NCBI GenBank assembly: GCA_963675755.2
Contig: CAXXMD010000003.1
Location: 1,728,001 to 1,792,000, forward strand
Source of the DNA: a bacterium
GTDB taxonomy: Bacteria > Zhuqueibacterota > Zhuqueibacteria > Residuimicrobiales > Krinioviventaceae
DNA length: 64,000 nucleotides
Reading direction: 5' to 3'
The notes under the pieces were generated by a model. It searched no databases and was not told where the DNA came from. It saw nothing but the letters and a program-made list of their open reading frames with translations. Positions 1 to 64,000 of this stretch are shown in pieces. Within the stretch, counting starts at the first letter, position 1. Each line of letters opens with the position of its first letter. The position numbers and the translations under genes are program-made.

Positions 1-567
1 GAAGTTTTCGGCTGGATGCCAAACAGCAGCTATTTGAAAAGCATTGGCTATAACATTTCTTTTCAGTTGCCTATGACATTCCCCAGAGATATTAGCGGAT
101 TAGGTAAAGAAATTTATCATTTTGATATGGATACAGAGGGACTCGAGTACAGCTATTTTAACAGATTTAATGGAGCCGGCCTTCGCCTTGGTCTAAAGGA
201 TGATGCTCCCATTAACCGATTTAGATTAAAGCTGGATGAAGTGTCTTATTCACTTTATAAAGTTTGGGAAAAACGCGGCAACACCATTGAAAATGGAAGA
301 ATTATTACTCCAAGAGGCCAAGAGTTCAAGTATTCTCAACATTATCTCTCAATGGGCTTGAGTTATACAACAGATAGTGGCTTTAAGAACTTTTTGTTTG
401 ACTGGAGATTTGGATTTGGTGATAAATGGTCAAGCATGGTTACTGTAAAACAGCATTTGTGGAGTGGAACCATTTGGTTCGAAGCCAAGTATGCTGTTTA
501 CCAGACCAACTCTTTTAAATATAAACGTGTATTAATGGGTGGTCCGGTATTTTATTTTAAAAACTAA
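1..567 (+). CDS. Hypothetical protein, 5'-truncated, possibly an outer-membrane beta-barrel C-terminus
   Basis: Frame is open from base 1 (EVFGWMPNSS...). Aromatic-rich alternating strands; ends ...GPVFYFKN. Confidence 0.55.
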   Translation, partial: EVFGWMPNSSYLKSIGYNISFQLPMTFPRDISGLGKEIYHFDMDTEGLEYSYFNRFNGAGLRLGLKDDAPINRFRLKLDEVSYSLYKVWEKRGNTIENGRIITPRGQEFKYSQHYLSMGLSYTTDSGFKNFLFDWRFGFGDKWSSMVTVKQHLWSGTIWFEAKYAVYQTNSFKYKRVLMGGPVFYFKN

Positions 568-592
568 TACCCTCAATTAATAATTCTTTTGA

Positions 593-621
593 TTGATTTT
601 TTGTAACAAGAGTATTATCTT
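593..621 (+). promoter_or_regulatory. Sigma70-type promoter for aspS
   Basis: TTGATT(593-598)-17 bp-TATCTT(616-621). Confidence 0.5.
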
Positions 622-622
622 T

Positions 623-654
623 AACCGTCAGACAATCGTCTGACGGTTTTTTTT
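623..654 (+). terminator. Intrinsic terminator hairpin
   Basis: AACCGTCAGAC-aatc-GTCTGACGGTT, a perfect 11-bp stem running into T8. Confidence 0.7.
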
Positions 655-686
655 AACAATGTAATTTTTTAACAAGGTAGCGGCAA

Positions 687-2450
687 ATGAAATGGAAAAG
701 AACACATAATTGCGGACAATTAACAAAAAATAATGTTGATGAATCAGCTATATTAATGGGATGGGTAGACAGAAGACGTGATCATGGTGGTTTAATTTTT
801 ATCGATTTGCGGGATCGCTGGGGAATAACTCAAGTCCAGATTAATCCTTCATCCAGTGCTTATGAAGAAGCCAAGAAATTGAGAAGTGAATTTGTTGTTG
901 CATTCAAGGGCGTTATTGAACACCGACCAGACGGTATGGTTAATGAAAAACTGAAAACCGGTGAAATTGAACTGATAGCTTCTGATATTGAAATATTGAA
1001 CGTATCAGAAACACCGGCTATACCTGTAAGTGGTGAAAGCAACGCGTCAGAAGATTTGAGATTGAAATACCGCTTTTTGGATTTACGCAGACCTGAAATG
1101 CAGCAAAAAATGCTTATTCGTCACAAAACTGCACAGATAGTCCGTAATTATTTTTCTGAAAATGATTTTGTAGAGATTGAAACCCCTTTCCTGATGAAAA
1201 GTACACCAGAAGGTGCCAGGGACTTTTTAGTACCCAGCAGAATCTGGAAAGGTCGTTTTTACGCGCTGCCTCAGTCACCGCAAACATATAAACAATTATT
1301 GATGGTCTCGGGATATGACCGCTATTTCCAAATCGTTCGTTGTTTCAGAGATGAAGATTTTAGGGCAGACCGTCAACCCGAGTTTACACAGATTGATGTG
1401 GAAATGTCTTTTATAGATGAAGAAGATATTTTTAAAATTGTTGAAGGTCTGGTTGTCAAAATCATGAAAGACGTTATTGATGTTGATGTTGATGCACCTT
1501 TTCAACGCATACCTTATCAAACAGCGATAGAAACGTATGGTATTGACAGACCTGATTTACGTTTTGGTTTAGAAATACATAATATCTCCGACCTGGTTAA
1601 AGATTGTGAATTCAAAGTATTCACTCAAACGGTACATGCAGGAAATGTTGTGGCTGGCCTAGCTATGCCTGGTGGCGCATCATTTTCACGTAAGCAGATT
1701 GATGATATAACGGACTGGACCAAGGAGCAGGGTGCAAAAGGCCTTGTGGCAATAAAAGTTAAAGGTGATGATTGGGACAGCTCATTGTCTAAATTCTTTA
1801 CCGAAGAACAACGAAAAGCCATTATGGCCGAGTGTGGTGCCGGTGATGGAGATCTGTTGTTGTTTGTTGCAGATACAAAGCAAGATGCTTTCCCGGTACT
1901 TGGTAACTTGAGATTAAAATTGGCCAGAGATAATAATTTGATCCCCGAAAATGTATATAAACTTGCCTGGGTTGTTGATTTCCCATTGTTAGAGTTTAAT
2001 CCTGAAGAAGGACGTTATGTTGCTCTGCATCACCCGTTTACATCTCCTATTGAAGAAGATATGGGAAAAATGGATACAGATCCTGGTAATGTTCGGGCCC
2101 GTGCATATGATCTTATAATGAATGGTTTAGAGATTGCCGGTGGAAGTATTCGTATTTCTAACTCTGACATACAATCAAAAATGTTCAAAGCGCTGGGTAT
2201 TTCTGATGAAGAAGCGCAAAGCAAGTTTGGTTATCTGCTCGACGGCTTGCAATATGGCGCACCACCACATGGTGGAATTGCTTTTGGTTTTGATCGTTTG
2301 AATATGATTTTAACAGGTGGCCAGTCGATTCGTGACGTAATTGCTTTCCCCAAGACTGCAAGCGGAACCTCGCTAATGGATGGCGCTCCATCTAATGTCA
2401 AGAGCGAGCAGCTCATGGAACTGGGTTTAAGAATATTTGAAGGAATGTAG
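687..2450 (+). CDS. aspS: Aspartate--tRNA ligase (probably non-discriminating Asp/Asn type)
   Basis: RTHNCG, RRDHGG..FIDLRD, STPEGARDFLVP, ALPQSPQ, FRDED.RADRQPEFTQID, GAPPHGGIAFG.DR. Confidence 0.98.
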   Translation: MKWKRTHNCGQLTKNNVDESAILMGWVDRRRDHGGLIFIDLRDRWGITQVQINPSSSAYEEAKKLRSEFVVAFKGVIEHRPDGMVNEKLKTGEIELIASDIEILNVSETPAIPVSGESNASEDLRLKYRFLDLRRPEMQQKMLIRHKTAQIVRNYFSENDFVEIETPFLMKSTPEGARDFLVPSRIWKGRFYALPQSPQTYKQLLMVSGYDRYFQIVRCFRDEDFRADRQPEFTQIDVEMSFIDEEDIFKIVEGLVVKIMKDVIDVDVDAPFQRIPYQTAIETYGIDRPDLRFGLEIHNISDLVKDCEFKVFTQTVHAGNVVAGLAMPGGASFSRKQIDDITDWTKEQGAKGLVAIKVKGDDWDSSLSKFFTEEQRKAIMAECGAGDGDLLLFVADTKQDAFPVLGNLRLKLARDNNLIPENVYKLAWVVDFPLLEFNPEEGRYVALHHPFTSPIEEDMGKMDTDPGNVRARAYDLIMNGLEIAGGSIRISNSDIQSKMFKALGISDEEAQSKFGYLLDGLQYGAPPHGGIAFGFDRLNMILTGGQSIRDVIAFPKTASGTSLMDGAPSNVKSEQLMELGLRIFEGM

Positions 2451-2456
2451 TTTGTT

Positions 2457-3047
2457 ATGTCGTTAAAAATTCTTATTGTAGAGGATGACGAACAGCTGCG
2501 AGAGTTGCTGGTTACATTTTTATCTGAATTGGAATATGATATTACATCCACAGGTATTGTTCAGGAAGCGTTGGATTTGTTGAAAACCAACGACTATGAT
2601 CTTGTATTAACAGACAAGAACATGGAAAGTCCCTATGGTAATATTGAGGGTGGAATGGATGTTTTGCGATTTGTTAAAGAGCAAAACAAAGCTACTCAGG
2701 TTATTATGATGACCGGATTTGCAACTATAGAAACTGCTATTGAAGCATTAAAGCTTGGTGCGTTCGATTATATAATGAAACCCTTTAAACTTGGTGATTT
2801 ACAATCCAAGATTGAGAGGATCAAAGAATACAAAAAACTTTTAGATCCTGAAAACACATTTCTAACCTATAAAACACTCCATAATGAAATTCTCGACCTG
2901 ATGCAACAGGAAAAGCATTTGAGTGATGACGAGATGAAAGGGTTTCTTGCATCAATAGATCAACGCATTGATCATTTTTTTCAGGCTCAAAAACGTTGGA
3001 GCTTGAATTGGTTCAATATTAAAAAAAATAATGGAAATGATATCTAG
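2457..3047 (+). CDS. Response regulator (REC domain plus short helical tail)
   Basis: ILIVEDD, DLVLTD, VIMMTG, A.KLGAFDYIMKPF. Confidence 0.9.
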   Translation: MSLKILIVEDDEQLRELLVTFLSELEYDITSTGIVQEALDLLKTNDYDLVLTDKNMESPYGNIEGGMDVLRFVKEQNKATQVIMMTGFATIETAIEALKLGAFDYIMKPFKLGDLQSKIERIKEYKKLLDPENTFLTYKTLHNEILDLMQQEKHLSDDEMKGFLASIDQRIDHFFQAQKRWSLNWFNIKKNNGNDI

Positions 3048-4017
3048 TTTAACTTTGGGAAAAATGAGTAACAGGAATCTTTTAGTTTTAGTACTGGTTT
3101 TATTGTCAATTGTTTCTGCACAATCTGCGACTTTTGAATATGGTACCCGTTTTAATGAAAACGAGTTGTTTGCTCCGCTTCCATTTCTTCATTTGGATTG
3201 TAATAAAAGCAGCGAGTATCTTTTTCTTGTAGAAAAAAGAAGCCAATCCTTTTTTGTATTAAAAGCAGTTGATTCAACACTGTTTGTAGAAAAACAATAT
3301 GTCTGTTCTACCGGTAAAGTTCGTGGCGACAAGACGGTTGTTGGCGATCTGAAAACACCAGAAGGCATTTATTTCATTCGGGATGAAAAAGACAAACAGC
3401 GTCTTGCACCTATTTATGGTGCTGGTGCATTTGTGCTCGATTATCCCAATGGTTTTGATAAAATGAAAAAAAAGAACGGTTACGGCATTTGGATTCACGG
3501 TACAGATGAACCCGAGAGAATTCAAAACTCTAATGATACCAAAGGCTGTGTTGTTCTTGAAAATAGCGATTTTAATGATGTTTCTCAGTATGTTACAATT
3601 GATCAGACTCCGGTTGTTATAGTTGATGAAATCTATTTTAGAAATCAAAATTTTGTAGAGGCTGACAAGCTGGAAATTATAAATTTTTTACAAAAATGGA
3701 AAAAAAGTTGGGAAAATCAAAATATTGGCACCTTTATTGAATGCTATTCTAAGCAGTTTCATTTTGATGGTATGAATTATTATGCTTATAAAGCATATAA
3801 AAACAGATTGTTTAAGCAATATAACGACATCTCTGTAGATCTTTACAACATTCAGATTTTTAAGGATGATGTGAACTATGTAGCCAATTTTTACCAGGAT
3901 TATTCAACAGAGAATTATAAAGATTCAGGAATTAAGCAACTGTATATCATTAAAGAAAATGATTCTTTTAAAATAGTTCGAGAAGTATGGAATGAGAACA
4001 AAGCAACCAGTGAATAA
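3031..4017 (+). CDS. YkuD L,D-transpeptidase/carboxypeptidase with NTF2-like C-terminal domain (Csd6/Pgp2-like); true start may be ATG 3064
   Basis: GDLKTPEGIY, LDYPN..D, GIWIHG...TKGCVVL (His/Cys dyad). C-terminal W...W....YS..F...F.QDY...YKDSG.K.L.....KIV.E.W. N-terminal signal/TM segment. Confidence 0.88.
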   Translation: MEMISSLTLGKMSNRNLLVLVLVLLSIVSAQSATFEYGTRFNENELFAPLPFLHLDCNKSSEYLFLVEKRSQSFFVLKAVDSTLFVEKQYVCSTGKVRGDKTVVGDLKTPEGIYFIRDEKDKQRLAPIYGAGAFVLDYPNGFDKMKKKNGYGIWIHGTDEPERIQNSNDTKGCVVLENSDFNDVSQYVTIDQTPVVIVDEIYFRNQNFVEADKLEIINFLQKWKKSWENQNIGTFIECYSKQFHFDGMNYYAYKAYKNRLFKQYNDISVDLYNIQIFKDDVNYVANFYQDYSTENYKDSGIKQLYIIKENDSFKIVREVWNENKATSE

Positions 4018-4022
4018 AGTTT

Positions 4023-4709
4023 ATGCGACATGAATTGTTAACAATTTTGTTTATCCGCAGTTCCTACAAAATACGAAAAATTAATCTGCCTTTTTTGTAT
4101 TATCAGCTGTTAAAATTTGGCGTTTTTCTATTCTTTCTTGTCTTTGTTGGACTCATTTTCATGACATGGCAATTATCTGTACAAAACGCTGAATTAAAAG
4201 ATCAGGTATTGTCATTAAAGAGTCAGAAAAAAGATGCTTTTTTAAACAGGCATGTTGAACCAGAAAAACAAAAAACACCCGTCAAATCAACATCCCAGGT
4301 ACAAGCTAAACAAACCCCTGTTGTAACACTTGATGAAATTGATCAAAAGATTATCAATGTCCGGGATTTTAACGTTAACAACAGTGAAAACCAATTGCAA
4401 GTTGGATTTGATCTTGTTAATGATTCCGGAAATAATTCTCAGGCAGAAGGATATCTTCAGGTATTGTTTCTGGATAGCATGAATGCTGGTGCAATGGTTT
4501 CAACTTTTCCGCAAGATTGTAAAGTTGATAAAGAGTTTAAAGCAATTAATTACAAGACGGGTGATTCATTTGCTATAAAGTATTTTAAAAAAGTGCAATT
4601 TAATCTTGATCCCCCGGATTTTTCCATAAAATTTGCTGTTATAAGAGTATATTCTACTGACGGTCAAATCATCTATCAAAATATCAAATCGATTGATAAT
4701 GATAATTAA
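4023..4709 (+). CDS. Single-pass membrane protein with coiled coil and periplasmic beta domain
   Basis: One TM helix (aa ~30-49), short coiled coil, low-complexity linker, beta-rich C-terminus; sits between the two peptidoglycan peptidases. Confidence 0.7.
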   Translation: MRHELLTILFIRSSYKIRKINLPFLYYQLLKFGVFLFFLVFVGLIFMTWQLSVQNAELKDQVLSLKSQKKDAFLNRHVEPEKQKTPVKSTSQVQAKQTPVVTLDEIDQKIINVRDFNVNNSENQLQVGFDLVNDSGNNSQAEGYLQVLFLDSMNAGAMVSTFPQDCKVDKEFKAINYKTGDSFAIKYFKKVQFNLDPPDFSIKFAVIRVYSTDGQIIYQNIKSIDNDN

Positions 4710-6471
4710 TAAAAATATTATTTTTGTTTTATTCATTTTCCTAGGTTTCTTTAATGTCTTTTCTAAAGATGTTGAAAAACGTTTTGTGCAGGAAACCTAT
4801 TTTGAAAACACACCTTATGAGCTGAATGTTTATCGGATAAAGGGACGAATACCTGATAATACAATGCTTGTGATTGGTGGAATTCAGGGTAATGAACCTA
4901 CGGGCTATCTTGCTGCAGACCATTATGTAGATATAAACCTTGAGCGAGGCAGTCTGATAATGGTGCCCCGTGCTAATTTCAATACAATAATACGGGACCA
5001 ACGCGGTTATCATGGAGATATGAACCGAAAATTCACCAAACAAAAAAACGGTGAAAATTATGAAGAGCAAATTGTTGAAATTTTAAAGTCACTTATTGCA
5101 GAAGCTGATGTTCTGTTAAATTTGCATGAAGGCTCGGGATTTTATCGCGAAAAATGGGTTTCTGATATTGAAAACCCCTTGCGTTATGGTCAATCGATAA
5201 TTGCAGATGCAGATGTGTTTTCAAATAATGATTCTACTGAAACACTGAATCTAGCAGAAATTGCTAAAACAGTAATTAACCAGGTTAACAAAAAAATTGA
5301 AAATCCTCAATATCAGTTTGCTTTTAATAACCATAATACTTTTTCAGATCATACCCGTCATGCTGAGCAGCGTGCTTCGGCAACCTATTATGCGTTATCC
5401 AATTTTGGTATTCCCGCGTTTGGTATCGAGTCATCCAAGTCTATATCAGACATCGAGTTAAAGGTGCGCCATCAGGTGTGGATTATTAATGAGTTCATGA
5501 AAATTTTTAATATTGTGCCCGAAGTACCACGTATCTATCTGGAATATCCTGAATTATATTTTGTTATTGTTACCATCAATGAACAGCAAACACATATTGT
5601 GCCTGTTGGCAAGTCTTTAACAATCAATAAAGGTGATAAAGTAGAGATCAACCATATTGAATCAAATTATGAACGCGGACTATCGGTTGATATTTTAAAT
5701 TATGGTACCGTGAATGATTACCGTTCAAAGATTGTTATAAACAATTCAACCAAAGCAATTGTTCGAAAAGACAAGTTTCTCTGTGGAGAAATTTACCTGG
5801 ATATTAAAGATGAACAACAGGTGCCAAAAGAATCGTTCAATTATTTGGTAATGAATGTGAATGATGATGTTCATGTTTTTGATCGAGAAAAGGATATTGT
5901 GTTGGTTCCGGGAGACCGGATTAAAATTATTGATACTGTACCGTCTTCTCAACAAGATCCTTCGGTTAGAGTTAATGTTTATGGATTTGTTCCGCAGGAC
6001 AAATCCTTGAAAACGCAAGATCGAGGTGTTTGGGTAAATACGGCTACGGATTTTATTAAAGCATATTCTGAAGATGGTGAAGGCTGGGTTTATAATATTC
6101 GTGTTGAGCAATATAATGAAATACTTTCAAGCTTTCGTGTTGTTTTAAAAAAACCGGATTTGTTGAGTATAAAACTTGAATGCGATCAAGATACATTAGA
6201 CGTAAAAAACAATGAAACAATCGAGTTTCGTAAAAATCAGATTATTCGAATTGTGAATGTTGAAACCAGTGATGTGCAGGAATCGGCGTTACAGGTAAAT
6301 TTTAAAGGTTTTGTAGGTAATGGAGATGGCGAAGACAGGAATTTGAATATTGCGTTGAATGAGGATTTACTAGACAGATACGCCATAGACAGAGAAAAAC
6401 AGATTTACCCAATAGTTGTTTCTTCAAATAAGAAAAAATTGGGTGAAATTTTTGTAAGAATAGTTGAATAA
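4693..6471 (+). CDS. M99/M14-like zinc D,L-carboxypeptidase (Csd4/Pgp1-like); start may be ATG 4699
   Basis: GGIQGNEP (Gln/Glu zinc ligands), VPRAN, DMNRKF, LNLHEGSG, AFGIESSK; repeated beta-rich C-terminal domains; signal peptide. Confidence 0.85.
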   Translation: MIMIINKNIIFVLFIFLGFFNVFSKDVEKRFVQETYFENTPYELNVYRIKGRIPDNTMLVIGGIQGNEPTGYLAADHYVDINLERGSLIMVPRANFNTIIRDQRGYHGDMNRKFTKQKNGENYEEQIVEILKSLIAEADVLLNLHEGSGFYREKWVSDIENPLRYGQSIIADADVFSNNDSTETLNLAEIAKTVINQVNKKIENPQYQFAFNNHNTFSDHTRHAEQRASATYYALSNFGIPAFGIESSKSISDIELKVRHQVWIINEFMKIFNIVPEVPRIYLEYPELYFVIVTINEQQTHIVPVGKSLTINKGDKVEINHIESNYERGLSVDILNYGTVNDYRSKIVINNSTKAIVRKDKFLCGEIYLDIKDEQQVPKESFNYLVMNVNDDVHVFDREKDIVLVPGDRIKIIDTVPSSQQDPSVRVNVYGFVPQDKSLKTQDRGVWVNTATDFIKAYSEDGEGWVYNIRVEQYNEILSSFRVVLKKPDLLSIKLECDQDTLDVKNNETIEFRKNQIIRIVNVETSDVQESALQVNFKGFVGNGDGEDRNLNIALNEDLLDRYAIDREKQIYPIVVSSNKKKLGEIFVRIVE

Positions 6472-6496
6472 GAGATTGTGAATTCTGTTTTTCTAC

Positions 6497-6525
6497 TTGA
6501 CTATTTAGCTTATTTTTAGTAAAAT
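6497..6525 (+). promoter_or_regulatory. Near-consensus sigma70 promoter for the lipoprotein-LysM operon
   Basis: TTGACT(6497-6502)-17 bp-TAAAAT(6520-6525). Confidence 0.65.
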
Positions 6526-6633
6526 AAATTGATATAAACTTTTGTTAAAATTTAAAATAATTAACAAATATAAACGTATCATATTTGTCAAGATAAATCC
6601 AAAATAAATCTCTTGAAAGGAGGTGTTAACTTG

Positions 6634-6906
6634 ATGAAAAAAGCAAAAAGTCTCATTGTTTTTACGGCAATTGGCTTGATGTTCATTTCATTGGCGCTTA
6701 CAGGTTGTGGTGGCCCAAATGAAAAAGAATTACAAGCCTTGGAAGAAACAAAAGCAGCTGCTTTAGCGGCAGAGAGTTCTTTGTCTGATTGTGAAAGCCA
6801 AAAAGCACAACTGGAATCACAATTGGCAGCAAAAAAACAAGAACTGAAAGAGATGAAACAAGAACAAGCAGATGTTAATAAACGGTTAGCCGAAATGGGC
6901 TACTAA
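6634..6906 (+). CDS. Small coiled-coil (alanine-zipper-like) lipoprotein
   Basis: Strong RBS AAAGGAGGTG; lipobox LTG/C; mature part is one heptad-rich helix. Confidence 0.85.
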   Translation: MKKAKSLIVFTAIGLMFISLALTGCGGPNEKELQALEETKAAALAAESSLSDCESQKAQLESQLAAKKQELKEMKQEQADVNKRLAEMGY

Positions 6907-6947
6907 TCGAGTTAACATTTAAACATGAAACCCTTGGAGGGAAGCTG

Positions 6948-7802
6948 ATGAAAGTTTTAGGTAAAAAATTGACCTTCTTTACCTTGGCGCTTTCAGTTTC
7001 ACTGTTTTTTGGAGCAACCTTTTCCATGGCACAAGAAAAAATGTCAATGGATGAATATAAAGCTCAATTAGCTGACTGGCAAAAACGTGAAGCTGACGCA
7101 AAAGCAGCCGCAGAGACATGTCAATCTGACGTGGCCTCACTGAAAGGCGAAGTAGAAACCACCCAAGCAGATATCGACAAGACTTGGGGCGAAATCCTTG
7201 CGGCATTGGGCACAGATCAAGCAGGTGTGGATGCTTTCCGCGCTGAATTGAAAAATCTGGAAGCTCAGGTTGATGGCCTGCTGGCCTTGTCACCAGAAGA
7301 ACTGTTCAAAAAACGTGACGAGCTGGAAGGTTTGATTGCACAGTTGGAAGAAGCAAAGAAAAATAAAATTGCAGCTTTGACTGAAATGCAAAACCTTATT
7401 GCCACCATTGAAGGCAAAATTACCCAAGTTCAGAATAAAATGCCCAAGGCAGTTTACGATGAATACAATGTAATCGTTGGTGATTACCTTTGGAAAATCT
7501 CCGGCAAAGAAGATATTTATGCAGATCCAATCAAATGGATGCGCATTTATTCTTATAATAAAGACCAGATCAAAAATCCTGATTTGATCTTCCCGGACCA
7601 GGTTTTGAAAATCCAACGCGAAGTTGGTCCTGAAGAATACCTGGTAGCAAAAGGTGATTATTTGCAGAAAATCGCTGGTAACGCAGATGTTATTGGTGAT
7701 CCTGCATCCTGGACAAAAATCTATGAAAAGAATAAAGACATCATTGGTGAAGATCCTAACATGATTTTCCCACATACTGTTTTGGTTATCCCCAAAGAAT
7801 AG
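6948..7802 (+). CDS. Secreted coiled-coil protein with two C-terminal LysM domains
   Basis: Signal peptide (..FSMA/QE), ~140 aa coiled coil, two Y.V..GD.L.KI...W.KIY..N...I..P.LI.P..L.I repeats. Confidence 0.92.
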   Translation: MKVLGKKLTFFTLALSVSLFFGATFSMAQEKMSMDEYKAQLADWQKREADAKAAAETCQSDVASLKGEVETTQADIDKTWGEILAALGTDQAGVDAFRAELKNLEAQVDGLLALSPEELFKKRDELEGLIAQLEEAKKNKIAALTEMQNLIATIEGKITQVQNKMPKAVYDEYNVIVGDYLWKISGKEDIYADPIKWMRIYSYNKDQIKNPDLIFPDQVLKIQREVGPEEYLVAKGDYLQKIAGNADVIGDPASWTKIYEKNKDIIGEDPNMIFPHTVLVIPKE

Positions 7803-7834
7803 TTTGACGTGTCTTTAATTTATATAGCTTTTTT

Positions 7835-7870
7835 AACTCTCGGTCAGTCTAGCTGGCCGGGAGTTTTTTT
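7835..7870 (+). terminator. Intrinsic terminator after the LysM gene
   Basis: AACTCTCGGTCAG-loop-CTGGCCGGGAGTT stem (with G-U pairs) followed by a T run. Confidence 0.8.
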
Positions 7871-7942
7871 ATTGGATGAAAAATTATTTTATAATAGCTG
7901 AAAAAATCTTACATTACAGGTAACAATTCTTTTAGGACTAGA

Positions 7943-8911
7943 GTGGACGAACGTAAAGTAACATTAAGAGGAATTAATCCTCTGGATTTTTATGGGGCTC
8001 AGGACGCTAATTTGCGTGTTTTGGAATCTTGCCTGAATACGCAGATTATTGCCAGGGGCCATGAAATTTTAATCCGTGGCGAAAAAGAACAAACTGAAAA
8101 CGCTGAAAAGATTATTGCCGAACTGGTGCACATGGCGAACCGGAATGGTCAAATTACTCCGGATGATATTGAAACCGTCTCCAAGCTTACTGTACGGCAG
8201 CTAGACCAGGTTGAAGAAGTTGCAGATAAAGATTCTATCATTCTTTATACGCGGAAAAGTTATGTAAAGCCCAAAACAGAGGGGCAAAAAGTATATTTTC
8301 AGGCTGCACAGGAAAATGATATAGTGTTTGCCATTGGACCTGCGGGAACCGGTAAAACCTACCTTGCCGTTGCGGTTGCGCTTGCATGTTTGCGTGATAA
8401 AATTGTTGACAGGCTGGTATTGTGTAGACCAGCGGTAGAAGCAGGTGAAAACCTGGGTTTTTTACCCGGTGATTTCAGAGATAAAGTTGATCCTTATTTG
8501 CGTCCCTTGTATGACGCCCTGTATGATATGATGCCGCTTGACAAATTAAAACGCAATCTTGAAAACAATGTAATTGAAATTGTTCCTCTTGCATTTATGA
8601 GGGGGCGAACCTTGAATAATAGTTTTGTTATTCTGGATGAAGCCCAAAACTCTACTTCAGCTCAAATGAAAATGTTCCTGACAAGGTTAGGTGCTAATTC
8701 TCGGGCAATTGTTACCGGTGATATTACCCAGATCGATTTACCAACGCAAACCAAATCCGGTTTGGTGGAAATTCAGAATATATTAAAGGGTGTGGATGGA
8801 ATCGGGTTTACGTATCTCACTAAAAAGGATGTTGTAAGGCACCAGTTGGTAAGAAAGATCATCAATGCTTATGAAGAATTTGATTCAAATCAAAAAGAAG
8901 AAAGCTTATGA
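7943..8911 (+). CDS. phoH: PhoH-family ATPase (YbeZ)
   Basis: GPAGTGKTYLA, RPAVEAGE.LGFLPGD, PLAFMRGRTL, ILDEAQN, TGDITQIDLP. Confidence 0.96.
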   Translation: MDERKVTLRGINPLDFYGAQDANLRVLESCLNTQIIARGHEILIRGEKEQTENAEKIIAELVHMANRNGQITPDDIETVSKLTVRQLDQVEEVADKDSIILYTRKSYVKPKTEGQKVYFQAAQENDIVFAIGPAGTGKTYLAVAVALACLRDKIVDRLVLCRPAVEAGENLGFLPGDFRDKVDPYLRPLYDALYDMMPLDKLKRNLENNVIEIVPLAFMRGRTLNNSFVILDEAQNSTSAQMKMFLTRLGANSRAIVTGDITQIDLPTQTKSGLVEIQNILKGVDGIGFTYLTKKDVVRHQLVRKIINAYEEFDSNQKEESL

Positions 8912-11293
8912 AATCGTTCTTAAATTTCAGACATCGTTTTAAAAAGAAAAAAAATGCAGATAAATCATCAGTCTCGCATTCTGATCAGTCCTTTAAAAAG
9001 GTTTACAAAAGATATATTCCGGACATTGCGGTTTTACTGGGTTGTGCGGTATTGCTGACTTTCTTTTTTCCAAGAGGGAAATCTTTTCAATTCTCTAATT
9101 TAAAGGAAGGAAGTGTTTATGTTGGCGCCGAGATTATTGCACCGTTTACTTTTCCTGTTAACAAAAATCCTGAAGAATATGAAAATGATGTCAAGCATGC
9201 ACGCGAGAGTGTAGCCCCGGTTTTTCAACGTAATGACAGTATTGAAGAAGAGCAGAAACAAAAGTTGAAAACTTTTTGTCAATCACTTGTCTGAATTGTT
9301 AAAATTTAATGAAGTTAAAGATCAGGATTTCAGGCTGCTTTTCAGAGACGAAGGCATTATTGTTTCAGATGATGATATTGTATCATTATTAACCGGGTTC
9401 AGTGACAAATCGGGACTTGATACTGATAATTTACCTGAACGTTTTGTGAGCAAACGTGTTGAAGTTTTCAAATCTTTGTCCGGAACGATCACCTCTTCGA
9501 TTGACGAGTTTTACTCTACGGGCATTCTGGATAAAAATAAAAACGAAATGTCGCCCAGTCAAGCCAAGATAACAGTAAGACAGAGCGATCAGTCTGCAGA
9601 GACCGCAATGAATTTGGGTTCAAGCGAACCCTTTGTTGAAGAAGACATAAATTATTATTTTGATAAAAATGAAGCTTATAACACTCTGCTTGAGAAGCTC
9701 CGTACCAATACTTCATTGGATGAAAGCCAGGTAAAAATCGCTTATCAGATATCGGCACATTTTCTGGTCCCGAATGTATTGCATGACGAGCAGGAAACCG
9801 AGTCAATGATTGAGGTTGCTGTAGCCAATGTGCCTCTGGCAAAAGATCAGGTACTTGCCGGTGAGAGAATTATTGACAGTCACGAACGTATAACCAAGCA
9901 GCACATTGAAAAGTTGACTTCTTTGGCGCAGGCAAAAGCAGAACTGGGTGAAACATCAGGTATCTGGTCTCGAATTTCTCCCAATATTGGCAAATTTTTC
10001 ATCATCCTGTTTACACTGAGTATACTGGTAATGTTGATCTGGCGTGATCATCGTTTTATCATTATGGATCGCCGCAAGTCATTGCTGGTGTTGATTGTGA
10101 TTTTGTTTTTGGCTTTATTAACTTTTTTGATTAACAGTTTTTCATTGTCACCCTATTTAATCCCCATACCCATTGCGGCTATTATTGTAACTATCTTTTT
10201 TAACACTCAATTGGGTTTTCTGGTTTCTATTACAATCAGTTTGCTGGTAGGGGCCATGCGTGGTGACGAGTTTGTAATTACCTTTATATCTATTTTTGTT
10301 TGTTCTATTGCAGTTCTTGCCGTCAGTAAAGTCCGTACACGTAACTGGGTGCTTCGTGCGTTTGGCTATATTGCAGGTTCATATATTGTATCTATTCTCA
10401 TGTATGACCTTGTAAATTATATACCTGTCTCTATCATTATGCAGGATATTGGTTTTGGTGTGATGAATGCGTTTCTGTCACCAATATTTGCTTATGGATT
10501 GATTATTGTTTTCGAGTTTGCATTTGATATAACAACAGACATGACATTATTAGAGCTATCTGATTTGAATCAGCCGTTATTAAGACAGTTGGCCATTCAG
10601 GCACCGGGAACCTATCATCACAGTATATTGGTTGGTACGCTTGCAGAAGCGGCTACGGAATCAATTGGTGGCAATGCATTGCTTGCGCGTGTAGGTGCCT
10701 ATTATCATGATATCGGCAAGATGGAAAAACCGGAATACTTTGTTGAAAATCAAACTCGTGGTCGAAATCCACAGGAAAAACTGGCACCATCAATGAGTTC
10801 GCTTATTCTTTCCAACCACGTAAAACGTGGTGGCGAGATTGCCAGACAATACAACCTTCCTAAAGAAGTAGAAGCTTTTATTCATGAGCATCATGGCACT
10901 TCGTTGATGAGTTATTTTTATCAAAAAGCGCTTGAGCAGAATACAGAAGAGAATGTGGCAAAAGAAGATTTTCGCTATCCTGGACCAAGACCCAAATCAC
11001 GCGAAACGGCTATTATGATGTGCGCGGATGTTGTAGAAGCCGCTTCACGTACACTCAAAGATCCTACTCCCAGCCGAATCAAAGGTCTGGTTGAGCAGAT
11101 TATTGATGAAAAATTTAAAAGTGGAGAATTGGACGAGTCTCCCTTGACATTGAAGGACCTTTCAAAAATATCAGAAGCGTTTCAGAAAATTTTAATTGGT
11201 ATACATCACGCGCGTGTAGAGTACCCGTCTGATAAGAAAGAAAATACAGAAAAGAAAGCAGAGGCAGCAAATAAACAAGATCGAGATAAATAA
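8908..11293 (+). CDS. pgpH: 7TM-HD phosphohydrolase (PgpH-like c-di-AMP phosphodiesterase), split by a +1 frameshift at ~9273-9277
   Basis: The first ORF has the TM helix and 'IIAPFTFPV' of the extracellular domain. The second has 7TM plus APGTYHHS, YYHDIGK, EHHGT, YPGP.P, MCAD. Removing one T from the T5 run fuses them (KTFVNHLSELL). Confidence 0.85.
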
Positions 11294-11705
11294 CAATTAT
11301 AACCAGGATAACCTGGAATTCCCGCTTGTAAAAGAGGTAATGGATGCACTGTTTGAAATGCATGATAAAAGCGGCAAAGCATGGCAGGTATCCATTGTGC
11401 TGGTAACAGATGAATATCTGGCAACCATGCATGAGCAATATCTTGAAGACGCAACACCAACAGATGTTATTACCTTCAACCTCAGCGAGTCATTTGAAGA
11501 CTATAACGAGGGAGAGATATATATCAGCGTGGATCGTGCTAAAGATCAAGCAGAGAATTATAATGTTTCATCAGAAAGTGAACTGTACCGGTTGATGATA
11601 CATGGCATGCTGCATTTGACGGGCTTGGATGACCAGACAGAAACAGAAAAAGCAAATATGCGCAGTAAAGAAGATGAAATTTTACAAAAATTTAATTTAC
11701 TTTAA
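11271..11705 (+). CDS. ybeY: rRNA maturation endoribonuclease YbeY (first ATG at 11340; possible ATA start at 11271)
   Basis: PTDVITF, GEIYIS, HGMLHLTGLDD; canonical position after phoH-pgpH. Confidence 0.93.
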   Translation: MNKIEINNNYNQDNLEFPLVKEVMDALFEMHDKSGKAWQVSIVLVTDEYLATMHEQYLEDATPTDVITFNLSESFEDYNEGEIYISVDRAKDQAENYNVSSESELYRLMIHGMLHLTGLDDQTETEKANMRSKEDEILQKFNLL

Positions 11706-11762
11706 AGTTTTTTTGATATAAATTATATAAAAGAGTGGTTAATTTAGGAGAAATTATACATT

Positions 11763-13073
11763 TTGGAAGACCCACTACCTTATTATTCGATAGCGTTTCT
11801 AGTTTTATTGTTGTTATCGGCTTTTTTTTCCGGGGCGGAAACTGCTTTTTTTTCTATTAATTCTATTACCAGTAAACAGTTGCAGGATGAAAAAAAGAGC
11901 AGTGCAAAACGGGTCCTGTTTTTACTATCCCAGTCACGTCGTCTTTTAATTTCTATATTGATTGGTAATACACTGGTGAATGTGTCTGCTGCTTCATTGT
12001 CAGCGATGCTGACTACACGTCTTAGCATAGAAGCAGGTTTAGACCCCAGGATTGTTCTTGTTTTAAATGTTGTTGTGGTCACGTTTTTGATTCTGGTGTT
12101 TAGCGAGATTACTCCTAAAATTATAGCTGTAAAAAATGCCAAGACCTTTGCCCAAAATGTGTCGTTGGTTATTTTATCTATTTATTATTTGTTTTGGCCG
12201 TTTTCCTGGATTCTTGAAAAAGTAATCAATTGGTTGACGGATGTGTTCAAGATTAAAGAATCCAAAGAAGAACGTTTTTTTCATTCCGACGAGTTTCAAG
12301 CCCTTTTAGATCTGGGTGAAGAACAGGGAGAGTTGGAAGAAGAAGAAAAGGAAATGATCCACTCGATTTTCGAGTTTGGAGATACCATAGTCCGCGAAAT
12401 TATGGTGCCCCGAACAGATGTGGTGTGCGTGCAGGAAGACGCATCCATAAGTGATTTAATACGGGTCATAAAGGAAAAAGGGCACACTCGTATTCCGGTT
12501 TATGAGGAAACTATAGACAAGATCATTGGTATAATAAACGCAAAAGATCTGTTGTCATTTATTTCAAGTGGAGACAGTGGCGCGGATATAAAATCATTGG
12601 CTCGCGGAGCGTTGTTTGTACCCGAAAGTAAAAAGATAGATGATCTGTTGCGATTGTTTCAAAAAGAACGTCAGCATATGGCCATTGTGGTAGATGAGTA
12701 TGGCGGAACAGCAGGTATTGTCACCCTTGAAGATGTAATAGAAGAAATTGTGGGTGATATTCGTGATGAATATGATAAAGAACAAGCCCTGTATAAAAAA
12801 ACAGATGAAAACAATTATCTGGTAAATGCCAAGATCGACATAGAGTCTTTGAATGATTTGATTGCAATTGAAATTCCAGTCAAAGATGATTATGATACCC
12901 TGGGAGGTTTTATTTTAGAGCAAACCGGCTCTGTGCCAGAACCAAATCAGGTAGTGCAATATAATCAATATAAATTGATGGTTAACAAGGTCGAGAATAA
13001 CCGGATCATTCTGGTTAAAATTTCATATCATCCACATGATGAGGATGAAGCAACTTTGGGCGAAAATTTGTAA
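11763..13073 (+). CDS. CNNM/hemolysin-family protein with CBS pair and CorC domain (GldE/CorB-like)
   Basis: SAFFSGAETA, LIGNTLVN, FSEITPK, VREIMVPR, HTRIPVY, VVDEYGG, TLEDVIEEIVGDI.DEYD, TLGGFI. Confidence 0.93.
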   Translation: MEDPLPYYSIAFLVLLLLSAFFSGAETAFFSINSITSKQLQDEKKSSAKRVLFLLSQSRRLLISILIGNTLVNVSAASLSAMLTTRLSIEAGLDPRIVLVLNVVVVTFLILVFSEITPKIIAVKNAKTFAQNVSLVILSIYYLFWPFSWILEKVINWLTDVFKIKESKEERFFHSDEFQALLDLGEEQGELEEEEKEMIHSIFEFGDTIVREIMVPRTDVVCVQEDASISDLIRVIKEKGHTRIPVYEETIDKIIGIINAKDLLSFISSGDSGADIKSLARGALFVPESKKIDDLLRLFQKERQHMAIVVDEYGGTAGIVTLEDVIEEIVGDIRDEYDKEQALYKKTDENNYLVNAKIDIESLNDLIAIEIPVKDDYDTLGGFILEQTGSVPEPNQVVQYNQYKLMVNKVENNRIILVKISYHPHDEDEATLGENL

Positions 13074-13119
13074 TATTGAGATATTTTTTGTATTATTTGT
13101 GCAAACATGGAGAATAAAA

Positions 13120-14271
13120 ATGTTAAAAATGAAGTTTGATTTTCGTGATTTGTTTGCTGCACCACGCATGGCTTTCAGCATTCAACGTATCTGGATACAG
13201 TTTGTCGGTATGCTTGTGGGATATGCAAGTTATTTGGTGTTTACATATCTCAGTTATATTGTCAGTGGATATGCTTTTGATGCTGTGTGGCAAAAATTCG
13301 GACTGTTGCCGTGTCTTTATGCATCAACCGAAACCTATCCCTGGTATGCGTGGGTGCTGTTTGCGTTAGGTTCTTTGGGTTTCTTTTTAGCATATCTTGT
13401 GGCAAATACGGCAGTTGCACGAGCTGTGTATATGGTGGGCAAGGGTAACAGCTTTTATACCTGGAAAGAAGCTTATTCATTTGCATTGCATAAATTCTGG
13501 TCTGTATTTTTAACACCGGTTTCTCTGGTTGTACTCATTTTATTGTTGGTATTGGGCGGATCGATTGTTGGATTGCTTGGAAACGTAATACCCTTTATTG
13601 GCCCGTTGGGTGTCAGCTTTTTTACTATTTTATGGTTTATTGCTTCGCTGTTGATTTTCTTTTTTATAATCATAGTTCTGGTTTCACTTTTATTGGTACC
13701 GTCTATAATTGCTACTACAGATGAAGATGCTTTTGAAGCCGTCTTTCAGGCGTTTTCTATTACCTGGGCACAGCCCTGGAGACTGATCATGTATCAGGTT
13801 ATGGCATTTGTATTGTCCATTGTCTCCTTTGGTTTATTTGCCTTTGCTGTTAAAAAATCTATTGTGATTATGAATGGAATTTTTATTGGCTCTATGGGTT
13901 CAGAATTTATCAATTTTAGTAATAACGGCCTTGCAATGGTACAATCCTGGACCATCATGTTCCAGAGCCTTGTTGTATCCATTTTTCAGGGTGCAGCGCC
14001 GGAAGTATTCTTTCGTAAAGTATATACTTTTATTCCGACTTCTGAATTGGACATGTCTGTGCTGATTTCATCTTATTTTTACGCAATCAGTCTTTTGATG
14101 ATTGGCGGATGGGTTATCTCTTATGGTATTTCCACATTTACATCCAGCAACACCATTGCTTATATGGTACTGCGATACAACAAAGACCAGGAAAACCTGC
14201 TAGAGCGCAAAGATGCAGAAGAGGAAGAAGATCAGGTAGAGGAAATAATAGATCAGGATTCCGCAGAATAG
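13120..14271 (+). CDS. Polytopic membrane protein of unknown function
   Basis: GGAG RBS before ATG 13120; about 6-7 hydrophobic helices; acidic C-terminal tail. Confidence 0.8.
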   Translation: MLKMKFDFRDLFAAPRMAFSIQRIWIQFVGMLVGYASYLVFTYLSYIVSGYAFDAVWQKFGLLPCLYASTETYPWYAWVLFALGSLGFFLAYLVANTAVARAVYMVGKGNSFYTWKEAYSFALHKFWSVFLTPVSLVVLILLLVLGGSIVGLLGNVIPFIGPLGVSFFTILWFIASLLIFFFIIIVLVSLLLVPSIIATTDEDAFEAVFQAFSITWAQPWRLIMYQVMAFVLSIVSFGLFAFAVKKSIVIMNGIFIGSMGSEFINFSNNGLAMVQSWTIMFQSLVVSIFQGAAPEVFFRKVYTFIPTSELDMSVLISSYFYAISLLMIGGWVISYGISTFTSSNTIAYMVLRYNKDQENLLERKDAEEEEDQVEEIIDQDSAE

Positions 14272-14326
14272 ACAGTTTATGAGTAATATATGTTAATGTA
14301 TACTAGAGAAAAATATTGAGGGGAAT

Positions 14327-15613
14327 ATGTCAGAGCTGTTTGTCAAGATTGATAATGTTGAAAAAGGACCGTATTCGACATCAGAATTGAGAAACCTTGC
14401 CAAAAAGGGCGAGTTTCAACAAAATGATTTGATATTCCATGAAGATACACAGGAATGGGTTAAAGCCGGTGAACTGGAAGATTTTTCCTCACTGTTTGAA
14501 CAAAAATCAGCGGTACCCAAAGAAAAAATAGTTTTTGCCGTTGGCGGAGGCAAGGGCGGTGTTGGTAAAACCAGTTTGACGTCATCGCTGGGAATAGGAT
14601 TAGCAGCACTTGGTAACCAGGTTATTGTTGTAGATGCAGATCTGGGTGGCGCCAACCTTCACACCTGTATGGGTATTCTGGACCCTGAATACACGTTTTA
14701 TCATTTTTATACCATGCAGCGAGAGAGCCTTGAAGATATTTTATTAGATACACCAATTGAAAATTTAAAACTTATTAGCGGTGCATGCGGAACATTGGGT
14801 CTTGCGAATCCCCAGTATTCTCAAAAGCAGCGATTTATTTCTCATTTACACAATCTCAATGCAGATTTTATTCTGCTGGATCTTGGTGCTGGTTCATCTT
14901 ATAATGTGATTGATTTCTTTATAGCGGCAGATCAGGGTATTTTGGTGACAACTCCGGATCCTATCGCCATTCAGGATACGTTCAATTTCCTCAAAGTTTC
15001 TTTTATGCGCATGTTGATGCGTGAATTCAAGAACAATACGCGTGTATTAGATATTATCGAGAGTCAGATTGGTACGAATCAGAGCCGCATGTCAAATACC
15101 ATGTACGATATTATTGAACAAGTGAAAACCATTGATCCGGCCGCTTCGAAACAAATTCAAGAAAAGCTGAGTTCTTTTCGACCAAAACTTATATTAAACA
15201 TGGTCCACTCTGCAGATGAGATTAAAGAAGGTGATACCTTGAAAACAGCGGCAAGTGAGCTGTTGGGAATAACAATAGATTATATTGGTTATGTAGATTT
15301 TGATGAACAGGTCAGAAAATCTCTCAAAGAGCTTCGGCCCTTTATTCTAGATAATCCAAAATCAAAAGCATCCAAAAGTCTGGCCCGGTTGATCTCGGTT
15401 GGTCTTTTGGGTAAAGAAGGATGGCAGGGATATAGACAAAAAACCAGAGTCATTCGGAATGTAAAACAAGATTCCAAAGACTATCCCAAAGCCAATCTCA
15501 AAGAAGGCGATACAATTTGCTCTGTTAATTGCATCTATTGGGGAGATTGCGAATATCAGGATGGAGGACATCCCTGCAGCGTACGACATTTGGATCCAAT
15601 TTTTAAAAAGTAA
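14327..15613 (+). CDS. GYF_2 (DUF4339) domain fused to a FlhG/MinD/ParA-like ATPase with a C-terminal Cys cluster
   Basis: N-terminal 'GPYS..EL......G......W..AG'; deviant Walker A GGGKGGVGKT; VDADLGGANLH; DLGAG; ends CSVNCIYWGDC...PC. Confidence 0.88.
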   Translation: MSELFVKIDNVEKGPYSTSELRNLAKKGEFQQNDLIFHEDTQEWVKAGELEDFSSLFEQKSAVPKEKIVFAVGGGKGGVGKTSLTSSLGIGLAALGNQVIVVDADLGGANLHTCMGILDPEYTFYHFYTMQRESLEDILLDTPIENLKLISGACGTLGLANPQYSQKQRFISHLHNLNADFILLDLGAGSSYNVIDFFIAADQGILVTTPDPIAIQDTFNFLKVSFMRMLMREFKNNTRVLDIIESQIGTNQSRMSNTMYDIIEQVKTIDPAASKQIQEKLSSFRPKLILNMVHSADEIKEGDTLKTAASELLGITIDYIGYVDFDEQVRKSLKELRPFILDNPKSKASKSLARLISVGLLGKEGWQGYRQKTRVIRNVKQDSKDYPKANLKEGDTICSVNCIYWGDCEYQDGGHPCSVRHLDPIFKK

Positions 15614-15641
15614 AGGGGGGCAAAAAAGCCCCTTTTTTTTT
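15612..15641 (+). terminator. Intrinsic terminator
   Basis: GGGGC-AAAAAA-GCCCC followed by T9. Confidence 0.7.
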
Positions 15642-15716
15642 GCCTGCTATTAAACCGTTTTCATATTAACGTTTAAATGATTAAATTGTACAGATTTTTA
15701 CAAAAGATATTTAGGT

Positions 15717-17069
15717 ATGCCAAGTCAATTTGAAAAGAAAAAAATATCTCCGGCAAAATCTCTGACCCTTGGTTTTTTATCTCTGATTATATTGGGTACG
15801 GTTTTACTGTTACTGCCGGCCAGCTCAAAGCAGAGTGTATCAATAATTGATGCCATGTTTACAGCTACGTCTGCTACCTGTGTTACCGGCCTGGTTGTAT
15901 ATGATACCGGAAGCCATTGGACAGGGTTTGGACAATCAGTGATTTTGCTTTTGATACAGGTTGGTGGATTAGGTATAATGACCTTTTCTACCCTGGGTGC
16001 GTATATTGTTTCCGGTAAAATTAATCTGCGAAGCAGATACTTGTTTGAAGACAGTATAGCGGGCGGCCATACACAAAATGTTGGCAAGCTCATCTTGTCC
16101 ATTATTTTTAGTACATTGATTATTGAAGCGGTGGGTGCAGTCATTCTTGCGTGGCGTTTTTCTATAAATAAGCCATTGTTGGAATCTGTTTATTTGGGTG
16201 TTTTTCACTCAATTTCAGCATTCTGTAATGCCGGCTTTGCACTTTTCAGCACCAGTTTGTCTGGTTTTCACTCTGATTATTTGCTCAATATAACAGTCAT
16301 TTTATTGATTATTTCGGGTGGTATAGGATTTTGGGTGATTTTTGATATTTTAAAATTGTTGCGCAAAAAGAGCCGCAGATTGGGGCTTCATTCAAGAATT
16401 GTGTTGATTACTTCAGCTTTTTTGATTTTATTTGGTTTTCTGTTGTTTTTATTTTTTGAATGGAACAATGTTTTAAACGGACGACCCTTTGTTCAAAAAT
16501 TGGTAGATGCCTTGTTTCAGTCGGTTACAACACGTACTGCCGGTTTTAATACTTTACCCATTGAGGCAATGACCAGCAGTACTTTGTTGTTGTTTATCAT
16601 GTTGATGCTTGTTGGAGCGTCTCCGGGTTCATGTGGCGGTGGTGTGAAAACCACAACCTTTGCGGTTGTCAGCGCGATGATTTTTTCACGGTTTCGTAAT
16701 GAACCTCAGGTACGTCTGTTGAACAGAGGTGTGTCTGAGCGGGTTGTATCTAAAGCCATAGCAATTGTGTTTTTTGCCATGGTAATTGTGATTGTTGCAA
16801 TTACAGTGCTGCTTGTTACCGAACACCCAGGTGGCCCGCATATGATGGGCAGGACCTTGTTTTTGGAAGTAGTGTTTGAAGTTTTTTCTGCCTTTGGAAC
16901 CGTGGGTTTGAGTATGGGATTAACACCAGTCTTGTCTTTTACCGGTAAAATTGTTATTATTTTATTAATGTTTATTGGTCGTGTTGGTCCATTAACTATT
17001 GCGCTTGCAATTGTTCAAAGGAAAAATGCTCGTTTTAAATATGCCGAAGAAGAATTGTGGGTAGGATAA
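15717..17069 (+). CDS. ktrB: Ktr/Trk potassium uptake membrane subunit
   Basis: FTATSATCVTGL, SAFCNAGF, TRTAGFN, SAFGTVGLS, MFIGRVGPL. Confidence 0.93.
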   Translation: MPSQFEKKKISPAKSLTLGFLSLIILGTVLLLLPASSKQSVSIIDAMFTATSATCVTGLVVYDTGSHWTGFGQSVILLLIQVGGLGIMTFSTLGAYIVSGKINLRSRYLFEDSIAGGHTQNVGKLILSIIFSTLIIEAVGAVILAWRFSINKPLLESVYLGVFHSISAFCNAGFALFSTSLSGFHSDYLLNITVILLIISGGIGFWVIFDILKLLRKKSRRLGLHSRIVLITSAFLILFGFLLFLFFEWNNVLNGRPFVQKLVDALFQSVTTRTAGFNTLPIEAMTSSTLLLFIMLMLVGASPGSCGGGVKTTTFAVVSAMIFSRFRNEPQVRLLNRGVSERVVSKAIAIVFFAMVIVIVAITVLLVTEHPGGPHMMGRTLFLEVVFEVFSAFGTVGLSMGLTPVLSFTGKIVIILLMFIGRVGPLTIALAIVQRKNARFKYAEEELWVG

Positions 17070-17084
17070 TCATCAGGATTAATT

Positions 17085-17741
17085 ATGAGAACGTTTGCAA
17101 TTATCGGATTAAGCAGCTTTGGGACATACCTTGCTAAATATCTCTCTAATGAGGGACATCAGGTTATGGCCATTGACAAAGATGAAGAAAAAATAGAGCG
17201 TATAAAACAATTTGTTGATCGCGCTGTTATTGCTGATGCCAGTGATAAAGATACCTTGTCTGGTTTGGGTTTGGCTGAAATGGACGTTGTGGTAGTGAGT
17301 TTGGGTGATCAGGTTGATGCCAGTATTTTGGTGACCTTGTACTTGCGGGAGCTGCGGGTGAAAAATATCGTAGCCAAGGCGATAACTGAAGATCATGGCA
17401 AGATATTGGATATTATTGGTGCCACTCAGGTGGTTTTCCCGGAACGGGATGAGGCATACAGACTTGCACAAACCCTTGAAAGTGACTATCTGATAGATAG
17501 TTTTACTATTGGAGAAGGGATCAGCATTATAGAATTTGCACCTCCCAAAGCGTTTTTAGCTAAAAGTCTGGGTGAACTGGATTTGCGAAACAAGTATGGT
17601 GTTCTGGTGTTGGTTGTAAAAGAACTGGTTCCTGAAAAACTGGTCATGATACCCACGGCTGATCATATTATCAAAGACAGTGACATTTTAATGCTGCTTG
17701 GTAAAAATGAAGATCTTGCAAAGATTAAAAAAATGAAATGA
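17085..17741 (+). CDS. ktrA: Ktr/Trk RCK regulatory subunit
   Basis: IIGLSSFG Rossmann motif, V.FPE, C-terminal RCK_C (SL.ELDLRNKYGV). Confidence 0.92.
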   Translation: MRTFAIIGLSSFGTYLAKYLSNEGHQVMAIDKDEEKIERIKQFVDRAVIADASDKDTLSGLGLAEMDVVVVSLGDQVDASILVTLYLRELRVKNIVAKAITEDHGKILDIIGATQVVFPERDEAYRLAQTLESDYLIDSFTIGEGISIIEFAPPKAFLAKSLGELDLRNKYGVLVLVVKELVPEKLVMIPTADHIIKDSDILMLLGKNEDLAKIKKMK

Positions 17742-17821
17742 TATAAATAAATCTGATTTGCCAATTGTTGTGAATATATGATTTTCGGGCAATGCAATAA
17801 TATGCATCAAGGAGAAATGTT

Positions 17822-18268
17822 ATGCCCATACATATCGTTAAAGTCATTAGAGAATTTACCGATTCGGTCTCGTACTGGAGAGAAAAGCGGCCTGCTCAGT
17901 TTTGTTCAGAGGTGTCGCAAGCGTCTCCACGCTGGGAGCCCAATACGGATATTGTCGAGTTTGATGATTTTGTGATCATAAAAATTGAACTCGCTGGTGT
18001 AGACAGAGATGATATTTCTGTCAAAGTTAAAGATGGAATGATACGGATCTGCGGGGTCCGTCGAGAAAAAATGCTGGAAAACAGGCTGTCTTATCATCAG
18101 CTTGAAATTAAATATGGCAATTTTCAAAAAAACATCCATATACCACAATTTATGGAACATAATCAGATCGATGCCAATTTAATTGATGGAATATTGGAAA
18201 TTGTAATTTCCAAAGACAGTCAGGTTATTGAAGTGCCTATAAATAATAAAAGTGAAAATGAAGAATAA
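17822..18268 (+). CDS. Hsp20/alpha-crystallin small heat-shock protein
   Basis: W.P.TDI.E, ELAGV, EI.YG.F, A....GIL.I...K. Confidence 0.9.
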   Translation: MPIHIVKVIREFTDSVSYWREKRPAQFCSEVSQASPRWEPNTDIVEFDDFVIIKIELAGVDRDDISVKVKDGMIRICGVRREKMLENRLSYHQLEIKYGNFQKNIHIPQFMEHNQIDANLIDGILEIVISKDSQVIEVPINNKSENEE

Positions 18269-18298
18269 TTTAATCGAAATGTAGATTCAGGAGTTATC

Positions 18299-20683
18299 AT
18301 GGATGAAAACAATTTCAATGTAACGATTGAATCAGACTCTGAAATGGAAACCAAAGTTCCTGCGGAGCTGCCGATATTGCCTTTAAGAGATACTGTGACT
18401 TTTCCAAATATTGTAACTCCGCTTGTTGTTGCACGGGAAAAATCAGTCAAGCTGATAAATGATGTGATAGCGGGTTCAAGAATTCTTGGCCTGGTAGCAC
18501 AAAAAGACCCTGAAACAGAAGACCCGGAAACAGATGATATATACCAATTTGGAACAGCCGCAATTATTCTGCGTATGTTGAAATTCCCCGATGGTTCTTT
18601 GCGCGTATTGGTGCAGGGAATCTCGAGAATAAAATTAAAAGAAAATGTTTCTACCGATCCCTATATTGTTTACAAAGTAGAAACCAAAGAAGATGTTTAT
18701 AGAGAAACCACTGAAATTGAAGCGCTTAAGCGTAATGTGGGTCAGCAATTTCAAAAAGTGGTTTCACTGGTACCGCAACTGCCCGATGAACTTCAGGTTG
18801 TAATTGTAAATACAACTGATCCCGGTAAACTTGCGGATTTGATTGCTTCAAACCTCACCATTTCGGTAGAGGAAAAACAGTCTATACTTGAAGCATCAAC
18901 TATCAAACAGCGCTTGCAAAAACTTACGGTTTTGCTTAATCGCGAACTTGAAGTATTGGAGATGGGCTCCAAAATACAGGATAAAGTCCAGAGCGAGTTG
19001 GGTAAAAACCAGCGTGAATATTTTTTACGTGAACAATTGCGGGCCATTCAAAAAGAACTGGGCATGAGCGATGAACGCTCTGTTGAGCTAGAAGAACTGG
19101 AAGAACAGATTCTTGAAGCAAATATGCCCGAAGAAGCGGAAAATGAAGCCCTGCGTGAGCTGGACCGTCTTTCTAAAATGCAGCCTGGTGCGGCTGAATA
19201 TACGGTTTCACGCACATACCTGGACTGGATGATTATTTTGCCCTGGAATGTTGCAACCGAAGATAATCTTGATATTGATAAAGCCCAGAATGTGCTTGAT
19301 GAAGACCATTACGGCCTGCAAAAGATCAAAGAGCGTATAATTGAATATCTTGCTGTGCGCAAATTGAAAAACGATACCAAGGGCCCCATCATTTGTTTTG
19401 TAGGACCTCCGGGAGTAGGAAAGACCTCGTTGGGTCGGTCTATTGCGCGCTCTATGGGAAGAAATTTTGTGCGCATCTCACTGGGTGGTGTGCACGATGA
19501 AGCCGAAATCCGCGGTCATCGACGGACTTATATTGGTTCCATGCCCGGTAGAATCATTCAGGGTCTGAAAACAGCTGGAAGCAATAATCCTATTTTTATG
19601 CTGGATGAAGTTGATAAAATTGGCCAGGATTTCCGTGGTGATCCTGCATCGGCATTGTTGGAAGTACTTGATCCGGAACAGAATTTTTCCTTTTCGGATC
19701 ACTATCTGGATGTTCCTTTTGACTTGTCGAGCGTTATGTTTATTACCACCGCGAATGTGCTGGATACTATTCCATCACCTTTGCGTGACAGAATGGAAGT
19801 GATTGAACTTCCCGGATATATTGAAGAAGATAAAATACATATAGCAACCAAATACCTTATACCCCGGCAGATCCAGGAAAACGGATTGAAACGTAAACAT
19901 ATATCCTTTACCAAGGCCGCTGTAAAAAGTATTATTGCAGACTATACCCGAGAAGCGGGTGTGAGAAATCTGGAACGTCAGTTTGCAAACATTTGCCGCA
20001 AAGTGGCAAAAGAGGTTGCTTTGGGCAATGAAGATAAAGTTTCTATTACACCTGCCAAGGTTGTTGAACTTTTAGGACCAAAAAAGTTTTATTCAGAAGT
20101 TGCGGAGCGCTTGGGTAAAGCCGGTGTTGCAACCGGATTGGCCTGGACTCCTTCGGGTGGTGATGTGCTGTTCATAGAAGCCACTCGAATGACCGGCAGC
20201 AAAGGTTTGATTTTGACCGGACAATTGGGCGATGTGATGAAAGAATCCGCACAGGCAGCACTTTCTTATATTCGTTCAAATGCGGAAGCGCTTGGCATTG
20301 ATGAAACCATATTTGCCAAATCAGATATACATGTGCACGTACCTGCAGGTGCCATTCCCAAAGATGGACCTTCTGCGGGTGTTACCATGACCACAGCGCT
20401 GGTCTCTCTGCTAACACAAAAACCGGTGCGGAGCGATCTGGCAATGACCGGTGAAATTACCTTGCGTGGCAAAGTATTACCAGTTGGCGGCATTAAAGAA
20501 AAGATGCTGGCTGCTCAACGGGCAGGAATTAAGCATGTTATTCTGCCGGATAAAAACAAGGATGATCTGGAAGAGATCCCTGAAGATACGCGCAAGAAAA
20601 TGACTTTTTATCCGGTGAAAACGCTGGAAGAAGTACTGGAACTTGCAATTAAAACCAAACCGGTCAAGAATAAGAAAAAATAG
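18299..20683 (+). CDS. lon: ATP-dependent protease La
   Basis: [11 protein letters not shown] domain, [33 protein letters not shown]. Confidence 0.98.
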
Positions 20684-20725
20684 TCTGGAATAGTTGACAG
20701 GAGTCACAGCAGAAAAGGAAGAAAA

Positions 20726-22111
20726 TTGCTAAATCAGTTTAGTGAACATGGACAGGAACATGTTTTAAAATATTTATCAGAGCTTGATGATAACCAGATA
20801 TTTACAGAACGACTTGAAGATATAGATTTTGATATAGTAAACTATTGTGCCGGATTGTTGAAAAATCAGCATGAAGGGCATTATACACCCGGCACCATGA
20901 ATCCAACAAATGTTATTGAACTGCCGGAAAGTCCACAGCAAGTTGAGGAATATCGTAAAGCTGTGTCTGTGGGAGAAAAGCTCATTGCAGATAGTAAAGT
21001 GGGAGCACTTTTGGTTGCCGGTGGTCAAGGCACCCGTTTGGGATTTGATGGCCCAAAAGGTACGTTTCCGGTGGGTCCCATTACCGGCAAGACATTGTTT
21101 CAGCTTCATACGGAAAAGATCCTTGCCCGTGAAAGACAGTTGAACGCGGTTATTCCTTTTTATATTATGACCAGTGAGTTGAATTATAAGGATACGGTTG
21201 ATTTTTTCAAATTAAACGACTTTTTTGGTAAAGATGCGTCAACCATTATCTTTTTCAAACAGGGTATGCTGCCGCCACTTGATGGAAATGGCAAAATGTT
21301 TCTTGAATCCAAAGATCGGGTTGCCATGTCTCCCGACGGTCATGGCGGCATGCTGCGCGCGTTGTTTAAAAACAAGATTCTGGAAGACATGCAAAAGCGT
21401 GGATTAAAGAGTATTTATTATTTTCAGGTTGACAGTCCCCTGGTGAATGTTTGTGATCCTGCATTTGTTGGGTATCATGAATTGAATAATGCGGAAATGT
21501 CTGCCAAAACAGTTTATAAAAATGATCCGTTTGAAAAGCTTGGCAATATTGGTGAAATGAACGGCAAGACCGTGGTCATTGAATATACCGAACTCAGCGA
21601 TGATGAAAAGTTGGCTGTCAACGATAAAGGCAAGTTGACTTTTGGTCAGGGAAGTATTGGTATGCATGTGTTCAGTGTTGATTTTTTTCAACGGATACAC
21701 GATGAAAAGATCCAGCTTCCGTACCATATTGCGCACAAGAAAATACCGTATTTGAATGATTCGGGAGAGCTGGTAAATCCCGAATCTCCAAACGGATTTA
21801 AATTTGAGCAGTTTATTTTTGACGCGTTTCCTTTTGCAAAAAAAGTAATGGTGATGGAAACAGAGCGGAAAAACGATTTCAGTCCCATAAAAAACAAGAC
21901 AGGTGTTGATTCGCCCGAAACCGCAAAACAGGACCAGTTGAATCTGTATGGTGAATGGATAGAGAGTGCCGGGTTACCGCTAAACAGAGATTCAGATGGA
22001 AATGTAGCGGACCTGGTTGAAGTTTCACCACTTTATGCGTTGAATAAAGAACAGTTTGTTGAAAAGAAACCATCATTACCCGATTCACAAAAGGGTTATT
22101 TGTTTGAATAA
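20726..22111 (+). CDS. UDPGP type 1 family UTP--sugar-1-phosphate uridylyltransferase (eukaryote-like UDP-GlcNAc pyrophosphorylase)
   Basis: LVAGGQGTRLG.DGPKG, SPDGHGG, V.EY.E, KFEQFIFD, FSPIKN. Confidence 0.92.
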   Translation: MLNQFSEHGQEHVLKYLSELDDNQIFTERLEDIDFDIVNYCAGLLKNQHEGHYTPGTMNPTNVIELPESPQQVEEYRKAVSVGEKLIADSKVGALLVAGGQGTRLGFDGPKGTFPVGPITGKTLFQLHTEKILARERQLNAVIPFYIMTSELNYKDTVDFFKLNDFFGKDASTIIFFKQGMLPPLDGNGKMFLESKDRVAMSPDGHGGMLRALFKNKILEDMQKRGLKSIYYFQVDSPLVNVCDPAFVGYHELNNAEMSAKTVYKNDPFEKLGNIGEMNGKTVVIEYTELSDDEKLAVNDKGKLTFGQGSIGMHVFSVDFFQRIHDEKIQLPYHIAHKKIPYLNDSGELVNPESPNGFKFEQFIFDAFPFAKKVMVMETERKNDFSPIKNKTGVDSPETAKQDQLNLYGEWIESAGLPLNRDSDGNVADLVEVSPLYALNKEQFVEKKPSLPDSQKGYLFE

Positions 22112-22162
22112 ACCGGTTTTCGGATCCAAATTTTTGATAATATACAGGCGGTTAATCACGGT

Positions 22163-25100
22163 ATGGCAACTGGAACAAAAAAAGAAAAACGAGTTAAAAG
22201 GGGATTTTGGAGACGTTTTTTCCGATTCTGGTTGTTTTTTGGCTTGGGATTTATAGGGCTCATCCTTTTATTAATAATAATCGTTCATCTTTTTTTTCCT
22301 CCCGAGTATTTTAAAGGTTTGGCTATAAAAACTGTCAGAGAGCAGTTTAACCGTAATCTGACCATAGAGGGTGTAGATATCAATTTACTGAAAGGCATTG
22401 AATTTACAGATATTTCACTCACTCCGCTTGAAGAAAACCAAAAACTACCGGACGATTTTCCGGTCCAGTCGGCATCTATACACAAAATCCTTTTGAAATA
22501 CAATATCCGTGAGCTGTTTCACAAGCGTGTTGTCATTGACGAGATAGAGCTCAACTCGCCGGATATTTTTATCAACATGATCAATCCCCAGGATACAACG
22601 TCGGTAAAAGAGCCGCCAGCGGACTCGTTGCAAACACCGGTATTACCGGTTAGTATTGCGTTGAAACGGTTTCGGCTGCAAGACACAAAATTCCGCATGG
22701 AAATGCAGGACAGCCTTACCAGTCAGGTTTTGTATCTTGCTGATCTGGATGTTGGCCTGGATGACATCTATGTTCCACAGGGTGATGTAATGGCAAATGA
22801 CAGTGCCCTGGCAGCCGCACTGGAACTGAATGTAGACAAGGCTGCTTTTGAATTCAGCCAGCATGTTACAGGTGGTGATGACATGTCAGTAACGGGTATG
22901 ATTGCTTTGAACAGCAAGGTCAGAATTGCCACACTGGATAGTCTGGATGCCTCTCTGTTTTTACAGGTCAGTGATCTCGAGTTTCGTACATCGGCTGTTC
23001 CTGATTTTTCTGTCATTCCGTTGATTTATCCTGTAACCGTATCTGGTGATGTGCATGTCCTTGTTGAAGAGGAAAAAGTATCAGTCCCCGGTTTAACTGT
23101 CAAAGTCGGAGATGAAACCTGGCTGGGTTCTACCATCAAAGTTGATGGATTTTACAAGCAGTGGCCCCCGCATCTTTCCGCTTCCGTAGACAAGAGCAGA
23201 ATACCTGTGCAGCAGCTTTTGTCATTGGGAAGATCAGTATTGCCGGATTCGTTGTTTCCGGATATATATTTTAAAAATCCAAATGCAGCAATTACTTTTG
23301 CGGGCACTCGTGTTGAAGGCTCACTGCCTGACAGTTCTTCCACAGAAGGATTGGAATTTCAGGCTATTGCAGATTTTCTCGATTTTGGTTTGACCTTAAA
23401 CCAGGGACAAGCAGAACTGGTGAACCTGAATTTACAGGCGAGATCAAACGGCAGTCTCAATTTTAAGGGATTGCAAAATTTAAACGCGACCGCATCCGTT
23501 ACTTTTGATTCAGTATATTATGGTCTAAACGATACTCTGGAAATTTATACCGGTGAGGGCGGATTAAATCTTGAAGCGGCTATAAACGAGTATATGATGC
23601 CAAGAGACGTGGAATTGGGTTTTGAGGTAGCAAATGTATTGGGAACAACCTTTTATTCTCATTTTACACTGGGTACAGAAAAGACCTTACAATCTATTGC
23701 AGGGAATGGGGTAGTCAAGTTATCTGATATCGATACAAGGAATCTTGTGCCTATGCCGCTTGAAACTACCGCAAACCTGCAGCTTGATCTTGGCATTCAA
23801 ACGCTGGATTCGATCTCTACCCATATTGATTTTGCTACGGATTCATTGATGATACCCATGCAATATGAAACCGAAAACTTTCCGCCAATTCATTTTACAA
23901 CCAATCTGCTGTGCGGTATTGATACTTTGTTCCAGCATCTGGATATCCATAATTTATCTGTCAAGCTGAACCAGATTTTAGCAGCCAGTTTAAATGGCAC
24001 GTTTGATGTAGGTAAAACCGATTTTAAGGTAAAACTGCAAGACCTGGCATTGTACCATGCACCTGTTCTGGATTGGATGCCACGGCGTATGAAAGAACAG
24101 TTTGCAAGTTTAAAGGTAACCGGTGCAACCCATGTAACCGCAGATGTTACCGGCAATCTGGCCGGCGAACTGCCGGTTTTCGATCTTGAAAGCAAGGTCT
24201 TTACAGATCAGACGTCTGTCCATTATCCTGATCAGTTTATATCAATCGCGGGTATTCGTTTGAATGTGGATGCAGGATTAAATTCAGACAATAAAGCGGA
24301 TGTTAGCGTTTCACTAAAAATCGATACAACCCTGACGGATAATGTAAGACGAGCGGCGTTTTTAGATAATGTGATATCATTGGATGTACATAGCAATGAT
24401 TTAAAGAGTTTCCGGGTTGAAAACGGTCTAATCTCTTTGCCTGAATTACTGGCAAATGGCGAGTTTTATGCCAATATAGAAAATGTAGATACAGCCCCGC
24501 TCATTACTGCAACATTGGATTTCCATCAAAATGCGGAAGAGCCGCTGCAGATAACCCGGGATATTCAACTGAACGGGAAAACCGATCTCAGCGCAACCGT
24601 CAATATGGACACCGCATTGATGGATATTTTTGCAAATGTCAATACCAAAGACTTGACTATATTGCTGCCGGCTGAAACAGCTGTCAGGAATATCAATACC
24701 GATTTAAAAGTGCATCAGCGCATGGATCTGGTTAAAGGAATTTTCCTGGCGGACAAAGAGGCGCCTATCCAAACCCCAACAGATGGTTCTATCGATTATC
24801 TGGCCTATCGGGATTACTATCGCAATTCGCTTGATAACATGTCGTACCTGAGCATTGAAAAGATAGAAGCAGCCGGTTATGAAATAGATAATTTTGAATT
24901 TGAAGCTGTACTGGGAGGTGGCCGGGTGGAAATTCCTTCATATATGGCAACCGTATATGATGGAAACCTGGGCGGCAGGATCTCTGTGAATCTTGCAGGT
25001 GGCAACCTGGCAGAAGCGACATATAATTTATCTGCCCATTTTTCAGGCATCAACTCTGACAGATTGCTGGCGGGTTTAAAACGAAAAGAGAGTTTGGGCG

Positions 25101-25459
25101 TTATAAACGGTAACGCGCAATTTGAAGGTACTGGGGTGGACCCCAATGAGAAACTGGATATTCGAGGGTATTTTTACATTACCGAGATCGGTCCCCGAGT
25201 TGCAGACAATTTATTGCGTTCTCTGGATCCGGAAGAAAAAGACTCTGGTATTAAGATGACCCGGTTCCTCATCAACTGGGGGTATAAACCCAATTTGTTT
25301 TCATTTGATGTACGTCACGGGTTCTTTTCAACAACAGTTGAATTGTCTCAACCCTGGTATTTCCCTTTGAAATTGAGTGGCGGGAAAATTATTTTTGCCC
25401 GCAAGCCGGTACAATTTTTTATAGACCAGGCCCTGGCAACGGCCCGGATTCAAGAGTAA
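22163..25459 (+). CDS. AsmA/YdbH-like periplasm-spanning beta-groove protein (putative bridge-like lipid transporter)
   Basis: Basic N-terminus plus one TM anchor, AsmA-like start (..LTIEGVDINLLKGIEFTDISL), ~1000 aa of repeating beta strands, C-terminal YDG..GG module; followed by DUF1318. Confidence 0.75.
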   Translation: MATGTKKEKRVKRGFWRRFFRFWLFFGLGFIGLILLLIIIVHLFFPPEYFKGLAIKTVREQFNRNLTIEGVDINLLKGIEFTDISLTPLEENQKLPDDFPVQSASIHKILLKYNIRELFHKRVVIDEIELNSPDIFINMINPQDTTSVKEPPADSLQTPVLPVSIALKRFRLQDTKFRMEMQDSLTSQVLYLADLDVGLDDIYVPQGDVMANDSALAAALELNVDKAAFEFSQHVTGGDDMSVTGMIALNSKVRIATLDSLDASLFLQVSDLEFRTSAVPDFSVIPLIYPVTVSGDVHVLVEEEKVSVPGLTVKVGDETWLGSTIKVDGFYKQWPPHLSASVDKSRIPVQQLLSLGRSVLPDSLFPDIYFKNPNAAITFAGTRVEGSLPDSSSTEGLEFQAIADFLDFGLTLNQGQAELVNLNLQARSNGSLNFKGLQNLNATASVTFDSVYYGLNDTLEIYTGEGGLNLEAAINEYMMPRDVELGFEVANVLGTTFYSHFTLGTEKTLQSIAGNGVVKLSDIDTRNLVPMPLETTANLQLDLGIQTLDSISTHIDFATDSLMIPMQYETENFPPIHFTTNLLCGIDTLFQHLDIHNLSVKLNQILAASLNGTFDVGKTDFKVKLQDLALYHAPVLDWMPRRMKEQFASLKVTGATHVTADVTGNLAGELPVFDLESKVFTDQTSVHYPDQFISIAGIRLNVDAGLNSDNKADVSVSLKIDTTLTDNVRRAAFLDNVISLDVHSNDLKSFRVENGLISLPELLANGEFYANIENVDTAPLITATLDFHQNAEEPLQITRDIQLNGKTDLSATVNMDTALMDIFANVNTKDLTILLPAETAVRNINTDLKVHQRMDLVKGIFLADKEAPIQTPTDGSIDYLAYRDYYRNSLDNMSYLSIEKIEAAGYEIDNFEFEAVLGGGRVEIPSYMATVYDGNLGGRISVNLAGGNLAEATYNLSAHFSGINSDRLLAGLKRKESLGVINGNAQFEGTGVDPNEKLDIRGYFYITEIGPRVADNLLRSLDPEEKDSGIKMTRFLINWGYKPNLFSFDVRHGFFSTTVELSQPWYFPLKLSGGKIIFARKPVQFFIDQALATARIQE

Positions 25460-25477
25460 CATTTGAGGAGAATATAA

Positions 25478-26029
25478 ATGAAATATAAATATATTTTGAG
25501 CATTCTCGTTATGGTTTTGGCTGTACATTGCAGTTTTAAAACCGAAGATATCAGTATTCGGGGTGATAAAACCATGCTGGAAGACCAGGTATTGGGTGCG
25601 TTTGAACAAATTGAAAGTGATACATGGGTTGTTGCATCTACCCGTTCGGTTGGCGGCGGTCAGACACAAACCATGTCTGCGCAGCGCCAGAATGTATTGG
25701 AATCTGTTCAAAATCGCAAGTTCAACAAGGATGAAATTGACGAGTTTAAAAAAGAACAGGTTCTGGGTGAAAACAACAAGGGCTATCTTGAAATATTGCC
25801 AACTGAAAAATATGAATCAGATTCTCAGTATAAACGCATAATAGATCAGATTGTAACTGAAGAAAATCAGGACCGCAAAGTGATTTACGAGCGGATCCTT
25901 GCAATTAACCCATCCGCGGCTGCTGCAGATGAAGAGGAACGCAACAAGATTTTTGCAAAATTGAATATAGATAATTCGCCGGACGGCACATTGATACAAA
26001 AAAGCGATGGTTCATGGTCAGGAAAATAA
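25478..26029 (+). CDS. DUF1318/YdbL-family lipoprotein
   Basis: Signal peptide with Cys (LAVH/C); GENNKGYL, V..EN.DR..IY, G.LIQ..DGSW..K. Confidence 0.85.
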   Translation: MKYKYILSILVMVLAVHCSFKTEDISIRGDKTMLEDQVLGAFEQIESDTWVVASTRSVGGGQTQTMSAQRQNVLESVQNRKFNKDEIDEFKKEQVLGENNKGYLEILPTEKYESDSQYKRIIDQIVTEENQDRKVIYERILAINPSAAAADEEERNKIFAKLNIDNSPDGTLIQKSDGSWSGK

Positions 26030-29000
26030 TGAAATATAGGATTAAACACATATTCCTCACACTCGTCTTGACAGTGTTGTTTGTGTCGAGCTCGTTCAAC
26101 TTTGCGCAAGCGCCTGATAATAAAAAATTGGATTATCAGCAGGTAACCACCCACCCTGATATTGACTTGTCTGCGCGTATTTCTCCAGACGGCAAGTGGA
26201 TGGCCTATGTGTCCCGTCAGTCTGATAATTTTGACATTTGGATTCGCAGCACTGCGGGCGGTAGATCCATTCAGGTTACATTTCATAAAGCGGATGATTA
26301 TTATCCAGTGTGGTATCCTGACAGCCGAACTATAGTATTTGTTTCACAGCGCAGTGATGCCGCGGGTGATATTTGGCTGGTGCATCTGCGCGAGATCAAG
26401 GGCAGGCTTTATCCCAAAGGTGAACCAGAGCGGTTTACCGATTATATGGGGTATGACGGGTATCCTACCGTGTCTCCGGATTCTAAAAAAATTTGCTGGG
26501 TCTCTGACCGTAGCGGCAGTGAAGAACTTTGGTTTTATAATGAGCATACGGAAGCCAAATTACAGTTGACCTACAAGGGTGGTACACACCCCATGTGGAG
26601 CTCTGACCTGCAAATGATTGCTTTTACTTCGTTCAGAGACGGTCCGGAAAACAATGGTGATATTTTTATTATTAATCTCAAGGGACCAAAACCTACAGGT
26701 CAGGATACATTGCTTTGGGACCTGCGTGAATATCCCACTTATCAGTTGACCAAGGGACCGGCTATAGACGGATTCCCCAGCTGGACCAAAGAAGCCACAC
26801 AGGTTGTTTTCCTGCGAAACGAGTTTGATACCAACAAAGACGGTTCGTTAACACCTACTGACCGCGCTGCCGTTTGGGAAGCCCAGATTTTCAAAACACC
26901 CATTGAATTGATGTTTGTCAGTGATCCCATGTTGCAGGTATTAAGCAAGTCATTTAATTTGAAAATGGCATCTTATGCCATGCCGCTTACTTCCGGTGGT
27001 GAACAGGTAATGCAGCCTTATACAGGTTCTAATGATAGAATCTATTTTACCTCTGACCGTGGCGGCAACCTCGATATATGGTCATTCCCATCAACCGGGT
27101 ATATACCACGGGTGAATAATCCTGCATTGCAATATCAGCTTGCAGACTCCATATATGCACTGTCTCCAGAAATGACACGTTTAACACTCGGTCCATTGTT
27201 CCTGGAGTGGGATCCTCAATCAATGACCAAGCAGCAACGCTTATTGTTATGGGACCGCCAGTTGGCCTTTAAAAGAGTAATTGATTATTTTGGAACGGCA
27301 ACAGAGGTTTCACCCCAGACATTATATGAAATAGCGGTATGTTTTAAATTGCTCGATTATCCGGAACAGGCGGATTTATTTTTAGAGATTTTGTTAAAGA
27401 ATTTTCCTGAACACAAAACACTTGCTGCTTACGCGGAAATGTTAAAACTGGGGCTTAAGGCAAGGAATGTATCATCAGGGCAAAAAAGGCTTGAACTGTT
27501 AAAGCCCGAGCTTGATGCCATTCTAGAAAAATACAAGCTTGAAGCTGAGCCCATGTCTGCAGCCTATATTGTGCTTGGTGATCTATTCTACCAGGTCAAA
27601 CAGGATGCGCAGGCATTTAAGGCATATGAACAGGTTTTGGAATCTTTTCCGGAACAGAGCTTTTATTGTGCGGAAGCTCAATTGAAAATTGGAGACGTGT
27701 TCAGCCGGTTTGCTACCCAGGATGAAGTCATACAGGCATACTTGCAGGTTGTTCAAAAATATCCGGAGCAGCGCGACTGGATGGTTCCCGCACGTGATCG
27801 CATTCTGGATTTACTGGTAACAGATGCCAGTAACGAGCTCGATCTGATTAGCCGATATCGTGAGATTGTAGGGCAATATGCCCAGTTCCCATTGCTTGCG
27901 GCTGCGGCACAACTCCGCATTGGTAAAATCCTGTTTAACGCGGGGGATTATGCTTCCGCTATTCAGGAATATGAAATGGTAGAATCGTTATTTGGCGATC
28001 TGGTAGAGGAAGTATTTACTGCCAACTTCTCTATTGCAGAGTCTTTGCTGATGATGGGCGAGAACCTGCGAGCCTTTTCGTTACTTGAGCAATTGGTAAA
28101 TCGTTACAGCAGCAACCGTAAAGATCTTTCTGATACCGCATGGGATCGGTTGTTAAAGGCACTCTTGGATTCAGGAGATGAGTTAAAGTCCGCACAAGAA
28201 TTTAGTCTGGCATTATTACGCTATCAACGCGCCAAAGAGATGGATCTCAACAATTTACATGCACACAGGGGATATATAGAGTGCTTGTACTATCAACGAA
28301 AAATTGATGATGCGGTTGCAGAATATGAGCAACTGGTCAAAGACTATCCTGAACAGCAGGTAATACTTTATTGTTTGGGACTGACCTATTCATACAAGGG
28401 CACAGAAAAAGCCGAGCTATACAATGAGCCAGACGCGCTTGATACCAGAATGCTCAACCAATCCAGTTACCGTATTGCCCGAGCGCTGGCTTTGGACTAT
28501 ACTATGGTGCAGCCGTATCTGACCCTGAGTTATAATTATGAGATGATGGAGCAGGCCGAAGCGCGAGAACGTGCCAAACCCAAGCCCTTTTATGTCAGAC
28601 TGTGGAATACCTTGCGCACTCCATTTGACTATGTTTATGATATTGTGACATTTGCCAAAGTTGAACCTAAACGCGGTTATTATGAACGGGCTATCCACGA
28701 GTTGACCAAGGCGATTGGTTTAAACGATGCCGAAGTTGATCCCGATCTTGAGGCCAATCTTGCGCTAAACCTGGCAAATAATTATTATAATTTGGGTGAA
28801 TATGGTTACGCCAAAGCATACGAATATTATCATATAAAACTCAAATATGATTCAACGTTTTATGATAAACAACGCGAGGCCCTGATCTATGAACGCATGG
28901 GGCATTGTTCGTACAAGGTTGAAGATGTTAAAGGCGGTGAAAAATATCTGCTAAGGGCCATTCAGTTATATACTGAACTGGAAGATGAAGGGCACGTGCT

Positions 29001-32000
29001 GTTAAATTTGAGCCGTTTGGCATTGTTGTATCAGGATACTGGCTTGAACGAGTTTGCTGTAGAGTATTTTCAAAATGTGGCTGATATTTACAAACGCAAA
29101 AACATGTATGATAACCTGATGCGGAGTTATCGCAGTATTGCGCTGAATTATCTTATATTGGAAGAACCACAGGATGCAATATATTATGCCAATCAAGCGC
29201 TCGAGTTACTGCAAAGTGGAAAGGTTAAAGAAATTAGTCAAGATCCTTCACGGGTCAAGGTTGGCTTGCTGGGTCTGCATGTACCTGTACCTTTTGTGAA
29301 CTTGAACAATATGCTGCCCATGGCTGCGTTGAAATTCACAACTGAAGATGAAAGTGCACTAGTTTATACTATTCTGGGCTCCAGTTATAGTTATGAGAAA
29401 AATTACAAGGAAGCCATTACCAATCTGAATAAAAAAATGGAGCTGTTTAAAAAGCAGGATGATAAAGCTTCGCAGGCGACCTTGTTGAATAATATAGGCT
29501 ATTTATATTTCCTCAATGGTGATTATGAAAATGCCTGGGGCAGCTTTAGCGAATCCCTGAAAATTTGTAAAGATAAAAAGCTGCTTAGGGGAATTCTGTT
29601 AAATAGTTCAAACCTTGCCAGAATTGTAATGGCAATGAATGCCGCTATTCTGGAAGATCAGTTGGATTATACACAGGTCAAAAATCAATTTTGGCAATAT
29701 CAAAATGATGCGGCGGAAAATATTAATGATGCCCTTGATCGTATACAGGATGAAGAATTCCGCTATGTAAAGATCAAGATAGAGATGTATCGTTATCTGG
29801 CAGATTTTTCATTAATCCATTTTGATGAGCAGGACGATCTGACAAGTAATATTGAATCAAACCTGTTTATATTTGAAAATGGATCTTATGCGCAAACCTA
29901 TCTGCAGGAAGCCCTCAGGACTGCCAAAGCTTACGAGTTGTTGGAAGAAGAATGTTCTATAGAATATGATCTGGGCAAGTTGTTTTATAAATTGGGCAAT
30001 GCGGATGAGTCTTATGCTCATTTGCGTGTTGCACGTAGAATGGCAATACGAAATGCATATTATGATATGCTATGGAGAATAGATACCCACATGGGTGATC
30101 TGCTTTCCATGATGCCCCGTGATGTCAAAGTTAAATACTCTATACAAAAAGATCCTTACGAGTATTTTATAGAAGCCATTGATGTGCTGCAGGCACATCC
30201 TGCAAAAATTTCAGGTGCAAATGCAGCTACATTGCGTACGACCTACCAGAAACCCTATCGCCGGGTCATTCGGTATATGACTGAAAAGAACGATATTAAC
30301 GGTGCGCTTGCCATGTCTGAACAAATGCGGGCAAAATTGTATCTGGATATGGTTAGCAGTGAAAATATTGATTTGCGTAAAGAGCGACACAAGATCTATT
30401 ATGGAAATGCCAAGTTTTTACAGCGGACTATTAATGAACTGGAAATCAGTCTGCTGCAAATGAAAAACCGGTTTGATATTCCGTATGCAGATATTATAGA
30501 AAAAATGAAAGAGTTAGAGTCTTATAAAGAGGAGTATGAAACCCTGTTGAGTGACGCGCGTCTTGAAGTGCCGGAACTGGAGACTCTTGTACGCGTGAAT
30601 CCGGTAACGTGTGAAATGCTGCAAAAAAAGATTAGACCGGGTGAAGCAATCCTCTATTTTACGGAACTGGAAGATCAGCTTTTAACCTGGCTGGTTACAA
30701 AAAAGCAGATTTATTATATTGGATATAAACTCTCCAGACACGAGTTGAACCGATATGCTGACCAGGTGTTTACAGCATTGAAATCAGGTGCTGATGAGAT
30801 TCCTGAATTATCGGGAATCAACCTGTTCTCTGTTCTGGACCAGGCACAAACTCCTGTCAAGCATCTTGTTGTTGTGCCACCTAATGAGCTGCTCTTACTT
30901 CCCTGGAGTGCAATGTTGTACCAGGGCAATCCGAATGATATGGATATTACAACCAGTACCAGTTTGACGGATTACTATTATTCTTATGACCGGAGAAAAA
31001 TCCAGGGGCAACGCATCTTTTTTGCATCGCGGGATTTGTCTTCACAGGTATTAAAAGATGAAGGGTATACCGTCATTCTTCCCATGACCAGTCAGGAGCA
31101 AAACAGTTTTTCTGCGCAAGGTCAGCCCTTGGGACGTTCGGATGTGATTTATCTCAAGGTGCAGGGAGAGTGGAACGAGATCGATCCTGCACGCTCGCGA
31201 ATGGGTTTCAGGATCAAACAATCTTCATTGGCGGTTTTTTCATCCATTGATTTGTATTCAATGAATTTGAACGCAAGTCTTGTTCAACTCAGTTTTGAGC
31301 ACGATATTCCATTCAGAAATTTCAGTCAGCCATTCATAGCATGGGAACGCGCGTTTGGTTACGCCGGTGTACCTTCTTTACTGGTGTCTTTATGGCCGCT
31401 TACACCAGAGAGTGAAAATGAATTCCTATCTGTTTATTATGAATTTCTTCAGGATTTTCCGGCAGCAGAAGCATTGAATATGACCCGTAACCATTACGTT
31501 CGGGCAGATTCCTCATTCCGCTTCTGGGCGGGGTATCAACTGTATGGATTTGGCGGTATGTCCCGGGATGAAGAAGAACAATACGCGCAGGAGGGATTTG
31601 AAGGTCAGGTACGCCGTGGCCACAGTGCATACGAATTGGGCGAATGGGAAGATGCGATCCGGTTGTATGAAAGCGCTCAGCGAATGGCAGAACGGCAAAA
31701 TGATACGGAAAGCATTGAGCTGTTACAGCAGAGAATACTCGAGTGTGCGGTTAACGGAGGTTTTTGGAGCAAAGCCATTGAAACACAATTGACACAGATT
31801 GAAAATGCTCAAGCCACCAACGATGTGGCTGCCGAAGCAAACGGATACAGTAATCTGGCATTCTTTTATACACAGAACAAAGAGTTTGATAAAGGCATTG
31901 AAGCTAAAGCGCGCTTTACCCGACTTGCAGAGCAATATGGATTAAAAGAGGAAGAGGCGCATTCTTTGCGTGAGACCGGTTTAATCTATGAACGAGGCGG

Positions 32001-34458
32001 ACAATATAAACTTGCGCTGTCTCTTTTTACAGAAGCTCTGGATAAATTCAGATCCATTGAAAACCATGAAGGTGAGGCACAGTGCCTGCGAGATATTGGG
32101 CGGGTTAATTTCTTTTATCTTGATAATTATTATGATGCATTGGTTGTTCAACGCGAGGCTTTGGATATTTTCAAAACTTTGGGTATAACCCAGGATTTTG
32201 TGGATGCATTGCACAATCTGGGTAACACCAATGAAAAAATGGCCAACTATAAGCGTGCTCTTGCTTATCAACAGCAGGCACTTGAATACGCTATCCAGCT
32301 TGATGATGTGAGATTGCAGGGATTGTCACGACAGTACCTGGCAAATGTTTACTGGAAAATGGGCAGCTACCAGAGTGCGCTTGAACAGCAGGAACAGGCA
32401 CTCGCTATATTTGAATCTTTGCAGGACAATAAATTGTTACAGGTAGCCAATGCTACCCGTGGATTGATTGCGCTTAGTTTTGGTGATCCCGAAAAAGCGC
32501 AGACATTTGAACTCAAAGCCCTTGAGCTGGCTACTGCGCTTGGTGACCGCAAAGACGAAGCAACCATTTACAAAAATATTGGAATGATACAGCGCGCGCA
32601 GGGCAGAGATGACCTGGCATTGTCCAGCTTTGAGCAAGCCGCAGAGATTGATTCGTTAATCAATTCCAAGCGGGGTATGGCTTATGATCTTCGTAATATT
32701 GCATCCATACAGATTGGGATGAATGTCAATTCGCCATCTCGGCAGCATTTGAATCGATCCTTACAAATTTCTCAAGACATTCAGGACTGGCGCAATACCA
32801 CACAATGTTATCTTGAACTGGGTCGTCTGGAAATGCTGGACCAACGGCCAGACAGCGCTCGGGTCTTTTTTGGAAAATCAGCAGAGCTTGCTGAAAATTT
32901 ATACATGCCCGAAATCCAATGGCGTGCGCATAAATATCTGGCAGAAACCTGGCAAGGTGTCAATGCGGATAGTGTTTCTGCACAATATTACAAAGCTATT
33001 GATGTTATAGAATCCATGCGAGCAATGATCAAAGTGGAAGAATTTGCTTCGGGTTTTGTGGATGATAAACTGGATGTATACGGAGCGTTGATTGACCTGC
33101 ATCTTGAACAGGGACAGGTGGAAAAAGCGTTTGATCTGGTAGAACGATCCAAAAGCCGCAGTTTTCTGGATATGCTGGGAAGTAAAGAAATTGCATTTAA
33201 TACTCAAAACCGTGATCTGTTGGCAAAAGAAGACAGCCTGGATACAAAGTTAAAAGAAACCCAAACCCGGTTGTTTTATCTTCGCTCTAAAAATGACAGC
33301 CTGGTAAAGGATGAAAAGATCCAGCTTGAGGGTCTGGTTAAACAGATTGAACAGGAGCGCGATTCTTTATTGGTTCGCTTGCAACAGAGCGATCCCGAGT
33401 TGTCTGATATGCTGTCTGTAAATCCTTTGACGGTTGAACAGTTGAAAGAAAAACTGCCTGCACGTACAGGTGTTCTGGAATTTTATCTTTATAAAGACCA
33501 TCTCTATTCGTGGTTGTTGACACGAGTTGGGATTGATTACCGCAAGGTTGAAATTGATCCTGTCCAATTTGAAAAGGATGTCTTTGAATTGCGTCAGGTT
33601 CTTGACAGGCAATTGTCTGTAACAAACTGGTCTCAATCTTTATATGAAAAACTTGTAGGTCCCTGGGATTCTGAACTTTACAAGGTAGACCATCTGGTTT
33701 TGATTCCTCAGGGCAGTCTGCATTATCTGCCGTTTGCCGTTCTGCAGAACAAAGACCAGGTATATTTTGGATTGTCGCACTCGCTTTCTATTGCACCCAG
33801 TGCAACTGTAATGGCGTATTGTCTGGAAAAGGGTGATTCTTTGCGCACAACGAACAAAGACAGCATGAGTGTTCTTGCGTTTGGGAACCCGGATCTTGGT
33901 AGTAAAAAATGGGACTTGCCCTTTGCTTCTCGCGAAGTAAACAGTTTAAACCGCTATTTCACTCATGTGAATATGCTTTTAAATAAACGTGCTACGGAAA
34001 CCAATTTGTATTCTTTATCAGAATATCCACCCATTATGGTTTTCAGTTGTCACGGAGAATACGATGACGCGAATCCGCTCTTGTCTGCGTTGCTGTTATC
34101 ACCCGATTCCACCAATGACGGCAAGCTTGAAGCAGAAGAGATTTTCTCGCTTGATCTGAATGCGTATATCGTGGCCATGAGTGCCTGTGAAACTGGTCTG
34201 GGTACTATTCGTGGTGGAGATGAAGTGGTAGGCCTTTCACGCAGTTTTATATATGCGGGTACTTCTTCACTGCTAAGTAGTTTATGGAAAGTGGATGATC
34301 TGGCCACTGCGGTACTTTTAAAACGATTTTTCCGGTATCTGTCAGAAGGCAAATCCCGGGCTGATGCATTACGCATGGCGCAAAAAATTGTTCATGATGA
34401 GATCAATCCTTATCCGTCCTTTTGGGCAGCATTCACCCTTACAGGTGACTGGCGTTAA
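26029..34458 (+). CDS. Giant secreted PD40 beta-propeller / TPR / pseudo-CHAT / TPR / CHAT protein
   Basis: Signal peptide; TolB-like repeats (SPDGKWMAYVS, FTSDRGGNLDIW); many TPRs; degenerate internal CHAT; C-terminal CHAT with FSCHG, MSACETG, SSLWKVDD, FWAAF.L.GDW. ATG overlaps the DUF1318 stop (TAATG). Confidence 0.92.
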   Translation: MKYRIKHIFLTLVLTVLFVSSSFNFAQAPDNKKLDYQQVTTHPDIDLSARISPDGKWMAYVSRQSDNFDIWIRSTAGGRSIQVTFHKADDYYPVWYPDSRTIVFVSQRSDAAGDIWLVHLREIKGRLYPKGEPERFTDYMGYDGYPTVSPDSKKICWVSDRSGSEELWFYNEHTEAKLQLTYKGGTHPMWSSDLQMIAFTSFRDGPENNGDIFIINLKGPKPTGQDTLLWDLREYPTYQLTKGPAIDGFPSWTKEATQVVFLRNEFDTNKDGSLTPTDRAAVWEAQIFKTPIELMFVSDPMLQVLSKSFNLKMASYAMPLTSGGEQVMQPYTGSNDRIYFTSDRGGNLDIWSFPSTGYIPRVNNPALQYQLADSIYALSPEMTRLTLGPLFLEWDPQSMTKQQRLLLWDRQLAFKRVIDYFGTATEVSPQTLYEIAVCFKLLDYPEQADLFLEILLKNFPEHKTLAAYAEMLKLGLKARNVSSGQKRLELLKPELDAILEKYKLEAEPMSAAYIVLGDLFYQVKQDAQAFKAYEQVLESFPEQSFYCAEAQLKIGDVFSRFATQDEVIQAYLQVVQKYPEQRDWMVPARDRILDLLVTDASNELDLISRYREIVGQYAQFPLLAAAAQLRIGKILFNAGDYASAIQEYEMVESLFGDLVEEVFTANFSIAESLLMMGENLRAFSLLEQLVNRYSSNRKDLSDTAWDRLLKALLDSGDELKSAQEFSLALLRYQRAKEMDLNNLHAHRGYIECLYYQRKIDDAVAEYEQLVKDYPEQQVILYCLGLTYSYKGTEKAELYNEPDALDTRMLNQSSYRIARALALDYTMVQPYLTLSYNYEMMEQAEARERAKPKPFYVRLWNTLRTPFDYVYDIVTFAKVEPKRGYYERAIHELTKAIGLNDAEVDPDLEANLALNLANNYYNLGEYGYAKAYEYYHIKLKYDSTFYDKQREALIYERMGHCSYKVEDVKGGEKYLLRAIQLYTELEDEGHVLLNLSRLALLYQDTGLNEFAVEYFQNVADIYKRKNMYDNLMRSYRSIALNYLILEEPQDAIYYANQALELLQSGKVKEISQDPSRVKVGLLGLHVPVPFVNLNNMLPMAALKFTTEDESALVYTILGSSYSYEKNYKEAITNLNKKMELFKKQDDKASQATLLNNIGYLYFLNGDYENAWGSFSESLKICKDKKLLRGILLNSSNLARIVMAMNAAILEDQLDYTQVKNQFWQYQNDAAENINDALDRIQDEEFRYVKIKIEMYRYLADFSLIHFDEQDDLTSNIESNLFIFENGSYAQTYLQEALRTAKAYELLEEECSIEYDLGKLFYKLGNADESYAHLRVARRMAIRNAYYDMLWRIDTHMGDLLSMMPRDVKVKYSIQKDPYEYFIEAIDVLQAHPAKISGANAATLRTTYQKPYRRVIRYMTEKNDINGALAMSEQMRAKLYLDMVSSENIDLRKERHKIYYGNAKFLQRTINELEISLLQMKNRFDIPYADIIEKMKELESYKEEYETLLSDARLEVPELETLVRVNPVTCEMLQKKIRPGEAILYFTELEDQLLTWLVTKKQIYYIGYKLSRHELNRYADQVFTALKSGADEIPELSGINLFSVLDQAQTPVKHLVVVPPNELLLLPWSAMLYQGNPNDMDITTSTSLTDYYYSYDRRKIQGQRIFFASRDLSSQVLKDEGYTVILPMTSQEQNSFSAQGQPLGRSDVIYLKVQGEWNEIDPARSRMGFRIKQSSLAVFSSIDLYSMNLNASLVQLSFEHDIPFRNFSQPFIAWERAFGYAGVPSLLVSLWPLTPESENEFLSVYYEFLQDFPAAEALNMTRNHYVRADSSFRFWAGYQLYGFGGMSRDEEEQYAQEGFEGQVRRGHSAYELGEWEDAIRLYESAQRMAERQNDTESIELLQQRILECAVNGGFWSKAIETQLTQIENAQATNDVAAEANGYSNLAFFYTQNKEFDKGIEAKARFTRLAEQYGLKEEEAHSLRETGLIYERGGQYKLALSLFTEALDKFRSIENHEGEAQCLRDIGRVNFFYLDNYYDALVVQREALDIFKTLGITQDFVDALHNLGNTNEKMANYKRALAYQQQALEYAIQLDDVRLQGLSRQYLANVYWKMGSYQSALEQQEQALAIFESLQDNKLLQVANATRGLIALSFGDPEKAQTFELKALELATALGDRKDEATIYKNIGMIQRAQGRDDLALSSFEQAAEIDSLINSKRGMAYDLRNIASIQIGMNVNSPSRQHLNRSLQISQDIQDWRNTTQCYLELGRLEMLDQRPDSARVFFGKSAELAENLYMPEIQWRAHKYLAETWQGVNADSVSAQYYKAIDVIESMRAMIKVEEFASGFVDDKLDVYGALIDLHLEQGQVEKAFDLVERSKSRSFLDMLGSKEIAFNTQNRDLLAKEDSLDTKLKETQTRLFYLRSKNDSLVKDEKIQLEGLVKQIEQERDSLLVRLQQSDPELSDMLSVNPLTVEQLKEKLPARTGVLEFYLYKDHLYSWLLTRVGIDYRKVEIDPVQFEKDVFELRQVLDRQLSVTNWSQSLYEKLVGPWDSELYKVDHLVLIPQGSLHYLPFAVLQNKDQVYFGLSHSLSIAPSATVMAYCLEKGDSLRTTNKDSMSVLAFGNPDLGSKKWDLPFASREVNSLNRYFTHVNMLLNKRATETNLYSLSEYPPIMVFSCHGEYDDANPLLSALLLSPDSTNDGKLEAEEIFSLDLNAYIVAMSACETGLGTIRGGDEVVGLSRSFIYAGTSSLLSSLWKVDDLATAVLLKRFFRYLSEGKSRADALRMAQKIVHDEINPYPSFWAAFTLTGDWR

Positions 34459-34539
34459 GTTGTATACCTTATTTCATTATAATTATTTCTGTTTGAGCAG
34501 AAACACATCAGGTTTTTTAAATTAAACGAGGGCAATAGT

Positions 34540-35652
34540 ATGGAGCATCGATTGTCGGGTATTCCCCAGGGGCGCATTTTATCATTAGATGTTTTGCGTG
34601 GTTTTGATATGTTTTGGATTATTGGCGGGGCATCATTATTGGGCAATTTTTTTAAATTATTCAACACTCCATTTACAGATTCGCTTGTCAGGCAGTTTGA
34701 GCATACGGAATGGAATGGATTCACTTTTTACGACCAGATTTTCCCCATGTTTTTGTTTATAGTGGGTACCAGTATGGCTATTGCTTTGGGGCGAAGAAAA
34801 CAAAAGGGACTGTCAAAAAAAGAATTGTACAAGTATGTAATTAAACGTTTTCTGTTATTGTTGTTTTTAGGCTTTGTTTTTAATGGATTGTTTGATTTCA
34901 ATTTTAGCAATTTTAGATATGCCGGAGTGCTGCAGCGCATTGCATTTAGTTATTTGTTTGCATCAATCATTTTTATCCATACCTCAAAAAAAGTACAATA
35001 TGGTATAGCTGCTTTTATATTGCTGGCCTATTGGGCAATGATGATGCTAATTCCGGTACCCGGATTTGGTGCGGGACAGCTTACTCCTGAAGCCAACCTG
35101 GCGGGATACATAGATCGAATGCTTTTACCGGGAAGATTTTGCTGTTACACTTTTGGAGATAATGAGGGCATTCTTACGACACTGCCGGCAATTGTGAATA
35201 CCTTGATGGGTGTATTTGCGGGTTACTGGATGTTGTCTGCAGCATCTCAAACCAAAAAGGCACTGGGCTTGATTATAGCAGGTGTTGCTTCGTTATTGGT
35301 CGGTGGGTTATGGGGACTGGTTTTCCCAATCAACAAGTTGTTGTGGACCTCAACATATGTATTGTGGACTGTTGGCTGGAGTCTGCTGCTGCTGGCTCTG
35401 TTTTACTGGATTGTGGATATTAAAGGATGGCAGCGATGGGCGTATCCGTTTATCGTGATTGGTTTGAATCCCATAACCATCTATGTAGCACAGCGTCTGT
35501 TCAAATTTGGAGATGTGGCCCAGGTATTTATTCATGGATTTGTTGAATATCTCGGTGATTTTAAAGTGGTCTTTACCATACTCTGTGTGTTGGCAGTCAA
35601 GATTTTATTTCTACACTTTTTGCACAAGCACAAAATCTATTTACGGGCCTAG
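34540..35652 (+). CDS. DUF5009/HGSNAT (NagX)-like membrane acyltransferase
   Basis: R..SLD.LRG, H..W.G....D..FP.FLFIVG, GVLQRI, D.EG.L, PINK.LWT, G.N.I..Y. Confidence 0.9.
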   Translation: MEHRLSGIPQGRILSLDVLRGFDMFWIIGGASLLGNFFKLFNTPFTDSLVRQFEHTEWNGFTFYDQIFPMFLFIVGTSMAIALGRRKQKGLSKKELYKYVIKRFLLLLFLGFVFNGLFDFNFSNFRYAGVLQRIAFSYLFASIIFIHTSKKVQYGIAAFILLAYWAMMMLIPVPGFGAGQLTPEANLAGYIDRMLLPGRFCCYTFGDNEGILTTLPAIVNTLMGVFAGYWMLSAASQTKKALGLIIAGVASLLVGGLWGLVFPINKLLWTSTYVLWTVGWSLLLLALFYWIVDIKGWQRWAYPFIVIGLNPITIYVAQRLFKFGDVAQVFIHGFVEYLGDFKVVFTILCVLAVKILFLHFLHKHKIYLRA

Positions 35653-36227
35653 TTTTCTGTGTTGCGTTTAAATAAAAACGCATCCTGTGAAAAAGCGTGT
35701 TTGTAAGAAATTGTTGTGAATCCGGATTCATGAGCCAGTGATTGAATTGCTGCAACTGACCTTGCATGGATCCGGTTTACTCCCACACTTCGCAAAAAGG
35801 TGAACCAGCTTGGAGGAGAGCTGGTGAGCAGTAGATATCCACCAGGTAACAGGCATCGTTTACATTCAATGAACAACAGGGGCAGGTCTTTAATATATTC
35901 AGATAAACCAATAACGGTTACAAATGAAATTGAATTGCTGCACACGGCCTGGTGCAGTGCGTCTGAAGCTATTACAGAATGATTTTTTTGGTGGCTTTTT
36001 TGTACCATCGAGATGCTCTTGTCAGAGCCCAGTTTGAAAAGCGGTTCAGGCAGCAGCTCCATCGAGTCTCCGCTGCCGCATGCCATGTCGAGTCCCCAAC
36101 CCGACAGCTCGGGTACTCGTTTTATCAACTGTTGAATTTGTCGCAGCTCATTGGTGTGGATTTGGTTCAAGGGCCATGGACTGCGGAACCATTTATAAAG
36201 CGGAGCTTTCAGGTCCCACAGGTTCAT
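35649..36227 (-). CDS. Class I SAM-dependent methyltransferase
   Basis: LDMACGSG, D.S..MV, R.L.PGG.L; overlaps the punA stop. Confidence 0.8.
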   Translation of the reverse strand: MNLWDLKAPLYKWFRSPWPLNQIHTNELRQIQQLIKRVPELSGWGLDMACGSGDSMELLPEPLFKLGSDKSISMVQKSHQKNHSVIASDALHQAVCSNSISFVTVIGLSEYIKDLPLLFIECKRCLLPGGYLLLTSSPPSWFTFLRSVGVNRIHARSVAAIQSLAHESGFTTISYKHAFSQDAFLFKRNTEN

Positions 36228-37048
36228 GATCCAATTTCTTGTGCAAATGCGGTTAGCAGTCTGCTAAGTTTTTCTCCGGCCTTGTCTGCCATTTCTGTTA
36301 CTTCCGAGTGAGTCAGTTTGTTTTTTGCCAGTCCGGTAGCCAGGTTGGTAATAATGGAAATACCCAATACATTCATGTGGCGTTGATTGGCTACAATGAC
36401 TTCAGGGACTGTAGACATGGATACCGCGTCACCACCCATCATTCTCAACATTCTGACTTCTGCGGCTGTTTCATAGTTGGGCCCGGTTACCCAGCAAAAC
36501 ACACCTTTTTGCAAGGTGATATTTTCACGTTCGGCAACGGTCTCAAGGGTATGACGTAATTCCAGGTTATAAGCTTCGGTCATATCCGGGAAACGGGGGC
36601 CCAGCAGATTGTCTGGCTTGCCAATAAGCGGATTTCCAAAACCAAAGTTGATGTGGTCTGTTATCAGCATCAAGTCTCCCGGAGTAAAGTCCGGATTCAA
36701 TCCACCACTTGCGGTTGTCAATACCAGATTTTTTACACCCATGCTTGCCATGAGTTGTACCGGGTAGGTTACCTGCTTTAATGTATAGCCTTCATAACGA
36801 TGGACCCTGCCCTGAACCGCAAGCACACGGGTGCCGTTGATATTTCCAATCACCCATTGCCCCTTGTGGCCCGGAACCGTAGATACCGGATAATGGGGGA
36901 TTGACTCGGTTTTTATGGTCACCGTGTCTTTGAGCGTATCTGCGTAACCACCCAGGCCTGAACCCAGCACAATGGCGGTTTCAGGCATTTCAGGAATGAG
37001 CGGTTCAAGATATTCGATAGATTTTTGAATTTTCTTTTTTAATTTCAT
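36224..37048 (-). CDS. punA: Purine-nucleoside phosphorylase (trimeric type)
   Basis: IVLGSGLG, STVPGH.G, QGR.H.YEG, DHIN, GPNYET.AE, MSTVPE, ITN. Confidence 0.96.
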   Translation of the reverse strand: MKLKKKIQKSIEYLEPLIPEMPETAIVLGSGLGGYADTLKDTVTIKTESIPHYPVSTVPGHKGQWVIGNINGTRVLAVQGRVHRYEGYTLKQVTYPVQLMASMGVKNLVLTTASGGLNPDFTPGDLMLITDHINFGFGNPLIGKPDNLLGPRFPDMTEAYNLELRHTLETVAERENITLQKGVFCWVTGPNYETAAEVRMLRMMGGDAVSMSTVPEVIVANQRHMNVLGISIITNLATGLAKNKLTHSEVTEMADKAGEKLSRLLTAFAQEIGS

Positions 37049-37049
37049 A

Positions 37050-38633
37050 CTAGATCAATAATCCTGCTATGGTTGCTGTCAACCATGAAGCAAGTGCGCC
37101 ACCAGCCATGGCCCGAAGTGCAACACGTGACAAGTCTGATCTTCTTGACGGAACCAGCGCGCTGATTCCACCGATTTGTATACCAATAGACGACAGGTTT
37201 GCAAAACCACACAGGGCATACGTGGCGATGGTGATGGAACGTAAAGAAATATCACCCGCTTTAATGTGGTTTGCAAGTTCGGCATAACCTACAAACTCGT
37301 TAACGGCAACTTTGATACCCATCAGGTTACCAACATCCATGGCTTCTTTCCAGGGGACACCCATAACAAATGCAAGGGGCGAAAAGATGGTACCCAAAAG
37401 CGTTTTCAAGCTGCCAGGGAAAATGCCCTGGTACTCGCCGCGTGCTTCATTAAGTACTCCGCCCAACAGTCTGTAATCAATCAACTTGTCAAAGTAGCCG
37501 AAAATAGAATCAATCATTGCTACCAGTGCTAAAAAGGCCAGCAGCATGGCGCCAACATTCACGGCAAGTTTAAGTCCGTCAGTCACTCCCTGTGTTGTGG
37601 CGTCCAACAGGTTATCTGCTGATTTGATTTTGGGTATTTCAACATCACCTGCAGTTTTCGAGTGTTTTGTTTCAGGCAGCAATACCTTGGCAATGGCAAG
37701 CGCTGCCGGAGCTGACATAACGCTGGCAGCAATAAGATGCCCGGCGTTTACGCCCAATCGGATATAACCGGCCAGTACACCACCGGCGATTGTTGCAAAT
37801 CCGCCAACCATAATGGCGTGAAGTTCGGATTCGGTCATGTCTTCAATAAAGGGTTTGATTAAAAAAGGTGCCTCGGTCTGGCCTACAAAAATATTTGCAG
37901 AACAGGACAGTGTCTCCGCACCGGAAGTGCCCATGGTCCAGCGCATAAAGCGCGCCATAACCTGAACAACCGCCTGCATCACTCCAAGATAATAGAGAAT
38001 GGACATGACAGCCGAGAAAAAGATAATTGTAGGCAATACAGAAAATGCAAACTGGAAACCAAAGGTGCCAAAGTATTCGGGATTAGCCAAGTTGCCAAAC
38101 AGGAACAAGCTGCCCACATCGGTCAGTTTTAAAAATTCGGCAACACCATTTGATAATGAGGCAAACAGGTCTTTGCCCACAATGTTGCGTTGTAAAAAGA
38201 TACCCAATGCCAGGAATTGTATACTGCCATAGATGTACTTGTTATTACTGCCTTTTTTTACCAGTTTCAAAACAACCATGGCCAGTACAAGAATACCTAC
38301 CAGATACCCACCAAAACCGGGTTTATCAATCAAGTAACCGGCAAATGTTATAACCAGGGATGCGGCAATCATTGCCAACAGTTTACCGGCATTGGCTAAA
38401 AGTCCGTCTTTTAAGCGAATGTGACTCTCAAAAATATAGAGCAGAATAAGACTAAAGAAAACATACATACCAATCCATGAGAGGTATGATTTGCTGAGGA
38501 TGATTGTTGCAAAAAGAAACTGGAGACCTAATCCCCATGCAACAATTCTGAATTTTACGGCAGAGCGGGATTTTGAAAAGATATAAGCCAACCCAACCAG
38601 TACCACAATACCAAGTATTCCGATGAATCTCAT
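37050..38633 (-). CDS. nupC: Concentrative nucleoside transporter (CNT) with an extra N-terminal TM insert
   Basis: FAFSVLPTIIFFS, NIFVGQTEAP, GFATIAGGV, ASVMSAPA, NEFVGY, YALCGFAN.SSIGI. Confidence 0.93.
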   Translation of the reverse strand: MRFIGILGIVVLVGLAYIFSKSRSAVKFRIVAWGLGLQFLFATIILSKSYLSWIGMYVFFSLILLYIFESHIRLKDGLLANAGKLLAMIAASLVITFAGYLIDKPGFGGYLVGILVLAMVVLKLVKKGSNNKYIYGSIQFLALGIFLQRNIVGKDLFASLSNGVAEFLKLTDVGSLFLFGNLANPEYFGTFGFQFAFSVLPTIIFFSAVMSILYYLGVMQAVVQVMARFMRWTMGTSGAETLSCSANIFVGQTEAPFLIKPFIEDMTESELHAIMVGGFATIAGGVLAGYIRLGVNAGHLIAASVMSAPAALAIAKVLLPETKHSKTAGDVEIPKIKSADNLLDATTQGVTDGLKLAVNVGAMLLAFLALVAMIDSIFGYFDKLIDYRLLGGVLNEARGEYQGIFPGSLKTLLGTIFSPLAFVMGVPWKEAMDVGNLMGIKVAVNEFVGYAELANHIKAGDISLRSITIATYALCGFANLSSIGIQIGGISALVPSRRSDLSRVALRAMAGGALASWLTATIAGLLI

Positions 38634-38645
38634 AAAGAATCCTTT

Positions 38646-39224
38646 TTAATTATCCGGTTTATGTTCAGTGAAAACAGTATGGCAGAATCTGCAACGTGCT
38701 TCATAAATATCGCCAGAACCAACAACAACACGATGAGAGTCGTTGCTGAGACGCTGGGTACGATTTGCGGGACGTCCGCATTGTACACAAATGGCAAGGG
38801 TTTTTGTGATATATTCCGCAATAGCCAGCAATTGAGGTATGGGTTCAAAGGGCACGCCTCTATAGTCCTGGTCCAGCCCTGCTACAATGACCCGTTTACC
38901 ACGGTTTGCCAGTTCCTGACAAACGTCTACCAGATCCATATCAAAAAATTGTGCTTCGTCAATACCTACAACGGTAGCTTTTAATGCCTGATCCAAAATA
39001 TCAGCAGCAGAAGTAACAGATGTTGAAGGTATTTTCTGTTCACTGTGCGAAACAATATGATTAGAAGAATATCTGTCATCAATTTCAGGCTTGAAAATAG
39101 AGACGTTTAATTTAGCGATCTGCGCGCGTTTCAGTCTTCGTATCAGTTCTTCGGATTTGCCGCTAAACATGCTTCCGCATATAACTTCTATCCAGCCCGA
39201 ACCTTTGGGTGCAACGTTATACAT
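38646..39224 (-). CDS. tdk: Thymidine kinase
   Basis: [33 protein letters not shown]. Confidence 0.97.
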
Positions 39225-39245
39225 GTTCTTACCCCGTTGTTTGAA

Positions 39246-39461
39246 TTATTTTCTAAAAATCCATAAAACTAGAGTGATCAATACCGAGATCAATATGCTG
39301 GTAACAATGGGAAAATATAAAGTAGTATTGCCTTTTTTGTAAATAATGTCGCCCGGCAGTTTTCCCAGTTGGATGCCTAGTTTTTGAAACAAGGTAATCA
39401 CAATACCTGCAATGACCAAAAAGATACCAGCAGAAATTAACAATTTGCCAAGATCATTCAT
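39246..39461 (-). CDS. DUF2905 small membrane protein
   Basis: GKLPGDI......YFPIVTSIL.S. Confidence 0.9.
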   Translation of the reverse strand: MNDLGKLLISAGIFLVIAGIVITLFQKLGIQLGKLPGDIIYKKGNTTLYFPIVTSILISVLITLVLWIFRK

Positions 39462-40080
39462 AGTATTTTTTTATTTTTAATATAATTTTATCTATTTCTT
39501 CATCAGTTAATATTTCAGCATACACATTCAGGTCTGCATACTTTTTTGACGGGAGAATGTATTCAATACTCATGGGGCGTACGGTTTCCAGATATTGCTC
39601 AACAACCGACTCTGTAGTTCGTCCTCTTTCTTTTATATCTCGCTGTAATCTTCGTATAAAACAAATATCAAGAGGAGTATCTACAAAAAGTTTAAAATCA
39701 ATCATGTTACAAAGGTCTGGAATGGCGAAAAGCAGAATACCATCCAGAATAATATAGTCTGTAGGTTCTACCGTAACACAATCCTGGGTTCGATCATGAA
39801 TAGAAAAATCATATACCGGGCATTGAACAACGCTGCCTTTTTTCAATTGTTCAAGATGTTCAATGAGCATGGTTGAATCTATCGCATCGGGATGGTCATA
39901 GTTGGTATGGATTCTCTGCTCCATTGCAATATGAGACTGCTTTTTATAATAAGAGTCTTGAGAAATTATAATTGCCTTGCTGCCAAGTTCCTGTGCGATT
40001 TTTGTGGTCAGATAGGTTTTCCCGGAACCCGAGGCTCCGGAAATTCCAATAATATAAGGGGACTTATTTTTTGCTGTCAT
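39454..40080 (-). CDS. udk: Uridine kinase
   Basis: IGISGASGSGKT, QDSYY, NYDHPDA, P.YDF..H.R, IRRLQRD..ERGR. Confidence 0.96.
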   Translation of the reverse strand: MTAKNKSPYIIGISGASGSGKTYLTTKIAQELGSKAIIISQDSYYKKQSHIAMEQRIHTNYDHPDAIDSTMLIEHLEQLKKGSVVQCPVYDFSIHDRTQDCVTVEPTDYIILDGILLFAIPDLCNMIDFKLFVDTPLDICFIRRLQRDIKERGRTTESVVEQYLETVRPMSIEYILPSKKYADLNVYAEILTDEEIDKIILKIKKYYE

Positions 40081-40474
40081 TCTTTAAATACTGTTTGTCA
40101 AATGGATAGGAAAACAAATCTCCCAGGGGGATGATTTGAAAGTTTTTACTGTCAGATATGAGTATAACCGGAAGGTCCGGAGCATAATCCCAAAGGACTT
40201 GTCTGCATGCACCACAGGGGGGACAAAAGTTTTTGGAATCTGAAGCAATTGCAATAGCTTCAAATTTCGTGTGGCCTTCAGACAATGCTTTGTAAAGGGC
40301 CACGCGTTCCGCGCACATGGTTAGTCCATAAGAACTGGATTCTACATTACAGCCGGTAACAACCTCGCCGCTTGAGGTTAATAATGCGGCACCTACTCTG
40401 AAACCCGAGTGTGGGGCCTGGGCAAATTTACGGCTATCAAGGGCTTTGTTTATCAAGTCATCATAATTTATCAT
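40064..40474 (-). CDS. cdd: Cytidine deaminase (homotetrameric)
   Basis: F.VGAAL, GCNVE, CAER, PCGACRQ. Confidence 0.96.
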   Translation of the reverse strand: MINYDDLINKALDSRKFAQAPHSGFRVGAALLTSSGEVVTGCNVESSSYGLTMCAERVALYKALSEGHTKFEAIAIASDSKNFCPPCGACRQVLWDYAPDLPVILISDSKNFQIIPLGDLFSYPFDKQYLKNDSKK

Positions 40475-40486
40475 AAGTCAAATCCT

Positions 40487-40514
40487 AAAAAAAATCCGAG
40501 GGGGCACCTCGGAT
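40487..40514 (-). terminator. Terminator/attenuator hairpin between ssb and cdd
   Basis: Minus strand ATCCGAGG-tgccc-CCTCGGAT, then a U run that abuts the cdd RBS. Confidence 0.7.
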
Positions 40515-40549
40515 GTGTATAATTACAACGTGATTTAACTACCCTTTTG

Positions 40550-40996
40550 TTAGAACGGAAGATCATCTGAATCTGAACCGGAATCGTCAAATGCAGGTTC
40601 TTGTGGTAAGGGTGGTCCTTCGGAAGACTCTGATGAGCCGCCACCGGAACCTCTTGAATCCAGGAGCTGCATATTATCTGCCTGAATTTCCGTTGTGTAG
40701 CGTTTATTTCCGTCCTTGTCTTCCCATGAACGGGTTACCAATCTCCCCTCAACGTATACACGGGTCCCTTTTTTGGCATACTGCTCCATAATTTCAGCCA
40801 GTTTTCTCCAAACAACAACACGGTGCCATTCGGTATTTTCATTCTGACTACCGTCCTGACCTCTCCAGGACGTGTTGGTCGCTACGGATAATGTTGCCAC
40901 TGCGGCTCCGGAAGGAGTATATTTCAATTCCGGATCCTGCCCCAATCGGCCAATCAGCATTACTTTGTTCAATGTTCCTTTGCTGTCAAAAGCCAT
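40550..40996 (-). CDS. ssb: Single-stranded DNA-binding protein
   Basis: [28 protein letters not shown]-terminal DDLPF. Confidence 0.98.
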
Positions 40997-41042
40997 TTGA
41001 ACCCTTTCTTGTTAATTTACAAGTAACAAAATTTCAAGAATA

Positions 41043-41071
41043 ATCTTATGAATTATTTGCAAAAGAATCAA
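41043..41071 (-). promoter_or_regulatory. Sigma70-type promoter for ssb
   Basis: Minus strand TTGATT-17 bp-TAAGAT. Confidence 0.5.
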
Positions 41072-41140
41072 GGGGTTTTTTAGGCTTTTAATTTTCAAAG
41101 AAGATCGTTATTTTACATTGCTGATTTTTATAGAGGAATA

Positions 41141-42112
41141 GTGAACATGTTGAAAACAAAATTAATGGATTTAAATATAAATGGGATCAACCAAAAGGAT
41201 GAAACCTATAATCTTGAACAGTTGATAAATGTGAAAGAGCTTGAAAGCAATATCTGTAAAACAGGATTTGTTGCTCCGGTTTTGGTAGAAATAACCCAAT
41301 CAGGATTTAGACTGTTATATGGTTTTGCAAGAGTTAAGGCCATGCTTGCGATTGGTGAGACTATAATCCCGGCAATTGTTTTAGAACAGCAGCTTTCGTT
41401 TCAACAGGCATTTGCTCTGGCACTGCAAGACCGTATGGATAGAGGACCTGTAAATCCTGTTGAGGTTTCGGTCATTATTCAACGACTGGAGTCGGGAGGC
41501 GTTGATAAAAATGAAATTGTTAAACACTTTTTACCGGAAATGGGATACGGAAGAAATCCCAAAGTGTATGAATTACATAAAGATCTTTATATGCTTGAAG
41601 AATCATGGCAGCAAATGTTAATTGATGACCAGTTATCTTTGGATATGGCCGCAGAGATTGTATCTGTTGAGCCGGATATTAGAAATGCTTTTTTGGGCTT
41701 TATTAAAGAATTACGTATTGGTAAAAATCGTCAAAAAGAGTTTTGGGCCCTGGTGCAGGATATTGCAAGAATGGAAAATGTTGCTATATCAGATTTTCTT
41801 CAGGAAGCTGAAATTCAGAATATTGTTACGGACGAACTGCTTGCGCCCGCGCAAAAATCTGATCGTATAAAACAATTGTTCTGGCAAAAAAGATACCCGC
41901 AATACAGTGAAACAGAGAGTCGCTTTAAAGAGATTTTAAAAACTGTCAAATTACCACCCGAGTTGTTAATTCAGCATCCACCTTTTTTTGATGGTGACAG
42001 ATACACAATTTTGTTGAATGTTTCATCGGCAGAGGAATTTCAACAGCATCTGGAGCGGTTACAGGAATTAAATGATAAAGACATTATAAGAAAATTGATT
42101 GAATTGGTATGA
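41141..42112 (+). CDS. ParB/Srx N-terminal domain protein
   Basis: L..NI...GFV.PVLV.....FRLLYGF.RV.A.......IPA.V, then a ParB-like helical region (NP.E; LSLD.A..I). Confidence 0.75.
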   Translation: MNMLKTKLMDLNINGINQKDETYNLEQLINVKELESNICKTGFVAPVLVEITQSGFRLLYGFARVKAMLAIGETIIPAIVLEQQLSFQQAFALALQDRMDRGPVNPVEVSVIIQRLESGGVDKNEIVKHFLPEMGYGRNPKVYELHKDLYMLEESWQQMLIDDQLSLDMAAEIVSVEPDIRNAFLGFIKELRIGKNRQKEFWALVQDIARMENVAISDFLQEAEIQNIVTDELLAPAQKSDRIKQLFWQKRYPQYSETESRFKEILKTVKLPPELLIQHPPFFDGDRYTILLNVSSAEEFQQHLERLQELNDKDIIRKLIELV

Positions 42113-43209
42113 GCAAATATAAAGATTTTTTTCGTCCGGAACGGATATATATTGAAACAGATGTAAAAAACACAATGATGGTTAAACGGATTTTGGACCG
42201 TTTCCCCAATGCAGATGTTCATGATACTGAAGACGCAAACCTGGTTATTGATCAGGCTACCGAGCAAACACACAGTAAATGGCAAAATACCTTATTGCTT
42301 GCAAAACAGCGCGGCCCTTTTTTGCGCTTGTGTCCAGGTACACAAAAGCATGTTTGCTGTTTGTACTATAATCTGGATATTGCGGCGGGATGTGACCTGG
42401 GATGCAGTTATTGTATTCTACAGGGGTATTTAAACAATCCATTGATTACAGTCTATGCCAATCATGATGATATGTACACAGAGCTGGACCGAGCATTGGT
42501 TGATCACCCCACCCGGTTTTACAGAATAGGGACAGGGGAGCTGAGTGACAGCCTTACCTTTGACCACTTTTTAGGCATAGGGGCAGATCTTGTACGCTAT
42601 TTTGCAGACAAGCAAAATGCCATCATTGAGCTTAAAAGCAAGAATGTACATGTGGAAGATTTGTTGACAGTTGAGCACAAAGGCCGGACTGTTGTATCCT
42701 GGTCTATGAACGCAAAGCAGGTAACAGAACATGATGAGGGAATAGCACCGTCAATTGATGACCGCCTTTTGGCAGCACAGCAGGTTCAGCAGGCTGGATA
42801 CAGATTGGGATTCCATTTCGATCCAATGATCTGGTTTGATGGCTGGAAACAAGAATACAAAGAAACCGTAGATAAAATATTCAAAGTTATTAAACCGGAA
42901 AATATTGCATGGATAAGCCTGGGTGCGTTGCGTTACCCAGCCATGCTGGATGATGTAATACGTGAGAATCATCCGAATTCTGATATTGTGTTGGGAGAAC
43001 TCTTGCCGGGCCGTGACAAAAAACTACGATATTTTTTACCACAACGCATAGAAATGTTTTCACACATGTACAAATGGATAAAAAGCTATTCAGCAGATGT
43101 GTTTATCTATTTATGTATGGAAAACAAAAGCGTTTGGGAAAAATCTTTCTCCTGGGCCCCCAAAAACAGTGCACACCTGAAAACCCTGCTGGATCAACAG
43201 GTGCAGTGA
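42109..43209 (+). CDS. Spore photoproduct lyase-like radical SAM protein
   Basis: CPGT..CC, GCDLGCSYC (CxxxCxxC), RIGTGELSDSL, ELKSK, WSMN, GFHFDP, YLCME; ATGA overlap with the ParB-like gene. Confidence 0.88.
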   Translation: MSKYKDFFRPERIYIETDVKNTMMVKRILDRFPNADVHDTEDANLVIDQATEQTHSKWQNTLLLAKQRGPFLRLCPGTQKHVCCLYYNLDIAAGCDLGCSYCILQGYLNNPLITVYANHDDMYTELDRALVDHPTRFYRIGTGELSDSLTFDHFLGIGADLVRYFADKQNAIIELKSKNVHVEDLLTVEHKGRTVVSWSMNAKQVTEHDEGIAPSIDDRLLAAQQVQQAGYRLGFHFDPMIWFDGWKQEYKETVDKIFKVIKPENIAWISLGALRYPAMLDDVIRENHPNSDIVLGELLPGRDKKLRYFLPQRIEMFSHMYKWIKSYSADVFIYLCMENKSVWEKSFSWAPKNSAHLKTLLDQQVQ

Positions 43210-43235
43210 TTCTACCTAATCGTCATTAAATTATA

Positions 43236-43619
43236 TTATATTTTTTTCCAACGTTCAATTTTATCGACAGCATCTTGTGCTGCTTTGGTAATTACCGAAA
43301 GGTCAAATGGTTTTGGGAAATAATCATCAAAACCTGCCTCAAGACAGGTGATAAGATCAAAAGTAGATTTGTAACCTGTTATTGCATGAATACATGAGGT
43401 CGGTTTGTTCTTTTTTAACAACTTGCAAAGATTTATTCCATCCATCCCCGGAAGCATTAAATCAAGAAAAATGATTTCAATGTTTTCTTTGACCAATAAT
43501 TTTAAAGCCTCTTCGCCTGTTGATGCAGTATAAACCGAAAAGCCAACCTCTGTTAATGTTTCTTCGAGCAGATTTCGGATCATATCCTCATCATCAACAA
43601 CAAGAACTTTTTTATCCAT
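43236..43619 (-). CDS. Single-domain response regulator
   Basis: VLVVDDE, FLDLMLPGMDG, AITG, GFDDYFPKPF. Confidence 0.92.
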   Translation of the reverse strand: MDKKVLVVDDEDMIRNLLEETLTEVGFSVYTASTGEEALKLLVKENIEIIFLDLMLPGMDGINLCKLLKKNKPTSCIHAITGYKSTFDLITCLEAGFDDYFPKPFDLSVITKAAQDAVDKIERWKKI

Positions 43620-43660
43620 TATTACCTCTTGATTTCATCTGTAAGAATTGTAATTGTCTT

Positions 43661-43689
43661 ATTATACAGGATTTATTGACAAAAATCAA
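43661..43689 (-). promoter_or_regulatory. Sigma70 promoter for the response regulator
   Basis: Minus strand TTGATT-17 bp-TATAAT. Confidence 0.6.
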
Positions 43690-43804
43690 CAACAAAGTTT
43701 GTAAAAAGACTTGAAAATGACGTTTATTAAGCAATTATTTTGTTTCTGTAATTATGTTACAAGTTTTTAAAAATCATTACGTTAAATATCTTATAAAGAC
43801 GTGC

Positions 43805-45895
43805 TTATTTTATATCCTGCTTAAACCTTACAACATCCAGAGACTTGCCATAGATTAACAGCTTGTCTCCCCTCATAAAGACCATATCTTTATGAGGCAT
43901 CACTTTTTCCGCGTCCGATGTTTTCATGTCCACAAGGTTTAACCGTTCTACCATTAACACATCTATATTGTACTTGTTTCTCAGATTGAGTTTTGACAGG
44001 CTTTTGTTGATAAAGCTGTCAGGAAGGTTGACCTGCGCTATTGAAAAGCCCGGTACCGCCTCCATAATTTTGTCTTTCTGCAAGGACTTTACATTTACAG
44101 CCAGTTCGTCTCTGAGTGATATTTTACCAATTTTCTGGTTATAGATATTCAACACATCTTGATAGTGTAATACTCCCAAAATTTTATTTTCAACACCTTC
44201 TTTTAATACAGGAATCTCTTCAATGTGGTGTGAAGCAAAAATTCGCATTGCCATTTCAAGATTGTCATTACAGTTAACAAAAATCAGGTTTTCATCGGCA
44301 ATATCTTTGGCTATTACCATGCCTTCAAGCGTATGATAAGATGTTATAAGATGGTGAAGTGTTGAACTGTGAATAACACCGGTGAGACTGCCTGCTTTGT
44401 TGGTGATATAGATGGTATCGTGTTCTTCATCGTTCAAAAAGGTATGAATCAATTCAGAGATGGGTGTGTTTTCAGGGATGAGTAGTATAGATTTTCGGGT
44501 AATGTGTTCTACCGGAATTGAACAGAGTATCCGTTTTTCCTGAGTTTCACCTACTTCGTATCCTTCTTCTGCCAGTTCTTTTGCATAGATAGAGCCATTC
44601 ATGGCCATTTGAGCAATTGTATGACTGCCTACAATGCCCAATATAAGCGGCAAAATAAAGTGATAATCGTTGGTCATTTCAAACAAAATCATAATTGCGG
44701 TTATAGGTACAGAGTTAACCCCTGCCAACATTGCGCCCATACCCACCAGTGTAAATGTTGTGGTATGCAGATCAAGATTGAATACTGAAGAGGCGGTTAC
44801 CGCAAACAGATAACCGAAACATGCACCCATGAACATAGAGGGCGCAAAGATACCGCCAAAACCGCCGGCACCCAAAATCAAAACAACAAGTGCAAATTTT
44901 AAAACAAAGAGTAGAGATATGGTTTTCAGGGTATAGGTTTGTGCCAGCATGTTATTAATTGCATCATAACCAATGCCCAAAATATCAGGAATCATAAAGC
45001 CAGCCAAACCCATGATGAGTCCGGCTACAACCATACCTGTCCACAAGGGATACCGTTTATAAATACGTGAAAAACTGTGGTGTACGCTTTCTTTGGATTT
45101 GATAAAGAGAATGGATAACAATCCTGCGCCTAAACCCAAGAGCAAGTAGAAAATATAATCCTGATAAGAACCGAGCTGTACCGTATCAAAGAGGAATTTG
45201 GGATCGTTGCCTAAAAAGATACGAGAAACAGCGCTGGCAGAAACTGATGAAAGCAGAAATACACTGAGAGCTGTGGCTCTAAACTCGTTAAGCAGAACAA
45301 CTTCTAGCGCGAAAAATACCCCGGCAAGCGGAGTGTTAAATACACCCGCAATAGCTGCTCCGGCGCCGGCTGCGGTAAACATTCTCAGGCGCGATTCTGA
45401 AAGGCCCAGCATTCTACCCAAAGCGGATACAACACCTGCACCGGTTTGGGCTGCAGGGGCTTCCGGGCCAACGGTACAACCGCTTCCTATACAAACAGCA
45501 GGCGCTAAAAAGTGAAATAATGTTGCTTTGGGAGAAAGCTTGCCATCGTACAGGGAGACAGATTTAATTACTTCAAGTACACCTTTTTGCCGGGATTCTT
45601 TGGGAGCAATCTTGACCATAAAATACTGGATCAGCATGCCGATTACCGGCAATATTATGATCAACCAAAATGGGGCTGAATGGTTTTTCAATGCCAGATG
45701 TTGTAAAAGGGCAATAGATTCGTGAAATCCTACCGCTGAAAGTCCGGCAACAGTGCCCAATATTAATGAAAATATTATTAAAATTGTATATTCAGATGCA
45801 CCATGGGCAGAAAGATATTGCCCTGCTCTGAGTTGGTGCTTTTTAAAATGTAGCTTGAGGTTTGATAGAAAAGGGTCCAAGGGTTGATACCACAC
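43805..45895 (-). CDS. ClC chloride channel/antiporter with CBS pair and C-terminal RCK_C
   Basis: GPEAP, AAGAGAAIAGVFNTPLAG..F..E, GGIFAPS, FEMT..Y, two CBS domains, RCK_C (SLSKLNLRNKYNI). Confidence 0.92.
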   Translation of the reverse strand: MWYQPLDPFLSNLKLHFKKHQLRAGQYLSAHGASEYTILIIFSLILGTVAGLSAVGFHESIALLQHLALKNHSAPFWLIIILPVIGMLIQYFMVKIAPKESRQKGVLEVIKSVSLYDGKLSPKATLFHFLAPAVCIGSGCTVGPEAPAAQTGAGVVSALGRMLGLSESRLRMFTAAGAGAAIAGVFNTPLAGVFFALEVVLLNEFRATALSVFLLSSVSASAVSRIFLGNDPKFLFDTVQLGSYQDYIFYLLLGLGAGLLSILFIKSKESVHHSFSRIYKRYPLWTGMVVAGLIMGLAGFMIPDILGIGYDAINNMLAQTYTLKTISLLFVLKFALVVLILGAGGFGGIFAPSMFMGACFGYLFAVTASSVFNLDLHTTTFTLVGMGAMLAGVNSVPITAIMILFEMTNDYHFILPLILGIVGSHTIAQMAMNGSIYAKELAEEGYEVGETQEKRILCSIPVEHITRKSILLIPENTPISELIHTFLNDEEHDTIYITNKAGSLTGVIHSSTLHHLITSYHTLEGMVIAKDIADENLIFVNCNDNLEMAMRIFASHHIEEIPVLKEGVENKILGVLHYQDVLNIYNQKIGKISLRDELAVNVKSLQKDKIMEAVPGFSIAQVNLPDSFINKSLSKLNLRNKYNIDVLMVERLNLVDMKTSDAEKVMPHKDMVFMRGDKLLIYGKSLDVVRFKQDIK

Positions 45896-45918
45896 ATGTT
45901 TTTATGAAAAAATAAATA

Positions 45919-46275
45919 TTATATGTCCCTAACCAGTAACAATAATGCACCATGGGGAACGATCAAAAATGTTTCGTTGTCATATTTTACTTCAACAGCT
46001 GCTTTGCGCAAGAATATCGCATAATCACCTACCCGGGCTTGCTGGGGTATTGATTGTTCGTCGTAGTTTTGCTTCCAGGGTTCCTGTTCAATGTCTTCGG
46101 GCTCCGGCATGGGTACTGCAGGACCTACTTCAACAATTCTGCCACCCTGAATGGATTCTTTTTCCACTGCCCATTTGGGCAGGTACAAGCCAGAGTTGCT
46201 GCGATCGTCACCTATATCCGGGACGATTAACAGCCTGTCTCCAACTACGATAAGTTCTTTTTTACCTTGTTTCAT
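45919..46275 (-). CDS. GroES-like co-chaperonin family protein (no groEL nearby)
   Basis: GDRLLI.P, SGLYLP, G.IVEVG, VGD..IF. Confidence 0.85.
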   Translation of the reverse strand: MKQGKKELIVVGDRLLIVPDIGDDRSNSGLYLPKWAVEKESIQGGRIVEVGPAVPMPEPEDIEQEPWKQNYDEQSIPQQARVGDYAIFLRKAAVEVKYDNETFLIVPHGALLLLVRDI

Positions 46276-46349
46276 ATATTTTTCCTTTCCTGGATTAAAA
46301 ATACAGAAAATTTGTTAAATATCAAAAAGATAAAAACAAGATTCTAGAG

Positions 46350-46378
46350 TTGACTTTGGAAAGCGGTTTGATTAATTT
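46350..46378 (+). promoter_or_regulatory. Sigma70-type promoter for the peptidase operon
   Basis: TTGACT-17 bp-TAATTT. Confidence 0.45.
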
Positions 46379-46404
46379 AGAAAAAAAGAAAATAGGAGTA
46401 AAAA

Positions 46405-48078
46405 GTGAAAGTATTGAACACGTTTTTAGGTTTTATTTTCTTGTCTACTATTGCTTTTGGACAAGGATTACAGGAGAGTGATATGGAAGCGTTTTTACAA
46501 AAACATTTGGCAAAAGTTCAACCCTTGCAGGAACAGGCGGCACTGGCTTATTGGAATGCCGCATTAAAAGGACAATCGGAAGATTATGAAACCTATAGTA
46601 AAGTAGAGCTGGAGCTAAAACAGGTTTATAGTGATCCCAAGGATTTTGAATTAATTAAAGCATTTAAGGAAAGTGGGAATATTAAAGATCCGCTTTTGGC
46701 CCGTCAACTTGAGATTCTGTACCTGGGATATCTACAGAACCAGATTGAGCCTGAGCTGCTTGAAGCTATTGTACAAAAAGGCGCCAAGATTGAAGAGCGG
46801 TTTAACACCTTTCGTGGAAAAATAAATGGTAAACCCGTAAGCGGGAATGATATAGAATTGATTTTAAAAGAAGAAACGGATTCTGCTAAAAGAAAAGACG
46901 CATGGTTGGCAAGTAAACAAGTGGCACCCGAAATTGCCAATGATTTGATTGAATTGGTAAAATTGCGTAACAAAGCTGCACATAATTTAGGATTTGAGAA
47001 TTACCATACTTTGTCTCTTAGTGTTGATGAACAAAGTGTGGAAGAATTGGATGCTATTTTTGATGAATTGTACAAATTGACCAACAAGCCGTTTGCAAAG
47101 CTGAAAAAAGAGTTGGATGGCATTTTGGCCAAAAACAGTGGCGTGTCTGTGGATGATTTAAAGCCTTGGCATTATCATGATCCGTTTTTCCAGGAAACCC
47201 CGCTGGTTTATCAACTGGATCTTGATGGATTTTACGAAAACAAGGATGTTGTAAAATTGGCTGAAAAGTTTTATGACAGCATCAATATGCCGGTAGAGAG
47301 TATTCTTGCCAACAGTGATTTATATGAAAAAGAAGGTAAAAATCCGCATGCGTTCTGTACTGACATTGACCGTGAAGGAGATGTTCGTATTTTGTGTAAT
47401 GTGAAGAATAATGAACGCTGGATGGAAACCATGCTGCACGAATTGGGTCATGCCGTTTATGATAAATATCAGGATTCTGAAACGCCATATTTGTTGAGAA
47501 CACCTGCTCACACCTTTACTACCGAAGCCATTGCCATGTTCTTTGGTCGCCTGAGCAGAAACGGTGCCTGGATGCAGGAAATGCTTGATCTCTCTGATGA
47601 TCAGAGAAGCGATATTGATAAAGTAAGTGATAAATATGCCAGACTCAAACAATTGATTTTTGCGCGCTGGGCAATGGTTATGTACAATTTTGAAAAAGAA
47701 TTGTATGCAAATCCTGATCAGGATCTGAACACCCTCTGGTGGGACCTTGTTGAAAAATACCAGATGGTAAAACGTCCTGAAAAGCGTAACGAGCCGGATT
47801 GGGCCGCCAAGATCCATTTCTCTATGGCACCTTGTTACTATCACAACTATTTATTGGGCGAGCTGTTTGCTTCTCAATTGCACCATACATTGGTCGTAGA
47901 TGTAATGGGAAAAGATATGAAAAGTGATGTGAGTTATGTGGGTGAAGGCAAAGCTGGCGAATATATTGAAAAACATATTTTTGAACCCGGCGCTAAATAC
48001 CGTTGGAATGAAATGATTGAAAAAGCTACCGGCGAACCATTAACCGCCAAATATTTCGTAGAGCAATTTGTAAAATAA
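46405..48078 (+). CDS. Secreted M2/M3-family zinc metallopeptidase
   Basis: Signal peptide; HELGH plus downstream TEAIA; PCYYHNYLLG. Confidence 0.9.
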   Translation: MKVLNTFLGFIFLSTIAFGQGLQESDMEAFLQKHLAKVQPLQEQAALAYWNAALKGQSEDYETYSKVELELKQVYSDPKDFELIKAFKESGNIKDPLLARQLEILYLGYLQNQIEPELLEAIVQKGAKIEERFNTFRGKINGKPVSGNDIELILKEETDSAKRKDAWLASKQVAPEIANDLIELVKLRNKAAHNLGFENYHTLSLSVDEQSVEELDAIFDELYKLTNKPFAKLKKELDGILAKNSGVSVDDLKPWHYHDPFFQETPLVYQLDLDGFYENKDVVKLAEKFYDSINMPVESILANSDLYEKEGKNPHAFCTDIDREGDVRILCNVKNNERWMETMLHELGHAVYDKYQDSETPYLLRTPAHTFTTEAIAMFFGRLSRNGAWMQEMLDLSDDQRSDIDKVSDKYARLKQLIFARWAMVMYNFEKELYANPDQDLNTLWWDLVEKYQMVKRPEKRNEPDWAAKIHFSMAPCYYHNYLLGELFASQLHHTLVVDVMGKDMKSDVSYVGEGKAGEYIEKHIFEPGAKYRWNEMIEKATGEPLTAKYFVEQFVK

Positions 48079-48089
48079 GGGATTAGCGC

Positions 48090-49421
48090 ATGAACAGATT
48101 AGACCGTGATCTTTTTAGACGGATGCCGGATGGAACAGAAAAACATATCAATCCGTTTACCGGTACCGAAGTTTGGTTCATACCGGGACGCGGGAATCGC
48201 CCCATTAACACTGTCCGTCCTGATGACATAAAGCCTATTCAGAAAAAAAAGGATGAAGATTACTGTGATTTCTGTTCAACGCTTTATTTTAATACAACAC
48301 CGGAAAAATCCCGAGTTCAAATAATTGATGGTAAATATCAGTACTTTGAAAATCTGCAGCCGCATGAAATTTTGACAACGCCTGCAGAATTCCGGCGAAT
48401 TTCAAATTTGTTTGAAATTGTTCGGATTGATTATTGGAAAAAGAATTATGATTACCGCTTGTCAGACAAGAACCAGCAGCGTAAAGATGCCTATTTGTCA
48501 ACCGAGCTGGGTCGAAATCACATTGTTTCCATGATCAATATGAAATTGAAATATACAGGTGTAGCGGATTCTGAAATTGCCAAAATGACTGTGGATGAAA
48601 AGATTGCAATGAGTGACGCTTTTTTTGGTGGTACGCATGAACTTATTATTCCACGCCGTCATTATCGGGATGATGCTAAACAGACCATAGATCTTGCTTC
48701 TTCGGGTGCGTTGACACCCGAAGAGCATTTTCAATATTTTCAGTTTACCATCAGAGCCATGCAGGATATGTACGAGAACGTAAGATACGTCCGCTATGTC
48801 AGTGTTTTTCAAAATTGGCTGCGAGAGGCTGGCGCTTCTTTCGAGCATTTGCACAAACAACTTGTAGGACTCGATGAATGGGGTGTATCTGTTGAGCGCG
48901 AGATAGAGATGGCGGCACGGAATCCCAATATCTATAATGAATATGCGGCCAATTTTGCGTCTTATAATAATTTTGTGATCTGTGAAAATGATTATGCTAT
49001 TGCCTTTGCAGATTTGGGGCACCGGAACCCTACGGTTGCTATCTATTCTAAAAGTGAGAATTGTCGTCCCAATGATCATTCACCCAGTGAATTGCGCGGA
49101 TTTAGCGACCTTGTGCATGCTATTCATGCAGCAATGGGGCCGGGAATTTCATGTAATGAAGAGTGGTATTATATGCCGGTGGACAGTGTGGTACCCATGC
49201 CCTGGCATGTATTGATAAAATGGCGTATTAATATTTCGGCGGGATTTGAAGGCGGAACCAAGATTTATGTAAATCCATTGTCTATTTCACAGGTGCGCGA
49301 TATCATAGTACCGCGCTTGTTTGATCTGCGTACCCATGGCAAAGTAAGCGATATGCATATTGCGGCTGAATGTCCTGTTAAACCCAATTCTTTAAAATAT
49401 TACAAGCATCAGCCCCAATGA
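48090..49421 (+). CDS. DUF4921 family (GalT/HIT-like nucleotidyltransferase fold)
   Basis: DGT.K..NPFTGTEVW..PGR.NRP; FQNWL..AGASFEHLHKQ (HxHxQ); AGFEGGT.IY.N. Confidence 0.85.
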   Translation: MNRLDRDLFRRMPDGTEKHINPFTGTEVWFIPGRGNRPINTVRPDDIKPIQKKKDEDYCDFCSTLYFNTTPEKSRVQIIDGKYQYFENLQPHEILTTPAEFRRISNLFEIVRIDYWKKNYDYRLSDKNQQRKDAYLSTELGRNHIVSMINMKLKYTGVADSEIAKMTVDEKIAMSDAFFGGTHELIIPRRHYRDDAKQTIDLASSGALTPEEHFQYFQFTIRAMQDMYENVRYVRYVSVFQNWLREAGASFEHLHKQLVGLDEWGVSVEREIEMAARNPNIYNEYAANFASYNNFVICENDYAIAFADLGHRNPTVAIYSKSENCRPNDHSPSELRGFSDLVHAIHAAMGPGISCNEEWYYMPVDSVVPMPWHVLIKWRINISAGFEGGTKIYVNPLSISQVRDIIVPRLFDLRTHGKVSDMHIAAECPVKPNSLKYYKHQPQ

Positions 49422-49422
49422 T

Positions 49423-51840
49423 CTAAACCGGAGGCTGACGGTAAAATTCAATACGACTAGAGAGGCCGTGTTTAAAATACGGCCTTGATATGATCCAGGG
49501 ATTGAAAACTGCTTCTGCCGGTTGCCATGCGCTTTCGTCTATGACCTGAATTTCATTTATATCTGTTTGTTGGGTTAATGCGGCTTTCCAGCTTTCGTTT
49601 GACTGGATGATGAGATTGGGTTCCTCACATTCAAACCAGATGTTTCCCGCGGCTTTTGTTTCTTTTTTATATTGCTTAACCTGTACGGTTATTATATTTT
49701 CACCCTTTTGTAAATAATCTTCTACACGCCAGTATTTTACACGTTCAGCTTCTACAATGGCGGATAAGGTTCTTGAGGCTACCGCAGTGCCTACCAGATT
49801 GCCATTAATCCAAACAGCCGCATGTGTCTCCGCAATGATTTGGATCCACGCTGTTTTGGGCAATTCGTCTAAAAGTATCCTTTTCTGTAGAACGACTCCG
49901 GGAATGGATTCATCTTTGGAGGGAAATGAGATAAACCGTGATTCCAGATTGCCATTCAATTGTACATTCCCCTGCATGATTTCCTGCTGTTTTATCTTGA
50001 TTTCTTTTTCAACGCGTTCCATCAGTGTCAGTATACGGTGCAGGTTGTCTTTTTTATTGTAGGTTAACCAGATGGTTTTGTAATCTGTTTTGATTTCCGT
50101 CAGTTTTTCAATCAGCAGATTCATTTGGTCTGATAAAGCTAATTTTTGTTCTCTGTCCGGGATATGTAATTTCAACTTTTGTAAATCAATTCGCAGATTG
50201 TACAAAATGCCTACCCACTCGTACATACGGGCGCAGAGATTAAGAATATCTAAATGGCTTGTATCAAGTCCTATTTCTTTTCTTAATTGTTTAATCTCTT
50301 TTTGTGCTTGCTTGGCCAGCAAGGGCAATTCATTGGCCCGTTTAAGAAAATGCTGCTTGTCTCTTTGTCCGGGGTAAAAGGGGTGCCCGAAAAAATGGTT
50401 TAGATCATAATAATCTGAACAGGAGGAAAGGAGGTGGTACACAGAAGCAATACCGGGATCCTCACAGTGCAAGAATTGATAGAAAAAACGGTCTTCAAAA
50501 TCTGCAATGTCATTGCTGTCCGGATTCCATGATAATTCAGCTCCATAGGCAAATGGGTAAGTGTTGAGTTCACGCATGTTACCGCCACCAAAATCTCCCC
50601 ACGCGGAATTGATAACGCCTATGGTGTTGTTTTCATGGCCATCTTTAATGATGCCGGCAATGTTTGTACGGGCGTGGGTTAGATCGGGGAAAATGCGGCT
50701 CCAGCTTTGTGTGCCGGGAGAAACAATAAAAGGTTTGCCGCTTTTTTTAAATATCTCTGTTGATGAATAGGGGGATTGGAGATCATAATGCCAGTCCACA
50801 ATAATGACATTGTCAGGGATGTATTGTAAAATTTCGGGATAGTCTAAAATAATATCACCATACATCATGATCTGTTTGTTGTGCTTTTTTACCAGCTCAA
50901 AGACTTTGAGGTAATGGTCGGCATGGACCTTGGCGTTGCCATGTTTTTCCGTTTTTTCCCGACTGGCGCCGTGTCCAATATCCCATGATTCATCAGCACC
51001 AATATTGATGTATGCTGAATCGAAAACCGGTAAAAATTCATCAAGCAGTGTTTCCAGAAACTTGTATGTTTTGGGTGAAACCGCATTGAGTGAAGACGCA
51101 CCCGGGTATTCCGCATGCTCTATAAATTCGGGCTGGATTAGAATGTTTTCAAAATGTCCCAGAGTTTGAAATACCGGAATGATTTGTATGTTTAGTGCTT
51201 TTGCGTAATCCTGAAGCTCGCGGCATTCTTTTGCAGAGAGGGCACCGCGGTTACTACCGATTTGTGGAAAGGCTTTAAACTGGAACATGTCTTCCAGATA
51301 AGGCATATAGACGTTAATTTTGAATTGGGCCAGCCTGTCAAGTATGGTTTTAAAATTCTCCAGTGTAGAGACCTGTCCTCTGCTGATGTCATCCGAAACA
51401 CCACGGATAGAGAAATATGGCCAGTCTTTAATTATAGTGCCTGGGATTTTGTCAGAGGATGAGTACTGCTGAAAGATCTGCTGCAAGGTGGAAATTCCAT
51501 AAAACATGCCGGCGTTACTTTTTGCCAAAAGAATAATTTGGTCTTTTTGAATGTCCAGAATGTAACCTTCATTGTGGAGAGCAGTGTTAAATTTGATGTT
51601 GCCGTCGGGTGAGCAATATTGCAGATTTTTTTCTTCCGCAATTAACAGCAAAATACTGTATTGCCTCATATCTGTTTCTAACGAGTCAATAATTTCCAGC
51701 TTTTTAGTATTCCCAAATAATTTTGACAATTGTTCAGCCTGTGATTGGAACATCGGGCTGAAACCAATAGTAAAAGTACTAGGTTTGATTAAGTGATGTT
51801 CTTTGTTATTGAATATTCTGGGTTTTGGGATGATTTTCAT
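49423..51840 (-). CDS. GH20 beta-N-acetylhexosaminidase-like protein with C-terminal beta-sandwich
   Basis: EGY.L.I, G.FYG..TL.Q, I.DWP....RG...D.SRG, Q.LGH, IGADE (catalytic DE), WGD.G. Confidence 0.9.
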   Translation of the reverse strand: MKIIPKPRIFNNKEHHLIKPSTFTIGFSPMFQSQAEQLSKLFGNTKKLEIIDSLETDMRQYSILLLIAEEKNLQYCSPDGNIKFNTALHNEGYILDIQKDQIILLAKSNAGMFYGISTLQQIFQQYSSSDKIPGTIIKDWPYFSIRGVSDDISRGQVSTLENFKTILDRLAQFKINVYMPYLEDMFQFKAFPQIGSNRGALSAKECRELQDYAKALNIQIIPVFQTLGHFENILIQPEFIEHAEYPGASSLNAVSPKTYKFLETLLDEFLPVFDSAYINIGADESWDIGHGASREKTEKHGNAKVHADHYLKVFELVKKHNKQIMMYGDIILDYPEILQYIPDNVIIVDWHYDLQSPYSSTEIFKKSGKPFIVSPGTQSWSRIFPDLTHARTNIAGIIKDGHENNTIGVINSAWGDFGGGNMRELNTYPFAYGAELSWNPDSNDIADFEDRFFYQFLHCEDPGIASVYHLLSSCSDYYDLNHFFGHPFYPGQRDKQHFLKRANELPLLAKQAQKEIKQLRKEIGLDTSHLDILNLCARMYEWVGILYNLRIDLQKLKLHIPDREQKLALSDQMNLLIEKLTEIKTDYKTIWLTYNKKDNLHRILTLMERVEKEIKIKQQEIMQGNVQLNGNLESRFISFPSKDESIPGVVLQKRILLDELPKTAWIQIIAETHAAVWINGNLVGTAVASRTLSAIVEAERVKYWRVEDYLQKGENIITVQVKQYKKETKAAGNIWFECEEPNLIIQSNESWKAALTQQTDINEIQVIDESAWQPAEAVFNPWIISRPYFKHGLSSRIEFYRQPPV

Positions 51841-51934
51841 AGTAAATTTAAATAATTATGCGGTTTTTACTTGCTATTTTATTTCAGTTTGTTTAAATAT
51901 AAATAGGGCTATTGGAAAATAAAAAATTAATGCA

Positions 51935-51961
51935 GGAATTTCAAGTGAAATTCGGAGGTTG
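51935..51961 (+). promoter_or_regulatory. SigR/SigH-type ECF promoter upstream of its own sigma gene
   Basis: GGAAT(51935-51939)-18 bp-GTTG(51958-51961). Confidence 0.5.
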
Positions 51962-52051
51962 TGACGCATTGATGACTCGGGGAGATGGAATTCTTGTTAT
52001 GGTTGTAACATTTGTTTAATATTAACATTAATCAAATGAAAGGGGCAAAAA

Positions 52052-52648
52052 ATGAGTAAAGTTTTAATTCCGCTTTCGGAACATAAGCGGACCAAGTTTG
52101 AAGATGTTTCTCTGCAATACATGGATTTACTCTATAGCTCCGCACTTCGTTTAACAAAAAATTCTGCTGAAGCAGAGGACCTTGTGCAAGACACTTATTT
52201 ACGTGCTTATCGGTTTTTTGAAAAATTTCAGGAAGGAACCAATTTTAAAGCCTGGATTTTCAGAATCATGACGAATACCTTTATTAACCGGTATCGCAAA
52301 AAAGCACGATCACCACAACAGGTAGAGTTGGAAAAAGTATCTTTTTTTATTGAAGATGAAGGCCCCGGATACGAATCCATTACAAATAATGTGTTTGAAC
52401 AAGACACATACAGGGAATTATTTGATGATGAGATCAATGGTGCACTCGATCGATTGTCTGATAATTTTAGAGAAATTATTGTGTTGGCAGATGTTGAAGG
52501 ATTAACATATAAAGAAATAGCAGAAAAAGCAGAGATCCCTTTGGGGACGGTCATGTCACGATTGTTTAGAGCAAGACGCATGCTGCAAAAGAATTTATAT
52601 GGAGTAGGTAAGGAGCGCGGTTATTTGCATGAACCCGGATACGCATGA
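52052..52648 (+). CDS. ECF sigma factor (SigH/SigR-like)
   Basis: [55 protein letters not shown]. Confidence 0.93.
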
Positions 52649-53943
52649 ATGTGTAATGTTTTGGTTCAGACGGGACCTGCGTTTGCAAGACAACGCAGGC
52701 CTGTTTGAAGCCCTGAATAGTGGATATAAAGTAGTCCCCGTTTTTATTTTTGATACAGTTATTTTAGACCCCTTAAAAGACCCAAAAGATAAGCGCGTTA
52801 CGTTTATCCATTCAACATTAAAATCCTTACACAATCAACTTTTAGATGTTAAAAGTGGTTTGATTGTCAGGCATGGTGAGCTTGAGGTGGTTTGGAATGA
52901 ATTGTTTAACAGGTACAAACCCAAAGCACTTTATTTAAACCACGATTATGAGCCTTATGCCATTGAGCGAGATAATCGTATTGAAAAACTCTGTAAATCC
53001 CAGGGAATAAGATTTCGGAGTTGTAAAGATCAGGTGATTTTTGAAAAAGATGAGGTAGTAAAGCCGGATGGAAAGCCATATACGGTATTTACTCCTTTTA
53101 AAAACAGATGGCTGAAAACACTCCAACCCACTGATCTTGAAACAAAAGATTCAAAAGCGAATTTAAATCAGTTTTTCAAGTTTGAAAATACTCCTCAACT
53201 GCCGGGATTAAAAGAAATAGGATTCGAGCCTGCTGATACCCGTTTCCCGGATAGTGTTCCGGATCTGCAAATCATTCGCAATTATCACAGTACACGGGAT
53301 TTTCCGGCTATTGATGGAACAACCCATCTGGGGCTGCATTTGCGCTTTGGAACGGTCAGTATCAGAGAGCTGGTTCAGCTTGCAATACATGAAAATGATG
53401 TCTGGCTTTCGGAATTGATTTGGCGCGAGTTTTTTATGATGATTTTATATCATTTTCCCCCATGTTGAAAACCAATCTTTTCGGGAGAAATATAAAAACT
53501 TTCCCTGGCGGCACGATCCCGAGGCGTTTGAGCTTTGGTGCAACGGGCAAACCGGGTATCCTCTGGTGGATGCAGGTATGCGCGAATTGAACCAAACCGG
53601 ATATATGCACAACCGGGTCCGAATGATTACAGCTTCTTTTCTGAGTAAACATTTGTTGCTGGACTGGCGGTTGGGTGAACGGTATTTTGCTGAAAAACTG
53701 CTGGACTATGATTTGTCTGCCAATAATGGAAACTGGCAATGGGCCGCAGGAACGGGATGTGACGCCGCTCCGTTTTTTCGTATTTTTAATCCTACTACGC
53801 AGCAGCAAAAGTTTGACAAGGATTTCAAGTATATAAAAAAATGGGTGCCAAATGTGCATACGCCAGAATATTCTGGCCCGATTGTTGATCATTCTTTTGC
53901 CAGAAAGCGCGCTTTGGCTGCGTTTCATGGTTATTTTGATTAA
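52629..53943 (+). CDS. phrB: Class I CPD DNA photolyase, split by a +1 frameshift at ~53457-53461
   Basis: [29 protein letters not shown]. Deleting one C gives HFPHVENQ...[35 protein letters not shown]. Confidence 0.9.
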
Positions 53944-54099
53944 CTCAAATGCTAAAAAGATATTTTATTATTATCTATATACTGATTTATATCAGAGTTT
54001 TAGATAATATTTTCGTTTTTTTAAAAAGATATAATTTGATTTTAAAAATTAATTATAATAAATTGATATATTATAATATATGCTATTCAGGAATAATAT

Positions 54100-55326
54100 A
54101 TGAACGAAATTAACAAGCAGGAACTCGGAAACGTCCTGTTTATCTCCGAAGATGTAGATCTGACCAGATTGTTGAACAATGCTTTTAAACGGTCAGAAAT
54201 TGCTTTTTTTACCAACAGTAAGCAGGGATCACTGGAAATGCTGGGAAGGAAAGCTATTGATCTTGTGATATATGACTATCAATTGGCCCAGTCTGAATCT
54301 TTTGATTTTTTAAAGCAAATAAAATCCCAGCACCCTGATGTGCTGCGAGTCATACTAGGTGGATTTGTTGAGCAGCCGGCTGTAGTCAAAGCATTGACAG
54401 ATGGCCTTGCCGTCTCTTCATTTACCAAACCCCGGGATGCCAATGCAACTGAAATCCGCAAGGGATTGAATCGGATTTTAAATATCAGAAAGATATTACA
54501 CGGTAAAAAACTTGCTACTTTGATGAACAGTATCGAGTCTCTGCCTCATTTACCCTTGTTATATCAGGAATTTATGAAAGCTGTTGAGAGCAGGGCTGAT
54601 TATCAGGATTTCTCCCGGATTATCGAAAAAGATGCTTCTGTTGCTTCTGCGGTGCTGCATGTAACCAATTCAGCTTTTTACGGTAATATGGGTACTGCAT
54701 CGCTAGAACATGCAATCATGTATTTAGGTGTTGATGCTGTTCGGGATATCGTTTTGGCTGTTTCTCTTGCCAATCTCAAACCCTTGTCTCAAAAGCAAAT
54801 GGAAGAATTTCAGAAAATCATTAAACATTCTGCCTTTGTTAATAAATATCTGCAATATCTCTATAAATTGATGAATAACGAAACAATAAACTCTAATTAT
54901 AAATCTGTGGGTATCACTCACGATATTGGTAAAATTGTTTTGTTGCAATATTTCCCTGACCGATATGATGAAGTTATTGCTTGTATGAAGAGGAATCCCG
55001 AGTTGTCATTTTACGAATGTGAATTGTCGTTGGGATTTTCGGAAAGCACTCACGCGGAAATTGGTGCGTATCTGTTAGATCTATGGAATCTGCCGGATAT
55101 CTGTATAGAGGTTGCTTTGTTCCATCACCAAATTGATAAAAAAGACAGCAAGTTTACCAATATACTGGAAGCCGCTCATCTTGCCAATGATATCATCTGT
55201 GCTATTGAAAAAGGCGCAGATGAAAACAGTCTGAACTTTGGCCAGTTTCACATGGCCCATACTTTTAAAGATATTTTTGATGAGGTTGTAAGCCAAATTT
55301 ATCGCGACTATCTAGCCCTTAAATAA
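54100..55326 (+). CDS. REC-like plus HDOD domain signalling protein
   Basis: Degenerate receiver; LP.LP, IEKD...VL..TNSAFYG, HDIGK, E...G...THAEIGAYLL.LW.LP, FHH. Confidence 0.9.
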   Translation: MNEINKQELGNVLFISEDVDLTRLLNNAFKRSEIAFFTNSKQGSLEMLGRKAIDLVIYDYQLAQSESFDFLKQIKSQHPDVLRVILGGFVEQPAVVKALTDGLAVSSFTKPRDANATEIRKGLNRILNIRKILHGKKLATLMNSIESLPHLPLLYQEFMKAVESRADYQDFSRIIEKDASVASAVLHVTNSAFYGNMGTASLEHAIMYLGVDAVRDIVLAVSLANLKPLSQKQMEEFQKIIKHSAFVNKYLQYLYKLMNNETINSNYKSVGITHDIGKIVLLQYFPDRYDEVIACMKRNPELSFYECELSLGFSESTHAEIGAYLLDLWNLPDICIEVALFHHQIDKKDSKFTNILEAAHLANDIICAIEKGADENSLNFGQFHMAHTFKDIFDEVVSQIYRDYLALK

Positions 55327-55355
55327 ATCCAATTTTAAAATACGCAAAATATGTG

Positions 55356-55391
55356 ATCGGTACGAATAATTTTCGTACCGATTTTGTTTTT
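55356..55391 (+). terminator. Intrinsic terminator
   Basis: ATCGGTACGAA-taatt-TTCGTACCGAT, a perfect 11-bp stem with a T-rich tail. Confidence 0.75.
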
Positions 55392-55507
55392 ATATATAAC
55401 CTGTGTACCTGCAACTGTAATAAAAATAGTCCCTTGTGGCTATTGAAATCTTTGGCAGGCATTTTGATAGTATAAAAGTGTAATACTAGAAAATAGCGAG
55501 GGTTGTT

Positions 55508-58081
55508 ATGAAAATATATATATTGAAAATTGCATTTATTGTATGTTTTATTATTCCGTCGCTGATGTGGGGGCAGGAAAATTTTAGTTTTGAAGCCTAC
55601 CAGGACTATTTAAAAGCTACTGAAAACATGTCTGTTGATGCATTGTCATCAGAATATCCCATACAGAATACATATTATAAACAATTGAATACTGAGCATT
55701 CAATCGAATCCGCTGCCTATCTGGATTCTGTGATAGAAAAATACGAGTTGACCGAAGATGAGGTACAGCTGTTAAAGAATAATCATTTTATGGTGACAGA
55801 GCGTCTAAAGTTTAGTGCAATTGGCCAGGCATTCCATGATATTTATATCAAAGATATGCCGGTTTTTGTAACTACTGATGCAATTTTACAGGCGTTGCAT
55901 TCTTCATATGATCGAATTTTGATGGACCTTGAAATTGAATTGCTGGAGCCTTCATTGGATATCCAGTTGGAAAAGATGTATGAGCGGATGCCGGATCTTT
56001 TGAGCAAATATGCGAATGCAGGGTTTGATAATGAGCTGGGTGATGTTGATCTTTATATTACCATGGCCCTCTCATTATTAAGGGGGGAGGCCCAGCATAC
56101 CCAGTCTGGATTTGTAGACAATTTTGATGATGTTTGGCAGTCAATACAAGCTGAACAACCGGCATCCATGTCCCTTTTTACATTTGAGGAAAGAAAACGT
56201 CAGATTGATTTTAGCCAATTTACAGTGCGAGGACACTATACAAAGACGTACTGGAAAGATGGTGAGTCAAGAACGCTGGAAGATTATTTCAAGGCCATGA
56301 TGTGGTTGGGTCGTATTGATTTCTGGCTGACACCTCCGCCAGTGAATCCTTTTGAAAAAGAGTGGGAATGGTACGAGGTCCAGCGAATGGCGCGTGCTTC
56401 GCTCTTGATGAATGAGTTGATGGAAAGTGCGAATGTTTGGGAGCAACAGGAAGAGATAGACAAAATTATCACTTTTTTTGTAGGTGAAAGTGATAACATG
56501 ACACCTGCTGAACTGGCCCAGGTATGTTACGACAACAGTATAACCGTTGAATCCCTGGCGGATAGTGCAAGTATGGCTGCGTTTCAGGAAAAGTTGTTAG
56601 GTTCAGATGAATATGGCCAGAAAATTTTATCATCCATTATGATGATGGATCCCTACAGTGACGAGCCCGGTGTTTTACCGGTATCTTATAAATTGATGGG
56701 GCAGCGGTTTATTATTGATTCCTATGTACTTGGTAACGTTGTCTTTGACCGCATTGTTTTCAATGGGGCCAAGGTATGGCGCCCATTACCTTCCCCTTTG
56801 GATGCAATGTTTGTACTGGGCAATGATAATACCCTGCCCCTTTTAAAAGAAGAGTTGGAAACATACAACTATGCACAGAATTTGGCAAGTTTGAGATATC
56901 TGGTAGAAAGCTATGATGATTCTTATTGGGAAAAATCTTTATATAATGTCTGGCTGAATACCATACGAACCATTAATCCTGCTCAGGACCTTGAAACCTA
57001 TCCAGAGTTTATGAAATCTGCGGCATGGCACCAGTTAAAAATCAATACGCAACTGGCATCGTGGGCGCAGTTACGTCACGACAATTTGTTATACGCAAAA
57101 CAATCCTATACCGGTGCAACGGGATGTTCTTTTCCGCATTCATTTGTTGAGCCATATCCCGAGTTTTACAGAGGTATTCAGTTGTTTGCAGACAAGGCCG
57201 CAGCCTTTTTTGAAGGATATTCTCAAGACAGTTATATAATGCCCAATATTTTGGACTATTTTGAAAGACTGGGAAACAATATAGTAAAGTTAGAGTCGCT
57301 TTCATTAAAAGAATTGAACAATGAAACATTTAATGACAATGATGTTGAGTTCTTGCAATCCATGTTGTTTATAGGGGGTGGAAGCGGGCAGCCACCGTTT
57401 ACTGGTTGGTATGCAGATTTGTATTACGAACGGGAAGATCCGGCATTAATTGACCATGTTATTGCCGATGTGCACACACAACCTACCGATCAAGGGGGCG
57501 CACCAGTAGGTCATGTGCTGCATGTTTCTGTAGGCAAGTTTCAGCTTGGTTTTTTTGCTGCACCTTGTCCTACAAATGAATACGAAACAATGATCTTTGT
57601 GGGGCCGGTCATGTCGTATTATCAGCAAGTTACCAAAGATTTTAAACGATTGACCGACGAAGAGTGGAAAGAATCGGTAGAAACTGGTAATGTGCCGGAC
57701 CGTCCCGACTGGGTAAATATCTTCCTGGCTGATGAAACCGGAAATGCAATGCAGCAGGGGCGCGAGCTTCCGGCTGTAGTGCTGACCGATATTGGTAATG
57801 AGCAGGAGGCAGTGCCAATGCAATTCAGTCTTGAAGATAATTACCCAAACCCGTTCAACCCGCAAACAACGATTCATTATTCGATTGCCGCAGGTGGTCA
57901 TGTGAAGCTGTCTGTGTACGATCTACTTGGACGAGAAATACAGGTTCTGGTTAATGGAAATAAAGCAGCAGGCAGGCATCAGGCTGTATGGAATTCTGAA
58001 AAATTTGCTAGTGGAATATACTTTTACAAAATCGTGTCAGGTAGCTTTACAGCAACCAAAAAAATGACACTTTTGAAATAA
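55508..58081 (+). CDS. DUF3160 protein with T9SS-type-A-like C-terminal sorting domain (paralog 1)
   Basis: Signal peptide; FVTTD..L, DFSQF.VRGHY, YF.AMMWLGR, MGQRF..D, ASWAQLRHD..LYAKQ, IADVHT; C-terminal NYPNPFNP...SGIYFY...KKM.LLK. Confidence 0.88.
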   Translation: MKIYILKIAFIVCFIIPSLMWGQENFSFEAYQDYLKATENMSVDALSSEYPIQNTYYKQLNTEHSIESAAYLDSVIEKYELTEDEVQLLKNNHFMVTERLKFSAIGQAFHDIYIKDMPVFVTTDAILQALHSSYDRILMDLEIELLEPSLDIQLEKMYERMPDLLSKYANAGFDNELGDVDLYITMALSLLRGEAQHTQSGFVDNFDDVWQSIQAEQPASMSLFTFEERKRQIDFSQFTVRGHYTKTYWKDGESRTLEDYFKAMMWLGRIDFWLTPPPVNPFEKEWEWYEVQRMARASLLMNELMESANVWEQQEEIDKIITFFVGESDNMTPAELAQVCYDNSITVESLADSASMAAFQEKLLGSDEYGQKILSSIMMMDPYSDEPGVLPVSYKLMGQRFIIDSYVLGNVVFDRIVFNGAKVWRPLPSPLDAMFVLGNDNTLPLLKEELETYNYAQNLASLRYLVESYDDSYWEKSLYNVWLNTIRTINPAQDLETYPEFMKSAAWHQLKINTQLASWAQLRHDNLLYAKQSYTGATGCSFPHSFVEPYPEFYRGIQLFADKAAAFFEGYSQDSYIMPNILDYFERLGNNIVKLESLSLKELNNETFNDNDVEFLQSMLFIGGGSGQPPFTGWYADLYYEREDPALIDHVIADVHTQPTDQGGAPVGHVLHVSVGKFQLGFFAAPCPTNEYETMIFVGPVMSYYQQVTKDFKRLTDEEWKESVETGNVPDRPDWVNIFLADETGNAMQQGRELPAVVLTDIGNEQEAVPMQFSLEDNYPNPFNPQTTIHYSIAAGGHVKLSVYDLLGREIQVLVNGNKAAGRHQAVWNSEKFASGIYFYKIVSGSFTATKKMTLLK

Positions 58082-58112
58082 ATACCCTCCCTTCCAAGCT
58101 GTCCCTTGGCCC

Positions 58113-58147
58113 AAAAAAAGGAACCCTTCCCCGGGGTTCCTTTTTTT
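58113..58147. terminator. Bidirectional intrinsic terminator between the DUF3160 paralogs
   Basis: A7-GGAACCC...GGGTTCC-T7. Confidence 0.85.
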
Positions 58148-58156
58148 ATTTTTATA

Positions 58157-58185
58157 TTGCATTATCTTTTTTTATTACATAATTT
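58157..58185 (+). promoter_or_regulatory. Candidate sigma70 promoter for DUF3160 paralog 2
   Basis: TTGCAT-17 bp-TAATTT immediately after the terminator. Confidence 0.35.
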
Positions 58186-58232
58186 AAATAAGGGTGTTTT
58201 ACTTTTTTTGTGGAAAACCAGAGGGGTGTTTC

Positions 58233-60788
58233 ATGAATTTTAAATCGATTGTTGTTTTTATCTTTTGCATTGTTTTTTCAATAGCGTGCTTTGCTCAGGA
58301 TGATTTTGATATTCAAGCTTATGAGCAGTATTTGTCTGATAATGTAAATATGTCTGCCCGGGAATTGTTAGATGCCTATCCGTCTCCTTCTACTTATTAT
58401 AGAGAGCTGGGAAGTCAACAACCAGCATCTACCGCACTTTATCTTGATTCTGCCATTGTTAAATATGGATTGACGGCAGATGAGCTGGATTTGTTGAATG
58501 CGAACCATTTTGTTGTAACAGAAAGAAAATCTAAAAGTTCTCAGGGACAAATGTTTTTTGATATTTACAACAATGATTTGCCGGTTTTTCTCTCAACAGA
58601 TGCGATATTAAATTGCCTTCATACCGCGTACGATAATGTTTTGTGGGATATTGAGGCTGTGTTATTGAATCCCATGCTGGGTAGTCTTTTGGTGGCGTTG
58701 TATGAATCTGTTCCAGAGTTGATTGAAAAACATCAAGGGGTTGAGCTGGAAAAAGCATTGGCTGATGTGGATTTGTATGTATCTATGGCACTTTCTCTGT
58801 ATAAAAAGCAAAAAGTTTTACCACAAACCGATTGTATGACAGATTTTGAAAAGATATGGGCGTATATTGAATCTGAGGATGCAGCACAATGGTCATTATT
58901 TTCAGAAAGAGAACGGTTTTTTGATTTTAGTCAATTTACAGTTCGGGGGCATTATGCCGAGCTAAATCCCGAGACCTATGAGACTCTTGATGGTTATTTT
59001 CAAGCCATGATGTGGTTGGGTAGAATTGATTTTTGGCTATCGTCACCTTCTGAAACACCGACTGACAATGCGTGGGAGTGGAGTGATTTACAGCGAATGG
59101 CTCAGGTATCACTACTTTTAAATGAGTTGCTGACCCTTGCGGATGCCTGGTATGAATTAAATCAGATAAATGAAATGATTGGGTTCTTTACAGGTGAGAG
59201 TGATAACCTTACACCACAGGAATTGAAAAATCTTGTCGAGAGTGAGAATGTTACCCTGTCTTCCATCTCGGACAGTGATGGATTTGCTGGTTTTCAGAAC
59301 CGGCTGCTAGAATCGGATGAATTTGGACAAAAGATTTTGTCATCAATTATCAAGATGGACCCGTTCAATACCGAGCCGGGCAAGCTGCCAATTTCTTACA
59401 AGCTCATGGGGCAGCGGTTTGTTATTGATTCTTATGTGCTTGCCAATGTTGTGTTTGATCGCATTGTGTTTAATGGAGATAAAGTTTGGCGGCCAATGCC
59501 TGATCCGCTTGACGCCATGTTTGCGTTGGGTAATGACAATGCTCTGCCGCTGCTTGAACAAGATTTGGAGCAATATCACTATTCTCAAAACCTGGCAGGA
59601 TTAAGATACCTGGTAGATAATTACAATACAGACTTTTGGGAAATGTCTTTATATAATGTCTGGTTGAGTGCAATCCGTACGTTGAATCCAAAAGAGGTTG
59701 AATCGTATCCCTTGTTCATGCAATCCGCGGCATGGCAGCAATTAAAGTTAAATACACAACTGGCATCGTGGGCGCAGTTACGTCACGACAATCTTTTGTA
59801 TGCGAAACAGTCATACACCGGTGGTTCGGGCTGTTCTTTTCCTCATTCGTATATTGAACCGAATCCTGAATTCTTTCATTGTATAGGAGTTTTTGCCAAC
59901 AAGGCTGCTGAATATTTTTCTTTATTTTCAACAGATAATGATTTAATGAGTTCAATCTCCGGGTATTTTGAAAAGCTGGGAGACATTACAGTAAAATTAA
60001 AAGGCCTTGCAGAAAAAGAATTAAACCGAGAACCTTTTTCTGAGGCCGAAATTGAATATTTGCAATGTATGCTTTATTATCCGGGTATATGTGGTGATCC
60101 TGTGCATTTGGGGTGGTATAAGGATTTTTTCTACCGGGAACAGGCAGTATTTGATTCTGAATGCATAATTGCAGATGTTCATACTCAGCCTGAAAATGAA
60201 TATGGACACAAAGTTGGCAGGGTATTGCACGTGGGAACTGCAGCCTTTGATATGGGATTTTTTATTGCTCCTTCACCTTCGAACAATTTTGAACCCATGG
60301 TGTTTGTAGGGCCGGTAATGTCATATTATGAATTAATAACAGACAGGTTTAATAGATTGACTGATTTTGATTGGTGCAGAATTGTGATTGATGATAAACT
60401 GCCTGAAAGACCGGATTGGGTCAATGTCTATCTGGCGGATAAAGAGGGGAAGGGGCGGGATATCGGGCGGACTTTACCCTCTGTTGTGATGACGGATATA
60501 GTAGATAACAATACAAATTCACCGTTTCAATTCAGCCTTGAAGATAATTACCCAAATCCATTTAATCCGTTAACCCGAATTGGATTCACAATGGCGGAAA
60601 AGGGCCATGCAAGGCTGGCAGTTTACGATCTTTTGGGCCGGGAGGTAGAGGTTTTGGTGAATGGTCAACGAAATGCGGGGAAATATGAGGTTGTCTGGAA
60701 TTCCAGGCATCTTCCCAGTGGGGTATATTTTTACAAGTTTGAAACGGAAAGTTGTAAATCGATAAAAAAGATGACACTGGTCAAGTGA
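58233..60788 (+). CDS. DUF3160 protein with T9SS-type-A-like C-terminal sorting domain (paralog 2)
   Basis: GAGGGG RBS before ATG 58233; collinear with paralog 1 and carries the same motifs. Confidence 0.88.
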   Translation: MNFKSIVVFIFCIVFSIACFAQDDFDIQAYEQYLSDNVNMSARELLDAYPSPSTYYRELGSQQPASTALYLDSAIVKYGLTADELDLLNANHFVVTERKSKSSQGQMFFDIYNNDLPVFLSTDAILNCLHTAYDNVLWDIEAVLLNPMLGSLLVALYESVPELIEKHQGVELEKALADVDLYVSMALSLYKKQKVLPQTDCMTDFEKIWAYIESEDAAQWSLFSERERFFDFSQFTVRGHYAELNPETYETLDGYFQAMMWLGRIDFWLSSPSETPTDNAWEWSDLQRMAQVSLLLNELLTLADAWYELNQINEMIGFFTGESDNLTPQELKNLVESENVTLSSISDSDGFAGFQNRLLESDEFGQKILSSIIKMDPFNTEPGKLPISYKLMGQRFVIDSYVLANVVFDRIVFNGDKVWRPMPDPLDAMFALGNDNALPLLEQDLEQYHYSQNLAGLRYLVDNYNTDFWEMSLYNVWLSAIRTLNPKEVESYPLFMQSAAWQQLKLNTQLASWAQLRHDNLLYAKQSYTGGSGCSFPHSYIEPNPEFFHCIGVFANKAAEYFSLFSTDNDLMSSISGYFEKLGDITVKLKGLAEKELNREPFSEAEIEYLQCMLYYPGICGDPVHLGWYKDFFYREQAVFDSECIIADVHTQPENEYGHKVGRVLHVGTAAFDMGFFIAPSPSNNFEPMVFVGPVMSYYELITDRFNRLTDFDWCRIVIDDKLPERPDWVNVYLADKEGKGRDIGRTLPSVVMTDIVDNNTNSPFQFSLEDNYPNPFNPLTRIGFTMAEKGHARLAVYDLLGREVEVLVNGQRNAGKYEVVWNSRHLPSGVYFYKFETESCKSIKKMTLVK

Positions 60789-60801
60789 GCAGACCTCAAT
60801 G

Positions 60802-60837
60802 ATTTCAATAAAGGTCGAACACGGCCTTTATTGAAAT
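60802..60837. terminator. 16-bp stem hairpin after paralog 2
   Basis: ATTTCAATAAAGGTCG-aaca-CGGCCTTTATTGAAAT. Confidence 0.65.
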
Positions 60838-61106
60838 ATTCATTTTTGTAGGATATTTTTATAATTCCTTCAAAATAGTTGTTTTTACACCCACCTTTTG
60901 ATTGCATCAAACAAGACAGCCGTGCTCAAGTCCCTAAAAAACAGCCACTCAATAATTTTGGGTTGGTGGATTTTTATGATATTGCATTTTTTGTTATATA
61001 CAAAAATGTAGTTTATTTATTTTTTTACTCCAATTTTGTAGGTATATATTTGCACGTTTTTGTTGTAAGTACCTATAAAACAATGTGTTGGGCGCATGTG
61101 GTTTTT

Positions 61107-61130
61107 TGGTATGATATTTGACAATATCAT
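61107..61130 (+). promoter_or_regulatory. Sigma54-like -24/-12 element overlapped by an 8-bp inverted repeat, upstream of glnK-amtB
   Basis: TGGTATG-ATAT-TTGA (GG-N10-GA); ATGATATT-tgac-AATATCAT at 61111-61130. Confidence 0.4.
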
Positions 61131-61169
61131 TAAAACTAACTGTTTTTTATCAATTAACGGGAGTATTAA

Positions 61170-61511
61170 ATGAAACTTGTAATTGCTTATATACAGCCCG
61201 AAAAGCTGAATTCTGTAAAACAGGCACTTTATGAACATGAGATTTACAAAATGTCTGTTACGAATGCTTTGGGTTGTGGTCAGCAGATGGGTTATCATGA
61301 AACCTATCGCGGTACGGACATTGAGGTGAATTTGTTGAAAAAAGTTCGTCTTGAAGTGGCTATCAATAATGATTTTTTGGAACCCACAATTGACGCAATT
61401 ATTCAGGGAGCGCGTACCGGAAATATTGGTGATGGAAAGATCTTTGTGCTTTCTCTGGATGATTGTATTCGCATTCGAACCGGAGAGACTGGCCATGATG
61501 CCATCGGGTAA
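61170..61511 (+). CDS. glnK: P-II nitrogen regulator
   Basis: [35 protein letters not shown]; directly upstream of amtB. Confidence 0.95.
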
Positions 61512-61541
61512 ATATTAATGGATCAGATATTAGGAGGAGTT

Positions 61542-62858
61542 TTGAAAAATTTCAAATTTGGTATTATTGGAGGAGTATTTTTATTCGCTACAAGCTTGTT
61601 TGCCCAGGAAGCAGCTGGTGATGCTGTTTCAGCTAGCGATGTTTTATTTACTGTAAACAATACCTGGATGATGGTTGCCACATTTTTAGTTTTTATAATG
61701 CATTTGGGTTTTGCTACACTTGAAACGGGTTTAACTCGAGCAAAAAACACGGTAAATATTTTATTCAAGAATACATTGATTGTATCCATCGGGTTGCTGA
61801 CCTATACCTTGATGGGTTTCAATTTAATGTATCCTGGTGATGCATGGCTGTTGGGCAAGGTTTTAGGATTTGCCGGCTTTGGCGTTGGCACAGATGCGGC
61901 AGGCTTGACAAGTGCTTATAATCCTGGTTATACCTATTGGACAGATTTCTTGTTTCAGGGAATGTTTGCCGCTACCGCAGCTACTATTGTTTCTGGTGCT
62001 GTTGCAGAACGTATAAAGCTGAACAGTTTTCTTATTTTTTCTATGATTTATATTGCCATTGTTTATCCCATCGTTGGTTCATGGGGATGGGGTGGCGGTT
62101 GGCTCGCTAAGTTGAATTTTCATGATTTTGCAGGTTCTACCTTTGTACATTCTGTTGGCGGATGGGCGGCCCTGGTTGGCGCAATTGTTCTGGGTCCACG
62201 TACCGGCAAGTTTGTAAATGGCCATATTAAACCCATTATGGGCCATAGCATGCCGCTGGCAGCGATTGGTGTTTTTTTGTTGTGGATGGGCTGGTTTGGT
62301 TTTAATGGCGGCTCTGTATTGTCCGCCGATCCCGGTGCTGTATCCTATGTTCTGGTTACTACCTCTCTTGCCGCTTCTGCCGGAATTATTTCTTCGATGA
62401 TCACTTCATGGTCTGTACAAAAGAAACCGGATCTGACTATGGTCTTGAATGGTTCTCTTGCCGGTTTGGTTGGTATTACAGCTGGTGCAGACGTTGTGTC
62501 TATTCCCTCTGCAATTATTATCGGTTTAATTGCCGGTGTTATTGTTGTTTTCTCCGTGCTGGCTGTTGATCATCTAAAAATTGATGATCCTGTTGGTGCT
62601 ATCTCTGTGCATCTGGTTTGTGGTGTTTGGGGAACATTGGCAGTTGGTATTTTTAGTAAGGAATATAGCATTTTAAACCAACTCATTGGTGTATTGGCAG
62701 CAGGTGTTTTATGTACAATAGCCGCATTTGCTATTTTCTCGATTTTAAAAGCAACCCTGGGTATCCGTGTTACTGAGGATGAAGAACTGGGTGGTCTTGA
62801 TATTGGTGAACATGGTATGGAAGCATATAGTGGTTTTCAGATCTTTTCAAACCAGTGA
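61542..62858 (+). CDS. amtB: Ammonium transporter (TTG start after AGGAGGAG; upstream in-frame ATG at 61518)
   Basis: GFA.LE.G..R.KN, FAATA..I.SGAVAER, DFAG..VH, WFGFNGGS, DDPVGA..VH. Confidence 0.97.
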   Translation: MKNFKFGIIGGVFLFATSLFAQEAAGDAVSASDVLFTVNNTWMMVATFLVFIMHLGFATLETGLTRAKNTVNILFKNTLIVSIGLLTYTLMGFNLMYPGDAWLLGKVLGFAGFGVGTDAAGLTSAYNPGYTYWTDFLFQGMFAATAATIVSGAVAERIKLNSFLIFSMIYIAIVYPIVGSWGWGGGWLAKLNFHDFAGSTFVHSVGGWAALVGAIVLGPRTGKFVNGHIKPIMGHSMPLAAIGVFLLWMGWFGFNGGSVLSADPGAVSYVLVTTSLAASAGIISSMITSWSVQKKPDLTMVLNGSLAGLVGITAGADVVSIPSAIIIGLIAGVIVVFSVLAVDHLKIDDPVGAISVHLVCGVWGTLAVGIFSKEYSILNQLIGVLAAGVLCTIAAFAIFSILKATLGIRVTEDEELGGLDIGEHGMEAYSGFQIFSNQ

Positions 62859-62869
62859 TTTTTAAAATG

Positions 62870-62900
62870 TGGCCCGTCTATTTGGCGGGCCATTTTTTTT
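62870..62900 (+). terminator. Intrinsic terminator after amtB, overlapping the 3' end of the convergent PIN gene
   Basis: TGGCCCGTC-tattt-GGCGGGCCA followed by T8. Confidence 0.8.
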
Positions 62901-63372
62901 GTAAATTCAGTGCTATATTGATGATTTTATCAGAGTACCTGCCTATTTTCCCCGTTTTATAAATCAACTTTTCAGCCGTTTTACCATCAAGGATATTTTG
63001 ATATTGCATTAAAGCATATATTGAAACACAGGAAAAGTGTGGAATATTGTTGTTTTTGCAATAGAGCAATATTTTTTTGTCATCGCTCAATACTGCATCA
63101 CAATTTGTAGAGGAGTGCAGGGTAACTACAGCCTTGTCTGTATGAGAAAGGCCATTTATTTTGATTGGGGTTACATCTTTAATATCAATTGTATGGATTC
63201 TTTCAAGTTGTTTTTCATTTATATCGTAAAGAGATTTCTCCTTCAACTCTATGATTACCTGAGATGGGGTACAGAGCTGGTAATGCTGCATTACAAGATT
63301 CAACGTGTCAGATCGGTGCAGCAGCAATAGCGAGCATGTGTCTACTGAAAAGGATTTTATATTTTCCATCAT
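62878..63372 (-). CDS. PIN-domain protein (DUF3368-like)
   Basis: VDTCSL, V..EL, LS.TD, LSDD: acidic residues in PIN spacing. Confidence 0.7.
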   Translation of the reverse strand: MMENIKSFSVDTCSLLLLHRSDTLNLVMQHYQLCTPSQVIIELKEKSLYDINEKQLERIHTIDIKDVTPIKINGLSHTDKAVVTLHSSTNCDAVLSDDKKILLYCKNNNIPHFSCVSIYALMQYQNILDGKTAEKLIYKTGKIGRYSDKIINIALNLQKKWPAK

Positions 63373-63451
63373 ATCTTTTCTTGTTTCTTGTACAGAATTT
63401 CTGTATTATATGAAAAATTTTGATATTTATAAAGTAAATAGGGAGTAGATT

Positions 63452-64000
63452 GTGAAAAGAATAGCAGGTATTTTCATGTTGATTGCAATAAATTTGTGGG
63501 CTGCTGAAAAGCCAACCGTCCAACCCTTGTGGCCAGATGGTGTGCCTATGAAAACAGCAGAACAAACCGCAGAAGAACCCATGATGAGTATCTATTTACC
63601 TGCTCCTGAAAAGAATACAGGAGCCGCAGTTGTTATTTACCCTGGTGGTGGGTATTCAGGATTGGCAACAGACCATGAAGGAAAACAGATTGCCGAATGG
63701 TTGAATGATAACGGTATTGCGGGAATTATCACAACTTATCGCCGCGGCAAGGGGAGTCAACATCCTGTACCGTTGACAGATGCGCAACATGCTATCCGAA
63801 CTGTGCGATATAATGCCGAAAAATGGAATATTGATCCTGACAGAATAGGTGTTATAGGGTTTTCTGCTGGCGGTCATTTGGCTTCTACAACGGGTACTCA
63901 TTTTGATCTGGGTAATCCCGATGCTCAAGATCCAATTGAAAAAATGAGCTGTAGACCCGATTTTATGCTTTTGATTTATCCGGTAATTTCTTTGAATTCC
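63452..64000 (+). CDS. Secreted alpha/beta-hydrolase (BD-FAE/acetyl-xylan-esterase-like), 3'-truncated; absent from the ORF track
   Basis: GGGAG RBS plus GTG; translates MKRIAGIFMLIAINLWA...LWP.G...AVVIYPGGGY..LA.DHEG...D.Q.AIR.VR...GVIGFSAGGHLA...RPDF.LLIYPVIS; open to the window end. Confidence 0.9.
   Translation, partial: MKRIAGIFMLIAINLWAAEKPTVQPLWPDGVPMKTAEQTAEEPMMSIYLPAPEKNTGAAVVIYPGGGYSGLATDHEGKQIAEWLNDNGIAGIITTYRRGKGSQHPVPLTDAQHAIRTVRYNAEKWNIDPDRIGVIGFSAGGHLASTTGTHFDLGNPDAQDPIEKMSCRPDFMLLIYPVISLNS

Follow-up and report, generated by a model that had tools for sequence, protein, structure and literature searches.

How phospholipids are transported to the outer membrane of Gram-negative bacteria, and how this transport is controlled, is an open question for which AsmA-like bridges are the leading candidates. 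The described system closest to the locus analysed here is the YdbH-YnbE-YdbL system of Escherichia coli. In the accessible part of its description (PMC11126948), YdbH has 869 aa and a quoted length of 180 Å, YdbL is soluble in the periplasm, and YnbE is a lipoprotein.

A second group of described systems concerns CHAT domains, which are caspase-like in fold and follow TPR repeats in the craspase component Csx29 and in separase. These are cytoplasmic or nuclear proteins, Csx29 being bound to a CRISPR effector, and in separase, too, a pseudo-protease domain precedes the live one. Although a preliminary description of the present DNA regarded CHAT domains as best known from cytoplasmic defence systems, a periplasmic TPR-CHAT protein is already known, namely, DdvA of Myxococcus xanthus. 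According to the accessible part of its description (PMC11506125), DdvA is a single-pass protein of the inner membrane with a TPR-CHAT region, including a His-Cys dyad, in the periplasm and a zinc anti-sigma domain in the cytoplasm, and its partners comprise a defence island and an ECF sigma factor.

Here, we report on three adjoining genes in a stretch of 64,000 nucleotides (the window) of contig CAXXMD010000003.1, which, being retained or lost jointly in unrelated bacteria, point to an undescribed machine of the cell envelope. A literature search for this combination of AsmA-like, DUF1318, and CHAT proteins found no description of it.

Results

Within positions 22163-34458 of the window, there are three ORFs on the + strand, at 22163-25459 (1098 aa), 25478-26029 (183 aa), and 26014-34458 (2814 aa), encoding an AsmA-like protein (P0001), a DUF1318 lipoprotein (P0002), and a giant protein with PD40, TPR, and CHAT domains, respectively. 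The close packing that had been noted for these genes was confirmed from the ORF list and the sequence, the AsmA-like and lipoprotein genes being separated by a gap of 18 bp (25460-25477) and the lipoprotein and giant genes sharing a TAATG overlap, in which the TAA of the former (26027-26029) and the ATG of the latter (26029-26031) have one A in common. The longest frame of the giant gene begins at 26014, 15 nt 5' of this ATG; the start at 26029 (2809 aa) is likelier than that at 26014 (2814 aa), because the resulting N-terminus reads MKYRIK and continues into a hydrophobic stretch, as is also seen in the homologues. Export signals, which had also been proposed for all three products, were recognized as a predicted helix in P0001, a hydrophobic N-terminus ending in Cys18 in P0002, and a hydrophobic N-terminus in the giant protein, the signal-like N-termini being assessed by eye. 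In a scan of positions 17500-36500, promoter-like sites were slightly more numerous than the shuffled expectation and terminator-like sites equalled it, with nothing telling between the three genes.

P0001 (22163..25459, + strand) matched the Pfam AsmA family over residues 28-203 (60.5 bits; cut-off, 29.8), and a hydrophobic stretch in its translation, at residues 16-44 (22208..22294, + strand), was predicted to form a helix, so that both the N-terminal membrane anchor and the AsmA/chorein-type N-terminal domain of bridge-like proteins were found. In the AF2 model (pLDDT 83), this helix is followed almost exclusively by beta structure, with ~60 strands spanning residues 64 to 1077. The top Foldseek match was the lipid-bridge protein LPD-3 (9cap_A, probability 0.99), and an N-terminal fragment of Vps13 (6cbc_B) was matched with a probability of 1.00, the TM-scores being low (0.12-0.39). 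Comparison with 22 canonical YdbH-like proteins resulted in an hhalign probability of 97.9% over residues 690-985, whereas Pfam YdbH-like (PF11739), on which the canonical loci score 55.8-89.5 bits, had no match on P0001 at E ≤ 0.01. Therefore, P0001 is a relative, and not a member, of the YdbH family, being homologous to YdbH-like proteins at the profile level but below the Pfam threshold for them and ~230 residues longer than YdbH. In proportion to the 180 Å of YdbH, the rod of P0001 would measure ~225 Å. These analyses predict that P0001 is an inner-membrane-anchored, AsmA-like, beta-rich rod of the kind thought to carry phospholipids across the periplasm. The proposal that the 1098-aa protein folds as a beta-groove was not refuted by AF2, Foldseek, and hhalign, which predict a long all-beta AsmA-like rod, at the low TM-scores given above.

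As in E. coli, the gene for the AsmA-like protein adjoins one for a protein with the YdbL fold. P0002 (25478..26029, + strand; AF2 pLDDT 87.6) is a long-form DUF1318 protein, of which the YdbL-fold domain (residues 84-183; 25727..26026, + strand) matched Pfam DUF1318 with 43.8 bits against a cut-off of 27. The domain also matched E. coli YdbL (PDB 28oj) with a profile E-value of 4.7e-4, a Foldseek probability of 1.00 (TMt 0.78), and a structural superposition with Z 8.8 and rmsd 2.4 (86 aligned). In the profile alignment, N-A-E-R of YdbL falls on N130-Q-D-R133 of P0002, in which N130 and R133 do not vary among 30 sequences, and the N-x-x-R motif is kept together with the fold. The accessible part of a preprint on the E. 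coli protein names E60 and R61 of YdbL, both located in this motif, as two of the residues contacting the YnbE helix (10.64898/2026.03.16.712125).

The N-terminal part of P0002 differs from E. coli YdbL. Its hydrophobic N-terminus ends in Cys18. All 19 close homologues compared share this residue, as do at least 90% of 30 sequences from different phyla. From Cys18 onward there is an extension (25529..25726, + strand) that, on the basis of conservation and AF2, comprises a strand-like segment (19-31), a helix (33-55), and a flexible linker. This extension is kept across phyla, E35 and G40 being invariant in the 30 sequences. Thus, the YdbL-like domain is itself lipid-anchored here, in contrast to the soluble YdbL with a separate YnbE partner in E. 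coli. In canonical loci, a small lipoprotein gene sits between the YdbH-like and YdbL-like genes; in the genome of the window, which is 98% complete, YnbE (PF13617) had no match at E ≤ 1. Homology in sequence between the extension and YnbE was considered and dropped, because the sole Pfam match at E ≤ 10 was DUF6520, which fell on the signal peptide, and hhalign with 8 YnbE-like proteins of canonical loci returned a probability of <1%. The two are alike in general layout only (lipid anchor, alternating strand-like segment, and helix), and by analogy the extension may be a functional counterpart of YnbE. In a tree of the DUF1318 domain alone (69 rows), the long and short forms were split by one branch (95/82). 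The initial assignment of a YdbL-like lipoprotein was therefore sustained as to the YdbL fold on a lipoprotein, but the comparison with the E. coli set needs amending, since YdbL is soluble there, YnbE being the lipoprotein, and no YnbE gene was found here.

The giant gene (26029..34458, + strand) encodes a PD40-TPR-pseudoCHAT-TPR-CHAT protein with a signal-like N-terminus, for which the Pfam totals were 247.2 bits for CHAT (2 stretches), 102.4 bits for PD40 (3 stretches), and 198.7 bits for TPR_12. A hydrophobic N-terminal segment was common to the homologues in all lineages examined, as assessed by eye, in agreement with the expectation that the CHAT protein is not cytoplasmic. In two loci (L025 and L029), the N-terminus of the giant is lipoprotein-like, so that the giant may be membrane-attached. 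The PD40 beta-propeller (~residues 40-370 of the 2814-aa frame; 26131..27123, + strand) has TolB chains as its nearest solved relatives (best, 7mx5_A, E 9.7e-11) but scored far below the NCBIfam cut-offs (TIGR02800 (TolB), 86.9 bits against 343.15; NF002183, 55.7 against 405). The first helical/TPR scaffold (~residues 420-1500; 27271..30513, + strand) had TPR_6, TPR_16, and TPR_14 matches at 719-793 and a YbgF-like match at 502-586, the latter with 55 bits, below the cut-off of 90.1. Thus, the likeness of the giant to TolB and CpoB(YbgF) is one of domain resemblance only. When used by itself, the first scaffold retrieved 93 cluster representatives at E ≤ 1e-30, which were mostly 2,500-2,930 aa in length.

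The middle CHAT-like domain (30838..31548, + strand; contig 1758838-1759548) scored 50.7 bits and is a putative pseudo-protease, as Gln replaces the catalytic His and the Cys is absent in the alignment. It is followed by the second TPR array (~residues 1885-2480; 31666..33453, + strand), which was matched by TPR_12 (6 stretches), TPR_1, TPR_2, and a MalT-like TPR family at 2038-2240, and then by the C-terminal CHAT domain (33631..34449, + strand; contig 1761631-1762449), which scored 203.7 bits. In the latter, all 16 giants that were aligned retain the His and the Cys, and the dyad aligns with the dyad region of the TPR-CHAT protein 7zoq_A (E 2.5e-5), as expected from a CHAT peptidase (PF12770). 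The giant is therefore predicted to be an exported scaffold of ~300 kDa with one dead CHAT domain and one with an intact dyad, and the earlier designation of the protein as a His-Cys peptidase applies to the C-terminal domain but not to the middle one, which is devoid of both residues. Two giants (L023 and L030) are without the C-terminal CHAT domain, indicating that proteolysis cannot be the whole story.

Recurrence of the three genes in unrelated genomes, on which the preliminary description depended, was observed in genome counts and in a survey of DUF1318 neighbourhoods. Among 151 genomes of the phylum of the window, 101 carried all three genes, 38 carried none, and 12 carried part of the set (5 of the 12 at a contig edge), each gene being found in 108. 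Among 121 genomes of the class of a Desulfosudis-labelled genome, all three genes were found in 12, two in 1, and none in 108; the 13 genomes with DUF1318 were also those with the giant, and 12 of them had the AsmA-like gene. Thus, the three genes are strongly associated, being retained or lost as a set in each of two unrelated clades, with the caveat that these counts overstate the number of independent events, because the genomes of one clade are kin.

The survey comprised 80 DUF1318 loci, 38 of the long form (35 assessable) and 42 of the short form. A giant homologue was found in 27 of the 35 assessable long-form loci and in none of the 42 short-form loci, and the carriers were labelled KSB1, Desulfobacteria-type, Nitrospinota, Spirochaetes, Mcinerneyibacterium, and others. 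The 8 long-form loci without a giant were four from Brachyspira, one from Spirochaetia, and others labelled Gemmatimonadetes, Dependentiae, and Spirochaetes, with an NHL propeller protein in the place of the giant in the Spirochaetes-labelled locus. The giant is thus not required in every long-form lineage. Rearranged loci retained all three genes as well: two genomes (G028 and G040) have the giant and AsmA-like genes side by side and the lipoprotein gene at a different place, and two others (G124 and G104) have the lipoprotein and giant genes side by side and the AsmA-like gene at a different place, so that different gene pairs stay adjacent in different lineages. In families f9 and f10, the trio is no longer one operon. 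Identity drops with taxonomic distance, as in vertically inherited core genes. The proposed functional coupling of the bridge genes to the giant scaffold is hence well supported by comparative genomics, and the overall reading built upon it is supported in part, the roles suggested there (a lipid-transport machine with a proteolytic gate, a sensor of envelope stress, or a conduit for assembly or export of the giant) being candidate functions.

In the genome of the window, the DUF1318 gene had a single match, as did the giant scaffold and the C-terminal part of the AsmA-like protein. Because of these single matches, the ordinary base composition of the region, and the housekeeping genes that are its neighbours, an origin from a mobile element or a defence island was rejected. 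Sigma, CRISPR, and CBASS genes were sought beside the giant gene and none was found, the nearest sigma-70-family gene being at 52052-52648, ~18 kb from it. Immediately upstream of the trio, the window carries the heat-shock genes HSP20 and Lon, as do 8-9 related loci. The recurring neighbours, i.e., an upstream UDPGP-like gene (12 loci), Lon (9), HSP20 (8), and a downstream membrane protein (4), were not counted as members of the system; the AsmA-like proteins of nearly all these loci match that of the window directly, so that the loci look like close relatives.

Discussion

In E. coli, YnbE and YdbL must be balanced at 1:1, and free YdbL is removed by DegP. For the locus described here, we consider it probable, if only just, that the trio is one envelope system, in which the lipoprotein merges the roles of YnbE and YdbL and the giant docks and controls the bridge by its CHAT domain. 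In such a system, the lipidated N-terminal strand of P0002 would, as we infer from its layout, add to the C-terminal end of the AsmA-like groove, which would close the bridge at the outer membrane, and the helix after the strand would sit on the YdbL-like domain of the same protein, setting the 1:1 ratio. The giant would dock on the bridge via its propeller and TPR surfaces, and its C-terminal CHAT domain would control whether the bridge is assembled, turned over, or opened, a role to which the removal of free YdbL by DegP offers a parallel. The flexible linker of P0002 after the conserved Arg56 is a possible cut site. A basic residue occupies position 56 in 19 of the 20 loci that have a CHAT giant and also in 2 of ~5 lineages lacking a CHAT giant, and, with few independent lineages behind these numbers, Arg56 may be taken as a weak lead only. 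The more specific version, in which the giant is a dedicated site-specific periplasmic protease that cuts the YdbL-like cap off the lipoprotein at Arg56 and, by licensing or dismantling the bridge, switches the lipid flow to the outer membrane, is rather improbable.

The association of the three genes could have other grounds. TamB, together with TamA, was originally described as acting in the assembly of autotransporters, and on this model the giant would be a client, the 300-kDa protein being placed, anchored, or assembled at the outer membrane or surface by the AsmA-like protein and the lipoprotein. The export and very large size of the giant, its co-retention with both other genes, and the lipoprotein-like N-termini of two giants are in line with this; however, Brachyspira and other lineages have the AsmA-like and long DUF1318 pair but no giant, so that the pair has a function independent of it, and the accessible parts of recent accounts assign AsmA-like proteins to lipid transport and not to protein export (PMC11126948, PMC8593681). 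We thus regard a client role as unlikely. It is likewise doubtful that the giant is an independent periplasmic protease for quality control or stress sensing, which is co-regulated with the bridge genes without contacting their products. Such a protease could well have TPR and propeller domains, which are general protein-binding modules, and heat-shock genes just upstream, and it would be compatible with the loss of the single operon in f9 and f10, but a merely co-regulated gene is not expected to track its partners as the giant gene does (101 with all and 38 with none of 151 genomes; 12-13 with all and 108 with none of 121), and the giant gene still adjoins one or the other partner after rearrangement.

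A role of the giant as a sensor in conflict or defence, resembling DdvA or craspase, which would detect phage or other threats and pass on the signal proteolytically, is suggested by its nearest solved CHAT relatives, which are TPR-CHAT proteins of type III-E CRISPR systems (7zoq_A as above; Csx29, 7y9x_B, E 4e-4) and with which its dyad motifs align, and by the part of DdvA in defence signalling, as given in the accessible account (PMC11506125). Such a role is, nevertheless, very improbable. The NCBIfam Csx29 model (NF041237) gave 41.9 bits against a cut-off of 300, and no CRISPR-associated family, as would mark a type III-E neighbourhood, was found nearby. Unlike DdvA, the giant is a predicted soluble exported protein of three times the length, which contains a propeller as well as a second, dead CHAT domain and is linked to envelope genes; its signal-like segment runs directly into the propeller, leaving neither an anti-sigma domain nor a transmembrane anchor, and no sigma, CRISPR, or CBASS gene adjoins it. 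The housekeeping neighbours, single genomic matches, and ordinary base composition of the locus, together with an identity that falls with taxonomic distance in the manner of core genes, also speak against a defence function.

The reading as one envelope system, which we prefer, leads to testable predictions on contacts, on the cut site, and on mutant phenotypes. The trio represents a widespread natural variant of YdbH-YnbE-YdbL, in which a single lipoprotein appears to be both helper and outer-membrane partner, and the gene for an exported caspase-like protease of 300 kDa is genetically tied to the bridge. If this protease acts on the bridge, bridges of this kind would have their first dedicated regulator and, furthermore, a CHAT protease would have a periplasmic housekeeping role outside defence.

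Results

Three genes follow one another tightly on the forward strand: in the ORF listing, the gene of the AsmA-like protein P0001 (1098 aa) occupies 22163-25459, that of P0002, a long-form DUF1318 (YdbL-like) protein of 183 aa with an N-terminal extension, occupies 25478-26029, and the longest frame of the third, which encodes a giant protein of 2814 aa, runs over 26014-34458. The sequence bore out the packing given in the preliminary description, with an 18-bp gap 3' of the first gene and a TAATG overlap, in which the TAA stop of the second gene has its final base in common with the ATG at 26029. This ATG is a likelier start of the giant than 26014, because it gives MKYRIK and a hydrophobic segment, as in homologues. 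The GC content of the region (0.40-0.45) lies inside the range of the window (0.34-0.48), and the genome (6.48 Mb, 3 contigs) is 98% complete.

A UDPGP-family gene (20726-22111) precedes the AsmA-like gene at a distance of 51 bp and stands beside the trio in 12 related loci, and Lon and HSP20 (region 17822-20683) recur in 9 and 8 related loci, respectively; this recurrence could reflect shared regulation with heat-shock genes or plain conserved synteny within the phylum. Elsewhere in the window, tandem DUF3160 proteins of 857 and 864 aa (55508-58081 and 58194-60788) both carry a type IX secretion sorting domain at the C-terminal end. A 411-aa ORF with no Pfam family (13036-14271) is followed by a gene that joins a GYF_2 domain and a ParA/MinD-type ATPase in one protein (14327-15613), and at 52052-53468 an ECF sigma-type gene overlaps the start of a 279-aa ORF, which has only the N-terminal DNA-photolyase domain and is perhaps a photolyase-like gene that has been truncated or split.

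Pfam AsmA matched residues 28-203 of P0001 with 60.5 bits (cut-off 29.8). The AlphaFold2 model, built on an alignment of 27 homologues (mean pLDDT 83), consists of a helix (16-44) followed by about 60 strands as far as residue 1077. Its top Foldseek match was LPD-3, a bridge-like lipid transfer protein (9cap_A, prob 0.99), and a Vps13 N-terminal fragment was matched with a prob of 1.00; the matches had low TM-scores (0.12-0.39), which a long rod-shaped protein may be expected to give. The Pfam YdbH-like model did not match P0001 itself, and profile-profile alignment of its family with 22 canonical YdbH-like proteins gave a probability of 97.9%. The genome also has two TamB-type genes.

Pfam DUF1318 matched residues 84-183 of P0002, which is a predicted lipoprotein because Cys18, which follows the hydrophobic N-terminus, is unchanged in 19/19 close homologues. 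Its model (pLDDT 87.6) comprises a low-confidence segment (19-31), a helix (33-55), a loop and a YdbL-like domain, which could be superposed on 28oj, a crystal structure of E. coli YdbL (VIA Z 8.8, rmsd 2.4, 86 aligned; profile E 4.7e-4; Foldseek prob 1.00, TMt 0.78). The profile alignment places N-A-E-R of YdbL on N130-Q-D-R133 of P0002, with both N130 and R133 unchanged throughout a 30-sequence set that spans several phyla; the YdbL residues described as contacting the helix of YnbE include E60 and R61 (preprint 10.64898/2026.03.16.712125).

In E. coli, the operon order is ydbH-ynbE-ydbL, with YnbE reported as a lipoprotein of the outer membrane, extending the YdbH groove by a strand, and YdbL as a soluble periplasmic helper (PMC11126948; preprint 10.64898/2026.03.16.712125). 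The canonical loci that we fetched likewise have a small lipoprotein gene between the YdbH-like and short YdbL-like genes, and the YnbE family had no match at E<=1 in the window's own genome. The extension of P0002 is kept across phyla, with E35 and G40 invariant, and showed no sequence likeness to the small lipoproteins of the canonical loci (hhalign probability <1%). In a tree of the last 105 residues only (69 rows, leaving out L026, which the ORF caller missed), a single branch with support 95/82 separated the long from the short forms. Given this split and a conserved extension unlike the small lipoproteins, the long form appears to be a distinct branch of the DUF1318 family.

The giant has three N-terminal PD40 stretches, many TPR families and two CHAT stretches by Pfam. 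His and Cys of the C-terminal CHAT were kept in all 16 aligned giants, namely that of the window and 15 from the 19 loci in which a C-terminal CHAT was matched (all but L007, L014, L026 and L027). In the middle CHAT, Gln replaces the His and the Cys is missing. Among solved structures, the propeller is nearest to TolB and the protease domain to TPR-CHAT/Csx29, and the specific NCBIfam models TolB, YbgF and Csx29 all scored far under their cut-offs on the giant. A search of 1.84 billion proteins with its scaffold part gave 93 cluster representatives at E<=1e-30, and most of the best 150 matches were 2,500-2,930 aa long. The giant is encoded by two consecutive genes in L027, L030 and L042: a propeller and TPR piece, then a TPR piece with or without CHAT, in the latter two, and in L027 a first piece that matched the TPR scaffold only. 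The giants of L023 and L030 lack the C-terminal CHAT.

Scanning the DUF1318 alignment against one genome per species yielded 80 loci, 38 of which have the long form. The expectation that the trio would be conserved in unrelated genomes held, with a giant homologue in 27 long-form loci and the same pattern in two distant clades; three further long-form loci end too early to show whether one follows, and eight are without a giant (four Brachyspira, one Spirochaetia, and one each labelled Gemmatimonadetes, Dependentiae and Spirochaetes). A giant match was absent from all 42 short-form loci. By Pfam, the giants of loci labelled Desulfosudis, Proteobacteria and Desulfobacteraceae combine PD40, TPR and CHAT, and that of the Mcinerneyibacterium locus has TPR and CHAT without PD40. 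A protein of at least 511 aa is encoded directly upstream in 33 of the 38 long-form loci, with direct AsmA-like family evidence in 27, no Pfam family in 3 and the other 3 not tested singly; of the remaining loci, three start too late to show what lies upstream, L023 has its AsmA-like gene four genes off, and L024 has none. In the locus labelled Spirochaetes (L033:738-3065), a 775-aa protein with an NHL-repeat propeller takes the giant's place after the long-form gene.

We then searched 151 genomes evenly drawn from the window's phylum with the lipoprotein, the giant scaffold (residues 300-1300) and the C-terminal part of the AsmA-like protein. Each query matched in 108 genomes; all three genes were present in 101, none in 38 and a part in 12 (99, 38 and 12 of 149 without the unpublished G088 and G144, which have all three), and whole families were without all three, e.g., family f5 (0/18). 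A match lay at a contig edge in 5 of the 12 partial genomes (G010, G065, G071, G136 and G041), an explanation that does not apply to the other seven (G070, G101, G061, G040, G083, G020 and G103). Among 121 genomes of an unrelated class, that of the Desulfosudis-labelled genome, 13 had the lipoprotein, the same 13 had the giant and 12 of these had the AsmA-like part, the lipoprotein gene of the one exception standing where a contig begins; the remaining 108 yielded no match to any of the three genes. Because genomes within a clade are kin, these counts overstate the number of independent events. Within the phylum, identity to the window's proteins drops with taxonomic distance, as would be expected for vertically inherited genes.

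Rearranged lineages were also found. Among the genomes of family f9, G028 and G040 both have the giant close to the AsmA-like gene; the lipoprotein gene sits elsewhere among unrelated genes in G028, and none was found in G040. G031, also of f9, showed no AsmA-like gene next to its giant. In family f10 (G124 and G104), the lipoprotein gene adjoins the giant, and the AsmA-like gene is mid-contig elsewhere. Thus, all three pairings occur, and genomes retain the three genes even where these are no longer linked. The AsmA-like matches of G100, G131, G095 and G031 each contain one in-frame stop codon and may be pseudogenes or sequencing errors. In G137, of the window's family, only a 44-aa lipoprotein frame and a 362-aa AsmA-like frame were matched (C4:419701-420995), with the giant on another contig, which may represent locus decay or an assembly problem.

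Discussion

The closest known system is YdbH-YnbE-YdbL, from which the trio differs in that its YdbL-like protein is lipid-anchored and extended, no YnbE was found with it, and a giant is attached. A periplasmic TPR-CHAT module is already known from DdvA, which, unlike the giant, is described as an anti-sigma factor in a defence island (PMC11506125). Our literature search found no paper joining the AsmA-like, DUF1318 and CHAT families.

The AsmA-like protein and the lipoprotein may form a bridge of the YdbH-YnbE type, in which the strand-like segment of P0002 would add to the groove end and its helix would fill the pocket of its own YdbL-like domain. The lipid anchor, segment and helix of P0002 may together stand in for YnbE. 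The giant would dock via its propeller and TPR surfaces and could control the bridge through proteolysis. A possible parallel is found in E. coli, where the YdbL:YnbE ratio reportedly has to be kept in balance and DegP degrades free YdbL in vitro (preprint 10.64898/2026.03.16.712125). Arg56, which follows the P0002 helix at the start of the flexible loop, is a candidate cut site, offered as a lead: residue 56 is basic in 19 of the 20 loci whose giant has CHAT and in 6/6 with a giant cut by the contig end, and non-basic in Brachyspira, L064, L033 and L023, but it is also basic in L024 and possibly L022, both without a giant, and we do not count this pattern as evidence because it covers too few independent lineages. 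A purely proteolytic role is opposed by the giants of L023 and L030, which have no live CHAT, and by the existence of the core pair without any giant.

Taken together, the genetic link among the members of the trio is well supported, and without a shared function it would be difficult to account for the occurrence of the same pattern in two distant clades, with synteny in further phyla.
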